From positions 2,639,918 to 2,703,917 of the forward strand of contig OY760687.1 in NCBI GenBank assembly GCA_963663945.1: 64,000 nucleotides of DNA. The letters run 5' to 3'. The notes beneath the pieces were generated by a model. The model was given only the letters and a program-made list of their open reading frames with translations. It did not search any database and had not been told where the DNA came from. The position numbers were made by a program, and so were the translations under genes. The stretch comes from Dehalococcoidia bacterium. GTDB taxonomy: Bacteria; Chloroflexota; Dehalococcoidia; Lucifugimonadales; UBA3495. Below, in pieces: positions 1 to 64,000 of this stretch; within the stretch, counting starts at the first letter, position 1, and each line of letters opens with the position of its first letter.

Positions 1-510
1 GTCGCCGCCGTCGGGCAGACCCTTCGGGTGTCGGGCAAGCATACATCGGACCGATATGCGGTGGTTGACCAGTGGGATTGGGCTGGCGGCGAGGTGGGGC
101 ACTGCGCCGGTCCCTACTGGCTGGTCGGAGACGAGGTCACCGCCTTGACGCCGAATGTGTCGGCGTTTGCGTCGGACGATGGGATCTTCTTCCCGCGTTT
201 GAATCACCAACGCGGGCCCATAGGACACCCGCTGGCGGGTGTGGAAGGACGGCTGGCGCTCCACGGTCGGTGCCTGCTGCTGGAGACGCCATTTCCTCCC
301 GGAGCCTACCTCGTGATCTGGCCTCCGGGTTTCCACGCCCATAGAATGGGGGCCGACATGCTCGTGCGAAACGGCGGCGGCAGCGTCATCGCCCAGATTG
401 GCGACGATGTCAGTTTGGGTGGGGTCGGTCATGAAGGGGAGCATTACTCGGACGAGTGTCCAGGAGCGTCCTTCTGGGCATACACGGTGGAGCGCGCTAC
501 CGCAAGGTAG
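1..510 (+). CDS. Hypothetical protein, 5'-partial, probably built from a repeated small domain
   Basis: Frame is open from base 1 (VAAVGQTLRVSG...) to TAG at 508-510. The edge motif AAVGQTLRVSG resembles the C-terminal IAQIGDDVSLGG, suggesting a tandem domain. Confidence 0.55.
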   Translation, partial: VAAVGQTLRVSGKHTSDRYAVVDQWDWAGGEVGHCAGPYWLVGDEVTALTPNVSAFASDDGIFFPRLNHQRGPIGHPLAGVEGRLALHGRCLLLETPFPPGAYLVIWPPGFHAHRMGADMLVRNGGGSVIAQIGDDVSLGGVGHEGEHYSDECPGASFWAYTVERATAR

Positions 511-704
511 AAACTGATCAGGTGATGGCGCCCGCGGCGGTCCGATCTTCAGGAATACCAACCACCTGGAGAATGGCGACGTTAGCCCCTGCGCGTTGAC
601 GTGGCGCGATGTCTCCAGCGAGATCGCGTGCCGCCTCACTTTCCGGATCGAGGTTGCCGGTTGACCCTTGCCAGTGGTGGGGTTGGAGCCTGGGAACGTC
701 AGCC

Positions 705-1138
705 CTAGAGTTCGTCCAATACCACCACCAGCAGACCTGGGACGCGCCGGAAGGCGCTGTCGTTGGTGACGAACAGGGTGCACCGTTCCTGGATGCTCGT
801 CGCCGCATGCAGCGCGTCCGGCGCGCGCAGGTCCAGGGCGGCGCGTATTTGGCGGCGGATTCCCAGAGCGCGCCCGTGGTCGGCGCCAGCCGCACCTCGC
901 TGGAGTTGAGCAGATCACGGAAGAGCCTTTGGAGCGCTATGTCGCCATCACGCAGGGGCTTGACCAAGGTTTCTACGATGTACAACTCGCTGGTGACGAT
1001 CGCGAACTGGCTGGTTTGGGCCCATCGCCATACGGGTTCCACCAACGCCCGGTAGGGCTCGATCCGTTCCACACTGTAGATGAAGCCGCAAGCGTCCATG
1101 TAGATCGGACCGGGGTCAGGCAGCGTTATGGCCCCCAC
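705..1138 (-). pseudogene. vapC: PIN-domain (VapC-like) toxin with a 1-nt frameshift near 850-860
   Basis: N-terminal YMDACGFIY...SELYIVETLV is PIN-like. After LWESAA the PIN C-terminus (IRAALDLRAPDALHAATSIQERCTLFVTNDSAFRRVPGLLVVVLDEL*) continues in another frame to a TAG at 705-707. Confidence 0.85.
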
Positions 1139-1359
1139 GAGTTCCGCTCGGAGTCCAGGTGGTCGGCGACGTCCTGTGCGGTCCCGAAAAGGCGGTGCCC
1201 GGGCGCTTCGGCCAGTATGCCAACCGCCGACCTTCGTGGGGCGGGAGAGGACGCCGTCACGAGTATGTCGACGGTTTCGCCGTCGGCCAGGTCCTAGTCC
1301 ACGATCACGATCTTGCCGCCTGGCAATACGGTTGTTTGCAGGTGCAGCGGTCTTTGCAT
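1126..1359 (-). pseudogene. Putative antitoxin of the PIN toxin, with an in-frame amber stop at codon 22
   Basis: MQRPLHLQTTVLPGGKIVIVD*DLADGETVDILVT...HRLFGTAQDVADHLDSERNSWGP*. TAG at 1294-1296; its 3' end overlaps the toxin GTG start, as in type II TA operons. Confidence 0.7.
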
Positions 1360-1524
1360 GGGTCTCGACTTCCGTGGGGCGGTGTGCCGGACGCCCGGAG
1401 CGTCAATGGAGCGATGGTTCCATCTTCGCAAGGTGAGGCTGGGCGGTCAAAATGCAGATATCGACCAACTCGCCGAAGCGCCGGCGGTCAGCCGTCTATG
1501 GTCCACGAGACGAGATTACGCCTG

Positions 1525-1555
1525 ACCGTTGCCCGAGTAACTCCCGGGCAACGGT
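1525..1555. promoter_or_regulatory. Perfect 11-bp inverted repeat (operator or hairpin) between the divergent TA and STAS genes
   Basis: ACCGTTGCCCG-N9-CGGGCAACGGT. Confidence 0.35.
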
Positions 1556-1792
1556 ACCCCCGGGCCGGTTCCAGGTTTCATCCCGGCAAGCCCGGCGCTG
1601 GCCGTAAGGGGATCGTCTACCGCACACTCAACCGACGCCCTTCCCTTTACCGGAATCGACCCGTTGGTGGCCAAGATTCGGTTACCGGGCCAATGACCGG
1701 GTTCCGACCAACTCTCCCTCACCCGCGCGCTGACCCCCACTTGCGGACCGGCCTGTCTTGCGGTACGTAACGTTGTGCGAAGGGGTAGCGCT

Positions 1793-2128
1793 ATGGTGAT
1801 GCAAGTCGGTCAAGAGGATTTCAGCAGGGTGATCGGGGCCCCCCGCCGGCTGTACGGCGTGAACGCTCAGGTCTTTCACGATCAGTTGGAGGCAGCGGTC
1901 GGTTCAGTCCATAAGGTTGTGGTCATCGACATGTCGGATCTGATCTACATCAGCAACGCGGGCCTGAGGGTGATCATTCAGGCTGCAAAGCAGCTGCAGG
2001 CTCACGACGCCAGGTTGGTCCTCTGCGCCCTGTCGGATGAAGTCCAGGCTTTGTTTGAGGCCAGCAGCGTGGACCGGGTGATTGACATACGCCCGTCGCT
2101 GGACGTGGCGGTAGCTGCCAGGCGTTGA
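1793..2128 (+). CDS. STAS-domain protein (anti-sigma factor antagonist-like)
   Basis: About 111 aa with VVIDMSDLIYISNAGLRVII...LVLCALSDEVQALFE, the STAS/SpoIIAA signature. Confidence 0.85.
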   Translation: MVMQVGQEDFSRVIGAPRRLYGVNAQVFHDQLEAAVGSVHKVVVIDMSDLIYISNAGLRVIIQAAKQLQAHDARLVLCALSDEVQALFEASSVDRVIDIRPSLDVAVAARR

Positions 2129-2183
2129 TGACGGGCTTCATCCCCGCGCGGTAAAGTAACGGGCAGCTACAGTCATACCTGGC

Positions 2184-3032
2184 TCAGCCGGCCTCTATCC
2201 AGATCCGGCAGTGGTCGCTGGGACCCCACCCCTCCACCTCATTCAGCGCCTTCACCCGAACCCTTTCGTGAAACCCGCGCGAGACAAACACGTGGTCAAT
2301 CTGCACCCGGGCTCCATCCGGCGTGTTCGTCGGCTTGTGGTAGTAGGTCGGCACATCCAGAGAGTCCTCCGTCAGGTGCGTCGGTATGGGATCGGCGCGC
2401 CGGCCATCGGGATACTGCGGTCCCATGTAATCCAAGCCTAGGGCTTGCATCCGATCTAGGATGGTCTGGGCCCGGTGATTAAACTGGTCCGAACTCTGTA
2501 ACGACACATTCAGGTCTCCAGCCGCCAGTATCCGGTGACCAGCCGGGCAGTCATAATACCCGATAAATGCGGACAGATCCGAGATGATGCGGTGGGCCGA
2601 TGCGTCAGGGTAAATCCAATCCCCTTCGGCAGTGGGGTGTGGGCTGAGCCAGCGGGCGTACATTGAGACGGCAATGAAGGACTCACCTCCTACCACTGGA
2701 GTGACCCGGGCGACGTCCATGGTGCCTATTCCGCTCACCGCCATCTCGTGCGTCCGCTCCGGAGCCACCCAAGTCGGCCCGATCTGCCGGAACCATTCCA
2801 CGTTTACCCGGTCGGAGAGCTTCACCACCATAGGCCACCGATCGTAGTTCGGCACACCTGTGGTGGGGTCGCGCCCGAGCCACGATTCGTAGGGGCTGAG
2901 TTCTACCCGGCTTGCCACATCGTCGGGAACCGTGCCCACCTCCTGCAATAGGGCGATGTCAGCCCCCATATCCACCAGATCCCGCCACGGTTGGTGCATG
3001 GTGGCGATGTTCCAGCTCACCACATTGATCAT
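2184..3032 (-). CDS. Endonuclease/exonuclease/phosphatase (EEP) family protein
   Basis: Intact SWNIA, LQE, AGDLN, QIDHVF and PSDH motifs; RBS AGGGAG precedes the ATG at 3032. Confidence 0.9.
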   Translation of the reverse strand: MINVVSWNIATMHQPWRDLVDMGADIALLQEVGTVPDDVASRVELSPYESWLGRDPTTGVPNYDRWPMVVKLSDRVNVEWFRQIGPTWVAPERTHEMAVSGIGTMDVARVTPVVGGESFIAVSMYARWLSPHPTAEGDWIYPDASAHRIISDLSAFIGYYDCPAGHRILAAGDLNVSLQSSDQFNHRAQTILDRMQALGLDYMGPQYPDGRRADPIPTHLTEDSLDVPTYYHKPTNTPDGARVQIDHVFVSRGFHERVRVKALNEVEGWGPSDHCRIWIEAG

Positions 3033-3272
3033 GAAACACTCCCTATCGTCGTTCAATTCGACCGTTTGCTACCAGACCCTCATCTGCATCGTGTCAGCGG
3101 GGTCTCTCCACTCTGTCAGATCCACAAGTCGTTCCTCGCTGGGCGATGTGCCTCGTTCAACATATGGGAATTGCCCCGGCTCCGTAGCGAGTTCCGAGAA
3201 CAGCGTTGGTCAGGGCGCCATTGGTGTCTGTGTCGCCGCCCGAACTCACCAATACCATCTTGTTGCCAGCCG

Positions 3273-3575
3273 TCAGGACTGAGCCTGCGATGATTGACCC
3301 CCATTCCCGGGGCTCTCCCTCGCCTCGTAACGACCGACGATACTCGTCACATGAGGGTAGAGTGGCAGACGCTCTTTGACGTCCCACCAGCGGAAGGACT
3401 CCAGCTCCCGGCCATTGATCCTGGGATCGCCGGCGAAGACCGGCGCCCCCTTGTGGTCGTTGAAACTCCCCTCGTTCGTGTAATTGAAGAGCCGTTCGGC
3501 ACGGTAGGCTTTCATCCCCAACTCTTCGTCCAACTCGCAGCAGGCAGACGTCAACGCCGCCTCACCCAGTTCCAT
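3273..3575 (-). pseudogene. N-terminally truncated NUDIX hydrolase; its ATG lies inside a CRISPR repeat
   Basis: MELGEAALTSACCELDEELG is the second half of a Nudix box (GX5EX7REUXEEXG, with RE degenerate); the usual N-terminal strands are absent. Confidence 0.65.
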
Positions 3576-3657
3576 CCCCGCGCGTGCGGGGGAACCGGGT
3601 CAACACCGGAACCGCCTCAACCGAAGTGCGGTCTGTCCCCGCGCGTGCGGGGGAACC
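3568..3657 (-). CRISPR. Orphan type I-E-like mini-array (repeat-spacer-repeat)
   Basis: Plus-strand repeats AGTTCCATCCCCGCGCGTGCGGGGGAACC (3568-3596) and CGGTCTGTCCCCGCGCGTGCGGGGGAACC (3629-3657), 29 nt each. The 32-nt spacer is GGGTCAACACCGGAACCGCCTCAACCGAAGTG. The 61-nt period and CCCCGC..GCGGGG hairpin are typical of I-E. No cas genes in the window. Confidence 0.85.
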
Positions 3658-3866
3658 CTTCTATGTTCCTATGATGCTGCGGTCTGTTGGTTGTGGTTCG
3701 TAAAAACTTGCGCCGCGGCCCTTGCCGCCGGCGGCAAATGCGCTCTTCAAGTATGCAAACCGAAGACGGCAGGCCCATGGCCTGGTCTCTCCAGCGAACC
3801 GCAGTGTCGGTTCGGTACCGGCCTTGTCATGGGCGGCTTAGCCTAGCCGCAGGCAGTGGGCGGCTG

Positions 3867-4052
3867 CTAGGTTCGATGGTGCATTCGGGGGTTCGCCTTT
3901 CGGAGTATTTGTTGTGGGTATATACACATCACTACTGACATGACTGACAGGTACGATGTGTTACCGGGAAGTACAGCGCAGTGTGCCTTTGCGAACCTAG
4001 CGTGCCCGCGCCACGGGCGTTACATTTGTGCGATAGCGCTGGGAGTTTGATA
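3867..4052 (+). promoter_or_regulatory. Conserved non-coding element type 1, copy A (134-nt core closed by CTAGGTTCG/CGAACCTAG)
   Basis: Colinear homology to 7634-7821. First 19 nt are identical; ACACATCACT, AACCTAGCG, GGGCGTTACATT and TTGATA blocks are shared. Lies upstream of a sensor kinase. Confidence 0.7.
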
Positions 4053-4119
4053 ATCTTTCCCGACGGGTCGGCGCCTGGCCCGGGCCGGCGCGCGAACCCC
4101 CAACCTTGATCATCGAATT

Positions 4120-5355
4120 TTGCGGCGTCCCAAATTGAGCCATTACCAGCGATTGCAACGGTTCGTCTGGGTCGAACCCGACGTGGTGCGCCCGGCGGTG
4201 CGGGTCACGGTCTGGGGACGCTGGTTCCTCCTGCTCATTGGCGTGGCTCACCTCGCGTACCCTCTGGAGTTTTCCTACCCCCATGACTTGGAGCACGCGG
4301 TTCTGCATGTTCCGGTAGCCGCGCTGAACGGCCTGGTCCACCACCGGTTGCTCACCAACCGGACGGTCAACTGGGGCTGGGCGCTGGGGTTAAGCGCCAT
4401 GGACTTCGCCTTCACCACGTCCCATATCCTGATCCACCAGGGCGGATTTGATAACTACACCTTCCTCTACTTGTATCCCGCCCTGGGCGCTTTCGTGGTC
4501 ATCTTTTCCTCGTTCTCCCTCGTTCTGGCGTGGACCACGACCGTCGCGGTCGCCTACGCCCTGGTGTGCCTGCTGGTGGGGCCCGGCCTGGACATGGCCT
4601 CCGGCGACGTGAAGGAGCTGGGAGCCAGGCTGGCGACGATGTATCTCATGACCGTTGCCGTCAGCCTCATCGTCCGGTTTGAGCGCGCCCAGCGGCAGGC
4701 GGCGATGGAGGGGGAGCGACGGATGCAGCAGGAACGCATCGATCTGTCGCAGTCCATCCACGACACCGTGGCCCAGACCGCCTACATGATCGGCCTGGGG
4801 ATTGACGGCGCCATCAGTCTGGCCGGGGATTCGAACCCCAGGTTGGTCGAGCGCCTGGCCGCGACGTCAGAGCTGTCGAAATCGGCAATGTGGGAACTCA
4901 GGCGACCCATCGACATGGGCCGGCTATTCGAGGGGCAGCAGCTCGGACCGGTGTTGCGGTCCCACGCCGCGACCTTCTCGGCCATCACCTCGGTTCCAAC
5001 CGAGATGGCTCAGTCTGGGGTGGAGCCGCCCCTGGCGCCAGAGGCGCAGGCCGCTCTCTTCGCCATCGCCCACAACGCCCTGACCAACGCCTTTCTCCAC
5101 GCACAAGCGAAACGGGTTGAGGTCAGGCTCGACTTCGGGGCCGACGCCGTGCGCCTGTCCGTCTCCGACGACGGGGTGGGACTGCCCAGCGACTACGCCG
5201 AGCGGGGTCGCGGTTTCGCCGGTATGGAGAGGGACGCCCGGGGGCTGGGCGGCAGACTCATCGTGGAGACGGGCGAGCCGGATGTCGGGACCACCGTCAC
5301 CTGCGTGGCTCCCTACGCGACAGTTCGAACAGGAGACGATGATGGCAGCGACTGA
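4120..5355 (+). CDS. Membrane sensor histidine kinase, NarX/DesK-like (HisKA_3 + HATPase_c)
   Basis: About 6 hydrophobic segments, H-box SQSIHDTVAQ, N-box IAHNALTNAFLH, G-box SDDGVG. Start codon uncertain. Confidence 0.9.
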   Translation: MRRPKLSHYQRLQRFVWVEPDVVRPAVRVTVWGRWFLLLIGVAHLAYPLEFSYPHDLEHAVLHVPVAALNGLVHHRLLTNRTVNWGWALGLSAMDFAFTTSHILIHQGGFDNYTFLYLYPALGAFVVIFSSFSLVLAWTTTVAVAYALVCLLVGPGLDMASGDVKELGARLATMYLMTVAVSLIVRFERAQRQAAMEGERRMQQERIDLSQSIHDTVAQTAYMIGLGIDGAISLAGDSNPRLVERLAATSELSKSAMWELRRPIDMGRLFEGQQLGPVLRSHAATFSAITSVPTEMAQSGVEPPLAPEAQAALFAIAHNALTNAFLHAQAKRVEVRLDFGADAVRLSVSDDGVGLPSDYAERGRGFAGMERDARGLGGRLIVETGEPDVGTTVTCVAPYATVRTGDDDGSD

Positions 5356-5992
5356 TGTGATCCGGGTATTGGTGGTGGACGATCATCCCGTCACTAGGCG
5401 GGGGTTGCGCGACACCCTGGCGGACGTGGAAGGCTTCGAGGTTGCGGGACAGGCGGCGGATGGGGTTGAGGCCGTTACCGTGGCGCAGGAAACGCGGCCC
5501 GACGTCATCGTCATGGACCTGTTCATGCCCCACAAGGACGGAGTGGAAGCCTGCCGGGAGATCACGGAGCTGCTGCCCGACACCAGGGTGCTGATGCTCA
5601 CCGCCTCTGCAGCGGAAGACGACGTGATCCGGGCCGTGGCCGCCGGCGCCACGGGGTTCGTTCAGAAGTTCACGGGAAGCGATGAGTTGATCCACGCGGT
5701 GCGGCAGGTGGCGGCGGGCAATCTGATGATCCCGGGAGACGCGGTGAGACGGGCGTTCCGGCTGTTGGACGAGGGCGCGGCGAAACACGCTGCGGATTTG
5801 CTGTCGGCAAGGGAGCGGGAGGTGCTGACCCGGTTCGCGACGGGAAAGGCGTATGCGGAGATAGCCGGAGACATGGGCATCAGCAAGGTGACGGTGCGCA
5901 ACGCCATCTACCGGGTTCAGAACAAGCTCGGGCTTGAGTCCCCGCAGGAGATCGTGGTGTGGGCGGTCCGCAACGGTCTGCTGGAGGAGTAA
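5339..5992 (+). CDS. NarL/FixJ-family response regulator (REC + LuxR HTH)
   Basis: VLVVDDHP, VIVMD, FVQK, LSAREREVL...KVTVRNAIYRVQNKLG; overlaps the kinase stop; RBS AGGAG. Confidence 0.92.
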   Translation: MMAATDVIRVLVVDDHPVTRRGLRDTLADVEGFEVAGQAADGVEAVTVAQETRPDVIVMDLFMPHKDGVEACREITELLPDTRVLMLTASAAEDDVIRAVAAGATGFVQKFTGSDELIHAVRQVAAGNLMIPGDAVRRAFRLLDEGAAKHAADLLSAREREVLTRFATGKAYAEIAGDMGISKVTVRNAIYRVQNKLGLESPQEIVVWAVRNGLLEE

Positions 5993-6032
5993 CGGATTCG
6001 GCACGGCTGGCAGTGGCTCGGATCGACGATTG

Positions 6033-6314
6033 ATGAGTGAGCATGCAGGAGGCGGCGAACCTGCCTTGTTGTTGCTACCGCGATGTTCGGCATCGACGCG
6101 ATTCTTTGCGGTGGCGTCGCTCGTGGTGTCAAAGGTGTGTCTATTGACAGCCTGCTGGGGTGAGGCGCCGTCAGGAAACTCCGGTCCCGGTGGAGAAGCC
6201 CCGCCTCGCGTCACTGCCGAGGCGGCAGACGAGCAGCCAGATACGCTTGACGCACCGCATAGCCGAGCGCGCGAGATCCTCGCCGCAGGCTTTCGGCCAT
6301 TGCCGAAGGCCTGA
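6033..6314 (+). CDS. Possible small or decayed lipoprotein
   Basis: Hydrophobic stretch ending in LLTAC followed by a G/E/P-rich linker; short and may be a remnant. Confidence 0.3.
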   Translation: MSEHAGGGEPALLLLPRCSASTRFFAVASLVVSKVCLLTACWGEAPSGNSGPGGEAPPRVTAEAADEQPDTLDAPHSRAREILAAGFRPLPKA

Positions 6315-6414
6315 CATTGATCAAGGACGAGGCGGTTCAGTGGCCGGGTGCGTCGATGGGTTGCCCCCAGGAAGGGATGGAGTAGGTTCGGTTGCTTCCC
6401 CGTGGGCGTGTCTA

Positions 6415-7634
6415 GTACTCAGCCAACGTTGGAAAAGCAGGAGTAGAAGCGTTGGAGTTTGGTTCTGGCGTCCTCGGTTCCGAAGCGCCAGTAAATGGGG
6501 ATGCGTGCGGCGTTGCGTCGGGTCTCGTAGGCGGTGATGGCACGTTGCAGGGCGCCAGCGTCAGGGTTTCTCCCTTTGAGACAGGCGCGGCTCAACACAC
6601 TCAACTCAATCTCCGCCATTTTCAGACAGTCGGCGTGCTTGGGGTGTGGTGATACTCGAGACGTTTCACGATGCGTCGGGCTTCGGCCGCAGGGAAGGTC
6701 TCATACAGCGGGGCCATGCGGTGGGTGTTCAGGTTGTCCAGGACCACGGGGATGACGGTGGCGTCGGGGTTGGCCACGTCTGTGAGCCACCGCATCTGGA
6801 GGGCGAAGTCCGCCATGGTGCGCCGCTGGGTGATGGCGATGTGGCTCCAACCAGCCAGTGGTTCTCAGAACAGGAAGAGGTTGCGGTTGCCACCGCGTCG
6901 GTACTCGTAATCCTGACGTCGGGGTCGTGCCGGCTGGGCCGGCAAAGGTTCCCGCACATCGCCCAATAGTTGCGTAGAGGTCTCGTCGAAGCACACCACC
7001 GGCCGGCCGGGGTCGTAGGGCTCGGCATACAGGTCCAGCACGTCCTCCATGGCCGCCACAAACTCCCCGTTCATCTGGGAGATGCACCACCCTCGCTTTT
7101 GACAGGGTTTGAGGACGTTTTTTGAGCCGGAGCCGGACCGTCTCGTGGGACAGGCTCTCCACCACGCCCAACTCCACTACCTGGTCGGCCAGCAACCGCA
7201 GGGTCCAGTGGTCGCGTCCGTCGGGCGCGTCGCTGCACGCCAGGGCAATCAGGCTGGCTTCGCCCCGATCATCCAGCTTGCCATACCGGTTGGCCTGGGG
7301 ATGGTCATCTAGCACACCGTCCAATCCCTCATCGGCGTACCGCCGCTTGGTGCGGAACACCGTGCGTTGCGACGTGTCCAGGGCCGCCGCCAGCTGCGAA
7401 CCGCTCCAGCCCTCATCGGTCTTGACCAGGATACGCGCCCGATTGATTACCCGAGCCGAGTGCTGTCCCCGACGGATCGACCCCTCCAGTTGGCCCCGAT
7501 CTTACTCCGACAACCGTACCGCAAACTTCTCCTGAGCCATGGTTGCCCCACCTCCCGCACCGTTGGTTCCCACTCACGGCAACCACCATGGCCGGTTTCT
7601 TCTTCCATATGCCTGTACAAATTTGACTGAATAC
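6415..7634 (-). mobile_element. IS630-family insertion sequence (decayed)
   Basis: 25-nt terminal inverted repeats GTACTCAGCCAACGTTGGAAAAGCA (6415-6439) and the reverse complement of 7610-7634 (18/25 identical). TA duplicated at 6413-6414 and 7635-7636 within a CTAG target. Confidence 0.9.
6419..7540 (-). pseudogene. IS630 transposase pseudogene
   Basis: MAQEKFAVRLSE* (stop at codon 13). HTH part runs to LRLKK with an AAAAAAC -1 frameshift motif. DDE part: CFDE...LFLF* (internal stop), VLDNLNTH, a further frameshift, then MAEIELSVL. Confidence 0.88.
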
Positions 7635-7821
7635 TAGGTTCGATGGTGCATTTGGCGGGTTCACTTTTTGCATACTTGCTGAACGTAAACACACATCACT
7701 TCGTACTTGATGGACACGTATGGATTGCTACCAGAAAGTAAAACCCAATGTGGTTGCCGAAACCTAGCGCCGCCCGCGACATGGGCGTTACATTCGATGC
7801 GATCGCGCTGGAAGATTGATA
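7634..7821 (+). promoter_or_regulatory. Conserved non-coding element type 1, copy B
   Basis: CTAGGTTCGATGGTGCATT at 7634 and AACCTAG ending 7767 give the same 134-nt span as copy A. Lies upstream of the hybrid kinase. Confidence 0.7.
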
Positions 7822-7879
7822 TTCATGCCGGGAATGTATTTCCCAGAGAATAGCCCCACTCGAGCCTCCTTTATCAGCC

Positions 7880-10276
7880 ATGAGCCAGTCTGAGTCCGAC
7901 CTGCTGAAACAAGAGAACGAGGTGCTGCGTGAACGTCTGGCGCGTTTGAGCGAGGCCAGCCTGCGCATCAACGAGCCTCTGGAGTTCGACGCCGTTCTAC
8001 AGGGAGTTCTGGACGCCGCCAGATCGTTGACCGATGCCTGTTACGGGGTAATGACGTTCCACGACGATGATGGAGAGCTTTCGAACTCCCTGTCGTCGGG
8101 GATGACCGCGGAGGAGGCGAGCGCGGTCTGGCAAATTCTGACGGCGCCCGGGATCTACGAGCGACTGGGCGGGATCGCGGGTCCGGTGCGACATCCCGAC
8201 ATGCTGGGACTGCTGAGCGAGATGGGTGTTCCCGGAATGCGCCTGCCCCTGCCGTCGGGGACAGTCTTCTCCTTCCTGGCGTCGCCATTGCTGCATCGAA
8301 ACCAGCGCCTGGGCAATATCTACCTGGCCGCAAAGCTGAGCCGCCCGGAGTTCACTCGGGAAGACGAGGAGAGCCTGGTGATGTTCACGTCTCAGGCGTC
8401 TCTGGTAATCGCCAACGCCAGGCGCTACCGGGACGAGCAGCGGGTGCGGGGCGACCTGGAGACACTGGTGGACACCGCGCCGGTGGGCGTGGTGGTATTG
8501 GACGCCAGGACGGGGACGCCGGTGTCCTTGAACCGGGAAGCCTCCCGAATCATCGGCCGCCTTCGCAGCTCTGACCAGTCAGTTGCGGAGCTTGCGGAGG
8601 TGATGACCTGGATACGCGCTGACGGTCAGGAGGTCTCGCTCAGGGATTTTCCCATTGCGGATCGACCTAAGGTAGGTGAGACGGTCCGTGCTGAGGAGAT
8701 CATGCTCCAGGTTCCCGACGGCCGCCGGATTACGGTACTGATCAGCGCTACGCCCATGCACTCGGCGGCCGGGGAGGTGGAGTCGATGGTGGTGACCCTC
8801 CAGGACATGACGCCGCTGGAGGAGATGGAGCGGCTGCGAGCGGATTTCCTGGGTATAGTGAGCCACGAATTGCGCACCCCTCTAGCGACCATCAAGGGTT
8901 CCACCACCACATTGCTCAGCGGCGCGTCGGACCTTGATCCCGCCGTGATGGCCCAGTTTCACCGCATCATGGACCAACAGGTTGACCACATGCAGGACCT
9001 GATCGGTGATCTCCTGGACGTGGCCCGCATAGAAGCGGGGGCGTTGTCAGTTGACCCGGCGCCGGTGGACCTGGCGGAGATAGTGGAAGAGGCGCGCAGC
9101 AGGTTCCTAGGGGCCGAGGGAAGCGAACGGCTGAGCATAAAGTTGGATCCGGAACTGCCGCTGGTGATGGCGGACCGCCGGCGCATTGTGCAAGTGCTGG
9201 GCAACCTGTTGACTAACGCGGTGCGGCACTCGCCGGATGGCTCGCCCGTCCGAGTTTCCGCCATACGGGATGTTTTCCACGTGGCGGTTTCAGTCTCCGA
9301 TCAGGGCCGCGGCATCCCTGCCGACATGTTGCCGCTCCTGTTTCGCAAGTTCTCCCAGGTTGACGGCGCAACACGGGACGGGGGTGTCAGCGGATCCGGC
9401 CTGGGCCTGGCGATCTGCAAAGGGATTGTGGAAGCTCACGGGGGCCGCATTTGGGCCGACAGTGAGGGTCGGGGACTCGGAGCGCGGTTCACATTCACCA
9501 TTCCGTCAGCGCAGGGCGCAGAGGATAGCGCGGCGACGGCTCTCGCGGCCCCGGTGCGAGCGCGTGGGCTATCGCGGGACAAGCTGCGGGTTCTGGCGGT
9601 GGACGACGACCCTCAGGCGCTCCGCTACGTTCGCGACGCCATCTCCAAGGCGGGATACGCCCCCGTCGTCACTGGAGACCCCGAAGACGTGCCGCGTCTC
9701 ATGGAGGAGGAGGAGCCGCACCTGGTACTCCTGGACCTCATGCTCCCCGGCAGCGATGGCATCGAGTTGATGACCGGCATCCTCAGGACTGCGGACGTGC
9801 CGGTGATCTTCGTGTCGGTGTACGGCCAGGAGGACGTGGTGGCCCGGGCTTTTGACATGGGGGCATCCGATTACGTGGTCAAGCCCTTCTCACCTACGGA
9901 GCTGGCGGCCAGGATCAGGGCGGCCCTGCGCCGGAGAGCCGGGCCCGATGTAGCTGAGCCTTCCGGCCCCTACGAATTGGGGGACTTGACCATCGATTAC
10001 GCCGGACGCCGAGTGTGGTTGACAGGGAGCCCGGTGGCACTGACGCCCACCGAGTACAGGTTGCTCTACGAGCTTTCGATCCACGCCGGCCGGGTGATGA
10101 CCCACGACCATCTGCTGCAACGGATCTGGGGTCCGGAGAGGATGGGCGAACCGTGGCTGGTCCGGGAGGTGGTGAAGCGGCTGCGAGGCAAGCTGGGTGA
10201 TGTCGCCGCCGACCCGAAGTATATCCTAACCGAGCCCCGGGTCGGCTATCGCATGCCCGCGGGAGACGCGGGATGA
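7880..10276 (+). CDS. Soluble hybrid kinase/regulator: GAF-PAS-HisKA-HATPase_c-REC-OmpR-type winged helix
   Basis: GAF (INEPLEFDAVLQGVLDAARSLT...GNIYL), PAS (VGVVVLDA), H-box SHELRTPL, NLLTNAV, GSGLGLAI, REC (LAVDDD, LVLLD, YVVKPF), C-terminal YILTEPRVGYRM. Confidence 0.92.
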   Translation: MSQSESDLLKQENEVLRERLARLSEASLRINEPLEFDAVLQGVLDAARSLTDACYGVMTFHDDDGELSNSLSSGMTAEEASAVWQILTAPGIYERLGGIAGPVRHPDMLGLLSEMGVPGMRLPLPSGTVFSFLASPLLHRNQRLGNIYLAAKLSRPEFTREDEESLVMFTSQASLVIANARRYRDEQRVRGDLETLVDTAPVGVVVLDARTGTPVSLNREASRIIGRLRSSDQSVAELAEVMTWIRADGQEVSLRDFPIADRPKVGETVRAEEIMLQVPDGRRITVLISATPMHSAAGEVESMVVTLQDMTPLEEMERLRADFLGIVSHELRTPLATIKGSTTTLLSGASDLDPAVMAQFHRIMDQQVDHMQDLIGDLLDVARIEAGALSVDPAPVDLAEIVEEARSRFLGAEGSERLSIKLDPELPLVMADRRRIVQVLGNLLTNAVRHSPDGSPVRVSAIRDVFHVAVSVSDQGRGIPADMLPLLFRKFSQVDGATRDGGVSGSGLGLAICKGIVEAHGGRIWADSEGRGLGARFTFTIPSAQGAEDSAATALAAPVRARGLSRDKLRVLAVDDDPQALRYVRDAISKAGYAPVVTGDPEDVPRLMEEEEPHLVLLDLMLPGSDGIELMTGILRTADVPVIFVSVYGQEDVVARAFDMGASDYVVKPFSPTELAARIRAALRRRAGPDVAEPSGPYELGDLTIDYAGRRVWLTGSPVALTPTEYRLLYELSIHAGRVMTHDHLLQRIWGPERMGEPWLVREVVKRLRGKLGDVAADPKYILTEPRVGYRMPAGDAG

Positions 10277-10390
10277 AAAAGCACGGGGTGACCATGCCGG
10301 ACAGTGAATTGGACTTCGGCATCGGCCCAGATCGCCGCACGGAATGAGGGACACAACACCCGCGCGCCGGGGTTGAGGCTGTGACGTCCC

Positions 10391-11800
10391 TCAATGATCC
10401 AGGGAGAGGCGAATAGTTGCGGTGGCGCCCTGACCAAGCCCGTCGCTGTCCACGGTGATTGTGCCCCCATGGGCTTCCACTATGGTTCTGGTGATGGCGA
10501 GTCCCAGGCCGCTTCCGTTTATCCCACGATTGCGGGACTGGTCGGTCCGGTAGAACCGTTCGAAAACGTGAGGCAGATCGGCGGAGTCGATGCCGATCCC
10601 GTCATCGGCGACCGAGATGACCAGGGCTTCGTCGCCGTCCCGCTCCGCGTGGATCGCAACCTTCCCCCCGGCCTCGGTGCAACGAAGGGCGTTGCTGATA
10701 ATGTTGCCAAGCGCCTGGTTCATCCGCATACGGTCCATGGTAAGGCGAGGGAGTTCACCGGTTACCTGGAGCGATAGTTCAATCTGCCCGGCCAGCGATT
10801 GCGGCTGCCAGCGGGCCACCTCCTCGGTGAGTAACTCGTGGACAGAAATGGTTTCGAGGGCGAGCCTCAACTCACCGTGGTCAGTCTCGGCAAGCCAGTT
10901 CAGGTCGGTAACGAGACCCCGCAGCCGGTCCACCTCCTGGATGATGTGGTCGGAGGCGTCGTCCGGCGTCTGCAGGCCGTCACGCAGTCCTCTGGCCTCC
11001 AGCTGTATCACGCTCAGGGGCGTGTTCAGCTCGTGGGCGACGTCGTTGATCAATCGGCGGCGGAGCTCACGCTGGGTCTCCAGTGCGGCGGTCATCCGGT
11101 TGAAGGCCTCGCTCATCGTGCCCAACTCGTCCGAGGACGTAACCGGAAGGGTGGCAGATTCCCCCTGGGCAATTGCCTGGGAGGCTTCCGTCAGCGCCGT
11201 CACGGGCGCGGTGATGCGTTTGGACAGCCAGACGGCTAGCACAATGGCGACACCGACCGTCAGCGCGCCACCGGTCAGGGTGATGAACAGGAGCGCGTTC
11301 AGGAACCCGTGGGACTCGGTGGACAGGAACTCGCGGTTCACGTCCACGTAGACGTGGCCCACTACCCGATTGGATGCCAGATGGAGCACATCCTCGCGGT
11401 GCCCGCCCAGAGGCGGCGGATCGGATCCGGGCGACAGCTGGGACAGATTGTCCTTCACCACGAGGCCGTCGGCCCCAATTACGACCACCCGCACCTGGTC
11501 GTGTTGACCGCCCTCGGAGTGTTCTCCTTCTGATTCCTCCGACCGTTCCCCCCGTGGAATACTGCCGGAGAGGTACCCCGCCTCCGACAACGTCATGTCC
11601 AACGTCGCCCAGCCGCCGGAATCCGTGTACTCTCTGCTCAGGTTACGGGCCAGCTGGGTCGCCCGGTCTCCGCCCACCTCTTCCACGAACACCCCCAGGC
11701 GGGTCTGCGTCGCGTAGTAGCCCACGCCCACGCTGGTCAATACCGTCAGCAGGACGACGAATACGATCGCCGCCATGATCCGCCAGCGCAGCGACATCAC
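10391..11800 (-). CDS. HAMP-domain sensor histidine kinase (BaeS-like)
   Basis: Two TM helices, HAMP (SSDELGTMSEAFNRM), H-box AHELNTPL, GSGLGLAI; His/Glu-rich extracytoplasmic segment ERSEESEGEHSEGGQHD. Confidence 0.92.
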   Translation of the reverse strand: MMSLRWRIMAAIVFVVLLTVLTSVGVGYYATQTRLGVFVEEVGGDRATQLARNLSREYTDSGGWATLDMTLSEAGYLSGSIPRGERSEESEGEHSEGGQHDQVRVVVIGADGLVVKDNLSQLSPGSDPPPLGGHREDVLHLASNRVVGHVYVDVNREFLSTESHGFLNALLFITLTGGALTVGVAIVLAVWLSKRITAPVTALTEASQAIAQGESATLPVTSSDELGTMSEAFNRMTAALETQRELRRRLINDVAHELNTPLSVIQLEARGLRDGLQTPDDASDHIIQEVDRLRGLVTDLNWLAETDHGELRLALETISVHELLTEEVARWQPQSLAGQIELSLQVTGELPRLTMDRMRMNQALGNIISNALRCTEAGGKVAIHAERDGDEALVISVADDGIGIDSADLPHVFERFYRTDQSRNRGINGSGLGLAITRTIVEAHGGTITVDSDGLGQGATATIRLSLDH

Positions 11801-12474
11801 TCATCCTCCACCACGAGCCTGTAGCCAGCGCCGTAAACGGTCTGGATGGGCTGTCTACCGCCCCGGTTGATCTGGCGACGCAGGCGCGCCACCTGGTTGT
11901 CGATGGCGCGGTCGAAACCTTCGAACTCGTCGTTGAAGGTGAGCGAGATCAGCTGGTCGCGGGTGAGCACCTGGTTGGGGTGGCGCATGAAGGTTGCCAG
12001 CAGTGCAATCTGCGCCTGGCTCAGGGGCACGGGTTCTTCATCGACCGTCACCGTACGGGTGGTCTCGTCCAGCGTGATGTTGCCGCAGGTCAGGACCTGC
12101 TGGACCTTGCCCTTGACGCGGCGCAGCACGGCGTGGGCGCGAGCGATGACCTCGTCCGGGTCGAAGGGCTTGACGATGTAATCGTCGGCTCCGCTGTCCA
12201 GCCCGCTGATGCGCTCGGTGTGGGCTTCCCTGGCGGTCAGCATGATGATGGGAACATCCGACTCCCGCCGCAGGATCCGGCACAACTCCACGCCGTCGAG
12301 GCGGGGCAGCATCAGGTCCAGGATCATCAGGTCAGGTTCCAACTCCCGAGCCAGGTTTAGGCCGGTTTCGCCGTCGTGGGCGACCTCGGCTGAAAACCCG
12401 GCGCGCTCAAAGTAAACCTTGACCCAGTTGGCGATCCGGGCGTCGTCCTCGACTATCAGTACGGTGCCATTCAT
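11797..12474 (-). CDS. OmpR-family response regulator
   Basis: VLIVEDD, LMILD, YIVKPF, IQTVYGAGYRL; RBS GGAGGA before the ATG at 12474; overlaps the kinase start. Confidence 0.93.
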   Translation of the reverse strand: MNGTVLIVEDDARIANWVKVYFERAGFSAEVAHDGETGLNLARELEPDLMILDLMLPRLDGVELCRILRRESDVPIIMLTAREAHTERISGLDSGADDYIVKPFDPDEVIARAHAVLRRVKGKVQQVLTCGNITLDETTRTVTVDEEPVPLSQAQIALLATFMRHPNQVLTRDQLISLTFNDEFEGFDRAIDNQVARLRRQINRGGRQPIQTVYGAGYRLVVEDE

Positions 12475-12613
12475 CAGCAATCCTCCGAATGAGGCTTGGC
12501 AGGGGACGCGGCATCTCCTGGGAGACACCGCGTCAAAGGTCTGGTTACATCCTGGGTGGTTTATCTTACTGTGCGACGCAAGACGAAATCTCCCATGGAA
12601 GTTTCCGGTGGTT

Positions 12614-14050
12614 CTACCCGCCGCCCCGCCTCTCGCCGCCCGAGCCGTGCTCACCGCTGGAACCATGCTCGCCACCGGACTGGCTGTTGCCGCCGGCCTC
12701 GCCGCCGCCCACCTCGGCGTGTGCCACCCATCCGATGAACGACGCCTGGGTGGCGGGCAGGTGGATCCCAATAACCTCTCCCGGAGCCAGGTCCACCGGA
12801 GTGGTGGGCCCAAGCTCGGTGCCATTGGAGAGATGCACCTCGATCCTGACCCGGTTCAAGTTGTTGCCGGTGGTGTTCTCGACGGTGCCGATGAACGCGT
12901 TACTGGGAGCGTCGTAGTTCAGGACCAACCGGGCTCCGCCCCGGACGGCGTCGAAGGTATCATCCAAGGCCAGTTGCGCCCCACTGCCTTCCTCGCCGCC
13001 CGATGCGCTGCTCTCACTGCCGGAGCCTTCGCCGCCGGGACCGTGCCCCTCGCCGCCGGCCCCCTCGCTACCGCCACCTTCGGAACCCTGTCCGCCAGCG
13101 TGGGGAACCGGGCCGGGGCCGCCGCAATCGAACACTTCCATGTGGACCACGTACCCGTCGAAGGCGACGCCAGCCAGGTTAGTTTCGCTGGAGACCGAGA
13201 TGCTGGACGTAGCCCGCTGTCCCGAGTTCAGGTCGCCCAACTGGTCGGGTCCGAGTTCTCCCACAGTCTGGCTTCCGGACTTCAGGTGAGGTTCGGCCTG
13301 AACGTAGCACAGGGTCTGGGACGTCGTGTTCTGCACCGTCGAGTGGACGGTCTGGGTGGCCGCATCGTAGCTGGCGGATATCGCCAGTCCACCGAGGACG
13401 CCGTTCCAGGTTTGGTCGAGGGGAGTGATGGGGCTGGACATGGCGGCTTCCATGGCTGCCTCGTTGCCGCCGCCGCTCTCCGGACCCTCGGGGCCGTCCG
13501 GGCCGCTTTCGCCGCCGGCCTGGCCGCCCTCGGCTCCGCTGCCCACCTCGGCGTGGGCGATCCAACCGGTGAAGGACGCCGACGTCGACGGCAAGTTCAC
13601 AGAGGCTGCCTCGCCTGGGGCCAGGTTTATCGGCGTGGTCGGCCCAAGCTCAGTGCCGTTGGACAGGTGAACCTCGATCCTGACCTGCCCCAGGGCGTTG
13701 CTGGTGGTGTTCTCCACCGTGCCCTGGAACGCGTTGCTGGCCGCGTCGTAGTTCAGAACCAACCGGGCTCCGCCCCGCACCGCGTCAAAGGTCGCATCGG
13801 GAGCCAGGGTGGCGCCGCTGCCCTCTTCGCTGCCGGAGCCGCCGCTTTCGCCGGCGCTTTCTCCGCCGGCGCCGTGTTCGCCGGGACTTTCACCTTGCGA
13901 GATCTCCTGCGTCGCGTTGGCCCCGCCGGAGTCGTGGCCTTCACCGATACCGGTGTCGTTGCCGCATCCCACCAGGACCGCCGCAGAGAGCATGACGGCC
14001 AGGACCGAGCCGAGCAGGAACGTCCTCGTCATCAACTTCTTGATCTTCAT
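12614..14050 (-). CDS. Lipoprotein with three homologous ~95-aa domains and Gly/Glu/His-rich linkers
   Basis: MKIKK + hydrophobic core + lipobox LVGC; RBS GAGGAGG. Domains 1 and 3 are near-identical (TFDAVRGGARLVLNYDA...EVHLSNGTELGPTTP...AHAEVG); domain 2 is diverged. Confidence 0.85.
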   Translation of the reverse strand: MKIKKLMTRTFLLGSVLAVMLSAAVLVGCGNDTGIGEGHDSGGANATQEISQGESPGEHGAGGESAGESGGSGSEEGSGATLAPDATFDAVRGGARLVLNYDAASNAFQGTVENTTSNALGQVRIEVHLSNGTELGPTTPINLAPGEAASVNLPSTSASFTGWIAHAEVGSGAEGGQAGGESGPDGPEGPESGGGNEAAMEAAMSSPITPLDQTWNGVLGGLAISASYDAATQTVHSTVQNTTSQTLCYVQAEPHLKSGSQTVGELGPDQLGDLNSGQRATSSISVSSETNLAGVAFDGYVVHMEVFDCGGPGPVPHAGGQGSEGGGSEGAGGEGHGPGGEGSGSESSASGGEEGSGAQLALDDTFDAVRGGARLVLNYDAPSNAFIGTVENTTGNNLNRVRIEVHLSNGTELGPTTPVDLAPGEVIGIHLPATQASFIGWVAHAEVGGGEAGGNSQSGGEHGSSGEHGSGGERRGGG

Positions 14051-14278
14051 CTTTTCGCCTCCTCGTGTGGGTAACCCACTCTTGATACCAACCAAGTTAG
14101 AGGCGAAATGTCGCAGAATTATGTCGTTGGCAGGCCCGGCTCACTGAAGGGAGACCCAGCAGGTGCCACAGTGAGCAGGAGATTCGTCCTTGTGGTGCCG
14201 GGGGTATGAATCGGCGTGCTTTCTTCGCAAATGACGGCCCAGATATCGCCGATCCAAGGCTCGTATCGCCCGGCGACA

Positions 14279-15778
14279 TCACCTGCGCAGCAAGGTTCCA
14301 ACGCAATGAACCTGCCTCTTTTGTGGGCAAGCAACGTATCGCGGTAGGGAGTCTAAACGAGACGGGTCTGGTCGGCGGCGACGTTGCCTCACGACCTTTC
14401 CGCGGGCCTGACAGACTTCCGGATTCGGAAACCACTCGAACACGGTGTCCGCTCTGCCCGGGACGCCCAGGTTTTGGATGCGGCGATCCTCAGAACGGAA
14501 TGTTTCAGGGCTGCTGAATGGACGTTCAGCGCTGATGCGGACCAGATACTCAGCGAAAGCGTCCTGTTCCGAGCCCGGGTCGGCAAAATCGACGGCTCCG
14601 GGATCTACCGCCTGCGGGCCATCTATGATCCCGTTACCGTTGGTGTCCGGGAAATCAGAGTTGGGAGCATTGAACTGTCCCCGTTCTCCCACCAGGTCCA
14701 CGCGCCCGGGCGTCGGCACAGGGAACGGGTAGCCGTCGCCGCCGTTGGCCAGGAAATTCAGAGTCACCATTTTGATTACACGGTCGGAGTCTCCCATCAG
14801 GACACCATCGACCACCACTCGGTCGACGATTGTACCGTCCTCCCCGATCACCGCCAGCGAGCGGATGCGCTGGCCGATTGGCGCTTCGGGATTGAAGCTG
14901 AAACGCACTCCGCCAACCTGCGGAAAGCGCCCTTCCTGTACCTCGCCCACTCCCTCGCATCCAACGCCGTGCTCCATGACAGAGACCAGCTGTGTCGCAG
15001 TTAGCGGAACTATGACCAGCCCGTTGTTGAAGCGCAGAGATCCCTCTATATCGAACTGGGAGATATCACCCGCGACCTTGCCAGTTGAAGGGTTGGCGGC
15101 TGAAGGGAGATATTGCACCCGCGAGGGATCCGTGGAACCCGGGGGCTGCACCACCAGGCCTATGTCATCACGTATGCCTCCGCCGTTCTTGAGCGATACC
15201 TGGACCTCCGGGTCGACCTGCCGGGCCAACCACAGGTTGGCATCGGTGATGAGGCTGCCGAGGTTGCTCTCCTCGGTTCGCACGGCGTTGCGGCGTCCGT
15301 CGAGGTACACGGCAGCGCGCCCCAGGATATTGCCGTCCCGGACGGAGATCACGTCTCGAAGAGCATGGGCGACGCGTGTCACCTCCGCTATGGGGGCGCC
15401 GGAGAATGCCTGGGCGCCCTGCGTATCGGTGGCGTAGGCTCCGCTGAAGTAGGGGTCAACCGATGCGGGGATGATGCGACCGGAGGCGTCGAAGTCCACC
15501 ACCAGCCTACCCAGGTACTTGTAGTCGCCGTCGGTATTCACCAGCAGCACCGGGACGCCACCAGGACTTTGGTAGATGAGAGGATAGGTGTCAGCGGAGG
15601 TATGGCCGGGCCGGAGTCGGTCGTTTTCGTCAGCTAACAGGGTATTGGAGCCGCCCCCGATGATGACATCCACGTTCTCCAGCCGTAACGCCAATGCCTG
15701 CTCGATGTCAAATCCTCCTTGCCAGCATATGCAGGTGTCGACGCGGGTCCACCAAGCCGCGCGGGACGGGCAAGCCAA
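14279..15778 (-). pseudogene. 5'-nucleotidase/metallophosphatase family fragment lacking its N-terminal part
   Basis: VDVIIGGGSNT, YLGRLVVDFD, RTEESNLGSLITDA, KNGGGIR, FPQVGG, NFLANGGDGYPF. The N-terminal metal-binding motifs are missing and the start is not credible. Confidence 0.75.
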
Positions 15779-15814
15779 AAGAAGAGGCGCTACGGCTAGT
15801 CTTGCCGTAGCGCC
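15777..15814 (-). terminator. Rho-independent terminator
   Basis: 11-bp stem GGCGCTACGGC/GCCGTAGCGCC followed on the minus strand by TCTTCTTTT, downstream of 15970-16212. Confidence 0.6.
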
Positions 15815-15969
15815 CAGATAAACTTGGTTATTTCTGGAAATTACACGGATGCCGATCCCATCGAGGGAGAAACTCGTCGGCCTGATAGGCTGGACCTGTG
15901 GCCATCAGGAACTATACCATCCGTCAGGAACGCTACCAGCCGCCCTTTGTCGACGCTGCCAGTGCCGAT

Positions 15970-16212
15970 TCACCGAGCCAGCGTCTCGCCCAACGGCGTG
16001 ATCTGGAAAGTACCGCCCTCACCCACAATCCACCCGTCCCGTTCCATATCGTGGAGTTCCCTAGCCACGGCCTGCTGTTCGTACCATTGATAGGTCACCC
16101 TCAGTGTGCCAACTTCCAGGACCCGTTGGTCATCGCGGTTGACGATCACGCCGCGTCGGTCACAGCCAGGTTCCATCGCCTTCTTGAGCAGCCACATCGC
16201 CCGCACGTCCAA
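15970..16212 (-). CDS. Small hypothetical protein, possibly winged-helix-like C-terminus
   Basis: 80 aa ending ARELHDMERDGWIVGEGGTFQITPLGETLAR, reminiscent of wHTH wings; followed by a terminator. Confidence 0.5.
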   Translation of the reverse strand: MDVRAMWLLKKAMEPGCDRRGVIVNRDDQRVLEVGTLRVTYQWYEQQAVARELHDMERDGWIVGEGGTFQITPLGETLAR

Positions 16213-16638
16213 GGTCTCTACCCCCCCACATTTACATCAGATCGAACGGCGGCATACCGCACCACCGGGCGGGAACCTTCGCAACTCCCAACGCTGAGGG
16301 AGCTGGTGTCCGAACGTTTGCGACCATCGAGGCAATTCTTCAGTGATTCCCAACACCCAAACGTGTGTGCGGGATGCCCTCGACTTGCGTAGTCCCCAGG
16401 CAACACCAGCCGACGGCGTACCGTGTTGCAAATGATTATTGGCGCATACTAAATCCATCGAATTCGTGACCAGTTAGCAACCCGTCTGGCGTTTGGTCCC
16501 GCCCTGCGGTTGCGGTGGGTAATGGAGCCAAAAGCCTGGAATCAAGCGTTGACCAGCTCCATTGGAGCAGCAGCAACCGACGCAATAGCCCGCTTTCTTG
16601 TTCAATTCGCCAACACGATGCTGCGGTGTCATCATACG

Positions 16639-17007
16639 TCAGTGCACGCCTGGTAGGGGTGAACCCGGAGGAGTCCGAAAAAACGGTATTAACGCTGTAT
16701 AACCCGTGCCGCCGCAGGACGGGCAGCGGAAAGCTTCACCGTCAGTGGCGAAAAACCAGCCGACAGTCGCCTCGTGGCAGTGGGGACACCGACCTTTCCA
16801 ACGAGAATATCCATCAGGCAGGTGTCTTACGCGAGCGAGGATCAGCGGACGGGCAGTATCCTGCTGCCAACCATGCGCTTTGGGTTCTGCAGGCACCGAC
16901 CTACGGCAACCTACACATGGGTCGTCAGGTTCACATTCCGCAGTATCCACCGGATTGCCGCAATGAGGACATGGAAAACGCCACACGGGAACGGGTAGAT
17001 CAGTCAT
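16639..17007 (-). CDS. Double zinc-ribbon protein (four CxxC motifs)
   Basis: RBS GGGGAG then MTDLPVPVWRFPCPHC...CVGC...CPHC...CPSC; 122 aa. Confidence 0.65.
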   Translation of the reverse strand: MTDLPVPVWRFPCPHCGNPVDTAECEPDDPCVGCRRSVPAEPKAHGWQQDTARPLILARVRHLPDGYSRWKGRCPHCHEATVGWFFATDGEAFRCPSCGGTGYTALIPFFRTPPGSPLPGVH

Positions 17008-17262
17008 GTGCCGCTCCCCCTTTTGGGGGTCCTCATCCTGCGTTGCGGACCCCCGAGGGCCATGTGTCGGAATCTGCGACTTCGCTTCGGCACCAGGTTC
17101 GCCGCGCCTTGCAGCGGCGTGCTCAACCCGCCGTCGCATCGACAAACGTCTCGCAGCATCCAGACCCAACGGAAGCCGTTGACCGCCCATCTTCGAAATG
17201 CCACTTCGTCTCCGCCCGCCGGAACAACCGAGCCCGAACCCATGCAATATACGTGAGATGCT

Positions 17263-17311
17263 ACAACAAATCGCATATGACCCAGATGTTTTCGTATCGT
17301 TTTGTCATATG
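17263..17311 (+). promoter_or_regulatory. Conserved non-coding element type 2, copy A
   Basis: ACAACAAATCGCA...ACCCAGATGTTTTCGTATCG resembles 37805-37849; also carries the inverted repeat CATATGAC...GTCATATG. Confidence 0.45.
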
Positions 17312-17387
17312 AAAATTTGTACAATCCAGCGCGCCGACAGCCCAGTGGCGTCCATCCACAGATAGCGGTGGGATCAAGGGGACGAGC

Positions 17388-18356
17388 ATAGTCCAGCCAG
17401 ATCAACGGGATCGTGAGATCGAAGCGCTCGAGGAACGCCTGTCGCGGCTGAGACAAGCGAACCCGAGCATCAATGAGAGCCTGGACTTCGACGCGGCGAT
17501 GGAGGGAGCTCTGGACTCTGCCCGTTTCCTCACGCGTGCGCGATACGGCGTGATGACCCTAATTGATGACGAGGGCCAGGTGCGGGACTTCCTGTCCTCG
17601 GAGATGACCGGCGAGGAAACGGAACAGGTGTGGATGATCCCGCAGAGATGACAGCTTTTCGAGTACCGGGGTTGTATCTCCGGGCCGCTGCGGATCCCAG
17701 ACCTGATGGATCAGGCCATATCAATGGGCCTTGCCGAATTCCGGCCGGCCCTGCCGGTCGGGCAGGCGGTCCCGTTTCTGGCGTCGCAGGTGTTCCACCG
17801 GGGTCAGCGGGTGGGCAACATTTTTCTGGCCGACAAGGACGGCGGCGAAGAGTTCACCCGGGCCGACGAAGAAAGTCTGGTGATGTTCGCATCCCCGGCG
17901 GCGCTGGTCATTGCCAACGCCCGCACGTACCGGGACGGTCAGCAGCCCCGAAACGATCTGGAGACCCTGGTGAACACCTCCCCAGTCGGCGTTGCCGCGT
18001 TCGACGCCCGGGCGGGGGCGCCGGCATCGTTGAACCGGGAGGCGATGCGCATCGTGGAGAGCCTGCGGGAACCTGAACAGTCGCATCAGGAACTGCTGGG
18101 GGCGGTGACCTGTGCGCGCGCCAATCGGCGCGCACTCTCGCTCTTGAATTTTCCCATGCCCGAGCTGTTGAGCGCCGGAGCAACCGTCCGATCCGAGGAG
18201 ATAGTCCTGCGCGTTCCCGACGGTCGGAGCGTGAACGTCCTCCTCAACGCAACCGCCATCCATTATAAAACCAGCGTGCCGGTTGGATTTATCGATAACC
18301 CCGCCCCACTCGAACGGGGACGCCGCTGCCAGTACTCATCACCGGCGTCGCGGTAA
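17388..18356 (+). pseudogene. Degraded, truncated paralog of the GAF-PAS hybrid kinase
   Basis: ATA in place of the start codon after RBS AAGGGGA. ERLSRLRQANPSINESLDFDA...RYGVMT, in-frame TGA near 17649, then GAF/PAS up to VLLNATAIH. Kinase, REC and wHTH domains are absent. Confidence 0.85.
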
Positions 18357-19288
18357 CCGATTTTGAAACGCTGGATCATCGCCCCCAAACCCTTTGCGGA
18401 AGTTGAAACGGGTACCTAACCAAACCCGGCACGTCTTGACGGTTTGCTGATGGACCAATCCATTCGCGGTCCAGTTGAACTCCGGGACCCCTCCCGATTA
18501 GACGGACGATAGGTCACCCCCGCCCGCTGGTCATGGAGTTCTACAGATGCGCTTCAGGTCACGGCCGTGGCGGGCCAGGTGATTTTCGGTCGGACGGTCA
18601 AGTTGCACAGTAACGCCGGAGCGGACACGGCGTCGTTACGCCGTGCGCGACCATTACGCTGGCGCCGGTTGGACCGCCCGGGTCGGCACCGAAATTGCAC
18701 AAAATTTGTGCTCGGATAAGACGGCCGGGGATCCTGGAAGAGAATCCCTGTCGGCACTCTGCGCCACGCCAGTTGCTAAAAAACTGTGGCTGCGCCGGGC
18801 ATTTGTAGCCAAACGCAACAGCCGGCACAGAACCATGCCCGTAAGACACAGCACCATGGGCCATGGTGGCCTCGGCGATGCCCTCTAACGACGGTCTGAC
18901 AAGGTGAACGTAGTCTGGAAATTCAACAACACCGGCCTGACCGTCGCCACGCTGTTCGAAACCGGGTAGAGACCCACCAGTGATGAATTCTCAGATGGCT
19001 CGGAAGGGATCACTCGCCGGCAGACTGCGCTGTGGGATTGGAAGCTTGGTCAGCCGAACCGACGACGAGGCCATCCCCAGAGTGGGGGCAGCGGCACTGG
19101 GCATTCGACGGCGCCGTGGTTCACGACAACCGCACGCTGGAGCCTCCACCGCGACCATCGGCTGACGGCTCAGCGTCCGGCGGACTCAAACCAATTCCGT
19201 CGTTCTCCATTGCTGCCATTTCATAGACGATTAACAACCGCACCGCGTGATCTGTGGATTTTTTGGTTTGCGGAGGCGGCTGGCAGTG

Positions 19289-19465
19289 TCACGACTCCTC
19301 ATGTATAGACCGTTCAACCAGCGCACGCTGGTTTTTGCTATTGGGCGCCGTTTCACCACGTTCCCACCGCCTCAAAGTACGTTCATCGATCTCGAGGCTA
19401 TGCGCGAATCGCTTTTGGCTAGTTTTCCCCGATTTCCGCACGTGCTTGATGCGCTCGCCTCTCAC
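19289..19465 (-). CDS. Small XRE/Cro-C1 helix-turn-helix protein
   Basis: RGERIKHVRKSGKTSQKRFAHSLEIDERTLRRWERGETAP; GTG start overlaps the recombinase stop (GTGA). Confidence 0.75.
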   Translation of the reverse strand: MRGERIKHVRKSGKTSQKRFAHSLEIDERTLRRWERGETAPNSKNQRALVERSIHEES

Positions 19466-20257
19466 TGACCCCGAGGAAAGGGATTGTTTGAAGTCGACCA
19501 ATATCGCGCCTGTCGCAAAGGCGGGGGAGCGCCCTTGCCCGTCTCCACCATTCCATGTAAATTCCGATATGGGGTGCGCCACACTTCGAGGTCTTCTCTG
19601 TAGTCCATCGCTTGGAAAAGTGCGTAGAAGGCTTTCATGGGCCGGAACCCCACTACCTCCCGGATTTCCAGATCAACATAGACGCTGTGGAACACCGCCA
19701 ACAACAAGCGATTGCGCTGACCGGCTTCGGCTGCTGCCCATAGTTCTTTCAGGTCGGCCAGGATCTTGACCGTCTCGGCCGCGTCATCCAGTTCCGGGAC
19801 ATAGATCGTGGTCAGTTCAGCCTCGGCGTTTTCTTTGATAATCAGATAGCGTTCCTTGGACACGTCGCCTTCCAGGTACAGTTCCTGAGCCCGCTCGATC
19901 TTTCTCTGCAGAGCCTCGCGCCTTTTGGGGCTTTCGTTCCGGTCGGTTCCTGCGACGTAGTTTTTTGACTATCCAGTCAACCCAGTCGGGCCGCAGGTTG
20001 AACCCGCGGAAGATCTAGTCGACCTGGTATTCAAACCCGCGACCGACAAACGATTGGCCGACATGAGCGCAGAGTCGGTCCGTGGCTTTTCGGGCCACCA
20101 CGTAATAGGTCTTGCCATCTTGCCCCTGTCTCTGCGACCACTGCTTCGTCCTGTACCGGTGACAGCGCAGCAGGCTAGTGAGCATGTGAGGGTTCGGGCT
20201 GGTGCGGCTGACCGAAGCCGATTTCCGGGATCGGTCGAGGGTGGTGCGTGATGGCAT
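19462..20257 (-). pseudogene. C-terminal remnant of a large serine recombinase (Zn-ribbon + coiled coil)
   Basis: PHMLTSLLRCHR...KTYY...CAH (degenerate Zn ribbon), stop near 20015, frameshift in an A-run near 19965, then REALQRKIERAQELYLEGDVSKERY...RNRLLLAVFHSVYVD...MVETG. No catalytic domain. Confidence 0.75.
19524..19550 (+). other. tmRNA/tRNA-Ala-like 3'-end fragment; putative attachment site
   Basis: ...CCCGTCTCCACCA. CGTCTCC-A-CCA would pair with a GGGGACG 5' strand including G3.U70. It is read antisense as MVETG in the recombinase tail. The T-arm part is degenerate. Confidence 0.55.
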
Positions 20258-20328
20258 GTTCGCTCCTAATGTGAGCAGCCTGGAGCCACCGGCGCCGGTC
20301 GCTCCGGCCGTTTGCGGAGACTGGCGTG

Positions 20329-20375
20329 AAAAGACGCCCCGGGGACGGGCTATGCGCCGGGTCCTTCGGGGCGTT
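20329..20375 (-). terminator. Probable terminator after the giant surface-protein gene
   Basis: ACGCCCCG...CGGGGCGT stem followed by CTTTT on the minus strand, about 25 nt past the stop at 20401. Confidence 0.45.
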
Positions 20376-20400
20376 CGGTTAGCGGAGTGGTCGCGGCGAG

Positions 20401-23400
20401 TTACGGGGTGTTCACCCGGTGGCGGTGCTGGTCCTCGACCCAGGGGTGTTTGACGAAGGCCTCGTCAGTCTCGCCGGCGGCGGTGATAACCGAGCCGTTC
20501 AGCTGCAGGCCGTTCGAGCGCATGTACACTCCGTCGTCGTCGCGGTCCTCGGCTACGACGGTGTAGTGGAAGTGGAGCGTGTCGCTCGTGGAGTCCTGGG
20601 CCGAGTATTGGGCCAGACGCAGCGTCTCACCGATGATCAGCCGGAAGAAGGGCGACCCGCCGGCGGTGTTCAGGTCGATGTCGTCGTTGAACCGTACGGT
20701 CGCGGTGATCACATCGCCGGTGCGGTAGGTTCTGTCATCGCCGGCGTCGCTGGCGAGGGCCAGATTGGTGATGTAGCGGTAATGTCTGGGCAGGATTTTG
20801 TGGTCCGGGAATTCGCCGTCGAGGCGACCAGGCCGTTGGTGTTCCAGGATTGCGTCCCTTCCTGTCGAGGCGTGGCGGATTGAACCGCGGCCCGCGTGGA
20901 GCTGGTTGGCGCCCATGTAGATCCCACTATGGTCCCTGGTTCTCTGTGGAATGGTCCATGAGAAATACAGGGTCCGGCTGCCCGAGCCGCTCGAGTAGCG
21001 GAGGTAGGGCGCGTTGTCGGCGCCGGGGGAGTCGTCGACGCGCAGGCGCATGTGTGGCGTGCCTTTCGTCGTGTCGACGACGACCGAGGCGTCGAAGGTG
21101 ACGCTGAACGATATGGTCTCGCCAATGCGGTAGGTGTCGCCGCTCCGGGGGCTGGATTCGATCCTGACGCCCCGGTTGATGATGCGTGGTGCGGCGTTGA
21201 CCCGGTGGTCTGGCTGGTCGTCCAGTTCCAGATGGAACAGGTTGGCGTGGAGTGTGTGGCCGCTCAGGTCGACGCTGACGCTCTGACCCGAGATCGAGTT
21301 TCGGGGGATGGAAACGCCGTCCGGGTCCGAGTCCTGTTCGACCACGGTGTAGGCGAAGGTGAGGACGTGGCCGGATGCGTCAGTGCTTGAATAATGGGCT
21401 TCGCGCTGGCTTTCGCCGATGGTCAGTGGCAACCAGAGCTCGCCGCTGGCGGTTTCGAAGGTCACGGTGACCGGCTGGTCGAACGTCACGGTCGCGGTGA
21501 TCACATCCCCGGCGGCGTAGGTCCGGTCTGCGCCCGGGTCGCTGCTGATGGCGAGCCCGGTGATCACCGGCCGGATGGCGGCGATTGTAGATCCGTCCAC
21601 CTTGTGTCCGGCGAATATGCCGGGCGCCGGGTGTGTGAGGTCGGCGTCCGTGCCGATCTGGGAGTGGGTGATCGATGCGCCATCCAGGTTAACGGCGTTG
21701 GCTGCCATGGATACGCCATCGTCGTCGCTGTCGGCCTGGACCACGGTGTACGAGAACACCAGGCTGCGGTCAGATGAACTACTGGCGTCATAGGCGGCGG
21801 TGCGGAGGTTGTCGCCGATGGTGAATTCCAGGTACGGAGATCCGTCAATGACATCGACCGTCACGTCGGAATCGAAAGCCACGATGAACGTGATGATTTC
21901 GTTCTGGCCATAGGTATCGTCGGAGGATGGCGTGGATGCGATCTGCAGGCCGCCCGTGACGATCAGCGGGATCTTGTTGACCACGTGGGCCGGATTGTCG
22001 GGGAGGGCCGCGTGGGCCAGGGACGCATCGACGGTGTCGTCGCTGTTCCTGATGGTTGCGCCGTTCAGCGATATTGCGTTGGCGGCGATGGACACGCCGT
22101 CCTGGTCGCTGTCTTCGGCGACGACGGTGTAATAGAAGTGCATGTCGATGGTTCCGCTAATGGAGCCGACGTATGCGGCGTTTCGCACCGCGGCGCCGAT
22201 GGTCAGCGCGATGGTCGGCGTCCCGTTGGTTTCGTCGATGTTCACCTCCTCATCGAAAGTCACGATGACGTTGATCGTGCTGCCGGTGATGTAGGTCTGG
22301 AGCCGGCTGGGATCGGTACCGAACTCGATACTGCTTATCCTGGGCCGCGGGATGTTGATCACGCTGCCGTCGACCTTGTGCTCGGCAAGAGTCCCGCTGT
22401 CGCCGGCCGGGCCGTGTCTCAGGTTGGCGTTCCGTCCGGTGGTGATGTGGGTGATGGTTCCGCCGTCCAGGAACAGCTGGTTGAGGCTGATGAATATGCC
22501 GTTGCTGTCCCGGTCGCCCGACTGGACGGTGTAGTCGAACTCCAGGGTTTTTGTACCGGAGCCGCGGGCGTAGCGGAAGCGGGCTCTGTCGTCGTCGTCG
22601 TTGTGGTAGGCCGCGAACAGCACGTCGACCCTGGGCGTGCCGTTGGTGGTGTCCACGACAACCACGGAGTTGAAAGTGACGCTGATGGTGATGGTCTCGT
22701 TCAGGCCGTAGGTCTCGTCGCCCAGGGGAGACGACGTGACGTCGACGCCGTTGTTGACAATGGCCGGGGCCCGGTTGATCCGATGGCCTGTCTGGTTGGG
22801 CAAGGCCCGATGGGCCAGGGATACGTCGTTTGCGGTTCCGGCGTACCGTATCGTGCCGCCGTCCAGTGTCAGGGAGTTGGCCGCGATGGACGGGCCATTG
22901 TTGTCGCGGTCCTCCGCGACGATGGTGTACGAGAAGGTGAGCACCAGGCCGGATGAGTCGGTGCTGGTGTACGCGGCGTTTCGAGTCATGGAGCCAATGG
23001 TGAGCGGTAGGTAGGGCGTGCCGCCGGTGGTGTCCACCGTTACCTGTTCGGCGAACGTCATCGCCACGGTGATGGTGTCACCGGTGGCGTAGGTGGCATG
23101 AATTCCCGGGTCACTGCTGATGCTCAGGGCGGTGATGTCCCGCCGGCCGACCTGGTGCTGCGGGAACACACCGTTGGTCCCGGGCAGCGGGTGGCTGAGA
23201 TCTGCGTCCCTGCCCGTGGTGAAGTGTTTGATGGCGCCGTTGTTGAGCGCCAGGGCGTTGGCCGCGACGGATACGCCATCCTCGTCCAGGTCGCCGGATA
23301 CCACGGCGTAGGAGAACGTCAGAATGCGGTTGGTGGCGTCGATGGTGGTGTAGGTGGCTTGCTTTGCAGTGCTGCCTACGGTGAGCGCCAGGGTCGGTGT

Positions 23401-26400
23401 GCCGTTGGTGGTATCCACGATCACGTCGGAGTCGAAGGTGACGCCGAATGTGATGGCCTCTCCGGGCGCGTAGGGGTTACCGCTGGCCGGGCTGGACGTG
23501 ATGTCCACGCCGTCAGTGATTATCAGCGGTATCTTGTTGACCAGGTGGCCGGTCTGAGTTGCCAGGGCCGCATGGGTCAGGGAGGCGTCAACGGTGTCGG
23601 CCTTGTTCCTGATGGTGCCGGCGTTCAGCGCCAGCGAGTTGGCGGCGATGGCTATGCCGTCCTGATCGCTGTCGTCGGAGATCACGGTGTAAGAGAAGGT
23701 CAGGACCGTCTCGCTGGAGTCGATCGACGTGTAGCCGGCGCTGCGGGCAGTGTCGCCGATCGTCAGCGCGAGGCTGGGCGTGCCGTCGGTGGTGTCCACC
23801 ACGATTGCTTCGCTGTAGGTCACGGCGGCGGTGATAGCGTCGAAGGTGGCGTAGGTGTTGTCGGTTCCGGCGTTGCTGGTAAGCGTGACGCTGGTGATCG
23901 TGGGCGCGTCAGGAATGGCGTCGACCTTGTGACCGGCGAACAACCCGCTGGTCCCGGGCAGTGGGTGGCTGAGATCCGCGTCCCTGCCGGTGGTGGTGTG
24001 TTTGATCGTGCCGCTGTTGAGGGACAGGGCGTTGGCGGCGACGGATACGCCGTCGGTATCGAGATCGCCGGCAACCACGGTGTAGGAGAAGCCGAGGGTC
24101 TCGCCGTTGGCGCTGGTCGAGTTGTAGGTGGCGGTCTTGGAGGCGCTGCCGAGGGTGAACGCCAGCAGCGGGAACCCTCCGGCGGTGGTTACGGTGACGG
24201 GAGCATCGAAGGTGGCGGTGAAAGTGATCGTTTCACCGACCAGATAGGTGTCGCCGGATGCGGGGTTGGATGTGATCTGCACGCCGCCGGTGACGATCAG
24301 CGGTATCTTGTTGACCAAGTGGTCAGCTTGCGCGAGCAGGATTGTGTGGCCGAGGGAGGCGTCGGCGGTGTCGGCTTTGTTCCTGATCGTGCCGGAATTC
24401 AATGCCAGGGAGTCGGCGGCGATGGATATGCCGTCCTGGTCGCTGTCGTCGGCAACGACAGTGTAGGAGAAGGTCAGGACTGTCTCGCTGGAGTCGATCG
24501 ACGTGTAGCCGGCGTTGCGGGCATTATCTCCGATGGTCAGTGTGAGGCCGGGCGTACCGTCGGTGGTGTCCACGGCGACGGCTTCGTCATAGGTCACGGT
24601 TGCGGTGATCGTATCGCCGGTGGCGTAGGTTTGGTCCGTGCCCGGGTTGCTGGTCAAAGCGACGGCGGTGACGGCCGGTTGGCCCGGGTCCGGGATCGTG
24701 CCGCCGTCGATAGTTGTTGAAGCCAGGGTTGTTTGAGCGGGGAGCCTGAGTATGGCGGTGAGTTCGGATTCCGCGTCTGTGATCGCGCCTCCGTTGAGTT
24801 CGAGGGCGCTGGAGTCAATTTCGATCCCGTCGGTGTCGTGGTCGCCTGGTTGGACGGTGTACTCGAAATAGAGTGTCGCGGTTCCGGAACCGTCAGTGTA
24901 GTCCAGGTACGCGGTCTGGTCGGGATTGACCGTATCGCCCATGGTGAAGGCGATGCGGGGGTTTCCGTCGGTGGCGTCGACTGTGACGGAGTGGTTGAAC
25001 GTGAGGCTGGCGCGGATGGTCTCGCCGTTTCCGTAGGGTCCGTCGGTTGCCGGTGTTGAGACGATCTGGAGGCCGTTATTGATTATGTAGGGGTGATTTG
25101 CGGTTCCCTGAACGCTGATGTGCAGTTCCTGCGGCTGGCCGAATCCAATGTTGACCCAGTTGCTGCTGGCTCTGGTGTGCCAGTTTTCGATGGTCCAACC
25201 GGCGACCGTTCCGGGGTCTTCCTGGTCGTCACGGGCCATGGAGAACCGGGCGTGGGCGTTGTTGACGCAGCCGCTGGTGCACCGTATGACGAACATGTAG
25301 GCCGTCGAGGGTTCGAGCTCGATGTTGTTGGGGTCGGTGAATACTGGCATCGTGAGATCGGCGACGGGACTGGTGTGCGTGAGCGTAGTGAGTTTGGCGC
25401 CCCGCTGGTTGTTTGTCAGGTGGTGGACGGAGGCTTCCAGAGTGATGGTGTCTGCGGACCGCCCGTTACGGGTGATGGCGGTGACCGATTCCAGGCGGTA
25501 GCCGCGTCCGGATCCGGTGCGGAATACCTGGCCAATGCCGCTGTTGGAACTGTCGATTTTTAGCGAACTCTCGCGCGGGGAGTTGAAATTGGCGACCAAT
25601 ACAGTGGCTGCGGGTGCGTCGGTTCCGTTGGTGGCACTTGACGCGTTTACGGAGTGGCCGGTGAAGACTCCGTTAGTACCGGGCAGAGGGTGGCTGAGGT
25701 CGGCGTCCTTGCCGGTGGTCGTGTGTTTGATGGTGCCGTTGTTCAGTGCGATGGCGTTGGCGGGCACGGACAGTCCGTCGTCGTCCAGGTCGTCGTCGGC
25801 CACTGTGTAGGAGAAGGTCAGGATGCGGTTGGTGACGTCGACGGCGGCGTAGGCGGCGCTCTTCGCGGTGGTTCCGACCGTCAACGCCAGGGTTGGTGTT
25901 CCGTCCGTGGTGTCGATGGCAACGTCGGAGTCGAAGGTGACGCCGAAGGAGATGGTCTCGTCCGGCCGGTAGGTGTCGCCGTTGGAGGGAGCGGACGTGA
26001 TGTCTATGCCGTTCGCAATGATCAGCGGAATCTTGTTGACTAGGTTAACAGCTTGCGCGGGCAGGGCCGCATGGCTCAGGGACGCGTCGATGGTGTCGGC
26101 CTTGTTCCTGATCGTGCCGCTGTTCAGGGCCAGCGAATCGGCAGCGATGGATATGCCGTCCTGGTCGCTGTCGTCGGAGACCACGGTGTAGGAGAAGGTC
26201 AGGGTTGTTGCGGCGGAATCGATGGTGGTGTAGCCGGCGCTGCGGGCGTTGCTCCCAACGGTGAGCGTCAGACTGGGCGTGCCGCTTGTGGTGTCGACGG
26301 CGACGGCTTCGCTGTAGGTCACGGCTACGGTGATCGCGTCGCCGGTGGCGTAGGTGTTGTCGGTTCCGGCGTCGCTGCTCAGAGTGACGCTGGTGATGGC

Positions 26401-29400
26401 GGGCACGTCGGGGTCTCCGTCGGCCCGGTGGTTGGGGAAACTGCCGCTTGCGCCGGGCAGCCCATGGCTGAGGCCGGCGTCCTTGCCGGTGGTCGTGTGC
26501 TTGATCGTGCCGCCGTTTAGCGCCAGGGCGTTGGCGGGAACGGACAGACCGTCCTCGTCCATGTCGTCGGCCGCTACGGTATAGGAGAAGGTCAGGATCC
26601 GTTTCGTGGCGTCGATGCCGGTGTAAGCGGCCTGCCGGCTGGCGTTGCCGAGGTTGATCACCAGGTACGGGGTTCCGTCAGTGGTGTCGACGTCGACGTT
26701 TGCATCGAAGGTCACGGTGAACGTGATCGTTTCGTCGAGTTGGTAGGTGTCGCCGCTGGCGGGAGTGGACGTGATCTGCACGCCGCCGGCGACGATCAGG
26801 GGTATTTTGTTGACCACGTGGCCAGTTTGGGTATCCAGAGCCGTATGGTCCGGGGATGCGTCCATGGTGTCGCCGGCGTTTCTGATCGTTCCGGAGTTCA
26901 GGGCGAGCGAATTGGCCGCGATGGAGATGCCGTCCTGGTCGCTGTCGTCGGAGACCACGGTGTATGAGAAGGTGATCTTCCGGCCGAGGGCGCCGGTTTC
27001 CGTGTAGCCGGCATCCCGGGCGTTGTCGCCGACGGTGAGTGCGAGGCTGGGTGTGCCGTCGGTGGTATCCACTGTGACGGGCACGTTGTAGGTCGCGGCC
27101 ACAGTGATCACGTCGCCCGCGGCGTAGGTGCCATCTGCGCCGGGATCGCTGGTGATGTCGAGGGCGGTGATTTCCGGGCTGGACACCACGATCTTGACGC
27201 GGTAGGTGTAGGTCGCGGCGCTTGCCGTCGTGACCGTGACCACAACTTCCTCGGGCTCCTGGGTGAGGTCCACCTGGTGGCCGGTCGCTTCGGTGTCGGA
27301 ATCGGCCGGCTGGATGGTCACGGTGTGGTCGGACGGCGCGGTGGCGGTGACGGTGGTGCTGGTGGCGTCCGCCGGGAACGTGGCCGTGTAGCGGAGGACC
27401 GTTGGGCCGAAGTCTGGCGCCAGAGTCCCGCCGCTGAGCGAAAGGTCGGACAGATTGGTGAAATCGGCCAGCAGCTTGCCGTCCAACTTGTGGTTGCCGA
27501 ACGTTATCTCGGAGACAGGGTCGGGATGGGTGAGCAGGGCGTCTAGGCCAGTGGCTGCGTCCCGGATGGTCCCACCGTTGAGTTGCAGAGCGTTGCCGCG
27601 GATGCGGATGCCGTTGTTGTCCCTGCTGCCTTGAGGGACTCGCCACTCGAACTGCAGGGTCGAAGATCCGGAGCCGCGCTGGTATTCGGCCTTGCGGGTG
27701 GCCGCGAGTCTTCCGGCGTTGCCCACTTTGAATGTCATGGTGGGTGTGCCGTCTGCGGTGTTCACCACGACCGGGGACGTGAAGGCGACGCTGATGACTA
27801 TGATCTCGTTGCGCCCGTAGGTGTCGGCGGCGGCTAGCGGCATGGAGGTTATGGTCACGCCGCCGTCGGCGATGGCGGGGGCGACCGTAACCGCGTTGAC
27901 CTTGTGCCCAGGGAACAGGCCGTTGGTACCCGGTAGCGGGTGGTCGAGGTCGGCGTCCTTGCTGGTGGTCGTGTGCGTGATTGTGCCGCTGTTCAGGTCG
28001 ATGGCGTTGACGGGCACGGACAGGCCGTCCTCGTCCAGGTCGCCGGAGGCTACCGTGTAGGAGAAGGTCAGGATCCGTTGCGTGGCGTCGATTCCGGTGT
28101 AGGCGGCCTGCCGGTTGGCGCTGCCGAGGGTGATTGCCAAAGCAGGGGTTCCATCGGTGGTGTCAACCGCGACGTCGGAATCAAAGGTCACGGTGAACGT
28201 GACCGTTTCGCCGGCCTGGTAGGTGTCGCCGCTGGAGGGAGTGGACGTGATCTGCACGCCGTTCGCGACGATCAGGGGTGTCTTGTTGACCAGGTGACCG
28301 GTCTGGGTCTCCAGGGCGGCATGGGCCAGCGAGGCGTCGGCGTCGTCATCGTCGGCGGTGATCGCGCCGTTGTTCAGCGCCAATGAGTTAGCCGCGATGG
28401 ATATGCCGTCCTGGTCGCTGTCCTCGGAGACCACCGTGTACGAGAAGGCGATCGTGGTCTTGGCCTCATTGTGCCCCGTATAGGAGGCGGCACGGGCGTT
28501 GTCGCCAATGGTGACAGCCAGGCTCGGCGTGCCGTCGGTGGCGTCAACATCTACGGCCTGGTCGTAGGTCACGGCCACGGTGATCGCGTCGCCGGTGGCG
28601 TAGGTGCCATCGGAGCCGGGATCGCTGATGATGGCCAGGGCGTTGATGGTGGCCAGGTCGGTGATGGTGGCGCTAGTCAGCGCGATGTTGACGCGGTACA
28701 CCCGGTCTGCGGAGTCTGCCTTGGAGACGGAGACGGTGATTTCGTCGGGCGCCTCGGTCAGATCCACCTGGTGGCCGTCGGTCTCGGTGTCGGAGTCCGC
28801 CGGCTCGATGGTTATGGTGGCGCCGGACTCTGCGGTGGCGGTCACGGTGGTGCTGACGGCGTCTGCCGGGAACATGGCGATGTAGCTGACGGTTGTCGGT
28901 TCGAATGTTGGCGAAAGGGTGGCGCCGCTGAATGACAGGGCGGAAAGACTGGCGAAAGCGGGCATCAGTCTGCCGTCCACCTTGTGGTCGGCGAAGATGC
29001 CGTTACTGCCGGGCAGAGGGTGTGTCAGCAGGGCGTCGGTAAGATTGGTCGTGTTCCGGATGGTGCCGCCGTTCAGTTCGAGCGAATCGGCCAGGATTCG
29101 GATGCCGTTGTTGTCCCTGTCGTTGGCGAGAACCTTCCACTCGAATTGGAGGGTGGAAGATCCGGAACCGCGCTGGTATTTGGCTTCACGGTCTCGCGAT
29201 CGGGCATCGGCGTTGCCGATCCTGACGGACAGGCTCGGCGTTCCGTCTGTTGTGTCCACCACGACCGGCGCGGTGAAGGCCATACTGACGACGATGGTCT
29301 CGTCAAGGCCGTAGGTGTCGGTTTCGGCGATCGGCGTGGAGGATATGGTAATGCCGTCCGCGGCGATAGCGGGTGTGACCGGCGATCCGTCCGCCCGGTG

Positions 29401-31927
29401 GTTGGGGAAACTACCGCTTGTGCCGGGAGGCTCGTGGCTGAGGTCGGCCTCCTTGCCGGTGGTCGTGTGCGTGATTGTGCCGCTGTTCAGGTCGATGGCG
29501 TTGGCGGGAACGGACAGGCCGTCCTCGTCCAGGTCTTCGGTCGCAACGGTGTAGGCGAAGGTCAGGATCCGTTTCGTGGCGTCGATGCCGGTGTAGGCGG
29601 CCTGCCGGTTGGCGTTGACGAGGGTGATTGCCAAAGCAGGGGTTCCATCGGTGGTGTCAACCGCGACGTCGGAATCAAAGGTCACGGTGAACGTGACCGT
29701 TTCGCCGGCCTGGTAGGTGTCGCCGCTGGCGGGAGTGGACGTGATCTGCACGCCGTCGGTGACGATCAGCGGTATCTTGTTGACCAGGTGGCCGGCCTGG
29801 GTGGGCAGGGCCACATGGATAAGCAAGGCGTCGGCGTCGTCTTCATCGGCGGTGATTGAACCGCTGTTGAGCGTCAACGAGTTCGCGGCGATGGACACGC
29901 CATCCTGGTCGCTGTCCTCGGAGACCACCGTGTAGGAGAAGGTGAGTACGGTCTTGGCCGAGTTGATTTCCGCATAGGTGGCGGCGCGGGCGTCGTCGCC
30001 GATGGTGACAGCCAGGCTCGGCGTGCCGTCGGTGGTGTCGATCTCTACTGCCTGGTTGTAGGTCAGGGCAACGGTGATCGCGTCTCCCGTGGCGTAGGTG
30101 CGGTCGGTTCCGGCGTCGCTGGTCAGCGCCACGCCGGCGATTACCGGCGCGGTCGTGGTCGCGTCAACCTTGTGGCCGGAAAACAGTCCGCCGGTTCCCG
30201 GCGCCGGGTGTTCGAGGTCTGCGTCGTTGGCGCTGACGTTGCCAGTGATCGCGCCGCCGTCGAGGATCAGGGCGTTCGCAGTCATGGAAATGCCATCGTC
30301 GTCCTCGTCTCCAACGGCGATGGTGTAGGCAAAGGTGAGTATCCGGTTGTCGGGGCTGATTGAGGTGTAGCCGGCCCGCCTGGCGTCGTTGCCCATCGTG
30401 AACTGCAGGTAGGGCGTTCCTTCGCTGGTTTTGACCGTGACCGGGGTGTCGAATTCGACGGTGAAAGTGATGGTTTCGGCCGGGCCGTAGGTGTCGTCCG
30501 CGGCGGGATCGGACGTGATTTGTACGCCGTTTTCGACGATCATCGCGTCCGGGTTGACTCGGTGCTGGGTCTGGTCGGGTAACCCGGAGTGTCTGAGGGC
30601 GGCCCTGGTGCCGGAGCGCAGGTATGTGATGATGCCGCCGTTTTCGTTCAGGGGGTTTTCGGGGATTGAAATGCCGTCGTTGTCGGTCAGCGATTGGTCA
30701 ACCGTGTGCGAGAAGATGATCGTCCGGCTGTCGTCGGCCGTCTCCGAGTAGTCGATCGGCTGCTCATCAGAGCCGAACTGGACGCGGATGTTGGGTGTGC
30801 CGTTGTCGGTGTCCACCAGTATCGGGAGATCGAAGGTGACGGCGATTTCTATGATGTCGCCAATGACGTATGTTTCGCCATCGGTGGGTTGGCTGATAAC
30901 TTCGATGGATTCGATGCGGGGTGTGATGGGCGCGACGACGGCGATGGTGTAGGTCATCGTGGCGGCCCCCTCCTTGGTCGCTGTAAGGACGATTTCGTTG
31001 GTCCCGTGATGGAGTGTCACCTGGTGGCCGTCGGCAACGTCGTCGGCGTCTTCGGGCATGATGGTGTAGGACACGCCGTCTTTGGGCGTGACCGTCACCG
31101 TAGTGACGGTGGCCCCGTGGTCCGGAGTCGCCGTGTAGAGCGTTTTGCGGGATCTGAATTGCTGGTCCAATGTGACGTTCGTCAGATGGACCTGGTCAAG
31201 GGCGGCCAGCCGAGAGTTCCGGCGGTCGTCAAGGTACTGGTTTGAGATACGGTGGAGGGCCCGGTGATTGAGGTTGGCGTTCCCGCCGCCGGGGGAGTGG
31301 GTGATGGAGGAGCCTTCGGGCACGTTGATGCTGTTGGCTGAGAGCCCGAAGCCCACAGCCGTTTCGAGCAGCCCGGCTTCGTCGTTGAGCAGTTGGAACA
31401 CGAGGGCGTTGGTGCCGGATCCGCGCGCGTAGGGGAAGTCGGTTGGGCCCTGCGGGGAATCGTTGAGCCAGATGTCCACGGCCAGTGTGGGCCGGCCCCC
31501 GGTGAGGTCCACCACCACGGGGTGGTCGAAGGTGAACTCGAACTCAACCGGTTCATCGTTCCTGTAGACGTTCGTGTTCTGGTTCAGCGGACGGCTGATC
31601 ACCCTGACCCTGGTGATTCTTGGGATCACCAGCGGTTCCCGATGTATCTCCACCGTGTAGGGGACGTCGATGTGTCCTGGCTTGGTGACCAGTATCTCTA
31701 TGAAGTTGTTGCCCGGTTCCAGCGGCACCTGGTGGCCGGGCTGGAAGTCGTGGGAATCGGGCGGCGTGATTGTCACGTCGGTGTCGACGTCCCCGGTCGC
31801 CGTGACGGTGGTTGCCGCAACACCGCCGTACACAGTGGCGGCGTAATTGATCAGGTCTGGTGAGAAGTCGGGCTGCAGGACGATGTCGGTGATATCCAGG
31901 TCGGTGAGCTTCAGGTCGGTGAGCTTG
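20401..31927 (-). pseudogene. Giant repetitive surface protein/adhesin, C-terminal part (separated from its N-terminus by IS21)
   Basis: More than 3,800 uninterrupted codons. About 25 Ig-like ~125-aa repeats (TYxxGDxITxxVTF...GTPxL...LTFSYTV...DxDxDG...LNGGTI...HxV), cadherin-like beta-sandwich units (LSxLSxSGxTLxPxF...GHQVDL) and an internal copy of the N-terminal domain. Confidence 0.9.
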
Positions 31928-32018
31928 GCCAGTGATAGACGACAATAAGGAATGCCTCTTGCGCCGACTATTCTTGCCGGTTGGGATGGTGTAAATCGTC
32001 CGGCACGGAGGTGCCGGA

Positions 32019-33521
32019 TTGATCAAGGACCGACAAGTCAGACTTTTGAGGCAAAAACGTATGGAAGGAAAAACACAGGAGACGGCGGCCGCCATGTCTG
32101 GGATGAGCGTGCGCTCGGCGCGCAAATGGCAGAGTGGCCCGTTGCCGTCGGAGACCAAACCGGAGCGCTGGTGGCGCACTCGGTCCGATCCCTTCGACGG
32201 GGTGTGGGAAGAGGAGATTGAGCCACTGCTGCGGGACGACCCCAAGGGCAAGCTGAAGGCAACGACGATTATCGAATGGCTGGAGGAGCAGCATCCCGGC
32301 CAGTTCAGCACCTCCCAGCTGCGCACGCTGCAACGACGATTACAGGACTGGCGGGCGCTGAATGGTCCGGACCAGGAGGTGTACTTCCCCCAGGAGCATC
32401 CGCCGGGACGGGAGGCCCAGTTTGATTTCACCCACTGCAGCGCCCTGGGGGTGACCGTCGCCGGTGAGCCCTACCCCCACCTGCTGTTTCAGCTGATCCT
32501 CAGCCACTCGGGCTGGCGCTACGCGGAGGTCGCCGCCGGCGAGACCTTCCTGGCCCTCAAGCAGGGATTACAGAATGCGCTCTGGGCCCTGGGCGGCGTA
32601 CCGGAGGTGGTGCGTTCCGACAATACCTCTGCTGCCACCCACGAGATGAAACGCAGCCGAGGCCGGGCGCTAAACGACAATTACGCCGCCCTGCTGGACC
32701 ACTACGGTGTCCGATCCACCCGCATCAATCCTGGCAAGAGCCATGAAAACGGCGTCGCCGAGCACGCCCACTACCGTTTGAAAGACGCCGTGGACCAGGC
32801 CCTCATCCTGCGCGGCAGCCGCGATTTCCACACCGCCGACGACTACGCCGGTTTCGTCCGGAAGATGGTGGAGAAGCGCAATCGCCTGGTGCGGGGGAAG
32901 CTGGAGCAGGAAATGGCTTGCCTAAGACCCCTGCCGCCAGCCCCCATGCCGGAATACGCCAACTACCAGTCCAAGGTGCGCCGGTGGAGTACCATCCAGG
33001 TGGCGGGACGCAGCTACAGCGTCCCGTCCCGGCTCATTGGCAAGGTGGTACAGATCCGCCTCTATTCCGAGCACGTGGAAGTGTACTACAAGGGCCACTT
33101 TGTGGAACGCATGGCGCGCGTGCACGGTGATGGGGAAGTAAACGTCAATTACCGCCACGTCATCAATTCCCTGGTGCGCAAGCCCGGAGCATTCGCCCGG
33201 TACCGGTTCAGGGAGCAGCTGTTTCCCACCTTGCGCTTCCGGCTCACCTACGACGCGCTCAGGCAGTGGCGTGGGGAGCGCGCCGACGTGGAGTACGTGC
33301 GCATCCTGCACCTGGCGGCCACCACCATGGAGGTCATGGTGGACAGCGCCCTGTCGCTGCTGCTGGAGACCGGTCAGCCCTTCGACTACGCCGAGGTGCG
33401 GGAACTGGCCGAGCCCAGGGTGCCCCAGGCTCCGGTGCTGGTCCTCTCTGGGAAGCCGGACCTGAAGATCTACGACGGTCTGCTCACGAGCAGTACGGCC
33501 ATGGTGGGGGTGTGCGCATGA
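32019..33521 (+). CDS. istA: IS21 transposase IstA
   Basis: WRTRSDPF, EAQFDF, VRSDN, KSHENGVAEHAH, YSVPSRLIG. Confidence 0.93.
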   Translation: MIKDRQVRLLRQKRMEGKTQETAAAMSGMSVRSARKWQSGPLPSETKPERWWRTRSDPFDGVWEEEIEPLLRDDPKGKLKATTIIEWLEEQHPGQFSTSQLRTLQRRLQDWRALNGPDQEVYFPQEHPPGREAQFDFTHCSALGVTVAGEPYPHLLFQLILSHSGWRYAEVAAGETFLALKQGLQNALWALGGVPEVVRSDNTSAATHEMKRSRGRALNDNYAALLDHYGVRSTRINPGKSHENGVAEHAHYRLKDAVDQALILRGSRDFHTADDYAGFVRKMVEKRNRLVRGKLEQEMACLRPLPPAPMPEYANYQSKVRRWSTIQVAGRSYSVPSRLIGKVVQIRLYSEHVEVYYKGHFVERMARVHGDGEVNVNYRHVINSLVRKPGAFARYRFREQLFPTLRFRLTYDALRQWRGERADVEYVRILHLAATTMEVMVDSALSLLLETGQPFDYAEVRELAEPRVPQAPVLVLSGKPDLKIYDGLLTSSTAMVGVCA

Positions 33522-34309
33522 TGGACACCCCCACCAGCGTGATCCAGGAGCGCATCGGCGAGCTATGCCGCGAATTCAAGCTGCCCACCATGGGCGCTCA
33601 GTCGGTGGCCCGTTTCACTGAGGCTGGCCACGGCGAGGCCCTGTCCACCTTCCTGGAGGTGCTGGAGCAGGAGGCCGAGGATCGCCGCCACCGGCGCATC
33701 AACCGGCTGCGTCAGGCGTCCCGGCTGCCCTCGGGCAAGACCTGGGAGACCTTCGAGCATCACCGGATGCCCCTGACTCTTCGTCAACAGATGGACCATC
33801 TGGCCCAGGGCAGTTTCGTGGAACACGGCGTCAACGTGCTGGCCTTCGGGCTCCCCGGCACCGGCAAGACCCACGCCCTATGCGCTCTGGGCCACCGCCT
33901 GGTGGAAGCCGGACACTCCGTCCTCTTCGCTCCAGCCTACCGCCTGGTGCAGGACCTCCTCGCCGCCAAGCGCGACTTCGACCTGCCCCGACAACTGCGC
34001 AAGCTGGACAACTTCGACTTCCTCCTCCTGGACGATCTCGGCTACCTGCCCCAGGGGGCCGAGGAGTCCGAGGTCCTCTTCACCCTCATCGCCGAACGCT
34101 ACGAACGCCGGTCCCTGGGCATCACGTCCAACCTGGTCTTCTCCGAGTGGGAGCGCATCTTCGCCAACCCCATGGCTACCGCCGCAGCGATTGACCGGGT
34201 GGTCCACCACTCCGTCATCCTGGAATTCGACGTCCCCAGCTACCGGACTGACGCAGCACAGCAACGCGGCGAGACTGCTGCGGCCGAGGAGGTGAACCGG
34301 CAAAACTAA
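33518..34309 (+). CDS. istB: IS21 helper ATPase IstB
   Basis: Walker A GLPGTGKT, Walker B LLLDDLGY, ITSNLVFSEW, AAIDRVVHH; ATGA overlap with istA. Confidence 0.95.
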   Translation: MMDTPTSVIQERIGELCREFKLPTMGAQSVARFTEAGHGEALSTFLEVLEQEAEDRRHRRINRLRQASRLPSGKTWETFEHHRMPLTLRQQMDHLAQGSFVEHGVNVLAFGLPGTGKTHALCALGHRLVEAGHSVLFAPAYRLVQDLLAAKRDFDLPRQLRKLDNFDFLLLDDLGYLPQGAEESEVLFTLIAERYERRSLGITSNLVFSEWERIFANPMATAAAIDRVVHHSVILEFDVPSYRTDAAQQRGETAAAEEVNRQN

Positions 34310-34346
34310 TCGACGATAAATCGGCAAGAATGGTTGACGCGGGACA

Positions 34347-35425
34347 GCCAGCGGCCTCTCGATGCTGCTGTCGATCCTGGCGCGGCCGTAGCCCCTGGGA
34401 ATGGGGTGCCTCAGCAGCGCGGCGAGGTCATAGCCGGTACGGTTGATGGTGCCGCTGTTGAGCTGGAGGCTGTTGGCGTGGATGTAGATCCCGTTGGCGT
34501 CCTGATCGTCGGGCAGCACCCGGTATTCGAAGACCAGGGTGTCGGTGCCGGAGCCGCTGGCGTAGCGCATGCGCTCCGTGCGCGCCGGGTTGTCGGGGTC
34601 ACCGAGGCTGAATTTGAGCGTGGGCGTACCCGCATCGTCGTTGACGGTCACCGAATCGGTGAAGGTCACGGCCGCCTGGATCAGTTCCCGGTTGCCGTAC
34701 ACGTCGCCGATGACCGGACTGGAAATGATCTCGAAACCGTCCTCGACAACCCGGGGATGGCCGCTCGTGCCCTGGACGCTCATCTTCAGCGAGTGGATGC
34801 GGGGTTTCGGGGTCCAGTTGTCGCTGGGGAGTATTCTCCCGTCGTCGATGGACCAGCCCTCGGCGGATCCCTCGTCTTCTGCGTTGTCGCTGACCCTGCG
34901 GATGTTCAAGTAGTTATTGTTCGCGCAGCCGAAGGAGCACTGGAGTACGAACATGTACGCCGTTGAAGGTTCAAGCTCGATTTGTTCGCGCGCCCAGAAC
35001 CGGTTCATTTGGTTGTTCTTTTTGTCGCCGTACGAAAATCCAGTGAGCCTCGCGCCGCGGCTCCCGTCGTCGTTCACCGCGTGGAGGCCGGCGTTCAGCA
35101 CGATGTATTTCTTGTCGACGCTGGTTCCGAACTTGACGTCGATGGAGTCAAGCCTGATGCCGAGTTGCGGTCCGGTTCGGAACACCTGGGCGGTGCCGTT
35201 GAGGTTTACGTTGATCGTGTCGTCATCGACGTCCCTGGCGTCCACGTTGGAAACCAGGGTCTGGATCTCGTCAGTCACCGGTTCCTGGGCGGCCACTTTT
35301 GGGGCGGCGCCCAGCGTGACGGTAAGCATGATGGCGATCGAGGTGAGCAGCGCAGTGGCCAGCAATGCGCCGGCGGCGATGGCACGCATGTGCGGGGTCC
35401 GGTCGAGGTGGGCTGGCAACGGCAT
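34347..35425 (-). pseudogene. Giant surface protein, N-terminal part (signal peptide, N-domain, first repeat)
   Basis: RBS GGAG and ATG at 35425; signal peptide ending KVAA-Q. Removing the IS and one GCCAG copy joins ...IERPLA to KLTDLKLTDL... in frame, giving about 4,201 aa. Confidence 0.88.
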
Positions 35426-35738
35426 GGAAGGCTCCGCTCGCGGCCAGGTGTGCCACCGACGTAACTGGCTGTGAACGAGTGATGCAGCCGCCACCGAGCC
35501 GTCGTTTTACGAACCGCCCAGCACGGGTCACCCTCTCGATCCCAACCAAACTCCGCCCTATAAGGCCGCGAAAGTATTGGGTGCAGAAAATGCTAGCCGG
35601 CCATGCCTGCAAAGCGTGTGAATGGGCAAATAACGGACGCAATGCCACTAGCCGGGTGGGCAAAATGCCGCTTGCCCGAACCCGCCGTCCGCGAGCGTCT
35701 GAGGGGTCAGCGGCTGCAGGTGAGAAAACCCCGCTTGC

Positions 35739-35767
35739 CATGTGCACAAAAGACTTTTCTGCACATG
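35739..35767. promoter_or_regulatory. Long palindrome, candidate operator upstream of the giant gene
   Basis: CATGTGCACAAAAG-A-CTTTTCTGCACATG (13/14 arms); an extra TGCAGAAAA half-site at 35582. Confidence 0.45.
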
Positions 35768-35863
35768 TACGGGCCGGAGGTTCACCTGCCCGGAGATGGA
35801 GACGTTTTCACAAGAACCTGGCGACAGGCGCCAGATGACGAAATGTCAGTGACCGCGCGGCCA

Positions 35864-37279
35864 CTATGATGCGCGCGCTTTGCTCCGCTCGCCGGAGACC
35901 GCCCCGTCGGGGTTCACGTCAAGGTCCGACGCGTCTTCTGCTTGATGTACGTTCCCGCTGCCCATCCGAAAAACTGCAACGATCAGCGTGCCGCCAATCA
36001 CGAAAGCCATGTAGGCGAACAGGGAAGTCGCGTGCCACAGGTACCCCAACTTCAGCAAATCCAGGGCTTCCTGCCTGGTGTACCCCAACTGCTCGTAATT
36101 GAGATCCCAGGACCACACCAGGTTGTGGTCGGGCAATACCATCGGGACGTTGGGCGCCAGGTAAATCGCCAGGACAGTCGCCATGCCCAGCACGGTTCCA
36201 ACCACGGCCACGGTGAACACAGTGGACAAGACGAAGCGCCGGTCGCTTTCGCTGGGATTGATCATCGGATCGCGGATCACCAGCAAAACAACGAAGACCG
36301 CAGCCGTTATCAGCATAACCGCTGCCAATTGCATCCACACCCACGCGTTGGACAGCACGACCACCGTCACAAAGACGACGCCTGTCGGTGGCAACACTGC
36401 CCATGCCGCTCTCAGGTGGGCGCTGCGATTGCTCCGGGCGCCGGTATTATGCCATCTCCAGAGCAGGTGGAAAGCCAACCCGGCGGATGCCGAAAGCGTC
36501 AGGTTGAGCAGGAGGGCCAGCATGAAGACGATGGAGGTACCGCCCCACTCGACGATACTGTAGAAGTTGTAGTGGTCCAGGCCCAGCGGAGCGAAGTGCA
36601 AAAGTGGCGTCGTCAATAAGACGAACAACGTCACCCAGAAGAACTCCCGGAGCCCGGCTTCAGGATCCCCCAGCAGGAATCCTTGTCCAAGCGCCAGGCA
36701 CACTGCCAAAGCTACGAAAGTGACCGGAACCCAGGCGAGGTCGCCGCCCAGAAATTCCATAATGAGTCCAAGGGCCGCGATGCCGACTGCCAGCGGCAGG
36801 AACCTCAATAGCAGGAACCTGAGCACATCGTTCCCAAATGCAAAAGGTCGCAGAATTGTTTCAGCCTGCTGCCGATCCGCACTGACAGAACTTGCCTCCG
36901 CCTCGTCGGCCTGCGCCCGTCGAACGCCCGGTGCGTCAGCCTTCCCGGTGGCCCGGCCAACAGCCGTGGCGTAGTCCGGCGCCAGACCGGACAGCAATAT
37001 CAACCCTGCAACTTCATCGTCCGACAGTTCCAGGGCTTTCCCGAAAGTGCGAAACCGTTCCACGCTGGGAGAAGTTTGTCCGGTTTCCCATCTGGACACG
37101 GTCGCGTGGCTGTACCGCTCACCGTACTCTCCGTCCACGTCCACTTCGGCCATGAGACGGAGCAGGTCATCCTGGGTCAGCCCTCTACGACCATCGTTCC
37201 TTTGGAATGACTCCCGGTAGGCACGCATGAGGAATCCTGCTTGCGCGGCCCTGGGTTTCTGCGAATCACGATTGGCCAT
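35864..37279 (-). CDS. XRE-family HTH fused to a multipass membrane domain
   Basis: MANRDSQ...GLTQDDLLRLM...YSHATVSRWETGQTSPS...FGKALEL, then about 8 hydrophobic segments; 471 aa. Confidence 0.85.
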   Translation of the reverse strand: MANRDSQKPRAAQAGFLMRAYRESFQRNDGRRGLTQDDLLRLMAEVDVDGEYGERYSHATVSRWETGQTSPSVERFRTFGKALELSDDEVAGLILLSGLAPDYATAVGRATGKADAPGVRRAQADEAEASSVSADRQQAETILRPFAFGNDVLRFLLLRFLPLAVGIAALGLIMEFLGGDLAWVPVTFVALAVCLALGQGFLLGDPEAGLREFFWVTLFVLLTTPLLHFAPLGLDHYNFYSIVEWGGTSIVFMLALLLNLTLSASAGLAFHLLWRWHNTGARSNRSAHLRAAWAVLPPTGVVFVTVVVLSNAWVWMQLAAVMLITAAVFVVLLVIRDPMINPSESDRRFVLSTVFTVAVVGTVLGMATVLAIYLAPNVPMVLPDHNLVWSWDLNYEQLGYTRQEALDLLKLGYLWHATSLFAYMAFVIGGTLIVAVFRMGSGNVHQAEDASDLDVNPDGAVSGERSKARAS

Positions 37280-37756
37280 CGTAGGTACACTCGTAAGGAA
37301 TTGATTGGTTAAGCATTGTCTACGATTGAGCGATCCAATGCGGTTTCGCCAATGCTCCAAGTTGTTTCGGCGTGAGTAAGATCGAAATAGACGGGCCAGA
37401 AGCCGCGCCAGAGAGACCATCATCCAGTCGGTGGCACGGTTGAGGCCCGGATGGACTACCCAATCCAGAATCCCCCATTCACTTTGATTGTGGCAATTGC
37501 CAAACGCCCCATTTGACAAGGGCGTTTGCCCCTGGCGATTGTGCGATGAAAAACACGACCTCCAAGTGCGTCTGCACTTGGGTGGAATCAATCCCCAACC
37601 CTTCGTCCCGGCGTATTGCTTGCAGGGACGTTGCGAACGTTGTTCAACCTCCTGGCCAACCGCGGATCTCGCACGTCGGGTATTTTTGCCCAGGTACTTT
37701 GGCCCTTTTGATCGCTGGCAAACGTACCTTGCGACCATGCCTGTCGCTGTATAGAT

Positions 37757-39079
37757 TTGTCGGCAGTATCCCCACAGAACGCCCACCGGCTCCCATCCCG
37801 TAACACAACCAATCGCAGGATGTCGGCATACCGGATGTTGCTTGTATCGGAATGGAACACGGTCGTGAGGCGGGCCTCCCGGGTAGTCAACACTTTGCGG
37901 ATGCGCAATATCACGTTGAACCAGTTCGATCCGGATGGGTTGAAGTACTTCACGACCGTCTCGGTTCGGGCACACTGGCTGATCTCTGTAATATGCTTGA
38001 TCGAACTGGTGTATCGCCCACACTACGGAGCGATCAAATTTGCCGTCTATGCGGTGTTCATGGCGGCGCTGATCGGTTTTACCGCGTACCTTCACTACCG
38101 TCTGCGGTCCACTCGGCCAGTCACCTGGCACTGGCTGCTGGCGCTCTATGGGCTCGACATGCTGCTGGTCTCGGCCGGCACCGCGATCAGCGGCGGTTTC
38201 AGCCACGATTTCTTCTATCTGTTCTACTACCCGGCCATGGCCGCCTTCGCGGCGATGTTCACTTCGTTTCGGCTCAACATGCTCTGGGTGACGATGGTGT
38301 CCCTGGTCTATCTGGGCATGTCGCTGACGGTGGGTGAAGGCTTGGAGTTTGGAGATCGGGACGAAAAGACGCTGCTGGCGCGAGTGGCGGTCATGTATGC
38401 CGTCGTTGCCGCGGTGAACGCGGCTTCCCGGTTCGAACGCATCCGTTGGCAACAGTCGGTGGAGCGCGAGCGCGCCCTCGAGCGTGAGCGGGTCGAGGTG
38501 TCTCAGGCGATCCATGACACTGCCGCCCAGTCGGTTTTCCTGATCGGAATGGGTATCGACACTGCGAAGGAACTGGCTGGGGATGGGAACCCCGAGCTGA
38601 TCGCCACGCTTGAAGCCACCTCCGGGCTGTCGCGGTCCACGATGTGGGAGCTGCGGCGTCCGATTGACATCGCGGGCATCTACGAGGGTCGGGAGTTGGG
38701 CCGGGCGCTTCGGTCCCACGTAAGGAGCTTCACCAACGTTACGTCGGTGGTGGCCGAGATGACGGAGACGGGAGTGGAGCCGCCTCTTCCCGTTGAGGTT
38801 AAGAGCAGTCTATTTTCAATCGCGCACAACGCGCTGACCAACGCGTTCCGCCATGCCGGGGCGAGCCGGGTATCGATCGGTCTGGAGTTCGGGGAACGGG
38901 ACATTCGCCTGCGGGTGTCCGACGACGGGGCAGGGCTTCCCGATGATTACGCGGAGCGCGGCCACGGTTTCGCCAACATGCGCACGGCTGCGGAGCGGAT
39001 GGGCGGCCGTCTCTCGGTTGAGCAGAAGGGAGAGATGGGCGGCGCGACTATAACCTGTCTGGCGCCCGTGGAACGGTAA
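37757..39079 (+). CDS. Membrane sensor histidine kinase, NarX/DesK-like; paralog of 4120-5355 (real start probably 37895 or 37901)
   Basis: About 6 TM segments, SQAIHDTAAQ, SRSTMWELRRPID, IAHNALTNAFRH, SDDGAG. Confidence 0.9.
   Translation: MSAVSPQNAHRLPSRNTTNRRMSAYRMLLVSEWNTVVRRASRVVNTLRMRNITLNQFDPDGLKYFTTVSVRAHWLISVICLIELVYRPHYGAIKFAVYAVFMAALIGFTAYLHYRLRSTRPVTWHWLLALYGLDMLLVSAGTAISGGFSHDFFYLFYYPAMAAFAAMFTSFRLNMLWVTMVSLVYLGMSLTVGEGLEFGDRDEKTLLARVAVMYAVVAAVNAASRFERIRWQQSVERERALERERVEVSQAIHDTAAQSVFLIGMGIDTAKELAGDGNPELIATLEATSGLSRSTMWELRRPIDIAGIYEGRELGRALRSHVRSFTNVTSVVAEMTETGVEPPLPVEVKSSLFSIAHNALTNAFRHAGASRVSIGLEFGERDIRLRVSDDGAGLPDDYAERGHGFANMRTAAERMGGRLSVEQKGEMGGATITCLAPVER
37805..37849 (+). 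promoter_or_regulatory. Conserved non-coding element type 2, copy B
   Basis: ACAACCAATCGCA...ACCGGATGTTGCTTGTATCG, similar to 17263-17299. Confidence 0.45.
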
Positions 39080-39095
39080 GGGAAGGGGGACCGCA

Positions 39096-39761
39096 ATGCG
39101 ATCGCAGCAGCGAACCAGGGTGATGATCGTTGACGACCATTCCATATTGCGGGTTGGTCTTCAGCAGGTGCTCGAACAATCGGGCGAGTTTGAGGTGGTC
39201 GGTCAGGCGGCGGACGGGAATGAAGCGGTGAGGATAGCCGCCGAGGTGTCGCCGGACCTGGTGGTGATGGACGTGATGATGCCAAACAAGGACGGCGTGG
39301 CCGCGTGCCGGGAGATCATTGATTCCGCCCCCAATATCCGGGTGATCATGTTGACGGCCTCCACGGAAGAGGACGCCGTGGTGGATGCAGTGGCCGCTGG
39401 CTCAACCGGATACGTCCAGAAAGGGACGGACCGTGAACAATTCCTGGCGGCGGTTCGGGCCGTGGCGCGTGGCGAGCTTCGTCTGCCCGTCGACCTGGTG
39501 AAGAGGACCTTCGCGACCATCCGCGGCCGGGTTGGGACGGAAACTGCCGGCGAACTGACCATCAGGGAGCGCGAGATTCTGACGGCTTTCGCTACTGGCA
39601 TGTCCTACGCCCAAATTGCGGAAGCCAGGGGGATCAAGCCGGTGACCGTCCGGAACGCGATCTATGGCATTCAGCAAAAGCTCGACGTGGGGACGATGCA
39701 GGGACTTGTGCTCTGGTCTGTGCGGAACGGACTGCTGGACCGGTACATGGACCGCGAGTGA
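39096..39761 (+). CDS. NarL/FixJ-family response regulator; paralog of 5339-5992
   Basis: VMIVDDH, LVVMD, YVQK, LTIREREIL...KPVTVRNAIYGIQQKL, WSVRNGLL. Confidence 0.92.
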   Translation: MRSQQRTRVMIVDDHSILRVGLQQVLEQSGEFEVVGQAADGNEAVRIAAEVSPDLVVMDVMMPNKDGVAACREIIDSAPNIRVIMLTASTEEDAVVDAVAAGSTGYVQKGTDREQFLAAVRAVARGELRLPVDLVKRTFATIRGRVGTETAGELTIREREILTAFATGMSYAQIAEARGIKPVTVRNAIYGIQQKLDVGTMQGLVLWSVRNGLLDRYMDRE

Positions 39762-40656
39762 TCGACGGCGCCGGCGCCGCGAACGCCGGTCGCACCCGGT
39801 CCAGGACATAACCCGCCCCAGGGTAACTCCGGGTAATCCGCCGGAAACGCCGTGGGCGAGCCAACAGCTTGCCCCAATTCATCCCCAGCCTCAGAGGAAT
39901 GAGGCTCGCACCATTGTCGGCGTTGCCGGCGCTATCGCCGCTGCTGCGTTCCGGTTCCGAGACGCATGCACTTGATGAGCATTCCGGTGTCCATCAGGTC
40001 TGAAGGCGCACGTGCGCGAGACGCAGGCAATGAGCACGTTGGCGTCCGTTTTGTGCGAACGCACACACTTTTCCCGTATCGCCCCGTAGCATGGACGTAG
40101 GCGGACCACGCTGTCGTGGCAAACCTCCCGACGCGGCGCCCGCTTGCATTTACGAACGCCTCCCACATAGGGGGGCTAAATGATAAAGAGGCCATCGATT
40201 TCAATATGAGAAGCGTGATCATAAATCAATAGACACCGGCATTCCGGTGTCGGCCCTCGCCCAACGCCCCTGATTTCGGGGCAACGCTGACGGTGCCAGA
40301 CGGCCAGGCGGGTATACCCCCCGTGCTGGCGGCTCTTCCTCTGAGTTCCCTGTCCAGGCTCCGGCGTGCTGTACCGGCCCATGGGCGGCGCTGCACCATG
40401 CGGTATGCGCCGTTATCGCCGACACACTTCCCGCTTCACGGATGAGGGCCACCGATGGCGTACACGGCGCCACGGCGCGCCGAGGGGCCACCGTTTGAGC
40501 GCTGCCCAACCCCAATGGGTTGCCGGGAATACCAGAAAAAGCAAGGAGGTCACGACCGAATCACCACCGGTACCAACAACTGAATAGCAGCCATCGGAAC
40601 CATAACTGAAAAACGGTTGGGGCGACCATAAATGCCCCAACACCAGGGGGAATATT

Positions 40657-43600
40657 GTGATAACGACCCTGAAGAATAAAACCAAACCGCCCCATGCCAA
40701 ACTCGTCATAACACTCGTAACGCTCATCGGAATCGCGCTGCTCAGCATGATCCCGTTCGACACGGTCGACGCGTCGTACAACATACCTCGCATCGGGATC
40801 GACATCTCCGGACCGCTGGACACCGACAGCACGCCGGAAGGCGTCTGGTCGGACGGATCCACCATCTGGGTGGTGGACAATGCCAATGGGAAACTCGTCG
40901 CCTACAGCCTGTCTGACGGCGATCACCTGGCAGACAAGACCATTGAACTGCACAGCTCCAATGGCAAACCCCGGGGCATCTGGTCCGACAACGCCACAAT
41001 CTGGGTGTCGGACTGGGATGACACCAAGCTCTACGCCTACGACCTCGATACCGGCAACCGTCTGGCGGATAAGGACATCGACCTGGCCGGCAGCAACGAC
41101 GCTCCCCGGGGAATTACCGGCGACTACAACGCCATTTTGGTTGTAGACAAGGATGATTCCTACGTTTATGCGTACAGCCGATACGACGGCTCAAGGCGGC
41201 AGGACGTGGAATTCGACCTGCACGGGTCCAACGACCACCCCTGGGGTGTCTGGATAGGCGGCGGGTATGCCTGGGTCAGCGACCTCGACGACAACAGGCT
41301 GTACGCATACAACATGCACTCGGGCGATCACTCCTCAAAACGCGACGTGCGGTTGCAACGAGACAATCTGGATGCCCGGGGCATATGGTCCGACGGCGAG
41401 ACCATGTGGGTTGTGGACCAAGAGGACCAATATCTCTATGGCATCTATTACAGGCACTTCCGGCACACCGATGACGAAATAGACGTCAGCGCAGCGGATA
41501 CTCCACGCGGCATCTGGACCGACGGGTCGACCATGTGGGTTGTGGATGGCGACGCGAGCCCCAACAGAAAGCTGCTGGCATACCGGCTGTCCGATGGCTC
41601 CCGGCAGAGCGGGAAAGACACCGTCCTGAACTCCGAAAACGATGACCCGAAGGGCATCTGGTCAGACGGCACCCACGTTTGGGTCTCCGACGGCGATGTT
41701 CACAAACTCTTCGCATACGAATTGGGCGACGATAGCGGCGACATCTTTTCCGCCAAACAAATTGAAACCTCGTCCTCCCTCAACAATCCCAAGGGCATAT
41801 GGTCGGATGGCGACGTCATGTGGATCACCCGCCCTGGCACAGCCAGGCTGTACGCCTACTCCATGACCTACCTCGACCAGCGATTCCAGTGGGATATCAA
41901 ACTGGACCCGGAAAACACGGACGCCGGCGGGATATGGTCGGACGGCGAGACCATGTGGGTGCTGGACACCGTGGACGCGCACGTTTACGCGTACGAGCTC
42001 AAATACAGCGACTCGGACTACAGCCATGTTCAAATTTACCGCAAGCAATCAGCAGAATTCCGGCCGTCGCCGCATAACAATCGCTTCGGCGCCGGATTCA
42101 CCGGCCACGGTCTGCGCTTCTGGGTGACTGACGCTGACGACGACCTGCTGTACGCCTACGGACGGCCCAATGCGCCCGCTGCCTTCCGGACTTCGACCAC
42201 CGAACTGCAGGTTCATCACACCATCGCCGGCGAAAGCTATGTGGGCACCGTCCCCGCCGCCACGGATGCTGACGGCGACAGCCTGACCTACGGCATCGGT
42301 GGCTCGGACGTCGGCAAGTTCACCCTGGACCGGGAAACGCGCAAGGTATACACCGCAGCGGGATCGCCCGGCTTTCAAAGGGGCGACAGATACTCGATCA
42401 TCGTGCAGGTTTCCGATGACAAGAGCCGCCTGGACGGCGTTGATTATGGTCCTGATGATGTGATCGGTATCACCGTCAAGGTGTTGGAAAACTCTAACCC
42501 CGTGATCTCGACACCACACATGACGCTGTTCACCATCGACGAAAATGTCCCGGGGGGAACCGTCATCGGCCGGATCGAAGCCTCGGACCCGGATGGAGAC
42601 CCGCTGGACTACTCGGTCAGGTTCGACGGTTACAGCCTTCACAACAAGCCGTTCAAAATGGACGGTGACCAGCTCAAAATCAAACGCGCGGGATGGCTCG
42701 ACTACGAGTATTTCCACAACTATCCGCTCGTGGTGTTCGTGAGTGACGGCAAGGACGACAACGGCGACCCTGACGAAGAGGTTGATGACCGGGTCCACTT
42801 CACGGTGAAGGTGAACAACGTCAATGAGCCCGGGTATATCACCCTGAACCATGCCCAACCCGATGTGGGCACGGAGATCGTGGCGAGCCTTCGCGATCCG
42901 GACGGCATTTACGTGTCCGGCGTCACCGAGGTCGCATGGGTGGTGGAGAAAAGCGCCAACGCCAGTTCAGGGCCGTGGACGGAGTTAACCAGCGCGATTA
43001 CCACAACCCATTTGCTCGGGTACACGCCAGTCGCGGCCGATGCCGACCATTATCTGAGGTTCACCGCCACCTACAAGGACCGCCAGGACGGCAGCGTCGA
43101 CCGGGTCGTCAACCTGGTCTCGGAAAACGGGGTTTCCAACGTGGTCGCAACCAACGCAGCGCCCACCTTCGACGATGGAGCATCAGCGACGCGAGACGTG
43201 GCTGAGGATGCGACGGGCGGCGCCGCCATCGGGGCCACGGTTTCCGCATCAGACTCCGACACCGGGGACACCCTGACCTACGGTCTGATTGGCGATGACG
43301 CCGGTTCGTTCAGCATTGACGACAGCACCGGCCAGATATCGCTGGGCAGCGACACGGTTCTGGACCACGAGGCCAGGAGCTCATATTCCGTCACGGTGCA
43401 GGTTCGCGACAGCAAGGACGCGGACGACAATGCGGACACGGCGTGGGACGCGTACATCGCCGTCACGGTGAACGTGACCAACGTGGATGAAGAAGGCATC
43501 GTGGATTTGACCATGACCGCGCCGGAGGAAAACGTCGCCCTTTCCGCCACGATTACCGACCCGGATGGCGACGTCTCCAACCTCTCCTGGCAGTGGCAGC

Positions 43601-45054
43601 GGGCCGACAGCGTTTCGTGCAACACCTCATGGACCGCCATCACCGGCGCGAACTCGGATCATTACACTCCCGCCGCCGCCGACGTTGGCAAGTACCTGAG
43701 AGCTCAGGTGTCCTACGACGACGGTGCGGGGACCGGCAAACGGGCAGCCAGCGCAGCCACCGCAGCGGTGATGCAGGCCTTCAACGGGTCACCGGAATTC
43801 GACGAAGGCGCAACCGCAAAACGCTCGGTGGATGAAGGCGCCTCCGTCGGCGCGCCGGTGGGCGCGGCGGTAACGGCCACCGACCCCGATGGGGACGACC
43901 TGACCTATTCCATCGCTGATGGAGCGGGTTCCAACCTGTTCTCCGTTGACCAGACCACCGGCGAAATCATGGTGACGGCGAGTCATTTGCTGGATTACGA
44001 GTCAAATCCCTCTTTCGCTCTGACGGTGCAGGTATCCGACAACAAGGATGCCTTCCACAGCGCAGATGATGTAATTGACGACACCATTGCGGTAACTGTC
44101 AACCTGGTCAACGTTGATGAACCGGGCGTCGTGAGGCTCGATGCGACCCAACCGGAGGTCGGATCGGAGATGACGGCATCACTGGATGACCCGGACGGGA
44201 GCCTGTCAGCCGTGCTGTGGCAATGGTCCAGGTCGGAGGACGGCGCCACCAACTGGGAGGACATCGCCGGCGCATCCACGAGCAGCTATACGCCGAATGC
44301 CGACGACGAAGGTATGTACCTGCGCGCGGAGGCGAATTACACGGACGGGGAGGGTTCCGGTAAGAGCGCAGGCGCCACCACATCCCAGCCGGTACCGGCG
44401 AGCGGGAACGACGGCGAGGTTGATTCGACGAACACCGAAAGCCCAAGCGGGACCCAAGACAGCGAGCCATCGACCCTGCCGAACTTCTACGAAGCCTGTC
44501 TCCAGGACAAGGCGGCCGGCCTGGTGGTCGATTGCGGCACGAACGAGTTCGCGTCCTTCCGCATTTCGGCGGACGGCAGTTACACCATCAGCTGGGCCGA
44601 ATGGGACGCCGCGCACCCGGCCGTCACTGGCTACGACATCGGTCTGAACGAGTTCATTTATGCGTTCTACTACCTGGACGGCGAGTCACAGAATTCCACC
44701 GAGTTGGCTGATGTCTACCAGAGTTGTGAGTTCGTCGACGACCGGTGGAACTGCCAGGGCACCCTGGATAGCAACATCTGGGAGCACATGGACGGTACGC
44801 CTTCCGAGGGCCGCATGTTGGCCGAGGGAGTGGACCTGACCGAGTGGACATCCGCGCTGGAAGCGCCGGGACGCCGGGTGTCAAACCCGACTTTCTACCG
44901 CTGGAGCGGCGACGCAACCGACCCCGACAACGAACCCACGCCGGTTACCTACCGGGTGGAAAAAGTTGAAATGGATCTCTACCAATTTCAACCCCAGGGC
45001 GTGTCCGGCGAGAGAGGAGCAGCGTTGGTGCACGGGGCCAACGGGTTCGACTAG
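40657..45054 (+). CDS. Secreted beta-propeller + cadherin/Ig-like repeat surface protein
   Basis: Signal peptide (TVDA); 10 PxGIWSDGxTMWVxD..xLYAY repeats; cadherin-like units (ATDADGD, EFDEG...DPDGD...LDYE); WQW..YTP..D.G.YLR Ig-like units; Cys-containing C-terminal domain. Confidence 0.88.
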   Translation: MITTLKNKTKPPHAKLVITLVTLIGIALLSMIPFDTVDASYNIPRIGIDISGPLDTDSTPEGVWSDGSTIWVVDNANGKLVAYSLSDGDHLADKTIELHSSNGKPRGIWSDNATIWVSDWDDTKLYAYDLDTGNRLADKDIDLAGSNDAPRGITGDYNAILVVDKDDSYVYAYSRYDGSRRQDVEFDLHGSNDHPWGVWIGGGYAWVSDLDDNRLYAYNMHSGDHSSKRDVRLQRDNLDARGIWSDGETMWVVDQEDQYLYGIYYRHFRHTDDEIDVSAADTPRGIWTDGSTMWVVDGDASPNRKLLAYRLSDGSRQSGKDTVLNSENDDPKGIWSDGTHVWVSDGDVHKLFAYELGDDSGDIFSAKQIETSSSLNNPKGIWSDGDVMWITRPGTARLYAYSMTYLDQRFQWDIKLDPENTDAGGIWSDGETMWVLDTVDAHVYAYELKYSDSDYSHVQIYRKQSAEFRPSPHNNRFGAGFTGHGLRFWVTDADDDLLYAYGRPNAPAAFRTSTTELQVHHTIAGESYVGTVPAATDADGDSLTYGIGGSDVGKFTLDRETRKVYTAAGSPGFQRGDRYSIIVQVSDDKSRLDGVDYGPDDVIGITVKVLENSNPVISTPHMTLFTIDENVPGGTVIGRIEASDPDGDPLDYSVRFDGYSLHNKPFKMDGDQLKIKRAGWLDYEYFHNYPLVVFVSDGKDDNGDPDEEVDDRVHFTVKVNNVNEPGYITLNHAQPDVGTEIVASLRDPDGIYVSGVTEVAWVVEKSANASSGPWTELTSAITTTHLLGYTPVAADADHYLRFTATYKDRQDGSVDRVVNLVSENGVSNVVATNAAPTFDDGASATRDVAEDATGGAAIGATVSASDSDTGDTLTYGLIGDDAGSFSIDDSTGQISLGSDTVLDHEARSSYSVTVQVRDSKDADDNADTAWDAYIAVTVNVTNVDEEGIVDLTMTAPEENVALSATITDPDGDVSNLSWQWQRADSVSCNTSWTAITGANSDHYTPAAADVGKYLRAQVSYDDGAGTGKRAASAATAAVMQAFNGSPEFDEGATAKRSVDEGASVGAPVGAAVTATDPDGDDLTYSIADGAGSNLFSVDQTTGEIMVTASHLLDYESNPSFALTVQVSDNKDAFHSADDVIDDTIAVTVNLVNVDEPGVVRLDATQPEVGSEMTASLDDPDGSLSAVLWQWSRSEDGATNWEDIAGASTSSYTPNADDEGMYLRAEANYTDGEGSGKSAGATTSQPVPASGNDGEVDSTNTESPSGTQDSEPSTLPNFYEACLQDKAAGLVVDCGTNEFASFRISADGSYTISWAEWDAAHPAVTGYDIGLNEFIYAFYYLDGESQNSTELADVYQSCEFVDDRWNCQGTLDSNIWEHMDGTPSEGRMLAEGVDLTEWTSALEAPGRRVSNPTFYRWSGDATDPDNEPTPVTYRVEKVEMDLYQFQPQGVSGERGAALVHGANGFD

Positions 45055-45320
45055 CGCCAGTAGCGACAAGAGCCATTCCGTGGAATACCGCAGGTCCCAA
45101 GCCGAAACCAATCTTGGGGCCTGCGTCGCGACCCGCGATTTGGCATCGGGCATCAGACACGACGACTTACGCAGGAGGTGCATAGATCCTCGATCCCCGG
45201 ACGCTCCATAAACGCTTCCGGATCAGTTCCATAACCACGTTCGTTCCTCGAAAACCCATAAATATCTACGCATCCGGCTCCGGCATATTCGAGAGCCGGG
45301 CAAACACGGAGTGAACTGCA

Positions 45321-48300
45321 ATGCTGTTCATAAAGCCATTCTCGAAACCGTATCGATTCACCATCGCCATAACAATCACATCGCTCATCATCGTCATCTT
45401 CCTGCTTGCCGGCCACGACACGGCGTACGGGTCCGTGCCCAGACCGGACCGGGGATTCGACCTCGCCGCAGGTCTCGACAAGCCTGAAGGCGCCTGGTCC
45501 AACAACAACACCATCTGGGTGGTGTCGGAAGATGACGACAAGCTGTACGCGTACAGCCTCGCCACCGGCGCGCGCCTCGAGGACCAAGACATTGCGCTGG
45601 GAAGCGGCAACGATGATCCGCAGGGTATTGTGGCGCGCGATTCCATCATGTTCGTCGCTGACTGGGACGACACGAAGCTCTATGCGTACCATCTCAGCGA
45701 CGGACGCCGCCTGCCCAACCGTGATATCAACCTGGCCGACGCCAACGACGCGCCCCGGGGAATATCGATCATGTACGGGAACATCATAGTCGTGGACAAG
45801 GACGACAAGAAGGTTTACGCGTATCGACAAAGCGACGGTGCGCGCCAGCGGAACCGGGAGTTCGACCTTGCCGACAACAATGACCATCCCTGGGGCATGT
45901 GGACCACCAACTACACTCTCTGGGTAGCCGATGCCAACGACGACATGGCCTACGCGTACGTACAACCATCTGCAGGGGGTTTATTTGTTGCTGGGCCGCT
46001 CCATCCCGCGCCATCTCAGAACCTGCGCCTGCCGCTGGGGAACAAGGATGCGCGGGGGATCGCGGGCAAACTCTCGGGCGAGACCATGTGGATCGTGGAT
46101 GCCAAGGACAAGCACGTCTACGCCATGTACGCCCAGGGGTTCCGCCGCTCGGCGTCCGATATCGACATCAGCGAAGTGGATACTCCCCGGGGTATCTGGA
46201 CGGACGGGACCACGATGTACGTCGCGGACGCGGGCTCCGCGGGCAACCCGACCCTGCGCGCCTACGACGCGGGCGACGGGTCGCGGGATACCTCCAAAGA
46301 CATCACGCTTAACGATTCATCACTTGATCCCGTGTCCATCTGGTCGGATGGAACTGAACTCTGGGTAACCGGGTCTGCCAGTCAAACCCTGAAGGTTTTT
46401 AATCTGGCGACTGGAGAACCCATCTCGCGGGATTTTCCGATCGTACTGGCTGCCGACATTGAAGACCCGATCGGCGTCTGGTCCGACGGGGCCACCATGT
46501 GGATCGCCGACTCGGACGACCTTAAAGTCTATGCCTACAATTTCCTCACTGGGCTGCGGGAAGCCGGCAGAGATTTCGATCTTGATCCCGGAAATGAGGA
46601 CCCGGCACAAATCTGGTCGGACGGCGGGAACCTGTGGGTCCTGGACACCAAGGACAAGCACGCTTATGCCTACGATCTCGCGACGGGAAGTCGCAATGAA
46701 GAGGTGGAATTCAGGCCGGCCCCGGCGAACGACGAATTCAGCGGGGGCATGGCGGGCCACCGGAGGCTCATCTGGGTGGTGGACACCGACCGGGACAAGC
46801 TGTTCGCCTACCGCAAGGTGAACGCTCCGCCCGAGTTCAGCAGCGCCTTCGTCAACTTCGAGGTCCACCACTCAATCGCCGGCGGCAGCCTGATTGGAAC
46901 GCCACCCGAGGCGACCGACCTGGACGGCGACACCCTCACCTACTCCATTGAAGGACAGGACTCGCATCACTTTACCGTGGACGCCCAGACCGGCGCGCTG
47001 CATACCGCGAACCACGCCAGGTTCAACGGGGGCGACGAGTTCCACGTCGCCATTACCGTCAAAGATAGCAAGCGGGGACTCAATCACACCGACAACCGCG
47101 TGGACGACACGCTGATAGCCAACGTCCGGGTGCGGCACAACGCTGACCCCGCGTTCACGACCGCCAGCGGATCGACGTTCGCGGTGAACGAGGACGTCAC
47201 GAATGCCGACGTCATCGCCCAACTCGGGGTTGAGGACCTGGATGCCGACCCGCTGATCTACGACCTGAGCTTGAGCCCGCGCAACCCGTTCACCATCACC
47301 GATGGGGCGATCAAACTCCAGCCCGGAAAAAGCCTGGACTACGAGAGGAAGACAACCTACGACCTGACCATCCGCGTGTCGGACAACCTGGACCTGGACG
47401 ACAATGCGGACACTTCGTGGGACGACCAGATCGACGTGACGATACAGGTCGACAACGTAGCGGAGGCGAGCGAAATCACGGTGAGCAGCTCGCAGCCCGT
47501 GGTCGGAGAGGCCATAACCGGCACGCTCGCGGAGCCGGACGGCGTCGACTTCGGGAACAGCCGGCAAATCAACTGGCAGGTGGGACGGAACGCCGATCCC
47601 AACGCCATCACCTGGGAAGCCGTCGTCAACAGCAACCGCAACACGGAGCTTGTGGAGTACACGCCGGTGGCGGACGACGTGGGGCAATACCTGCGGTTCC
47701 GGGCCAGCTACTGGGATAACCACGACTCCGAAAACCTTCAGGTCACCACCGTCGTCACCGCCAACCCCGTCCTTGCTGAGCCGCCAACCAACCGGGCGCC
47801 AGCCTTCGACGATGGTTCCTCCGCGTCCCGTTCGGTCGCCGAGGATGCGACGGGAGGCAGCAACATTGGTGACCCCATCACCGCCACCGATCCCGAGAGC
47901 GACTCCCTGACCTACGGTATCACCGGCGCGGAGGCGGGCTATTTCCAGGTTGACGCGTCCACCGGTCAGATCAGCGTGGGCGCGAACGTGGAATTGGACT
48001 TTGAGGACAAGGCCTCCTACGAATTCCGAATGCGGGTGCATGACGGCAAGGACACCGGCGGCAACGCGGAATCGGAAATCTCCTGGGACTCGTTCATCAA
48101 CGTGACCGTGAGGATAACCAACGCGGAGGAGCCGGGAACCGTCGCCATGGATTCTGAGTCTCCGAAGGAAGGGCATACGCTGACCGCGCGTCTGGACGAC
48201 CCGGACGGATCGGTGACCAACCTGATGTGGCAGTGGGAGCGTGCCGACAGCAACCCGTCGAACAACTGGGCCGAGATCGCCGACGCCACGACCGCGAGGT

Positions 48301-49940
48301 ACACCCCTGTCGGCGCCGATGTCGGCAAGTTCCTGCGGGTGGTCGCCTCCTACGACGATGTGCTGGGCGCTGGGCGTACGGCTGAACACACCGCCGCCAG
48401 CCCTGTGCTGGATCGCGATGCCAACGCGCCGCCCGAATTCTATGAGGGAGACAGCGCCACCCGGTCTCTGAGCGAGGATGCAACCACCGCAACCTGGGTG
48501 GGCGCCGCCGTCGCAGCCAATGACCCGGAAGGAAACTTCCTCACCTACTCGTTGGCCACAGGGCCGGACTCGAACCAGTTCCTGCTGGACACTACCGACG
48601 GACGGTTGTTGGTGGTGGACGGGGCCGTTCTGGACTACGAAACCCGGCCATCCCTCGAGGTGGTGTTGCGGGTATCCGACCTCAAGGACGCCAACCACAA
48701 CTTCGATAGGTCCGTTGACGACTCCATCACGGTTACCATCAACCTGCTCAACGTGGACGAGGAGGGACTGGTGGACCTGTCATCCACGGAACCATCGGAG
48801 AGCCAGGCGCTCACGGCCACCCTGACCGACCCGGACGGAAGCCTGAGCGACATCACTTGGCAATGGGCCCGCGGTTCCATCGAGGAAAGCGAATGGACGG
48901 ATATTACGGGCGCCACTTCCAGCACCTACACGCCGGTGTCGGACGACGGTGGAATGTTCCTGCGGGCCACGGCGTCCTATACCGACGGCGAGGGTTCGGG
49001 CAAATCAGCTTCGAAGGTGTCATCCAACACAGTGCAAACGCTTGCCGGCGTCGACACGACCCTGAAGTCGCTCAGATTCAACAAGATCCCGTTCCGGTTG
49101 AACGGCGCTACGCTGGAATACACCATCGGCGTGCCCAATTCGATTTCTCAAATCAAGGTGAAAACGGCCGCCTCTGCTGAGGCAGGGGTGACGGTCGCGA
49201 TTTCACCTGCCGACAGCAGTGACAGCAAGCCAGGGCACCAGGTCAACCTGTCGGAAGGCGATAACGAGATCAACATTACCGTCTCCGATGACAACGGCGA
49301 TGCGTCCACAGAGTACGTGATAGCGATCGACCGGCGCGGTTCGTCGGAAACCCTTTCGGCTAGTTGCAACAGCGACTTGTCGGCGTTCCTCGCGTCCCAT
49401 TGCGGCGCCGGTGATTTCGCCGACTACCGGGTGGAACTGGATGGCAGTTACACCATCGACTGGAGCGACTGGGCTTCCGAGCATCCTGGCGTTAACGCTT
49501 ATTCGGTCAGCTTGGAACAGTTCATGTACCGGACTTATCACAGGCGCAACGGCGGGGCCAGCGTCTCCCGGTTGGACAACAAATACGAAACTTGCGAGTC
49601 ATCCGACGGGCTGTGGAACTGTCAGGATCCGTTGGTCCACGTCCATCATGCGGACGGTTCCGGCGAGCCAACAGCTACACGCACGCTGTCGACGAACCTC
49701 AAGCGCACCCAGTGGAGTTCCGCCCTGGAATCGCTGGGTTCCATATCGGGCGAGCAAACGCTCTTCCGGTGGAATGGAGACGCGGAGACCCAACCGACAA
49801 CGGTGACCTACAATGTCAAAGACGTGGAGGTGGACCGCTACACGTTCACGCCAAAATCCGGCGGCTCAGCGCGGGACGCGCACACTGTCACGATTGCCGG
49901 CGTGGCGTCCTTCAACTCAGAATCCGGGACGCAGCGATAA
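45321..49940 (+). CDS. Secreted beta-propeller + cadherin/Ig-like repeat surface protein; tandem paralog of 40657-45054
   Basis: Same architecture (10 propeller repeats, cadherin and Ig-like units), plus one cadherin-like beta-sandwich and the same C-terminal domain. Confidence 0.88.
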   Translation: MLFIKPFSKPYRFTIAITITSLIIVIFLLAGHDTAYGSVPRPDRGFDLAAGLDKPEGAWSNNNTIWVVSEDDDKLYAYSLATGARLEDQDIALGSGNDDPQGIVARDSIMFVADWDDTKLYAYHLSDGRRLPNRDINLADANDAPRGISIMYGNIIVVDKDDKKVYAYRQSDGARQRNREFDLADNNDHPWGMWTTNYTLWVADANDDMAYAYVQPSAGGLFVAGPLHPAPSQNLRLPLGNKDARGIAGKLSGETMWIVDAKDKHVYAMYAQGFRRSASDIDISEVDTPRGIWTDGTTMYVADAGSAGNPTLRAYDAGDGSRDTSKDITLNDSSLDPVSIWSDGTELWVTGSASQTLKVFNLATGEPISRDFPIVLAADIEDPIGVWSDGATMWIADSDDLKVYAYNFLTGLREAGRDFDLDPGNEDPAQIWSDGGNLWVLDTKDKHAYAYDLATGSRNEEVEFRPAPANDEFSGGMAGHRRLIWVVDTDRDKLFAYRKVNAPPEFSSAFVNFEVHHSIAGGSLIGTPPEATDLDGDTLTYSIEGQDSHHFTVDAQTGALHTANHARFNGGDEFHVAITVKDSKRGLNHTDNRVDDTLIANVRVRHNADPAFTTASGSTFAVNEDVTNADVIAQLGVEDLDADPLIYDLSLSPRNPFTITDGAIKLQPGKSLDYERKTTYDLTIRVSDNLDLDDNADTSWDDQIDVTIQVDNVAEASEITVSSSQPVVGEAITGTLAEPDGVDFGNSRQINWQVGRNADPNAITWEAVVNSNRNTELVEYTPVADDVGQYLRFRASYWDNHDSENLQVTTVVTANPVLAEPPTNRAPAFDDGSSASRSVAEDATGGSNIGDPITATDPESDSLTYGITGAEAGYFQVDASTGQISVGANVELDFEDKASYEFRMRVHDGKDTGGNAESEISWDSFINVTVRITNAEEPGTVAMDSESPKEGHTLTARLDDPDGSVTNLMWQWERADSNPSNNWAEIADATTARYTPVGADVGKFLRVVASYDDVLGAGRTAEHTAASPVLDRDANAPPEFYEGDSATRSLSEDATTATWVGAAVAANDPEGNFLTYSLATGPDSNQFLLDTTDGRLLVVDGAVLDYETRPSLEVVLRVSDLKDANHNFDRSVDDSITVTINLLNVDEEGLVDLSSTEPSESQALTATLTDPDGSLSDITWQWARGSIEESEWTDITGATSSTYTPVSDDGGMFLRATASYTDGEGSGKSASKVSSNTVQTLAGVDTTLKSLRFNKIPFRLNGATLEYTIGVPNSISQIKVKTAASAEAGVTVAISPADSSDSKPGHQVNLSEGDNEINITVSDDNGDASTEYVIAIDRRGSSETLSASCNSDLSAFLASHCGAGDFADYRVELDGSYTIDWSDWASEHPGVNAYSVSLEQFMYRTYHRRNGGASVSRLDNKYETCESSDGLWNCQDPLVHVHHADGSGEPTATRTLSTNLKRTQWSSALESLGSISGEQTLFRWNGDAETQPTTVTYNVKDVEVDRYTFTPKSGGSARDAHTVTIAGVASFNSESGTQR

Positions 49941-50547
49941 CGTCGCGGATGCCGGCCTGTGCGGGTGCTCTTGAGAGGTTCAAGCAGCGCCTGCGCAGGC
50001 GCGGCGGACAGGATCAACGGCGGCAAGCAAACAATCCGTTTGAAATGTTGGCGGACCACCGGGTCCCAAGCAGAGCATAGTTGCAGGGGAAACGGGCCTT
50101 GCCGCCGTCGACGCACATACGGCTGGACAGCATTCCCGGCCACTGGCTAACCGAAATCACGCAGTGCCAAGTCGGTGCAGTTACCGTTTAATGCGGAGGG
50201 AGGGTGCAGAGAATCAGATACCAGACCCAACCGAGGCGGGTAAGATCCCTGCGTCTGGTGTGACGTAAACCGGGTGGCAAGAAAGAGGGCCACCGCGTCA
50301 TCCATATCGGAACAACTACAAACCCGGTGAGGCAGGGTTGCAATTTCCGCCGCACGGGTTTGTAACCCAGGCTGTTACCTGTCCGCCATTGGCAGCGAAA
50401 TCCTTGGCGGAAAGCCCTCAATCGACGCAACATCCAGTTCGCTTGCCGGAGCAAACTGTCCTTTGGGATTCTCAACAGGGTTCAGATCGACCGTATCGAA
50501 ATCCATCTCGGCCGCGATTCCGCCAAGGTGACGGACGGACGAGATAC

Positions 50548-55053
<4,506 letters not shown>

Positions 55054-55595
55054 GGACAGATTTTAACACAGCGACGGCGGAGCGCATCCCTCGAATGTCA
55101 GCAACGGCGGGTCACCGGGCGGCTGCCGCCAGCGGGTGCGACCCATCACAGAGCGAATCTGGTCGCGCATTGTACGGCGCAGGAGCCGAAACCGTCTGAC
55201 CCGGCTTGGCCGCCACGTTCACCAATCATCGTCGTATGGCGAGAATACCAAGAGTGAACCAGACTCGGACTATGGTCTCTTGAAAGGTTTTCACCTTGGT
55301 CTGCCGAATGTCGTCATCGCCATCGCGTGCGTGCGTCGGAAGTTTGGGTGATTCCGGTATCAGGTCTGGTCATGCGAACCTGTAAACCGCTCAACAACCT
55401 CCCCAGTGGGGGCCGAATATTCGCGAAATACCGCCTCATTTCAAGAACGTCAGTTAAATGCAAGAAAAGTAAAATATCCCCGTAAGGTCAGGTGTTACGG
55501 AATGTTACGGCTGCGGATCCATGGCACGTCAAAAGTGGTATCTACGACCCCGACCATAGTCGAGGCTCGAACGGCTGACCAGTGGGGATGCTGAA

Positions 55596-58901
<3,306 letters not shown>

Positions 58902-58919
58902 GGATTGCGCCAGACAATC

Positions 58920-58950
58920 AAAAAGGGCCGCCAGCAATTGCTGGCGGCCC
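58920..58950 (-). terminator. Rho-independent terminator between convergent genes
   Basis: GGGCCGCCAGC-AATT-GCTGGCGGCCC followed by TTTTT on the minus strand. Confidence 0.7.
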
Positions 58951-59140
58951 AACCGATTCGGCATGGTCAACAGGGATATCGGAGGCCAGGCTGGTGACGG
59001 GTTTCTGACCAAGCAGATCTGATCCGTTCGCTCTGCCCGTTGGCCAGCAGCCTGGTTTCGAGGATCGTAATCTGCCAACTGCGGTCCAGGGCCATCGCCT
59101 CCTGGGATGAACTCGGGAAGAACTGTAAGGTCATCGAACC

Positions 59141-59461
59141 TCAGCGCAGGCAATCCGCCGTTTCGAGGTCTTCTTCGAAGTCGTCGAGGCCTTCGTCCAA
59201 TTTCTCCAGCCTGGACATCTGTTCCTTGGGATCCTCATCGGCGTAGGGCATCGCGCTGACTTCATAACCCGCGGCGAATTCGGCGGCCAACTCGCGGCAT
59301 TCCGCCTCCGGAGAGAAACTGGCTTCGAGCATCAACTCCTGCGCCCGCGGCACCACTTCATCCGCTTTCCGCGCAATGTCGAACGCCGACGGCTCTTTTC
59401 CGCAGCCTAAAAGGGACACCAACGACAGTCCGATGGCAAGGGTCAGCATCAGAGTCTTCAC
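59141..59461 (-). CDS. Small acidic lipoprotein, unknown function
   Basis: MKTLMLTLAIGLSLVSLLGC lipobox; helical acidic body with two further Cys. Confidence 0.7.
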   Translation of the reverse strand: MKTLMLTLAIGLSLVSLLGCGKEPSAFDIARKADEVVPRAQELMLEASFSPEAECRELAAEFAAGYEVSAMPYADEDPKEQMSRLEKLDEGLDDFEEDLETADCLR

Positions 59462-59684
59462 GATAGCCCTTCCGCACAATTTGTCAGAATCATAACACTA
59501 TTCGCGAAACCACCTGCGAGTGTTACACGTAAAGTTGCCAGGTGGGTGGTTCGCCATGACGACGACCTTGATGGATGCCAACCCGTCGAGCGCCAAATTG
59601 GATGGGCTGCGCCGGGACGTGTAGGCCACATCTCCCCGGCCATGGTATAAACTCTCGGCTAACAATACATTTCAGAGGTCCGAT

Positions 59685-60554
59685 ATGACCAGATCTGCCA
59701 ACGCTACTCTCTATCGAATCGGAACCGTGTGCGCCTTGGCGTGCCTGTTCTGGTTCGCACTGGCTTGCGGCGGAGACGAGCCGCAAGTCCCAGACGAGCC
59801 GGACTACGAGGCAACCATTGCCGCTGCCCTGGCTAAAGTCACCGTGGCCGCACCGGCAAGCGAACCAACGGCCACCGCGGAACCCACACCGACGCCGGAG
59901 CCACCCACGCCGGCCCCAACTACGGCGCCCACGGCCATGCCGGAGGCGCCAACCACCGGCGATGCGGGACCGCTGGCTCCTCTGGCCATGGACGACGCAG
60001 CCGCTTTTCTGACGGACCTTTCCGAGGGAGAACGGAGTTGCCTGGCCGGTACAATCGCTCCGGAACGGCTGGCGGCCGCGCTCCAGGATCCGGATCTGGT
60101 TGACGAAGCAGAGCGCGCGGCGCTCCTGGGTTGCCTGGAGCACGAAACCACGTTGCGACTGTTGCTTACCCCCATCCTGACCGCCACCGGCCCGTTGAGT
60201 AGCGAAACATCCGCGTGCCTGCGGGGCAGCTACGCGGACACAGACCTGCGCGCCCTCATGGCCAACCTGACCGCGGCAAGCGACCCGGGCAGCCCTGGAG
60301 AATCAGCGCAAGTCGCTGGCATGGTTACCTTCATGGTGTCGCTGTCCTGCTTGAGCGAAGAGGAGTTCCGGGTGGCGGCGCCGGCCATGGGAATAGCACC
60401 CGGGGAGCGCGAAAACTTCCAGTGCGTCCTGGAACAGGCGGGCGGCCCGGACGCCCTCACGGTGCTGCTGACACCTGCGGCGGAGTTCCCTGCCGCGCTG
60501 TTCGAAGCCATCGGACAGTGCCAACTGCAGTTGGGGGGCCCACCGCCGGGATAA
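59685..60554 (+). CDS. Lipoprotein with Pro/Thr linker and Cys-containing helical repeats
   Basis: FALAC lipobox, PTPTPEPPTPAPT linker, spaced ERSCL/LLGCL/SACL/LSCL/FQCV/GQC motifs. Confidence 0.75.
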   Translation: MTRSANATLYRIGTVCALACLFWFALACGGDEPQVPDEPDYEATIAAALAKVTVAAPASEPTATAEPTPTPEPPTPAPTTAPTAMPEAPTTGDAGPLAPLAMDDAAAFLTDLSEGERSCLAGTIAPERLAAALQDPDLVDEAERAALLGCLEHETTLRLLLTPILTATGPLSSETSACLRGSYADTDLRALMANLTAASDPGSPGESAQVAGMVTFMVSLSCLSEEEFRVAAPAMGIAPGERENFQCVLEQAGGPDALTVLLTPAAEFPAALFEAIGQCQLQLGGPPPG

Positions 60555-60594
60555 TGGATCGAAAAGGCGCCTCGCGCCAACAAGGAGCTTGAAC

Positions 60595-61386
60595 ATGGCC
60601 CGTCTGGATGGAAAGGTAGCGTTGATCACGGGAGCCACCGGCGGCATCGGTCGCGCGGCGGCGCGGTTGTTCGCCGACGAGGGCGCCCGGCTCGCGTTGG
60701 TCGACCTTGACGAGTCGGCGCTGCGGGAAGTTGCGCAGTCGATCGGCGAAGATCGGGCCAGCTACGTCTCCGCCGACGTGACGTCGGCCGAGCAGACCCA
60801 GGCCTACGTGCAGGCGGCAGTGGACCGGTGGGGCGGCGTGGACGTCCTGCTGGCCAACGCCGGGATCGAAGGTTCCATATCTCCCATTCCAGATTATCCC
60901 CTGGACGTGTTCGACCGCGTGATGGCGGTCAACGTGCGCGGCGTGTGGCTGGGCATCAAGTACGTCGTTCCGGTCATGCGGGAGCGGGGCGGCGGCAGCA
61001 TCGTGATCACGTCGTCCACGGCCGGCATCGGCGCCGGTCCCGACATGTCGGCATACACGACGAGCAAGCACGCAGTGATCGGCTTGATGCGCACCGCCGC
61101 GATGGAAGGGGCATCCTCGGGCATCCGCGTCAACACCGTCAACCCGGCTCCCATCGAAACGCGGATGATGCGGTCCATCGAGGAGATGCGCGTGGCCGCG
61201 CTGGACGATTCCGACATTACCGTGGAGCAGACCTACCGGGCGACCTCGGCACGCATCCCGCTGGGTCGTTATGGAAACCCCGAGGAAGTGGCGCGAATGA
61301 TGCTGTTCCTGGCCAGCGACGACAGCAGTTTCTGCACCGGCGGCGTCTACATGGTGGACGGCGGCCGGTCGGCGGGAGGCCGGTAG
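60595..61386 (+). CDS. Short-chain dehydrogenase/reductase (SDR)
   Basis: TGATGGIG, NAG, TSS, YTTSK, NTVNP, DGG. Confidence 0.95.
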   Translation: MARLDGKVALITGATGGIGRAAARLFADEGARLALVDLDESALREVAQSIGEDRASYVSADVTSAEQTQAYVQAAVDRWGGVDVLLANAGIEGSISPIPDYPLDVFDRVMAVNVRGVWLGIKYVVPVMRERGGGSIVITSSTAGIGAGPDMSAYTTSKHAVIGLMRTAAMEGASSGIRVNTVNPAPIETRMMRSIEEMRVAALDDSDITVEQTYRATSARIPLGRYGNPEEVARMMLFLASDDSSFCTGGVYMVDGGRSAGGR

Positions 61387-61438
61387 CGGATGCCGGCGCC
61401 CGGGACGCTGGGCGCATTGGCACGCTGAGACACTACCC

Positions 61439-62509
61439 ATGTGGCAGGCTACCGAACACGAGCTGGAGTCCATCGCCATCGGCGCCGGCATCCTGGGCAC
61501 GGGCGGCGGCGGAAACCCCTACATCGGACAACTGAGGGCGCGGCAGGCCATCCGCCGGTGGGGAATAGTGGACGTTCTCGAGCCCGACGAGTTGCCGGAT
61601 GACGCCCGGGTGGTATGTGTGGGCGGCATCGGAGCGCCGACGGTGGGGATCGAGAAAGTGCGCGACCTCCAGTCCTACCACGCGCTGCGCGCCATCGAAG
61701 ACTTCACCGGCGAGTCGGCAACCGCTCTCATCTCCAACGAGATCGGCGGCAGCAACTCGGTGGAACCGCTGATCGCAGCAGCCATGGCCGGACTGCCGGT
61801 GGTGGACGCCGACGGCATGGGCCGTGCGTTCCCTGAATTTCAAATGAAGACGTTCTTCGTGTACGGCGTGCCGTGCTGTCCCATGGCAGTGGCCGACGAG
61901 AAGGGCAACAGCGTCGTCATACGAGAGACGATAAATCCCCGATGGGCCGAGCGCCTGGCCCGGTCGGTGACGATCCAAATGGGCTGCGTGGCCTGCTACG
62001 CCGTGGCGCCCATGTCTGCCGAGCAGGTGAGGCGCACGGCGGCACCCCTGACCCTGGCGCTCGCGCGTGACCTGGGGGATGCGGTCAAGTCCGCCCGCCA
62101 GCATGGCGACGACCCGCTGGAAGCCATCCTCGGCGTCTGCCCGGGCAAGGTCCTGTTCAGCGGCAAGGTGGTGGACGTTGAGCGCCGCACCACGGCGGGA
62201 TTCGCCCGGGGCGTGCTGACCATCGACGGGCTGGACGACTACGCCGGCGAGCGCATGGTCATCGAGTTTCAAAACGAAAACCTCGTCGCCCGGCGGGACG
62301 GCGTGATCACGTGCGTGGTTCCGGACCTGATTTGCGCCGTAGCCACCGACCTCGGCGAACCGGTCACGACGGAGTTGATGCGGTACGGCCTGCGAGTCAC
62401 GATACTGGGGTTTCCGGCCCCGGAGCTATGGACAAGTCCCGAAGGATTGTCCGTCGCCGGCCCGCAGGCATTCGGCTACGACGTTGACTACGCGCCACTG
62501 GCAGTTTAG
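61439..62509 (+). CDS. DUF917 family protein
   Basis: GAGILGTGGGGNPY, EIGGSNS, VDADGMGRAFPE, FQNENL, PDLI, LRYGLRV. Confidence 0.9.
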   Translation: MWQATEHELESIAIGAGILGTGGGGNPYIGQLRARQAIRRWGIVDVLEPDELPDDARVVCVGGIGAPTVGIEKVRDLQSYHALRAIEDFTGESATALISNEIGGSNSVEPLIAAAMAGLPVVDADGMGRAFPEFQMKTFFVYGVPCCPMAVADEKGNSVVIRETINPRWAERLARSVTIQMGCVACYAVAPMSAEQVRRTAAPLTLALARDLGDAVKSARQHGDDPLEAILGVCPGKVLFSGKVVDVERRTTAGFARGVLTIDGLDDYAGERMVIEFQNENLVARRDGVITCVVPDLICAVATDLGEPVTTELMRYGLRVTILGFPAPELWTSPEGLSVAGPQAFGYDVDYAPLAV

Positions 62510-62521
62510 AGGGCGCTGGTT

Positions 62522-64000
62522 ATGTTAGTCGGCGTCGACGTGGGTGGCACAAACACGGACGCCGTCCTCATGGACGGCCCGCGGCTGATCAACGCGGTGA
62601 AACTGCCCACCACTCCGGACGTGACCACCGGCATCGTCGATGCCCTGAGAGAGTTGCTGGCTGAATTGCCCTCCAGCGCGCAGGTCGACGCCGTGATGGT
62701 GGGCACGACGCATTTTACCAATGCCCTGCTGGAACGCCGGGAACTGGCTCCGACTGCGGCGCTCCGCCTGTGCCTGCCGGCCACCCAACTCCTGCCGCCG
62801 TTGGTGGACTGGCCGGACGATCTGCGAGATGCCATCGGCGGGTTCACCTATATGGTGGGCGGCGGGCACGAATTCGACGGCCGCGAGATCAGTCCGATGG
62901 ACCGGTCTGAGATACGCGAGGCGGTGGCCGACATGCGCCGGCAGGGAGTGCGCGCGGTAGCCGTTTCGGGGGTATTCTCCCCGGTCAACAGCGAGCACGA
63001 ATCCGCAGCGGCCGCGATAGTGCGCGAAGAGGCGCCGGACCTGCGGGTCTGCGTGTCCCACGAGAACGGTCGCACCGGGCTGCTGGAACGTGAGAATGCG
63101 GCAACCTTGAACGCCGCCCTGGGCGAACTGGCCCAACGCACCATCAGCGGCATCGAGCGGGCCATCGAAGCGCTGGGAGTTAGCGCTCCGCTCTACCTGA
63201 GCCAGAACGACGGCACCTTGATGGACGCCGATTTCGCCGCCAGTTTCCCGGTGCTCACCATTGCTTCAGGGCCCACCAACAGCATGCGCGGCGCCGCCTG
63301 GCTTTCTGGAATACGCGACGGCATCGTGGTGGACGTGGGCGGCACATCCACCGACGTGGGCGCCCTGGTGAACGGATTCCCCCGGGAAGCGGCGGTGGCC
63401 GTCGAATTGGCGGGCGTGCGCACCAATTTCCGCATGCCGGACACCGTGTCGATCCCCCTGGGCGGAGGCACGGTGGTGCAACCGGATCCCCTGCGCATCG
63501 GCCCGGAAAGCATTGGATACCTACTGACGACAGACGCGCGGGTGTTCGGCGGCGATACGCTCACCACAACCGACGTCGCGGTCGCCAGCGGCAGGGCCCA
63601 GATAGGCGGCCCGAGCCGGGTTGCGAACCTAGACCCATCGCTGGTGGGCCAGGTTATGGACGAGATCCAGGTCCGGGTAGAAACCGCAATCGATCGAGTG
63701 AAACTGAGCCGGGACGATGTGCCGGTGGCCCTGGTTGGCGGCGGCAGTATCCTGCTGGGCAACACGCTGGCCGGCGCCTCGGAGGTACTTCGGCCCGAGA
63801 ACTCGGGCGTCGCCAACGCCATCGGTGCGGCCATCGCCCAGGTGGGCGGTCAGGTCGAACGGGTCTACTCGCTGGAAGGCATCGGACGGGAGGAAGCCAT
63901 CGCGGATTGCTCCGCCGCGGCGATTGCCCGTGCCGTTTCCGCTGGAGCAGACCCGTCCACCATCGAGGTGGTGGAGATCGACGAGGTGCCGCTGACCTAC
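62522..64000 (+). CDS. Hydantoinase/oxoprolinase family protein, 3'-partial
   Basis: GVDVGGTNTDAV, GTTHFTNALLE, LLERENAA, SQNDGTL, SGPTNSMRGA, VVDVGGTSTDVG; frame open to the window edge, so absent from the ORF track. Confidence 0.93.
   Translation, partial: MLVGVDVGGTNTDAVLMDGPRLINAVKLPTTPDVTTGIVDALRELLAELPSSAQVDAVMVGTTHFTNALLERRELAPTAALRLCLPATQLLPPLVDWPDDLRDAIGGFTYMVGGGHEFDGREISPMDRSEIREAVADMRRQGVRAVAVSGVFSPVNSEHESAAAAIVREEAPDLRVCVSHENGRTGLLERENAATLNAALGELAQRTISGIERAIEALGVSAPLYLSQNDGTLMDADFAASFPVLTIASGPTNSMRGAAWLSGIRDGIVVDVGGTSTDVGALVNGFPREAAVAVELAGVRTNFRMPDTVSIPLGGGTVVQPDPLRIGPESIGYLLTTDARVFGGDTLTTTDVAVASGRAQIGGPSRVANLDPSLVGQVMDEIQVRVETAIDRVKLSRDDVPVALVGGGSILLGNTLAGASEVLRPENSGVANAIGAAIAQVGGQVERVYSLEGIGREEAIADCSAAAIARAVSAGADPSTIEVVEIDEVPLTY

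Follow-up and report, generated by a model that had tools for sequence, protein, structure and literature searches.

A CRISPR array that runs directly into an open reading frame raises the question of whether its repeats exert some control over the gene or are simply the debris of a rearrangement. The case considered here lies in a window of 64,000 nucleotides (the whole stretch of DNA that was analysed), which corresponds to C1:2639918-2703917 in the 3.94-Mb single-contig genome (63% G+C, 99.4% complete) of a Dehalococcoidia bacterium. On the minus strand of this window, two CRISPR repeats separated by one spacer lead into a 100-codon frame that looks like part of a Nudix gene. In our assessment, the feature as a whole is very probably a dead type I-E vestige that was fused by a short-homology deletion to a double-NUDIX pseudogene, in a genome that carries no cas genes.

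The array itself can be described with little ambiguity. Repeat 1 (3629-3657, minus strand) is 29 nt long, GGTTCCCCCGCACGCGCGGGGACAGACCG, and departs from the genus consensus (..GGGGATAGACCN) by a single change of T to C, so that it is canonical over 28 of its 29 nt. It is followed by a single 32-nt spacer (3597-3628, minus strand; CACTTCGGTTGAGGCGGTTCCGGTGTTGACCC) and then by repeat 2 (3568-3596, minus strand; 29 nt, GGTTCCCCCGCACGCGCGGGGATGGAACT), which is the last repeat and is chimeric: 22 nt (3575-3596) are from the repeat, and positions 3568-3574 (TGGAACT) continue the Nudix gene. The whole repeat-spacer-repeat unit measures 90 nt, and its period of 61 nt (29 + 32) is the same as that of congeneric arrays. 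An earlier note on this DNA had recognized two 29-nt I-E repeats and a 32-nt spacer, and that description is correct, with matching coordinates and the 61-nt spacing. The 22-nt core that the two repeats share occurs twice in the 64-kb window, at the 61-nt spacing, when 0.00 copies are expected (100 shuffles), and it is the sole direct-repeat family within window positions 2500-4500. A hairpin is predicted in the array, the stem of the type I-E repeat being G+C-rich; in the chimeric repeat 2, GGUUCC can pair with GGAACU, and the AUG is then predicted to be buried in an extended hairpin. An Rfam scan of window positions 1-12000 at E <= 1 matched zero families, and therefore no CRISPR-DR model covers the repeat of the window. 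The 90-nt unit is nonetheless a genuine remnant of a type I-E CRISPR array.

The source of the repeat is apparent from other members of the genus. Of the 24 other genus genomes, 12 have the 22-nt core in arrays of 16 to about 400 copies, five have one to three copies and seven lack it. The core in the window is identical at 22 of 22 nt to the repeats that follow the I-E cas operons of two congeners, G014 and G020. The G014 operon is complete, with cas3 (HD + helicase), cse1, cse2, cas7e, cas5e, cas6e, cas1 and cas2 followed by the array; G020 has the same order from cas3 through cas2, and the Cas proteins of the two genomes are 49-90% identical across their aligned parts. In both, the repeat lies on the cas-coding strand after cas2, with the 3' end of the genus consensus reading ..GGGGATAGACC(N). 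The minus-strand orientation, which had been assigned to the window array by analogy with the E. coli repeat, is therefore right.

The G020 operon contains a second, smaller array between cas5e and cas6e (G020:C1:793640-793786; L057 13640-13786), consisting of one degenerate and two further repeats. Both of the latter end in a private variant, GGGGATGGGCA(C/G), and the ATG of cas6e lies 6 nt past the last repeat. It is a candidate for the class of regulatory mini-arrays that Shmakov et al. have described.

None of the accessory parts of an I-E system was found with the window array. A six-frame Pfam search of the whole 3.94-Mb genome detected neither Cas1 nor Cas6e, and tblastn with the eight G014 Cas proteins against the whole genome gave no trace (best E = 0.049); these probes are adequate because they are 49-90% identical to the G020 Cas proteins. 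The lack of cas genes, observed earlier for the window, thus extends to the entire single-contig genome, which is without the cognate cas genes that a functional I-E system needs. The leader zone of the genus, taken as the 120 nt preceding the first repeat, is well conserved between G014 and G020 (local alignment score 68, versus 8.8 +/- 1.4 for shuffles). The first repeat lies only about 30-33 nt past the cas2 stop codon (G014:C39:242372-242401 and G020:C1:795937-795971), and so the conserved "leader" mostly overlaps the 3' end of cas2. At the flank of the window array this genus leader (cas2 3' end plus about 33 nt) scores 9.0, equal to its shuffles, and no leader is recognizable there. No sigma-70-like promoter is predicted in window positions 3000-4200.

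What lies upstream of repeat 1 instead is a segmental duplicate. After a gap of six bases (3658-3663, minus strand; TAGAAG), possibly what is left of an earlier spacer or leader, the sequence at 3664-6029 (plus strand) is 92% identical to C1:701551-703962 of the same genome. This 2.4-kb duplicate contains a histidine kinase gene, a LuxR-type response regulator gene and 460 nt of upstream DNA. Beginning as it does 6 nt from repeat 1, it shows that the array remnant is bounded on that side by a rearrangement boundary. The far end of the duplicate adjoins a degenerate IS630-like transposase (6.4-7.4 kb), and the region of the window is rich in mobile elements. An element of about 160-190 nt is found upstream of several kinase genes, in this genome and in congeners, at 73-80% identity; it occurs in the window at 3867-4024 and 7633-7821, elsewhere in the same genome at C1:712824-713008 and C1:703562-703749, and in two congeners (G004:C42:177796 and G023:C1:843814).

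The genome contains one other repeat-like copy, a solo 30-nt repeat at C1:790264-790293 (L059 4265-4294; GGTTCCCCCGGCACGCGCGGGGATAGACCA), which is a second vestige of the lost I-E system. A weak leader-like motif (CCCTTGGNGNAT) lies about 50 nt upstream of this repeat. Its neighbours are a defence patch with AbiEii/AbiEi and HsdM on one side, and a tyrosine integrase, a nucleotidyltransferase and IS21 on the other.

Remnants of this sort are not confined to one genome. Orphan arrays of one to three repeats are present in other congeners, at G006:C8:477136-477279 (L063), G017:C1:2581215-2581358 (L062), G002:C1:2669755-2669836 (L064) and G007:C3:437099 (L061), which indicates that I-E loci decay recurrently in the genus and leave small remnants behind. 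In the G006 array one spacer sequence occurs twice, the G017 array adjoins an apparent tRNA 3' end, and the G002 array is near a C-terminal fragment of cas3. Orphan or degraded arrays left after cas loss are well known from the I-E and I-F loci of Escherichia and Salmonella (Touchon and Rocha 2010, PMC2886076; Bernheim et al. 2019, PMC7145637). Like the array in the window, those are short, of recognizable subtype and without matching cas genes, and they are patchily distributed among close relatives, with repeats and spacers lost by illegitimate recombination. The window differs from them in that its breakpoint is resolved to within a few bases, having fallen inside a conserved coding motif of the neighbouring gene.

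That neighbouring gene is now represented by a 100-codon frame (3273-3575, minus strand), which starts with the ATG at 3575-3573 and begins MELGEAALTSACCELDEELGMKAY. Searches at the DNA level recovered the intact gene from relatives, where it encodes 267-287 aa with two NUDIX domains; in the orthologue from G004, Pfam reports NUDIX at 2e-34 in two stretches. The second Nudix box of the intact orthologues reads ..KYSLPGGGMEQGEAALTAACRELGEELGMKAY... DNA homology of the frame to this gene spans 3578-3310, and its product aligns to residues ~181-273 of the 287-aa G004 protein at 80% protein identity. The frame is thus akin to the tandem double-NUDIX proteins (PF00293) of this SAR202 genus, and it differs from them in lacking the first NUDIX domain, the N-terminal strands of the second domain and the start of the Nudix box. 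The other parts of the gene, including its first 180 codons, are nowhere in the genome, and they are not found upstream of the array.

The frame on its own is a poor NUDIX protein. It has no Pfam NUDIX match at E <= 0.1, its best PDB match is weak (a 157-aa MutT/NUDIX protein at E = 0.32, covering only residues 72-148 of that protein), and it falls short of a full NUDIX domain (PF00293) of about 130 aa. The complete Nudix box, GX5EX7REUXEEXGU, is lacking as well: the frame starts M-E-L-G-E inside the box, the RE of the box has become CE, and the first Gly of the box falls in repeat-derived DNA. The description of this frame as a NUDIX ORF therefore needs correcting: it is the last third (about 90 codons) of a double-NUDIX gene and no NUDIX gene in itself, there being no Pfam match.

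The origin of the start codon follows from the same alignment. Since the frame aligns to the intact double-NUDIX gene, the ATG with which it opens is an internal Met codon native to that gene (GGGMEQGE; DNA ..SLPGGGMEQGEAAL..), which is present in 8 of 11 orthologues. The earlier note had proposed that the repeat supplies the start codon; the genus consensus reads GGGGATAGACC at that place, and the ATG belongs to the Nudix gene. It remains true, as that note observed, that the ATG opens the frame in the middle of the Nudix box, the ORF (3575-3273) starting inside both the box and the second repeat.

Several features of the remnant argue that it has begun to decay. Among 44 columns that are invariant in the 11 intact orthologues, the remnant has seven private substitutions, in addition to a one-codon deletion; the intact orthologues themselves have 0-1 private substitutions in nine cases, 2 in one and 5 in the most divergent. 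One of the changes (AALTAACRE to AALTSACCE) removes the conserved Arg of the Nudix box, which becomes Cys. Pairwise dN/dS for the remnant is about 0.09, only slightly above that of intact pairs, and this ratio is uninformative because dS is saturated between species. The dN between the remnant and G004 is 0.089, roughly double the 0.045 of an intact orthologue at comparable dS, again with dS saturated, and such an excess is consistent with constraint having been lifted recently. The truncation happened recently when compared with the divergence of the species, and with the frame still open some residual function is formally possible. We judge the 100-codon ORF, from its sequence, to be a probable pseudogene, which most likely yields no working protein. 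Exact-protein look-ups returned no record for the 100-aa ORF, for a 126-aa ORF on the opposite strand or for the kinase.

How repeat and gene came together can be read from the junction. In a blastn comparison, DNA homology to the Nudix gene starts at GGGATGGA and continues for 272 nt at 81% nucleotide identity to G004. The orthologues read ..GGCGG(A/C)GGGATGGA(A/G)CA.., and the window reads ..GCGCGGGGATGGAACT.. at the join. With the sequences aligned and a slash marking the join, repeat 1 of the window is GCACGCGCGGGGA/CAGACCG and the 3' end of the genus consensus repeat is ..GGGGA/TAGACC(N); the window junction is GCACGCGCGGGGA/TGGAACTGGGTGAGG; and the Nudix genes are CATGCGGCGGGA/TGGAACAAGGCGAGG in G015 and CTGGCGGAGGGA/TGGAGCAGGGCGAGG in G004. 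Over the 7 nt past GGGGA, the window matches the Nudix orthologues at 5-6 positions, versus 4 of 7 for the consensus repeat. The repeat and the Nudix box have GGGA(T) exactly in common and are alike at 11 of the 15 nt surrounding it, strict identity at the join being 4-5 nt only. The crossover lies within the common GGGA(T). A common GGGA(T), together with a homology that starts inside the repeat, is what short-homology (illegitimate) recombination leaves. Of the explanations offered earlier, the one that fits is microhomology recombination between the GCGGGGA of the repeat and Gly codons of a Nudix box, in that the homology to the gene begins at GGGATGGA and includes the common tetra- or pentanucleotide.

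Neither GTDB representative genomes nor JGI metagenomes contain the junction pattern, and a check for its recurrence in relatives located it in none of the congeners either. The earlier note had itself remarked that, if relatives were to carry a full NUDIX gene that is deleted here, the junction would amount to a deletion scar only. This is the situation found.

Further along the minus strand, the debris continues. The Nudix homology ends at 3310, and about 50 nt on lies the 3'-terminal fragment of a gene for a Ser/Thr-kinase + ADP-ribosylglycohydrolase protein (3117-3257, minus strand), comprising the last ~45 codons (~140 nt) and ending in a premature stop. In the relative represented by locus L027, the corresponding distance is 4.1 kb. 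The shortening from about 4.1 kb to about 50 nt thus marks a second, internal deletion, by which some 4 kb of the same gene cluster is missing just downstream of the Nudix remnant. The first intact gene downstream of the debris encodes an endonuclease/exonuclease/phosphatase-family (EEP) protein (2184-3056, minus strand). An identical EEP protein is encoded on a Logan contig of independent origin, whose sequence breaks off 15 nt upstream of the gene, and the same species is present in sequencing run ERR3887496.

The cluster from which these fragments come is conserved in relatives and can be seen at L017 (G004:C49) 1401-3854 and L027 6001-11111, where genes for the double-NUDIX protein, a VWA protein, a PP2C phosphatase and an 800-aa Ser/Thr-kinase + ADP-ribosylglycohydrolase are on the same strand. 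In its kinase part the last of these is similar to PD-T4-6 defence kinases, and the NUDIX protein matches the PADLOC candidate PDC-S07. The cluster is also reminiscent of the VWA "ternary" systems (Kaur et al. 2020, PMC7159879). The relatives' cluster is a candidate ADP-ribose-linked defence or conflict system. With the kinase-ADP-ribosylglycohydrolase fragment next to the Nudix remnant, the locus in the window can be described as the remains of a defence-like cluster fused to those of a CRISPR array.

Two further observations concern the double-NUDIX gene and its surroundings in relatives. In G015 the double-NUDIX gene is interrupted by an element of about 885 bp, arms included (L004 (G015:C1) 1813-2697), which has 70-nt terminal inverted repeats, 90% complementary, and looks like a MITE or small non-autonomous transposon. 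In another species, a solo I-E repeat (GGTTCCCCCGCACACGCGGGGATAAAACA; L026/L027 ~1663-1691, minus strand) lies 4.3 kb upstream of the double-NUDIX cluster and adjoins a PIN/antitoxin pair.

No target was found for the spacer. Within its own genome it matches at most 14 nt, at an unrelated site (E = 0.24); there is no match at <=3 mismatches in 53 congeneric genomes, and no more than 10 nt is matched in the cas operons of G014 and G020. Neither the full-length spacer nor its 5' 20-mer is found in IMG/VR, and a 24-mer of the spacer is not found in JGI metagenomes. One IMG/VR contig matches the 3' 20-mer, with 20 of 32 nt in all and only 3 of 12 nt over the PAM-proximal 5' end, and was set aside as a chance match. 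The search for spacer targets among host promoters and viral contigs, advised at the outset, has thus produced none in the genome itself, IMG/VR or JGI metagenomes.

Three kinds of functional short array could nevertheless be imagined here: a crRNA-like gate on the ORF, an anti-cas or decoy array that comes into play on entry of a I-E system into the cell, or an array served by Cas proteins that a mobile element supplies in trans. The abundance of mobile elements in the region would suit a functional array. CreTA-type systems are CRISPR-regulated toxin-antitoxin RNAs. Like the window, these systems and the regulatory mini-arrays and standalone repeats described inside cas loci (Shmakov et al. 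2023, PMC10120712) may have two repeats and one spacer adjoining an ORF; they lie within or beside active cas loci and depend on the effector complex, neither of which exists for the window. Their spacers pair in part with a promoter close by, and the elements recur across related loci; the window spacer has no such match, and its arrangement is not conserved. A regulatory mini-array was rejected accordingly, there being no effector, a best own-genome match of 14 nt and no copy of the spacer in 53 congeners. Short cas-less arrays with anti-cas spacers have been described in E. coli (Touchon and Rocha, PMC2886076), and these need a spacer directed against cas genes; matches of <=10 nt in the G014 and G020 cas operons led to rejection of this possibility too. 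Mini-CRISPR arrays carried by viruses and other mobile elements (Medvedeva et al. 2019, PMC6858448) resemble the window in having one spacer without cas genes of their own; those arrays have a leader, host Cas proteins and spacers against competing viruses, and the window has no leader, no host Cas and no target that was found. The absence of a promoter of the sigma-70 type, and an arrangement that is not conserved in relatives, weigh further against function, and a working mini-array of any of these kinds is in our view highly improbable. In particular, the suggestion that Cas6 cleavage or Cascade binding gates the ORF finds no Cas6e, Cascade, Cas3 or Cas1-2 in the genome, even as fragments, and no leader, target or conservation to go with it.

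The remaining alternatives concern how the junction arose. The last repeat might be a naturally degenerate trailer, with the Nudix gene truncated independently, for example by insertion of a CRISPR-Cas island. Terminal and solo repeats of the genus do often diverge past GGGGAT (..GGGGATGTCGCG in G006, ..GGGGATAATAGA in G036, ..GGGGATAAAACA in L027), the last repeat of the window agrees with the consensus at all but 3 of 29 positions, and the CRISPR-Cas islands of G014 and G020 occupy differing positions in the backbone. The bases past GGGGA are nonetheless closer to the Nudix orthologues than to the repeat, and the Nudix homology extends into the repeat's GGGA, so that we consider a degenerate trailer unlikely; it too would end in a non-functional scar, and only the history would differ. 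Much less likely still is an assembly artefact, in which the repeat-Nudix join would be a chimeric contig join. The junction was found nowhere else in the searches of GTDB, JGI and exact-protein records, and the Logan contig with the EEP gene breaks off at window ~3047, before reaching it. Against this, the genome is one 3.94-Mb contig and the Nudix fragment bears private substitutions of its own; mis-assembly is also made improbable by the fact that array and Nudix gene are both single-copy in the assembly, leaving no second source for a mis-join. Ectopic integration of a spacer by Cas1-Cas2 at a repeat-like site within the Nudix gene, to create a neo-CRISPR, had likewise been put forward, and the Nudix-box DNA does resemble the 3' half of the repeat (11 of 15 nt). 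Such an event would be expected to give two repeats that are both copies of the local Nudix sequence, with the 5' part of the gene upstream, and neither is seen: repeat 1 is canonical and is not a Nudix duplicate, the orthologous Nudix DNA resembles only the last ~15 nt of the repeat and is unlike its first 15 nt, and the 180 N-terminal codons are absent from the genome. This last alternative is rejected as extremely improbable.

The reading that we prefer, a short-homology deletion between array and gene, comprises several events. The lineage has lost its CRISPR-Cas system, leaving a non-functional repeat-spacer-repeat. Illegitimate recombination at a short homology would have joined the repeat (..GCGCGGGGAT/AGACC) to the second Nudix box (..GGCGGGAT/GGAAC..) and taken out the intervening DNA, with the gene's first 180 codons among it. 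Given recombination at the Nudix box, the 100-aa ORF would be a pseudogene tail, still open and beginning at an internal Met. The second deletion accounts for the loss of about 4 kb of the double NUDIX-VWA-PP2C-kinase-ADP-ribosylglycohydrolase cluster, and the leader end of the array would have been replaced by the segmental duplication.

Presumably the repeat and the Nudix gene lay in cis and were joined by a simple deletion. An array directly upstream of the double-NUDIX gene and co-oriented with it is present in no relative. In G020 the array is about 19 kb from the Nudix/EEP pair, array and genes lying within 20-34 kb of one another, in the opposite relative orientation, and the backbone around the pair is syntenic with regions of the window's genome other than this locus; on both counts G020 was rejected as the pre-deletion state. 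CRISPR-Cas islands, moreover, are at different backbone sites in G014 and G020. With no pre-deletion arrangement in relatives and with these differing island sites, three histories are possible, namely a deletion in cis, insertion of an island followed by its loss, or a complex rearrangement involving the kinase duplication.

A more general idea is that, in this sponge-associated SAR202 genus, illegitimate recombination with non-CRISPR DNA repeatedly has its breakpoint in the I-E repeat itself. The vulnerable point would be the G+C-rich hairpin followed by GGGGAT, and the repeat-Nudix chimera would then form part of a broader pattern together with the solo or terminal repeats that diverge right past GGGGAT in G006, G020, G036 and L027. 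We regard this proposal as doubtful and put it forward only tentatively; if it were true, arrays would actively drive the deletion or capture of neighbouring defence genes.

The finding in itself matters little, being an ordinary decay scar of a known kind. It does remove the tempting reading of a CRISPR-gated ORF, and it documents, almost to the base, the erasure of a CRISPR array and a defence-like cluster by short-homology deletions in an uncultured bacterium. It is also one more instance of how patchily I-E systems are gained and lost in the sponge-type SAR202 genus. The intact double NUDIX-VWA-PP2C-kinase-ADP-ribosylglycohydrolase cluster of the relatives, as a candidate defence system, may merit study.

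Follow-up and report, generated by a model that had tools for sequence, protein, structure and literature searches.

Two unrelated kinase genes are each preceded by a copy of a non-coding repeat, which on balance we believe to be lineage-specific bidirectional promoter/operator DNA that spread by segmental duplication, and not a discrete element. In this sponge-type SAR202 bacterium, ordinary intergenic regulatory DNA of adhesin and sensor-kinase genes was most likely copied a few times. The two copies in the window (the whole 64,000-nt stretch of DNA that was analysed), termed A and B, and their neighbours are laid out as follows, in positions counted from the window's first letter:

3664..3866, minus strand: copy A left flank, with homology to the 5′ region of the divergent adhesin gene beside copy C
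3840..4058, plus strand: copy A unit, from the AGCCTAGCC motif at -27 to the TTGATAATC block (158.6 bits with the covariance model)
3840..3848, plus strand: third CTAG motif, AGCCTAGCC, inverted relative to the left arm and 17 nt apart from it
3867..4000, plus strand: copy A core of 134 nt, bounded by the arms CTAGGTTCG (3867-3875) and CGAACCTAG (3992-4000)
4001..4058, plus strand: copy A tail, with the GC palindrome GCCCG-N5-CGGGC (4004-4018) and the invariant GGCGTTACA (4016-4024)
4120 or 4135 to 5355, plus strand: HisKA_3 membrane kinase downstream of copy A (Pfam)
5342-5992, plus strand: NarL/LuxR-type response regulator (Pfam), forming with the kinase the feature 4120..5992
6415..7634, minus strand: IS630-family insertion sequence with a frameshifted transposase and the ends GTACTCAGCCAA and TTGACTGAATAC (HTH_32 and weak DDE_3 matches)
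7634..7826, plus strand: copy B unit, with core 7634-7767 and tail 7768-7826 (155.2 bits with the covariance model)
7827..7879, plus strand: leader of the hybrid kinase gene, which came with copy B, with the hairpin GGGAATGTATTTCCC (7830-7844)
7880..10276, plus strand: hybrid kinase-regulator of 798 aa downstream of copy B, GAF-PAS-HisKA-HATPase-REC-Trans_reg_C

The earlier note on this DNA had recognised two segments of equal length at 3867-4000 and 7634-7767, and both are indeed 134 nt long and open with the identical 19-mer CTAGGTTCGATGGTGCATT; they are 69% identical across the core and 80% across the following 55 nt, where the colinear blocks GGGCGTTACATT, TGCGAT.GCGCTGG and TTGATA occur in both. 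The complementary ends it described hold for copy A, in which the end CGAACCTAG is a perfect 9-nt inverted repeat of the start, but only in part for copy B, in which just 7 contiguous bases of GAAACCTAG are complementary to the start. When the 3.94-Mb genome was searched with copy A, copy B was retrieved at E=1.9e-26, far beyond chance, together with two more copies at E=2e-42 and 6e-25. The source genome thus has four copies, and 12 occur in five of the 54 genomes of the genus; a search of 250 further genomes of the order gave none. The repeated unit is not limited to the segment that the inverted repeat bounds, because among independent copies the homology begins at AGCCTAGCC, 28 nt to the left of the first CTAG, and runs past the right arm for a variable distance (+27 in D, +55 or more in B). 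Measured on copy A, homology to copy B (in G023) and to D begins at 3839/3840 and ends at 4024 for D and at ~4055 for B. Copies A and C have 2.4 kb in common, the segmental duplication spanning 3664-6029, and the adhesin 5′ end is also common to C, D, E and the B_G004 copy. Three strongly diverged G016 copies retain the blocks AGGTTC, GGTGTAT, ATCACT, GTAC and GGTA of the left 100 nt, and copy D retains the core and not the tail. Distant kinase paralogues (53-59% amino-acid identity) have CTAG..CGATTGGTAACAT, a block akin to that of the left arm region, ~190 nt ahead of the start, with no core detectable upstream of these genes; the left arm region is therefore an old feature of the control region of this kinase family.

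Pfam matches bear out the genes named earlier, a HisKA_3/HATPase_c kinase followed by a REC-GerE regulator after copy A and the hybrid kinase, one of at least 10 paralogues in the source genome, after copy B; the module is real, and duplication of these unrelated kinase genes does not explain its recurrence before them. All 12 copies in the five genomes are intergenic, in adhesin/kinase DNA. Their right side features a HisKA_3 and NarL operon in five copies (a paralogous one in C) and the hybrid kinase in three, and the left side a divergent adhesin-like gene in C, D, A_G004, E_G061 and G016c, with that of B_G004 lying 0.9 kb off. The usual layout is a large fn3/cadherin adhesin gene divergent from the HisKA_3/NarL operon, and D and G016c, the two adhesin-only copies, have tandem adhesin genes on either side and no kinase. 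Of all neighbours, the one found most constantly is the divergent adhesin gene, absent from the earlier note, rather than the kinase. The spacing from the right arm to the kinase start codon is 113-135 nt in A, B, C and E, and that from the left arm to the divergent adhesin start 170-260 nt in C, D, A_G004 and E. In copy A, what adjoins the left flank is a 2-repeat CRISPR mini-array and not an adhesin start codon.

Comparison of orthologous loci shows that, at the hybrid kinase gene, copy B took the place of the native promoter, the leader and the first codons. Orthologues of this kinase (67-82% amino-acid identity) in G045, G043, G019, G060 and G017 have a different upstream region, common to all five and with a GGAGG ribosome-binding site, and homology to the genomes with copy B resumes at about codon 6. 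The leader hairpin GGGAATGTATTTCCC shows one G-C to A-U change in the G004 sequence of the alignment. This replacement and the strong constraint on the tail described below make a DNA module or portable promoter, among the options raised earlier, the one that fits best.

In its basic arrangement the unit fills the gap of ~500 nt between the gene for a large secreted fn3/cadherin-type adhesin on one strand and a HisKA_3 kinase/NarL-type operon on the other, and we posit that it acts at the level of DNA. The 58-nt tail would serve as the kinase-side promoter and operator, with its GC palindrome and -10-like GATAAT/GATATT, and the 134-nt core, rich in A+T and with three motifs centred on CTAG at -27, 0 and +125, as an upstream protein-binding region. 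The predicted binder is a transcription factor, most plausibly the adjacent NarL-type regulator, in which case the adhesin gene and the two-component operon would be controlled together. Spread would have proceeded by segmental duplication and illegitimate recombination: A and C would have arisen together with the kinase operon, D with the adhesin gene only, and in copy B the unit, the leader and ~5 codons would have displaced the hybrid kinase's native promoter region, wiring this gene into the same control. The spread of promoter/operator regions by segmental duplication, and regulatory rewiring by promoter replacement, are general and well-known processes. The repeat resembles such cases in being non-coding, in its fixed place and orientation before start codons, in carrying variable amounts of flanking gene sequence, in substituting for the native promoter of an unrelated gene in one copy, and in being most constrained near the putative promoter. 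It differs in its unusual length (~200 nt conserved), its 9-nt inverted repeat with arms 116 nt apart and a third copy of the motif, and its restriction to a single SAR202 genus, in which a few species have it; both promoter and regulator are putative here. If this reading is true, it offers a small but clear case of how regulation evolves in a sponge-type Chloroflexota lineage that is uncultured, and in which an adhesin/two-component control region was copied and once displaced the promoter of a hybrid kinase, natively probably self-regulated, linking that gene to adhesin control. The three CTAG motifs and the 58-nt tail would also be specific pieces of DNA with which to ask what HisKA_3/NarL systems beside giant adhesin genes regulate, and the reading would open no new class of RNA or mobile element.

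The tail of copy A is probably the kinase-side promoter/operator, as suggested by a -35-like TTGTGC (4026-4031) and a -10-like GATAAT (4049-4054) with a 17-nt spacer, recovered in a looser scan; the copy B tail has the -10-like GATATT at 7818-7823. A stricter scan found no promoter, and the looser one found TTGTGC-17-GATAAT in copy A only, with weaker versions in a few others. No promoter is conserved across all copies, the -10-like hexamer being destroyed in A_G023 and not conserved in E, and neither scan revealed a conserved one upstream of the core. The core of copy A has a G+C content of 50% vs 63% for the genome. The tetranucleotide CTAG is depleted ~9-fold genome-wide (1,446 observed vs 13,379 expected), yet three CTAG motifs are retained within 160 nt here, and copies A, C, D, A_G023, B_G023 and E all preserve the AGCCTAGCC motif. 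Other genes of the source genome lack the CGAACCTAGC motif in their upstream regions, and there is therefore no regulon signal. In the best-conserved 100 nt, the strongest period of column conservation is 10 nt (block-permutation p ~0.03, marginally significant), as would be expected for protein contacts along one face of the DNA.

The B orthologues (own/G023 vs G004) carry a signature of purifying selection relative to neutral sites: identity is 66% at four-fold sites and 58% in the left flank, against 76-77% in the core, 73-76% in the leader and 90-93% in the 58-nt tail, the best-conserved segment, which by this alignment is under strong constraint. The A-type cores, at 70-80%, fall below the four-fold sites of the neighbouring gene (87%), a pattern that we attribute, from sliding identity, to gene conversion of the coding part, and that also fits weak constraint on the core. 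One could suppose that only the tail functions as promoter/operator, the core and inverted repeat being passengers still conserved since the copies are young, an explanation that we think unlikely. It gains from the gap between tail and core, from A-type cores that are conserved no better than neighbouring non-coding DNA, and from the decay of the inverted repeat in A_G023 (6/9), D, B_G004 and G016a. Copies A, C, A_G004 and E have arms, CTAGGTTCG/CGAACCTAG, that match perfectly over 9-10 nt; the other copies, B_own included, match at 6-8 of 9 positions. Against it, the deepest B comparison has the core still exceeding four-fold sites by ~10 points and the left flank by 18, the diverged G016 copies keep their left-hand blocks and D its core without the tail, and three CTAGs persist in a CTAG-depleted genome. 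Action through RNA was the other proposal for the core, and here the earlier idea of a new structured cis-regulatory RNA found no support, with no Rfam match, no covariation above controls and weak consensus folding. The judgement that this is not a known riboswitch stands, cmscan of 3000-9000 on both strands giving no match at E<=1; ARAGORN found no tRNA or tmRNA. Across the 12 copies, 69.5% of cells are paired vs 68.9% after shuffling (122 of 500 shuffles were as high) and covariation is 0.115 vs 0.109 in controls, comparisons whose power is limited by the few, related copies. The inner stem ACACATC/GATGTGT pairs 7/7 in copy A only and is not kept in the other 11, and the proposed pairing of GGTGCATT with AGTGTGCC, although possible in 87% of cells, is no more frequent than conserved columns give. 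The terminal helix has no two-sided change, and changes there break pairs, the arms being either invariant across copies or changed without compensation. The RNAalifold consensus reaches -12.5/-15.7 kcal/mol over 170 columns and ~ -0.5 kcal/mol on either strand over the best-conserved (left) 100 nt, single-sequence folding z-scores are ~ -1 to -2 on both strands, and it is sequence and not structure that appears conserved. An RNA could still act through its sequence or local hairpins without a large conserved fold, as a long leader of the kinase operons (plus strand) or adhesin genes (minus strand) or as a small RNA, which we hold to be unlikely. This would agree with GGTGYATT/ARTGTGNN, which can pair in 87% of cells and in which several changes of one side preserve G-U pairs, on the plus strand alone; with a GC hairpin 3′ of the right arm that has one two-sided change; with TGGTGTATT(T), a block similar to a TG-extended -10 that the distant paralogues also have, ~190 nt ahead of their start codons, and that would turn the core into a leader; and with a minus-strand terminator-like hairpin and T-run at 3702-3737, between the core and the adhesin-start position. 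The last is kept in A and C only, and the folding, pairing and covariation results above also count against this alternative. The repeat is like riboswitches and structured 5′ leaders of Rfam in lying upstream of regulatory genes and recurring before unrelated genes, and unlike them in the missing Rfam match, covariation and conserved fold; moreover, one arm of the terminal 'stem' would fall outside transcripts starting at the candidate promoters.

That the 134-nt segment is a switch setting adhesin against kinase expression in a sponge-associated SAR202 bacterium, be it an inverton or face-to-face promoters, seems to us quite unlikely. As face-to-face promoters, each arm could be read as a -10-like TAGGTT, with transcripts overlapping across the core; as an inverton common to several loci, it could be flipped by a recombinase. 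The latter form, in which inversion between the 9-nt arms would turn an adhesin gene or kinase operon on or off by phase variation, we consider improbable. The fimS element of E. coli is an invertible promoter switch. The repeat recalls its anatomy and that of cwpV and cmrRST in Clostridioides difficile, where these and flgB are invertible switches, inverted-repeat-flanked sequences with regulatory information that are flipped by a serine or tyrosine recombinase (PMC6837544): it is likewise short, bounded by inverted repeats and positioned immediately before surface adhesin genes and signal-transduction operons, with several homologous copies per genome that have the same arms; these are perfect in A, C, A_G004 and E. 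It departs from them in having one orientation in all 10 copies with both flanks and in an independent Logan assembly of copy B (assemblies show the majority state), in arms of only 9 nt that are often mismatched, in homology that runs past the arms, in the lack of a promoter inside the core in either scan, and in that none of the four source-genome copies has a gene for a tyrosine or serine recombinase within 20 kb. The 10 Phage_integrase and 4 Resolvase matches of the genome all lie >20 kb from these copies, with which a distant global invertase is still compatible. The alternative of a MITE in a CTAG target is rejected, since the copies have no common ends, target duplications or empty sites and occupy one kind of gene context. 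We regard as highly improbable even a relic of an IS630/Tc1-mariner-type MITE that was inserted at the TA of a CTAG and then carried along by duplications. Correia elements of Neisseria and IS630-derived MITEs are small TA-targeting non-autonomous elements with regulatory side effects, able to supply promoters when just upstream of genes; they occur as tens to hundreds of scattered copies with sharp ends and a TA duplication, their terminal repeats measure ~20-30 nt, and empty sites exist. The repeat shares their size (~130 nt, within ~100-150 nt), a terminal inverted repeat, a position just upstream of genes and the ends CTAG...CTAG, whose TA could be a target duplication; the resident IS630-family element itself chose the CTAG that opens copy B, and the distant paralogues with the left block and no detectable core could mean an insertion. 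Long arms, dispersed copies, sharp ends and empty sites are nonetheless all missing: the terminal repeat is just 6-9 nt and unlike the resident IS630 ends (GTAYTCAGYCAA), homology of independent copies exceeds both ends (-28 on the left, +27 to +55 on the right), the few copies are confined to five genomes, and the locus, where it lacks the unit, shows no empty site but an unrelated upstream sequence that is itself conserved.

The IS630-family element is not part of the repeated unit that we favour as promoter/operator DNA. A TA dinucleotide borders it on either side, at 6413-6414 and at 7635-7636, and the second of these belongs to the CTAG with which copy B opens. Through the insertion, copy B lost its left flank, the -27 motif included. 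The orthologous locus in G023 is without the insertion sequence and has 264 nt more.

We lean slightly towards reading the repeated non-coding region that recurs in this genome as promoter/operator DNA that serves adhesin and two-component gene pairs in both directions and that was multiplied by segmental duplication, one copy being a promoter replacement. Its two copies in the window each have a 134-nt core bounded by CTAG-bearing inverted-repeat arms (copy A, 3867-4000; copy B, 7634-7767), followed by a 58-nt tail. As the earlier note had it, both cores open with the same 19-mer and colinear conserved blocks extend about 55 nt beyond them; the cores, which end on the right in CGAACCTAG (A) and GAAACCTAG (B), are 69% identical, and the next 55 nt are 80% identical. 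With copy A as the query, a search of the 3.94-Mb genome matched copy B (E=1.9e-26) and found two further copies:

Genome 703,554-703,748, minus strand: copy C
Genome 712,824-712,981, minus strand: copy D

Copies A and C lie inside a 2.4-kb segmental duplication (window side 3664-6029), which is old. Amid a non-coding identity of 70-90%, their HisKA_3/NarL operons (4150-5990 versus genome 701,551-703,962) contain stretches as long as ~700 nt that are 100% identical, a sign that gene conversion still acts on the coding region. In the independent copies B (intact in the congener genome G023) and D, homology with A starts at 3839/3840, 28 nt before the first CTAG, and a third CTAG motif (AGCCTAGCC) stands at this limit; on the right, it ends at 4024 for D and at about 4055 for B. 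The 5′ end of the left divergent gene is common to C, D and the copies E_G061 and B_G004 of two other congeners. With limits that differ in this way, no termini are common to the copies, and the 134-nt inverted-repeat-bounded segment is just the central part of a larger region.

Nine copies went into a sequence-only covariance model with which the congeners and the order were searched. Of 54 genomes in the genus, 5 hold copies by this model, 12 in all: four in this genome, pairs in G023 and in G004, a single one in G061 and three in G016 (all of these diverged, two of them truncated). The model recovers no copy from 117 other genera of the order, represented by 250 genomes; the copy family is therefore young and narrow. 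A pattern search of genome contigs returned no genome beyond three that were already known to carry copies, and the metagenome pattern AGGTTCGAT-N{105,130}-ACCYAGCG proved too loose, its 120 loci all being chance matches with 0 matches to the model. More distant kinase paralogues, which carry a related CTAG..CGATTGGTAACAT block ~190 nt upstream, gave no match to the model even with filters off.

The genes to the right of the window copies are indeed unrelated kinases: a HisKA_3/HATPase_c kinase with a REC-GerE regulator at A, and a 798-aa GAF-PAS-HisKA-HATPase-REC-Trans_reg_C protein (the hybrid kinase, 7880-10276) at B. Paralogues of the former pair lie downstream of copy C; across the family, the same-strand neighbor on the right is a HisKA_3/NarL operon at five copies and the hybrid kinase at three. 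On the left, divergently oriented genes for large fn3/cadherin/ChitinaseA_N/LRR/RTX/Ig-repeat proteins are found at C, D, A_G004, E_G061 and G016c, and an adhesin-like gene lies 0.9 kb from B_G004. Since D and G016c sit between tandem adhesin genes without any kinase, the adhesin gene is the most constant partner of the unit. Four-fold sites of the HisKA_3 kinase of A (4135-5355) match those of G004 at 87%, against 66% for those of the hybrid kinase between these two genomes, and by its core the G004 copy resembles copy C more than copy A; the adhesin/kinase cassette is much younger than the genome background, whether via exchange between lineages or conversion. The surroundings of copy D are:

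L013 (the locus holding copy D) 9675-19924, genome about 707,700-717,900: tandem of three adhesin-like genes, the last of which is preceded by copy D

These encode an LRR/RTX protein of 586 aa, a PKD/ChitinaseA_N/RTX protein of 875 aa and a fn3/cadherin/LRR/RTX protein of 1589 aa. A Mu-type transposase gene (rve, Mu-transpos_C_2) is found near the tandem at L013 7296-8798.

Two further elements lie to the left of the core of copy A:

3568-3657, minus strand: orphan I-E-type CRISPR mini-array with two repeats (3568-3596 and 3629-3657) and a spacer (3597-3628)
3702-3737, minus strand: terminator-like element, a GC-rich hairpin (3711-3737) with a T-run behind it (3702-3706, read as A on the plus strand)

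The would-be leader of the mini-array (3664-3866) shares homology with the 5′ region of copy C's adhesin gene, and the mini-array occupies the exact place of the expected adhesin start codon, at which copy C reaches the start of its adhesin. A CRISPR leader does not explain the copy family, as the mini-array adjoins copy A only and the whole genome holds no other array of its repeat. The terminator-like hairpin, lying between core A and the mini-array, is kept in C, weak in D and absent from the other copies.

The proposal of a new structured cis-regulatory RNA found no support. An Rfam scan at a permissive threshold (E<=1) gave no match and a tRNA/tmRNA scan found none; in the 12-copy alignment, on which pairing was assessed, overall pairing equals that of column shuffles (69.5% versus 68.9%) and covariation does not exceed the controls. 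The terminal helix displays no two-sided change in this alignment, and the changes that occur break pairs. A second helix suggested earlier is pairable in 87% of cells. The inner stem ACACATC/GATGTGT exists in copy A only and an alternative inner palindrome, CACTTCGTAC/GTATGAAGTG, is kept only in part. On either strand, z-scores of single sequences lie at about -1 to -2; consensus folding over 170 columns yields -12.5 kcal/mol for the plus and -15.7 kcal/mol for the minus strand, and about -0.5 kcal/mol for the best-conserved left 100 nt. Conservation resides in sequence blocks, not in pairing, and a role as unstructured RNA strikes us as rather doubtful. A small ORF in the core was discarded: its 24-codon minus-strand frame is open in A and C and stopped early in B and D.

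In the deepest clean comparison, which sets copy B of G004 against that of this genome or G023, identity is 66% at four-fold sites, 58% in the left flank, 76-77% in the core, 90-93% in the tail and 73-76% in the leader; constraint is therefore strong on the tail and moderate on the core. That a functionless core is merely carried along with a functional tail is unlikely. Even the three diverged G016 copies retain the blocks AGGTTC, GGTGTAT, ATCACT, GTAC and GGTA of the left 100 nt, along which conservation peaks at a period of 10 nt (block-permutation p about 0.03), as would fit protein contacts on one face of the DNA. The unit also keeps three CTAG motifs despite a ~9-fold under-representation of CTAG genome-wide (1,446 sites versus about 13,400 expected from base composition). 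The anatomy is suggestive of an invertible switch as defined for invertons (PMC6837544), but every assembled copy has the same orientation, the arms are imperfect in half of the copies, and neither a promoter inside the core nor a recombinase gene within 20 kb of the four copies in this genome was found, leaving such a switch improbable. The MITE-like element in a CTAG target, raised earlier as an alternative, is rejected because sharp ends, dispersed copies and an empty site are all absent; with arms dissimilar to the ends of the resident IS630-family element, we give a MITE relic next to no credence. For the favored promoter/operator reading, the candidate promoter would be TTGTGC-17-GATAAT in A, with GATATT in B, and our best guess for the putative binding protein is the cognate NarL-type regulator. 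Sigma-70, ECF and sigma-54 promoter readings of the tail and arms, made by eye, do not suit all copies; face-to-face TAGGTT promoters are contradicted by copy D, whose right arm is TGGGTT. A genome-wide regulon search for CGAACCTAGC gave no further convincing site.

Copy B is the promoter replacement. Five other genomes have orthologues of the hybrid kinase (67-82% amino-acid identity) whose common upstream region, with a GGAGG ribosome-binding site, is quite different, and their similarity to this genome, G023 and G004 starts only at about codon 6. In the common ancestor of the latter three, the unit, together with a leader and the opening codons of the gene, therefore took the place of the native control region. 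Two features adjoin the copy:

6415-7634: IS630-family element between two CTAG sites, with HTH_32 and a weak DDE_3 match, frameshifted
7830-7844: hairpin GGGAATGTATTTCCC, directly after the -10-like GATATT

The hairpin could be the 5′-terminal stem of the mRNA; its G004 counterpart is TGGAAATGTACTTTCCA, with a G-C pair changed to A-U. The IS630-family element is inserted at the TA of the CTAG that opens copy B, and its junction lacks 264 nt relative to G023, among them copy B's motif at 27 nt left of the first CTAG, suggesting an IS-associated deletion. Searching other assemblies for the hybrid kinase turned up a single Logan contig (ERR3887496_7462), uninformative because it has the same sequence and orientation. 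The GAF-PAS-kinase-REC-OmpR-type fusion family has expanded greatly, to at least 10 copies here (e.g., paralogues at genome 3,185,300 and 826,703) and up to 14 in congeners. Native upstream regions of the other paralogues in this genome display TGTAAA-N4-TGTATAAT-like direct repeats, suggesting that the protein regulates its own gene through its DNA-binding domain.

What the first reader, a model, noticed from the sequence alone, without database searches (positions are those of the whole stretch)
19289..20257. Serine-recombinase tail reads through a tmRNA-like att site into a translationally coupled XRE gene: a possible excision-wired switch and island boundary
Seen: the recombinase remnant encodes MVETG antisense to CCCGTCTCCACCA, continues 29 codons, and its TGA overlaps the GTG of an XRE HTH gene on the far side of the putative att site. 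Known: Dehalococcoides ssrA genomic islands use a serine recombinase (DsiB) oriented opposite to ssrA and accumulate in tandem, separated by ssrA 3' fragments. Inference: this is a junction between stacked ssrA islands. The recombinase tail and XRE would be joined to a recombinase only across attP or in tandem arrays, so the recombination state would set recombinase C-terminus and repressor expression. The adhesin region to the right would be island cargo.
Basis: partly seen in the sequence, partly recalled or inferred. Interest (0 to 1): 0.62.

Follow-up and report, generated by a model that had tools for sequence, protein, structure and literature searches.

The report
Split integrase–HTH gene at tmRNA repeat
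A 17-base copy of the end of the tmRNA gene marks a seam between stacked mobile islands in a sponge-type SAR202 bacterium, and relatives show that the islands' serine integrase gene reads across this seam into a repressor-like DNA-binding domain, so insertion cuts that domain off and excision would restore it.

Summary
Window 19538-19554 is an exact 17-nt copy of the host tmRNA 3' end. That 17-mer occurs only twice in the 3.94-Mb genome, on the same strand, 54,691 bp apart. To its right lies a dead large-serine-recombinase remnant. To its left lies an XRE-type HTH.

Intact orthologues and two sister genomes read ...TPYGEFTR(D/N)GGDG.... That frame runs on, without a stop, through a conserved linker into the HTH.

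The same recombinase-core-linker-HTH reading frame is open in ten junctions from four or more divergent arm lineages. Indels are in frame, no start codon is conserved, and the substitution pattern looks like coding sequence. An intact 555-aa recombinase sits at ssrA itself and reads antisense into the tmRNA gene. Joining that element's ends in silico gives a 598-aa recombinase-HTH protein.

Best reading: attP lies inside a recombinase-HTH gene, and integration swaps the HTH for an arbitrary ssrA-antisense tail. McMurdie et al. (2011) raised this idea for Dehalococcoides DsiB, but they did not identify the detached part. The claim that the adhesin is island cargo is not supported.

The parts
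19538..19554 (+). att core. This is an exact 17-nt direct repeat of the host ssrA 3' end plus 4 nt beyond CCA (CCCGTCTCCACCATTCC). On the minus strand it encodes (N)GGDG in the family frame.
   Evidence: a unique pair in the genome, on the same strand, 54,691 bp from ssrA.
19451..19537 (-). Linker of the arm (QGRSPAFATGAILVDFKQSLSSGSVRGE). It is in frame with the core and has no stop. It holds a motif conserved across arm lineages.
   Evidence: SPAFATGAILVDFK / PxFPTIPVLVKF / LTWPFNVRL, with in-frame indels and third-position variation; pN/pS 0.36-0.64, similar to the HTH part.
19289..19450 (-). XRE-type HTH_3 domain and stop codon. This is the 3' part of the split recombinase-HTH ORF (ORF 19289..19582).
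   Evidence: HTH_3, 29.8 bits; the homologous domain in L012 folds like the P22 c2 repressor (rmsd 0.7 A over 52 residues).
19555..20257 (-). Dead remnant of an older element's large serine recombinase ('rec3'). It covers residues ~290-517 only. The catalytic and recombinase domains are missing. It has an in-frame stop at 20015-20017, a frameshift near 19965-19970, a zinc-ribbon Cys changed to Tyr, and a 1-nt deletion near 19565 that creates the MVETG reading.
   Evidence: comparison with L010 and L224.
19462..19465 (-). It is not conserved.
   Evidence: the GTG is CTG in L010 and GTA in L012.
18260..19547 (.). Copy 2 of a 1,288-bp direct repeat. Copy 1 is genome 2606568-2607855, the right arm of the intact 3.08-kb element E1 next to ssrA. 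The central 1,226 nt are identical and all 7 differences lie at the two ends.
20335..20347 (-). Terminator-like hairpin followed by a T run, just after the adhesin stop codon (20401). It separates the adhesin transcription unit from the recombinase remnant.
   Evidence: a consensus scan only.

Best explanation
Window 19538-19554 is an attR-type scar, a copy of the tmRNA gene's 3' end, at the seam between stacked ssrA-specific integrative elements of a sponge-type SAR202 (Dehalococcoidia) genome.

The stack. ssrA (genome 2604421-2604776) is followed by an intact 3,082-bp element, E1. E1 consists of a 555-aa large serine recombinase (rec1) reading antisense into ssrA, a conserved ~65-aa upstream ORF, about 1.1 kb of spacer, and an HTH 'arm'. 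Next comes a truncated core ('mid'), then 51.6 kb of rearranged DNA, then a second copy of the arm (window 18260-19547), then the core in the window, and finally the decayed recombinase of an older element.

The proposed gene structure. In this recombinase clade the crossover site lies inside the recombinase ORF. The core is read as (N/D)GGDG. On the element's far end it is followed in the same frame by a ~26-aa linker and an XRE/P22-c2-like HTH domain.
- On the excised circle, or behind another element in a tandem array, the gene would encode recombinase-linker-HTH. This is 598 aa for E1.
- On integration the HTH part is left at attR. The recombinase instead acquires an arbitrary tail read from antisense tmRNA DNA, which is 16, 43 or 75 aa long in different hosts.

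What is shown: the repeat, the frames, the domains, the comparative conservation, and the dead state of the window's recombinase.

What is inferred: that the fusion protein is made, and that the domain swap biases integration versus excision or autoregulates the element.

The window copy is a fossil of this arrangement. Its recombinase is dead and frameshifted, so the MVETG tail and the TGA/GTG overlap have no function.
For: 1. True att repeat. The 17-mer is unique to the ssrA end and the window.

2. Intact rec1 at attL. It overlaps ssrA by 133 nt and has the Resolvase, Recombinase and Zn_ribbon_recom domains.

3. The clade is ssrA-specific. 29 of 40 homologous loci have the recombinase abutting a tmRNA gene on the opposite strand. 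Nearly all homologues read (N/D)GGDGGES(H/N)SPSR, which is antisense tmRNA.

4. The window remnant's orthologues read TPYGEFTR(D/N)GGDG (P0010, P0020, L010, L224). The window has a 1-nt deletion at that point.

5. Recombinase-core-linker-HTH is open and in one frame in ten junctions: the window ORF, mid, L010, L224, L012, L036, L089, L098, L103/P0040 and P0061. A terminal attR (L085) also has the HTH in the GGDG frame. HTH_3 was confirmed in each lineage.

6. The linker behaves as coding sequence. It has in-frame indels of 4 and 2 codons and an amino-acid motif kept with varying third positions. Its pN/pS is 0.36-0.64, against 0.30-0.57 for the HTH. No start codon or Shine-Dalgarno sequence is conserved, and the conserved motif lies upstream of every candidate in-element start.

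7. Joining E1's two ends in silico gives one 598-aa ORF.

8. An AlphaFold2 model of the natural 455-aa L012 ORF has mean pLDDT 84. The recombinase part matches solved large serine recombinases (4kis, Bxb1, PhiC31). The core-encoded Gly loop has low confidence. The last 52 residues match the P22 c2 repressor at 0.7 A.

9. McMurdie et al. 2011 (PMC3146451) reported that dsiB always overlaps attL, and they suggested it may be complete only on the circle or behind another island.
Against: - No circular form or full-length intact fusion gene was seen. All nine fusion ORFs in assemblies are at tandem junctions whose recombinase is already disrupted.
- Five arms are degenerate or out of frame: L092 (1-nt loss in a G run), L091, L044, L097/L125 and L171.
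- Lineage A keeps a TTG at arm codon 17. It could start a 70-aa stand-alone HTH protein.
- The linker pN/pS is only moderately low, and counts are small. One close pair (L010 vs L224) gives 2.2 from 7 changes.
- Nucleotide conservation next to the core could partly reflect recombinase binding to attP.
- High G+C content makes long open frames fairly likely. The chance of a linker being open and in frame is about 0.1 per independent arm (my estimate from base composition).
- The arm lineages share ancestry, so they are not fully independent.
Confidence: 0.7

Rival explanations
1. The XRE is an ordinary stand-alone small repressor gene at the right end of the island, translated from its own start that varies between lineages (for example TTG at arm codon 17 in this lineage). 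On this view the open frame back to the core is inherited accident plus att-site constraint. Recombinase-HTH fusions in assemblies would be meaningless read-through at tandem junctions.
For: A TTG at codon 17 is shared by the window, mid, L010 and L224 and gives a 70-aa HTH protein. Every observed fusion has a dead recombinase. Several arms have lost the frame.
Against: The TTG is CTG in L012. The other lineages have no start at a common position and no Shine-Dalgarno sequence. The conserved peptide motif (codons 8-21) lies upstream of that TTG. It is kept at the amino-acid level across lineages, with synonymous variation and in-frame indels. Ten of ten arms with an intact HTH are in the GGDG frame.
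Confidence: 0.17
2. Nested-gene variant. The protein that matters is a ~120-aa regulator starting at the conserved Met near the end of the recombinase ORF (...AM(A/S/D)xR...). It would span the core and end with the HTH. What integration splits would then be a repressor gene overlapping the recombinase 3' end, as in mycobacteriophage integration-dependent immunity.
For: A Met is conserved about 30-35 codons before the core in both recombinase subtypes. In the model, a helix and a strand before the core and a strand after it precede the HTH. In integration-dependent immunity attP lies inside the repressor gene (PMC9934374).
Against: No evidence for internal initiation was obtained. The Met lies in a segment conserved as part of the recombinase itself.
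Confidence: 0.08
3. The recombinase tail in the MVETG frame reads through the att site, and its TGA is translationally coupled to a GTG-initiated XRE gene.
For: The GTGA overlap exists at 19462-19465. DsiB-type recombinases of Dehalococcoidaceae really do read the core as (M/L)VETGE.
Against: In this clade the frame is GGDG, and the window reaches MVETG only through a 1-nt deletion. The gene also lacks its first ~290 codons and has a stop and another frameshift. The GTG is not conserved.
Confidence: 0.02

Closest known systems
Dehalococcoides ssrA-specific genomic islands with the serine recombinase DsiB (McMurdie et al. 2011, PMC3146451)
   Same: Both occur in class Dehalococcoidia. Both have a large serine recombinase next to attL, oriented opposite to ssrA, with an ORF that runs across attL into ssrA or the neighbouring island. 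Both form tandem stacks separated by short ssrA 3'-end direct repeats. The authors already suggested that the gene may be complete only on the circle or behind another island.
   Different: The SAR202 recombinases are only ~37-42% identical to Dehalococcoidaceae-type ones, and they read the core in another frame (GGDG rather than (M/L)VETGE). The repeat here is 17-18 bp at the extreme 3' end, not 20 bp. E1 lacks the six-gene DsiA/RecF/ParB/Mom module and has only a ~65-aa ORF plus the recombinase. The detached 3' part is identified here as a linker plus an XRE HTH domain, which the paper does not mention. The one DsiB-type arm I checked (L032) had no HTH.
Myxococcus phage Mx8 integrase (attP inside int; integration makes a new 3' end)
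   Same: The attachment site lies within the integrase coding sequence, so integration creates a recombinant gene with a different C-terminus and altered activity (review PMC6070905).
   Different: Mx8 Int is a tyrosine recombinase. The swapped part is not an identifiable HTH domain. The target is not ssrA.
Integration-dependent immunity of mycobacteriophages (attP inside the repressor gene)
   Same: The attP core lies inside the coding sequence of an HTH regulator, so integration separates its 3' part, which stays at attR. Tandem prophages arise by integration into such junctions (PMC9934374).
   Different: There the integrase is a tyrosine recombinase. The split gene is a separate repressor, and truncation removes a degradation tag and activates it. 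Here the split ORF is the recombinase itself, and the HTH is the part removed.
Structurally characterised large serine integrases (Listeria A118-type LI, Bxb1, PhiC31)
   Same: The recombinase domain, zinc ribbon and coiled-coil architecture are shared. The model matches 4kis, 9iu2 and 9rad at E 1e-7 to 1e-9. Directionality in these enzymes is set through the C-terminal region and a directionality factor (established knowledge).
   Different: None of the matched chains aligns to the C-terminal XRE HTH. In those systems attP lies outside the integrase ORF (my knowledge, not tested here).

Membership tests
Large serine recombinase | N-terminal resolvase catalytic domain with the nucleophilic serine | tested here: met
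   rec1 (genome 2604644-2606311): PF00239 at E 1.5e-32, with motif YFRVSD. The remnant in the window lacks this domain entirely, so the window copy is a dead member.
Large serine recombinase | Recombinase domain plus zinc-ribbon/coiled-coil C-terminal region | tested here: met
   rec1: PF07508 at E 7e-15 and PF13408. The L012 ORF has the same domains and its fold matches 4kis, Bxb1 and PhiC31. The window remnant aligns to this region of P0010 and P0020 at 70-81%, but with a stop, frameshifts and a lost Cys.
ssrA-specific genomic island of the DsiB kind | Integration at the ssrA 3' end, leaving a direct repeat of that end at the far boundary | tested here: met
   A 17-nt exact repeat that is a unique pair in the genome. 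An 18-nt repeat flanks E1 in sister locus L010.
ssrA-specific genomic island of the DsiB kind | Recombinase adjacent to attL, opposite to ssrA, with an ORF overlapping attL | tested here: met
   rec1 overlaps ssrA by 133 nt. The same holds in 29 of 40 homologous loci.
ssrA-specific genomic island of the DsiB kind | Six-gene integration module (DsiB, DsiA, RecF-like, ParB, Mom, RNA-polymerase-domain protein) with an embedded tRNA-like element | tested here: not met
   E1 holds only a ~65-aa ORF and rec1 in 3,082 bp. Rfam finds only tmRNA in the 6-kb locus.
ssrA-specific genomic island of the DsiB kind | Recombinase orthologous to DsiB | tested here: inconclusive
   Dehalococcoidaceae-type homologues are 37-42% identical and use a different frame across the core. 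No tree was built.
XRE / HTH_3 DNA-binding domain | Match to the family profile above the curated cut-off, and a five-helix repressor fold | tested here: met
   Window ORF: PF01381 at 29.8 bits against a cut-off of 23. Other arms score 22.5-41 bits. The L012 homologue's model superposes on the P22 c2 repressor at 0.7 A over 52 residues.
Integration-dependent (attP-in-gene) switch | attP core inside a coding sequence, so that the integrated and excised states encode different proteins | tested here: met
   Frames across the core in attL, attR and tandem junctions. The in-silico circle gives a 598-aa ORF against 555 aa when integrated.
Integration-dependent (attP-in-gene) switch | The two protein forms differ in activity or stability | not testable with these tools
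   This needs expression and recombination assays.

The most novel reading that the evidence does not exclude
These SAR202 elements may carry a self-switching large serine integrase. On the free circle the enzyme would have a C-terminal P22-c2-like HTH domain. That domain would either bind a site on the element and favour attP x attB integration, or repress the orfX-rec operon. The act of integration removes the domain, leaving an HTH-less enzyme that (with the ~65-aa upstream protein as directionality factor) is competent for excision. Directionality and expression would then be encoded in the topology of the recombination site itself. The 3.08-kb E1 would be a near-minimal autonomous integrative element built on this principle.
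Probability: 0.3. Interest if true: 0.75.

Novelty: new variant of a known kind. Interest (0 to 1): 0.6.

Why it matters
Large serine integrases are widely used genome-engineering tools, and their direction is normally set by a separate directionality factor. A natural clade in which the enzyme's own reaction adds or removes a whole DNA-binding domain would be a different and very compact way to couple recombination state to enzyme form and regulation. It would also answer a question left open for Dehalococcoides DsiB in 2011: where does the gene really end, and what is the missing 3' fragment?

Practically, the (N/D)GGDG-linker-HTH signature gives a simple marker for mapping island boundaries and tandem stacks downstream of ssrA in SAR202 and related genomes. 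E1 (3.08 kb, two genes) is a tractable candidate for testing in the laboratory.

Tried and rejected
- A class-wide HMM search with the arm alignment hit generic HTH_3 genes in 326 of 401 genomes. Only the genome's own two arms matched over the full length, so it was uninformative.
- A region search with the P0040 tail found only P0040 itself.
- The search for related loci with the six-arm alignment failed because no conserved stretch was available.
- The pattern TGGTGGAGACGGGGGAGG in genome contigs mostly caught other Dehalococcoidia tmRNA genes, which read GGDGGGSNSPS. It yielded only one new, degenerate arm, L171.
- The metagenome scan gave one locus, L224. It is a close relative of the window junction and is useful as a third in-frame orthologue.
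- Viral contigs held only DsiB-type (MVETGE) relatives, with no HTH.
- I looked for a third att repeat to the right that would bound an adhesin-carrying island. The best hit (genome 2760265, 3 mismatches in 18) lies inside a coding region with no arm, and it is at chance level.
- I tested the adhesin as conserved cargo of this recombinase type. It is adjacent only in the closest relatives L010 and L224.
- I tried to explain the 51.6-kb segment as one clean island. Its right end is orthologous to a site 1.47 Mb from ssrA in the sister genome, and its left end consists of multi-copy repeats, so its history is unresolved.
- A sigma-70 promoter scan of the element spacer found nothing.

Full report
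**Observation.** The minus strand of window 19289-20257 holds three ORFs.
- ORF 20015..20257 (80 aa) reads ...LLRCHRYRTKQWSQRQGQDGKTYY....
- ORF 19462..19863 (133 aa) ends ...YRNLHGMVETGKGAPPPLRQARYWSTSNNPFPRGQ*.
- ORF 19289..19582 (97 aa) has residues 45-84 matching Pfam HTH_3 (29.8 bits, cut-off 23).

MVETG is antisense to CCCGTCTCCACCAT. The TGA at 19462-19464 overlaps a GTG in the HTH frame.

**The att site is real.** ARAGORN finds nothing in the window, but Rfam finds the genome's single tmRNA gene at 2604421-2604776, 35 kb left of the window on the + strand (121.5 bits). It ends ...CTCTCCCCCGTCTCCACCA, followed by TTCC. The 17-mer CCCGTCTCCACCATTCC occurs exactly twice in 3.94 Mb: at that end and at window 19538-19554. 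Both copies are on the same strand, 54,691 bp apart, and no further copy appears with up to 2 mismatches. About 5e-4 copies are expected by chance.

**What lies at ssrA.**
- An intact 555-aa large serine recombinase (rec1; Resolvase + Recombinase + Zn_ribbon_recom) lies on the minus strand at 2604644-2606311.
- It overlaps the tmRNA gene by 133 nt and reads the core as ...LTGNGGDGGESHSPSR....
- A conserved ~65-aa ORF overlaps its start and is found upstream of the recombinase in ten other loci. It has no Pfam family.
- A 1,288-bp segment at genome 2606568-2607855 is repeated at window 18260-19547. The central 1,226 nt are identical, and all 7 differences lie at the two ends.
- The left copy ends in a truncated core, CTCCCCCGTCTCCA|GGCAGG ('mid').

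ssrA, rec1, the small ORF, a ~1.1-kb spacer and the HTH arm together form a 3,082-bp unit, E1.

**The sister genome.** In a sister MAG (L010, recombinase 96% identical) the same unit is 3,084 bp. It is flanked by an 18-nt direct repeat (CTCCCCCGTCTCCACCAT). It sits directly between ssrA and the orthologue of the window's recombinase remnant, which is followed by the same adhesin gene. The window junction is thus the seam between a younger element's right arm and an older, decayed element.

**The extra DNA in this genome.** Here an extra 51.6 kb plus a second arm copy lies in between. Its right end is orthologous (93%) to DNA 1.47 Mb from ssrA in the sister genome. Its left end consists of multi-copy repeats. 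I could not resolve its history. Possible routes are arm-arm homologous recombination, gene conversion, or IS activity.

**The family.** Homologues come almost only from Dehalococcoidia / SAR202 / Chloroflexota MAGs. In 29 of 40 loci the recombinase abuts a tmRNA gene on the opposite strand (19 by ARAGORN, 10 more by homology to the Rfam-validated gene). Nearly all proteins read (N/D)GGDGGES(H/N)SPSR, which is antisense tmRNA. The tails are 16, 43 or 75 aa long depending on the host tmRNA, so the tail is arbitrary. More distant Dehalococcoidaceae-type (DsiB-like, 37-42% identity) recombinases read the same core as (M/L)VETGE.

**The window remnant.** It corresponds to residues ~290-517 of the intact orthologues P0010 and P0020 (70-81% identity). 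It carries the following lesions:
- the first ~290 codons, including the catalytic domain, are missing;
- there is an in-frame stop at 20015-20017;
- there is a frameshift near 19965-19970;
- a zinc-ribbon Cys has been lost;
- there is a 1-nt deletion near 19565.

The orthologues, including the same junction in two relatives (L010, L224), read ...VWPTPYGEFTR(D/N)GGDGGG.... MVETG and the TGA/GTG overlap are therefore by-products of decay. The GTG itself is CTG in L010 and GTA in L012.

**The key point.** The family frame (GGDG) is the frame of ORF 19289..19582, which continues without a stop into the HTH.
- The same recombinase-core-linker-HTH continuity is seen in ten junctions: the window ORF, mid, L010, L224, L012 (a natural 455-aa ORF with Recombinase + Zn ribbon + HTH_3), L036, L089, L098, L103/P0040 and P0061.
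- A terminal attR (L085) has its HTH in the GGDG frame although the upstream flank is unrelated.
- The arms fall into at least four divergent lineages (31-57% identity). They differ by in-frame indels of 4 and 2 codons.
- They share a hydrophobic motif (SPAFATGAILVDFK / PxFPTIPVLVKF / LTWPFNVRL) with third-position variation.
- No start codon is conserved. The motif lies upstream of every candidate in-element start.
- pN/pS of the linker (0.36-0.64 in most pairs) resembles that of the HTH (0.30-0.57).
- Joining E1's ends in silico gives one 598-aa ORF ending ...LTGNGGDGGGLSPAFATGAILVDFK...HTH.
- The AlphaFold2 model of the L012 ORF (mean pLDDT 84) shows a confident recombinase part that matches solved serine integrases, a low-confidence loop at the core-encoded Gly run, a short strand in the linker motif, and a confident four-helix end. 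That end superposes on the P22 c2 repressor at 0.7 A over 52 residues.

**Limits.**
- All nine fusion ORFs seen in assemblies sit at tandem junctions whose recombinase is already disrupted. By contrast, 14 of 21 ssrA-proximal recombinases are intact.
- No circle was seen.
- Five arms are degenerate or frame-shifted. One of them, L092, differs by a single G in a homopolymer, in a long-read-style MAG assembly, judging from the record names.
- Lineage A keeps a TTG at arm codon 17.
- The functional consequence of the swap is inference.

**Literature.** McMurdie et al. 2011 described the Dehalococcoides ssrA islands. They noted that dsiB always overlaps attL, and they speculated that it may be complete only on the circle or behind another island. 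They identified no detached domain. attP inside a gene is also known for Mx8 int and for mycobacteriophage repressors. My searches found no description of a serine recombinase-HTH gene split by integration, but the library is incomplete. Earlier unchecked notes of this scan report similar attP-in-ORF serine integrases at tmRNA genes in other phyla, one of them with an HTH tail. I treat these as leads that agree with this reading, not as support.

**Verdict.** It is wrong about the coupling mechanism, and the adhesin-as-cargo claim is unproven. The window copy is a fossil. The interest lies in the family-level architecture it exposes.

Noticed in passing
L083:2781-2975 (genome 2606280-2606474, minus strand): A conserved ~65-aa ORF (MDTKEKSPDYPLEVRMFLAELGEAVQEYLEQRR...DESGGIFSGE) overlaps the recombinase start codon. 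It is found upstream of the recombinase in ten other loci and has no Pfam family. It is a candidate recombination directionality factor.
   Followed up: partly
window 18260-19547 and genome 2606568-2607855: All 7 differences in the 1,288-bp direct repeat lie within 40 nt of one end or 22 nt of the other, and the central 1,226 nt are identical. This pattern suggests recent gene conversion or homologous recombination between two originally different arms.
   Followed up: partly
genome 2607856-2658176 (window up to 18259): The 51.6-kb segment between the two arm copies holds two inverted copies of a 500-aa transposase gene (genome 2621386-2622888 + and 2633394-2634896 -) and other repeats. Its right end is orthologous to a locus 1.47 Mb from ssrA in the sister genome.
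   Followed up: partly
window 17706-18356: A 216-aa ORF is a paralogue (83% nt identity) of a gene at genome 3185011-3186156. It loses that homology at the left boundary of the 1,288-bp repeat (window 18260), so it looks truncated there.
   Followed up: no
L009, L010, L011, L018-L021, L026, L030: ARAGORN does not call the tmRNA gene of this SAR202 subgroup. Rfam scores the own-genome copy at 121.5 bits, and these loci are 84-96% identical to it, so tmRNA-based island finders that rely on ARAGORN would miss them.
   Followed up: partly
P0002, P0003; L012:10001-11458: A 508-aa subclass of the recombinase diverges after about residue 400 and stops before any ssrA-type core. One such gene sits 202 kb from ssrA, yet with an ssrA-type core and HTH arm at its element's other end. 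It may have changed target or been rearranged.
   Followed up: no
L032, L033, L034, L037, L040, L225, L226: Dehalococcoidaceae-type (DsiB-like) recombinases read the tmRNA core as (M/L)VETGE. In L226 (a viral-collection contig) the tail after VETGE is not ssrA antisense, so that junction may be an attP or tandem form of that clade.
   Followed up: partly
L103:8260-13165: The island whose HTH arm is fused to P0040 carries an N6/N4 methyltransferase, an Mrr/NOV_C-like protein and a weak CD-NTase-like gene, so its cargo looks like defence genes.
   Followed up: no
window 20335-20347 (minus strand): A terminator-like hairpin with a T run lies 54 nt after the adhesin stop codon, between the adhesin and the recombinase remnant.
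   Followed up: no

Follow-up and report, generated by a model that had tools for sequence, protein, structure and literature searches.

The window analysed here is a 64,000-nt stretch of a 3.94-Mb sponge-type SAR202/Dehalococcoidia chromosome that is available as a metagenome-type single contig. Between positions 20401 and 35425 it contains one giant gene, read on the minus strand from 35425 to 20401, with an IS21-family element lying inside it on the plus strand. The features of the locus are as follows:

20401–31932, minus strand: 3′ gene part, 3,843 codons plus the stop at 20401–20403; first in-frame start GTG at 31833
20401–31833, minus strand: entry of the ORF list, 3810 aa
31928–31932: left copy of the target-site duplication GCCAG, from the junction sequence
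31933–31982, plus strand: left terminal region of the element with sub-terminal repeat CGACTATTCTTGCCGGTT (inverted-repeat pairs I4 and I5)
31967–31995, minus strand: weak sigma-70-like site (TTTACA-17-AATAGT, 9/12) in the left end of the element, directed towards the 3′ gene part
32019–33521, plus strand: istA, transposase of 500 aa (NF033546; Pfam rve and Mu-transpos_C_2), also a 500-aa entry of the ORF list
33518–34309, plus strand: istB, AAA+ helper ATPase of 263 aa (NF038214; PF01695)
33266–34309, plus strand: entry of the ORF list
33878–35494, minus strand: entry of the ORF list, 538 aa (also given as 515)
33878–34346, minus strand: non-native tail of ~156 codons contributed by the element, running antisense to istB and lengthening the truncated N-terminal ORF
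34295–34346, plus strand: right terminal region of the element with the sub-terminal repeat twice, AACCGGCAAAACTAATCGACG and AATCGGCAAGAATGGTTGACGC (I4 and I5)
34347–34351: right copy of GCCAG, from the junction sequence; single in orthologous empty sites
34347–35425, minus strand: 5′ gene part, starting with ATG at 35425 and ending in the right GCCAG copy

Reading of the left (...GAGCTTGGCCAG/TGATAGACG...) and right (...GACGCGGGACA/GCCAGCGGCC...) junctions places the element at 31933–34346, a length of 2,414 bp with TG...CA ends (TGATAG...GGGACA). Two random 5-bp flanks would match with odds of ~1/1024, and among the element's 35 genomic copies 27, the one at this locus included, carry 5-bp duplications of varied sequence (one other copy has 8 bp); the GCCAG duplication is thus not a chance match. 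When the flanks are joined with a single GCCAG they form a frame of 12,606 nt, or 4,201 codons, whose sole stop is the terminal one, and the reading across the join is ...IERPLAKLTDLKLTDL... (ERPLA/KLTDL). No second lesion was found in these 12.6 kb of joined coding sequence. The insertion point corresponds to residue ~359, in the linker that separates the first Ig-like repeat from the first cadherin-like domain, with one Ig-like repeat before it and 25 after.

An earlier, sequence-only reading of this DNA had proposed a clean and recent IS21 knock-out of one large gene, and both the anatomy of the insertion and the unoccupied sites in relatives (see below) agree with it. The perfect GCCAG duplication, the intact istA and istB, the lack of any other stop or frameshift, the restored RPLA/KLTDL frame and the split after the signal sequence, N-domain and first repeat were all recovered as described. 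Its account of the two listed ORFs of 3810 and 538 aa holds in that both belong to one gene, but only 383 codons of the 538-aa ORF are native; the other ~156 run antisense through the element.

Both proteins of the element score above their NCBIfam equivalog cut-offs. IstA matches NF033546 with 206.9 bits (cut-off 160) and Mu-transpos_C_2 with 48.6 bits, while its rve match of 30.3 bits is slightly below the cut-off of 32.6; candidates for the DDE residues are D136, D201, and E243 or E248. This is as expected of an IS21-family transposase, which combines an HTH, a DDE (rve) core and a beta-barrel at the C-terminus. IstB matches NF038214 with 220.6 bits (cut-off 200) and PF01695 with 166 bits and has Walker A (GLPGTGKT) and Walker B (LLLDD) motifs. 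As in IS21 and IS5376, the gene order is istA-istB with overlapping stop and start (ATGA, 33518–33521), the size is ~2.4 kb, the target duplication is 5 bp, and the TG...CA termini are accompanied at both ends by repeated sub-terminal motifs resembling binding sites: one copy of a TTCTTGCCG-type motif lies close to the left end and two close to the right. IS21 ends typically carry multiple L1/L2 and R1/R2 repeats, and a 5-bp target duplication has been seen experimentally for IS21 (PMC10122671). In contrast to these elements, the one described here probably represents a separate member of the family, carried by a sponge-type SAR202 genus, and it forms two subfamilies in the genome, of 2,414 and 2,435 bp, which are 96% identical and swap short patches. 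Copies in congeners are 84–92% identical. The promoter-like site directed outwards from the left end is only a hint that the 3′ gene part might receive some transcription.

The joined protein is built from 26 Ig-like repeats, each ~127 aa long, together with four cadherin-like and two choice-of-anchor R domains. Its first choice-of-anchor R domain (NF041539, 40 bits, cut-off 30) covers residues 59–220 and the full length of the model, and is followed by the first Ig-like ‘A’ repeat at aa 251–344. The remaining 25 ‘A’ repeats, the four cadherin-like beta-sandwich domains (PF12733, 59 bits) and the second choice-of-anchor-R-like domain, a diverged copy (35% identical) at aa ~2470–2650, are all located in the 3′ gene part, which itself lacks a signal sequence. 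Residues ~15–42 form the sole strongly hydrophobic stretch, preceded by a basic n-region and followed by VAA/Q; the stretch is long enough that it could serve as a signal peptide or as a membrane anchor. The joined protein contains no LPXTG anywhere, no hydrophobic window was found in its C-terminal half, and it ends 10 residues past the last repeat. The C-terminal anchor that the sequence-only reading had failed to find is therefore indeed missing, as judged by LPXTG and a hydrophobic tail, and the protein differs in this from sortase/LPXTG and other C-terminally sorted surface proteins, having no C-terminal sorting signal. We infer that this repeat protein is secreted or held by an N-terminal anchor, and that it is probably located at the cell surface.

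The ~127-aa repeat gave no match to Pfam models. Its structural model is a beta-sandwich (pLDDT 91), and a fold search of the PDB with this model returned Ig-like, filamin, CBM21 and S-layer structures (best E 0.04, TM 0.42). These matches are weak and generic, so no specific function can be assigned from the repeat fold. PDB sequence searches with the repeat profile and the N-fragment gave no significant match, and a model of the choice-of-anchor R domain built from 6 sequences was unusable (pLDDT 40). The protein shares its great length, tandem beta-sandwich repeats, PF12733 and a choice-of-anchor domain with the giant repeat surface proteins of sponge-associated bacteria; unlike in those, its main repeat lacks a Pfam model and finds only weak Ig-like matches in the PDB. 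Genes with cadherin domains are enriched in sponge MAGs and were interpreted as attachment factors (PMC8163846). Judging from the domain types and this literature, ‘adhesin’ is a reasonable though putative label; the domains are generic Ig-like and cadherin-like beta-sandwiches, and the word ‘costly’ in the sequence-only reading is likewise conjectural. At least 10 other ORFs of the genome have the same Ig-like repeat, and one of them, a paralogue of 3,007 aa, shares the N-domain as well.

Comparison with relatives revealed the unoccupied site, with GCCAG present once, in four of them (L001, L002, L003 and L015). The flank alignments end exactly at 34347 and restart at 31932/31931, overlapping by 5 nt. 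Each flank lines up collinearly with the orthologous loci, and thus no rearrangement accompanied the insertion. The L015 flanks are ~96–97% identical; for the 5′ flank the identity is 96% to L015 and 91% to L001. That the orthologs might naturally be two genes had been named in the sequence-only reading as grounds for abandoning it; they are single genes in L001 (3,366 aa), L002 (3,649 aa) and L015 (3,941 aa), and no naturally separate parts were found. In L003 (OZ247427.1) the ortholog is split into 983 and 2,652 aa by an independent frameshift elsewhere in the gene, the loss of one base from a run of two (GATCAAGGAC to GATCAGGAC), which could be an assembly error. Domain content and repeats change fast among the orthologs, the number of repeats being 21–26. 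The single cluster-mate of the fragments (P0122, 178 aa, MCY4416120.1) comes from the end of a contig; it breaks off ahead of the insertion site and gives no information on it.

Both the element and the gene bear on the age of the insertion. The copy at this locus differs from its subfamily consensus at 3 positions, and all three are states of the sister subfamily. Dating by ‘private substitutions’ was rejected, as these differences are conversion patches and not new mutations. No new point mutation relative to the subfamily consensus was found in the copy. The dN/dS of the interrupted gene against L015 is 0.39, similar to the 0.33–0.34 observed among intact orthologs. With no new point mutation, no second lesion in the gene, a dN/dS matching that of intact orthologs and an element that two relatives' genomes lack or have only once, the insertion is young, in line with the ‘very recent’ loss for which the sequence-only reading had proposed a dN/dS comparison.

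The genome has 35 full-length copies of the element, making up ~2.2% of the chromosome, and nearly all of its long repeats are this single IS21-family element. Copies identical to the subfamily consensus account for 9 of 17 in one subfamily and 12 of 18 in the other; such a number of copies, many of them matching the consensus, suggests that the element is capable of transposition. L002 has one copy and L003 none, indicating that the burst is lineage-specific. The insertion in the giant gene is part of this very recent burst of one element. The 27 duplications have no common sequence, and no target-site preference was found among them. About 15 long ORFs are split in the genome, among them genes for an MFS transporter, a TrwB-like ATPase, an integrase, a TnpB-like protein and an LRR/RTX protein. 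For 35 insertions in 3.94 Mb, the computed chance of being hit is ~10% for the 12.6-kb gene and ~38% for any repeat-bearing ORF. With 35 copies and ~15 split long ORFs, a chance insertion into a 12.6-kb target is unremarkable, and with so many other genes broken the event is real but ordinary. Transposases and mobile elements are reportedly enriched in sponge symbionts (PMC4850255). Dozens of near-identical copies splitting many unrelated genes are likewise seen in IS expansions of host-associated bacteria, sponge symbionts included; unlike those, the expansion observed here is a lineage-specific burst in which one IS21-family element makes up almost all long repeats.

We consider it very probable that an active IS21-family element has interrupted a 4,201-codon repeat-protein gene in the course of a recent burst, leaving a null allele in the sequenced genotype, and that no selective explanation is needed. 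The element, with its IstA DDE transposase and IstB AAA+ helper, would have transposed into the linker, a staggered cut and its repair giving the 5-bp GCCAG duplication. Expression from the native start would yield a truncated product of 383 native residues, comprising the signal/anchor, the choice-of-anchor R domain and one repeat, followed by ~156 nonsense residues, while the remaining 3,843 codons would be deprived of promoter, start context and export signal. Function is thus probably lost in the sequenced genotype. The insertion may well be neutral, and the ORFs with the same repeat, including the 3,007-aa paralogue, may buffer the loss.

Several other explanations were weighed against this one. 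The insertion may be polymorphic: intact and interrupted alleles would then coexist among the cells inside the sponge, of which the assembly represents one haplotype; this would be a presence/absence difference and no switch. The high activity of the element with its 35 near-identical copies, the intact gene carried by a ~96%-identical relative and the reported heterogeneity and mobile-element richness of sponge symbiont populations (PMC4850255) are consistent with such a situation, but an exact look-up in the protein collection found both gene fragments in the source assembly only. We regard polymorphism as a real though doubtful possibility. It is less likely that selection, through escape from host recognition or from receptor phages, favours loss and has led to repeated inactivation in the clade. 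The independent deletion in L003, the splitting of another eukaryote-like surface protein (LRR/RTX) by the element in the same genome and the fast-varying repeat number and domain content would fit selected loss; nevertheless, target size and copy number suffice to explain the insertion, the split genes are functionally diverse, the dN/dS of 0.3–0.4 shows that the gene as a whole is under purifying selection, and the L003 frameshift may not be genuine. A broader version of this idea, in which the giant protein is recurrently inactivated in sponge-associated SAR202, by the IS insertion here and by the OZ247427 frameshift, alongside fast repeat gain and loss, because host or phages would select against its display, appears slightly less probable still.

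Both remaining explanations are very improbable. Removal of the element with one GCCAG restores the exact frame, as would be required of a reversible on/off device working by precise excision, yet the same is true of any simple insertion that duplicates its target, and site-specific features are missing, the 27 duplications having no sequence in common. IS21 elements are not known to excise precisely as part of their mechanism; reversion would depend on rare recombination across 5 bp. Misplacement of an IS copy into the gene during repeat resolution is conceivable, the genome being a single contig of metagenome type in which a 2.4-kb repeat occurs 35 times. However, such an artefact would not duplicate exactly 5 bp of a target that four relatives have only once, both flanks match the orthologous loci in order, and this copy has its own combination of variant sites.

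For annotation, the locus means that two seemingly unrelated ORF calls (3,810 and 515/538 aa) belong to a single 4,201-aa gene into which an IS has inserted. Hundreds of giant proteins have the ~127-aa Ig-like repeat and no Pfam model covers it, so it could merit definition as a family. Were both alleles to appear among reads, the locus would serve as a handy marker of strain-level surface-protein variation inside the sponge; failing that, it is a young pseudogene of an ordinary kind. Should recurrent inactivation prove true, bursts of IS would act as a population-level generator of symbiont surface-protein variants. The genome itself is undergoing a burst in which a single IS21-family element is eroding many genes, and this fits the mobile-element richness of sponge symbionts.

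The giant surface-protein gene (minus strand, 35425 to 20401) is interrupted by a plus-strand IS21-family element and is therefore read as two minus-strand ORFs, between which the plus strand carries two overlapping ORFs of 500 and 347 aa:

20401..31833, minus strand, 3′ ORF of the giant gene, 3,810 aa
33878..35494, minus strand, 5′ ORF of the giant gene, 538 aa

The junctions read GAGCTTGGCCAG/TGATAGACGACAATAAGG and GGTTGACGCGGGACA/GCCAGCGGCCTC; the inserted segment is therefore 31933-34346, a 2,414-bp stretch that starts with TG, ends with CA and has GCCAG on both sides (31928-31932 and 34347-34351). When the flanks were joined by a script with one GCCAG retained, the resulting 12,606 nt gave 4,201 codons with a single, terminal stop and the translation GRARIDSSIERPLAKLTDLKLTDLDITD across the rejoined site. 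Thus, the sequence-only reading was correct in its coordinates, in the GCCAG target duplication, in the restoration of the frame on excision and in the lack of any other stop or frameshift in 12.6 kb. Its ORF sizes (3810 and 538 aa) were also right, but only 383 codons of the smaller ORF are native when counted from an upstream GTG, or 359 when the count begins with the ATG at 35425; the other ~156 are istB read antisense. In the protein, the insertion point falls in a linker that follows the first repeat and precedes the first cadherin-like domain.

The 500-aa product of the element scores 206.9 bits against the NCBIfam equivalog of IS21-family transposases, whose cut-off is 160, and contains the Pfam domains rve and Mu-transposase C-terminal. 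For the second product, the equivalog of the IstB helper ATPase gives 220.6 bits (cut-off 200) and PF01695 gives 166 bits. This protein has Walker A (GLPGTGKT) and Walker B (LLLDD) motifs; its start codon (ATG 33518) shares ATGA with the istA stop. Both genes are thus present, as had been claimed. The left end of the element contains one TTCTTGCCG-type motif and the right end contains two. These sub-terminal motifs, the terminal CA and the 5-bp duplication match the L1/L2 and R1/R2 organisation, terminal CA and 5-bp duplications of IS21 (PMC10122671). All defining features of the family that could be tested are present.

A search with the N-terminal fragment against one genome per species gave three close loci (L001, L002 and L003), and a protein search added L015, located on an ENA contig of 4.1 Mb, as the fourth; the related loci come from SAR202 cluster bacterium and Dehalococcoidia bacterium MAGs. 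Both flanks of the insertion are collinear with these loci, at 96-97% identity to L015. In all four, the nucleotide alignment of the upstream flank ends exactly at window position 34347 and restarts across the site at 31932/31931 (31911 in L002). The 5-nt overlap of the flank alignments indicates that the target is present once in the relatives, and the empty site of L002, GAGAGGCCGCTGGCCAAGCTCACCGACCTG, is identical to the rejoined window sequence.

Orthologs of the giant gene in related genomes
L001: single gene, 3,366 aa
L002: single gene, 3,649 aa
L015: single gene, 3,941 aa
L003: 983 + 2,652 aa, split through a 1-bp deletion

Given the empty sites and the intact single ORFs in L001, L002 and L015, the orthologs are therefore not naturally two genes. 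The L003 deletion (OZ247427.1, 12740-12770; GATCAAGGAC to GATCA-GGAC, with L015 as reference) lies in a two-base A run and reflects either an error of assembly or an independent event that inactivated this gene. Upstream synteny is kept in all relatives (window 35864-41400; upstream genes of L015 and of another relative locus, L016) and comprises an XRE-type HTH membrane protein, a HisKA_3/GerE two-component pair and then a ~1,470-aa cadherin protein; these genes possibly include a dedicated regulator of the giant gene. Shortly beyond its 3′ end lies a 1,288-bp segment (18260-19547) with 2 copies in the genome at at least 95% identity.

Iterated HMM searches found 26 copies of a ~127-aa Ig-like repeat (the ‘A’ repeat) in the joined protein, one before the insertion and 25 after it, in agreement with the separation of the first repeat from about 25 others described earlier; the orthologs have 21 to 26. 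The repeat consensus (window 20404-31932) includes ...TSxPxxxDTYxxGETIxxxVTFDxxVxVDTTxGTPxLxLxxG...LxFxYTVxxxDxDxDGxSIxANxLxLNGGTI... It had no match in Pfam or by PDB sequence search and was confidently modelled as a beta-sandwich (pLDDT 90.9), with which a fold search returned only weak Ig-like, filamin, CBM21 and S-layer matches. Four cadherin-like beta-sandwich domains (PF12733, 59 bits) and a choice-of-anchor R domain at residues 59-220 (40 bits; cut-off 30) are also present. A second, 35% identical copy of the latter (residues ~2470-2650, window ~23480-24020) is found only in the window genome and L015, being absent from L001, L002 and L003. At least 246 other giant proteins of many phyla, other sponge-associated lineages included, contain the ‘A’ repeat, as do about 10 further ORFs of this genome; one of these ORFs encodes a 3,007-aa paralogue that shares the N-domain. 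Overlapping plus-strand ORFs of 648 and 522 aa on the source chromosome (G000 C1 3582014-3585453), both with the repeat, may be another frameshifted family member.

The sole strongly hydrophobic stretch of the joined protein is MRAIAAGALLATALLTSIAIMLTVTLGAAPKVAAQ at residues ~15-42; neither LPXTG nor a hydrophobic C-terminal tail was found in the protein, which bears out the suggested lack of a C-terminal anchor. N-terminal anchoring, or release, is plausible, and ‘adhesin’ seems a fair working label. From its upstream part, the interrupted gene would yield a product made up of the signal/anchor, the N-domain, a single repeat and a nonsense tail. The 3,843 codons of the downstream part lack an export signal, and their first in-frame start is GTG 31833; an outward-directed sigma-70-like match (9/12) in the left end of the IS is a hint only. 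The giant gene is thus probably null in the sequenced genotype.

The source genome (a single contig of 3.94 Mb, 63% G+C) contains 35 full-length copies of the element, as well as several fragments and two nested insertions. Seventeen copies have the 2,414-bp length of the window copy and share at least 99.5% identity with it; the other 18 are 2,435 bp long, 17 of them ~96% identical to it, while one (genome 3013994; 99%) resembles the 2,414-bp subfamily otherwise and keeps the 21-bp insert. In the nested insertions (G000 C1 130382-134429 and 3188198-3191396) a full copy lies within a copy of the same element. The target duplication is 5 bp at 27 copies and 8 bp at one, and no shared target sequence was found among the duplications. 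Eight full copies have none, pointing to recombination or deletion mediated by the IS. Long repeats of at least 95% identity, mostly this one element, make up 3.15% of the chromosome. Roughly 15 other copies split stop-free frames of more than 300 codons (flanks rejoined), and the split genes identified by Pfam encode an MFS transporter, a TrwB-like ATPase, a tyrosine integrase, a TnpB-like protein and an LRR/RTX protein. The last is a 748-codon frame (IS at G000 C1 705209-707643) with leucine-rich and RTX repeats, a eukaryote-like surface protein. Several congeners carry element copies at 84-92% identity; the burst is specific to the source lineage, since the L002 genome holds one copy and the L003 genome none.

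Three sites (518, 1139 and 1178) separate the window copy from the consensus of its subfamily; the variant at 518 is common to two other copies, one 48 kb distant. Variants in the 2,414-bp subfamily form patches (257+293; 518; 824-876; 1139+1178), for example in the copies at G000 C1 71888-74301, 914353-916766 and 1448916-1451329 and in the window copy at 31933-34346. Every variant among the 17 copies, including the three of the window copy, is the base of the sister (2,435-bp) subfamily; thus, these copies (41 kb) are essentially without new substitution. The variant sites are short conversion patches or retained ancestral states and not new mutations, and gene conversion between the subfamilies looks frequent, essentially without new point mutation.

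dN/dS of the giant gene (Nei-Gojobori)
Window vs L015: 0.39
Window vs L001: 0.35
Window vs L002: 0.32
L015 vs L001 (both intact): 0.34
L015 vs L002 (both intact): 0.33

Ratios involving the window gene are indistinguishable from those of the intact pairs, so no relaxed evolution is detectable on its branch. A recent insertion is well supported: the proposal of a very recent loss agrees with the lack of new substitutions in the copy, the lack of a second lesion in the gene and dN/dS values like those of intact orthologs.

There is a small chance that such losses of surface proteins are recurrent and selected, as might be suggested by the frameshift in L003 and by the LRR/RTX gene that an IS has split. 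However, the giant gene occupies 0.32% of the chromosome, and the computed chance of at least one hit in it from 35 insertions is about 10%, rising to about 38% for any repeat-bearing ORF (53.7 kb in total). With this target size and number of insertions, neither selection nor targeting is necessary as an explanation. Population-level variation in the insertion is possible; a reversible on/off switch by IS excision is unlikely because precise excision is not a known step of IS21 transposition.

We conclude that the IS21 insertion in the giant surface-protein gene is real, young and cleanly resolved. The IS burst in the genome of this sponge-type SAR202 bacterium has produced many such hits; the present one is of an ordinary kind and helps annotation.
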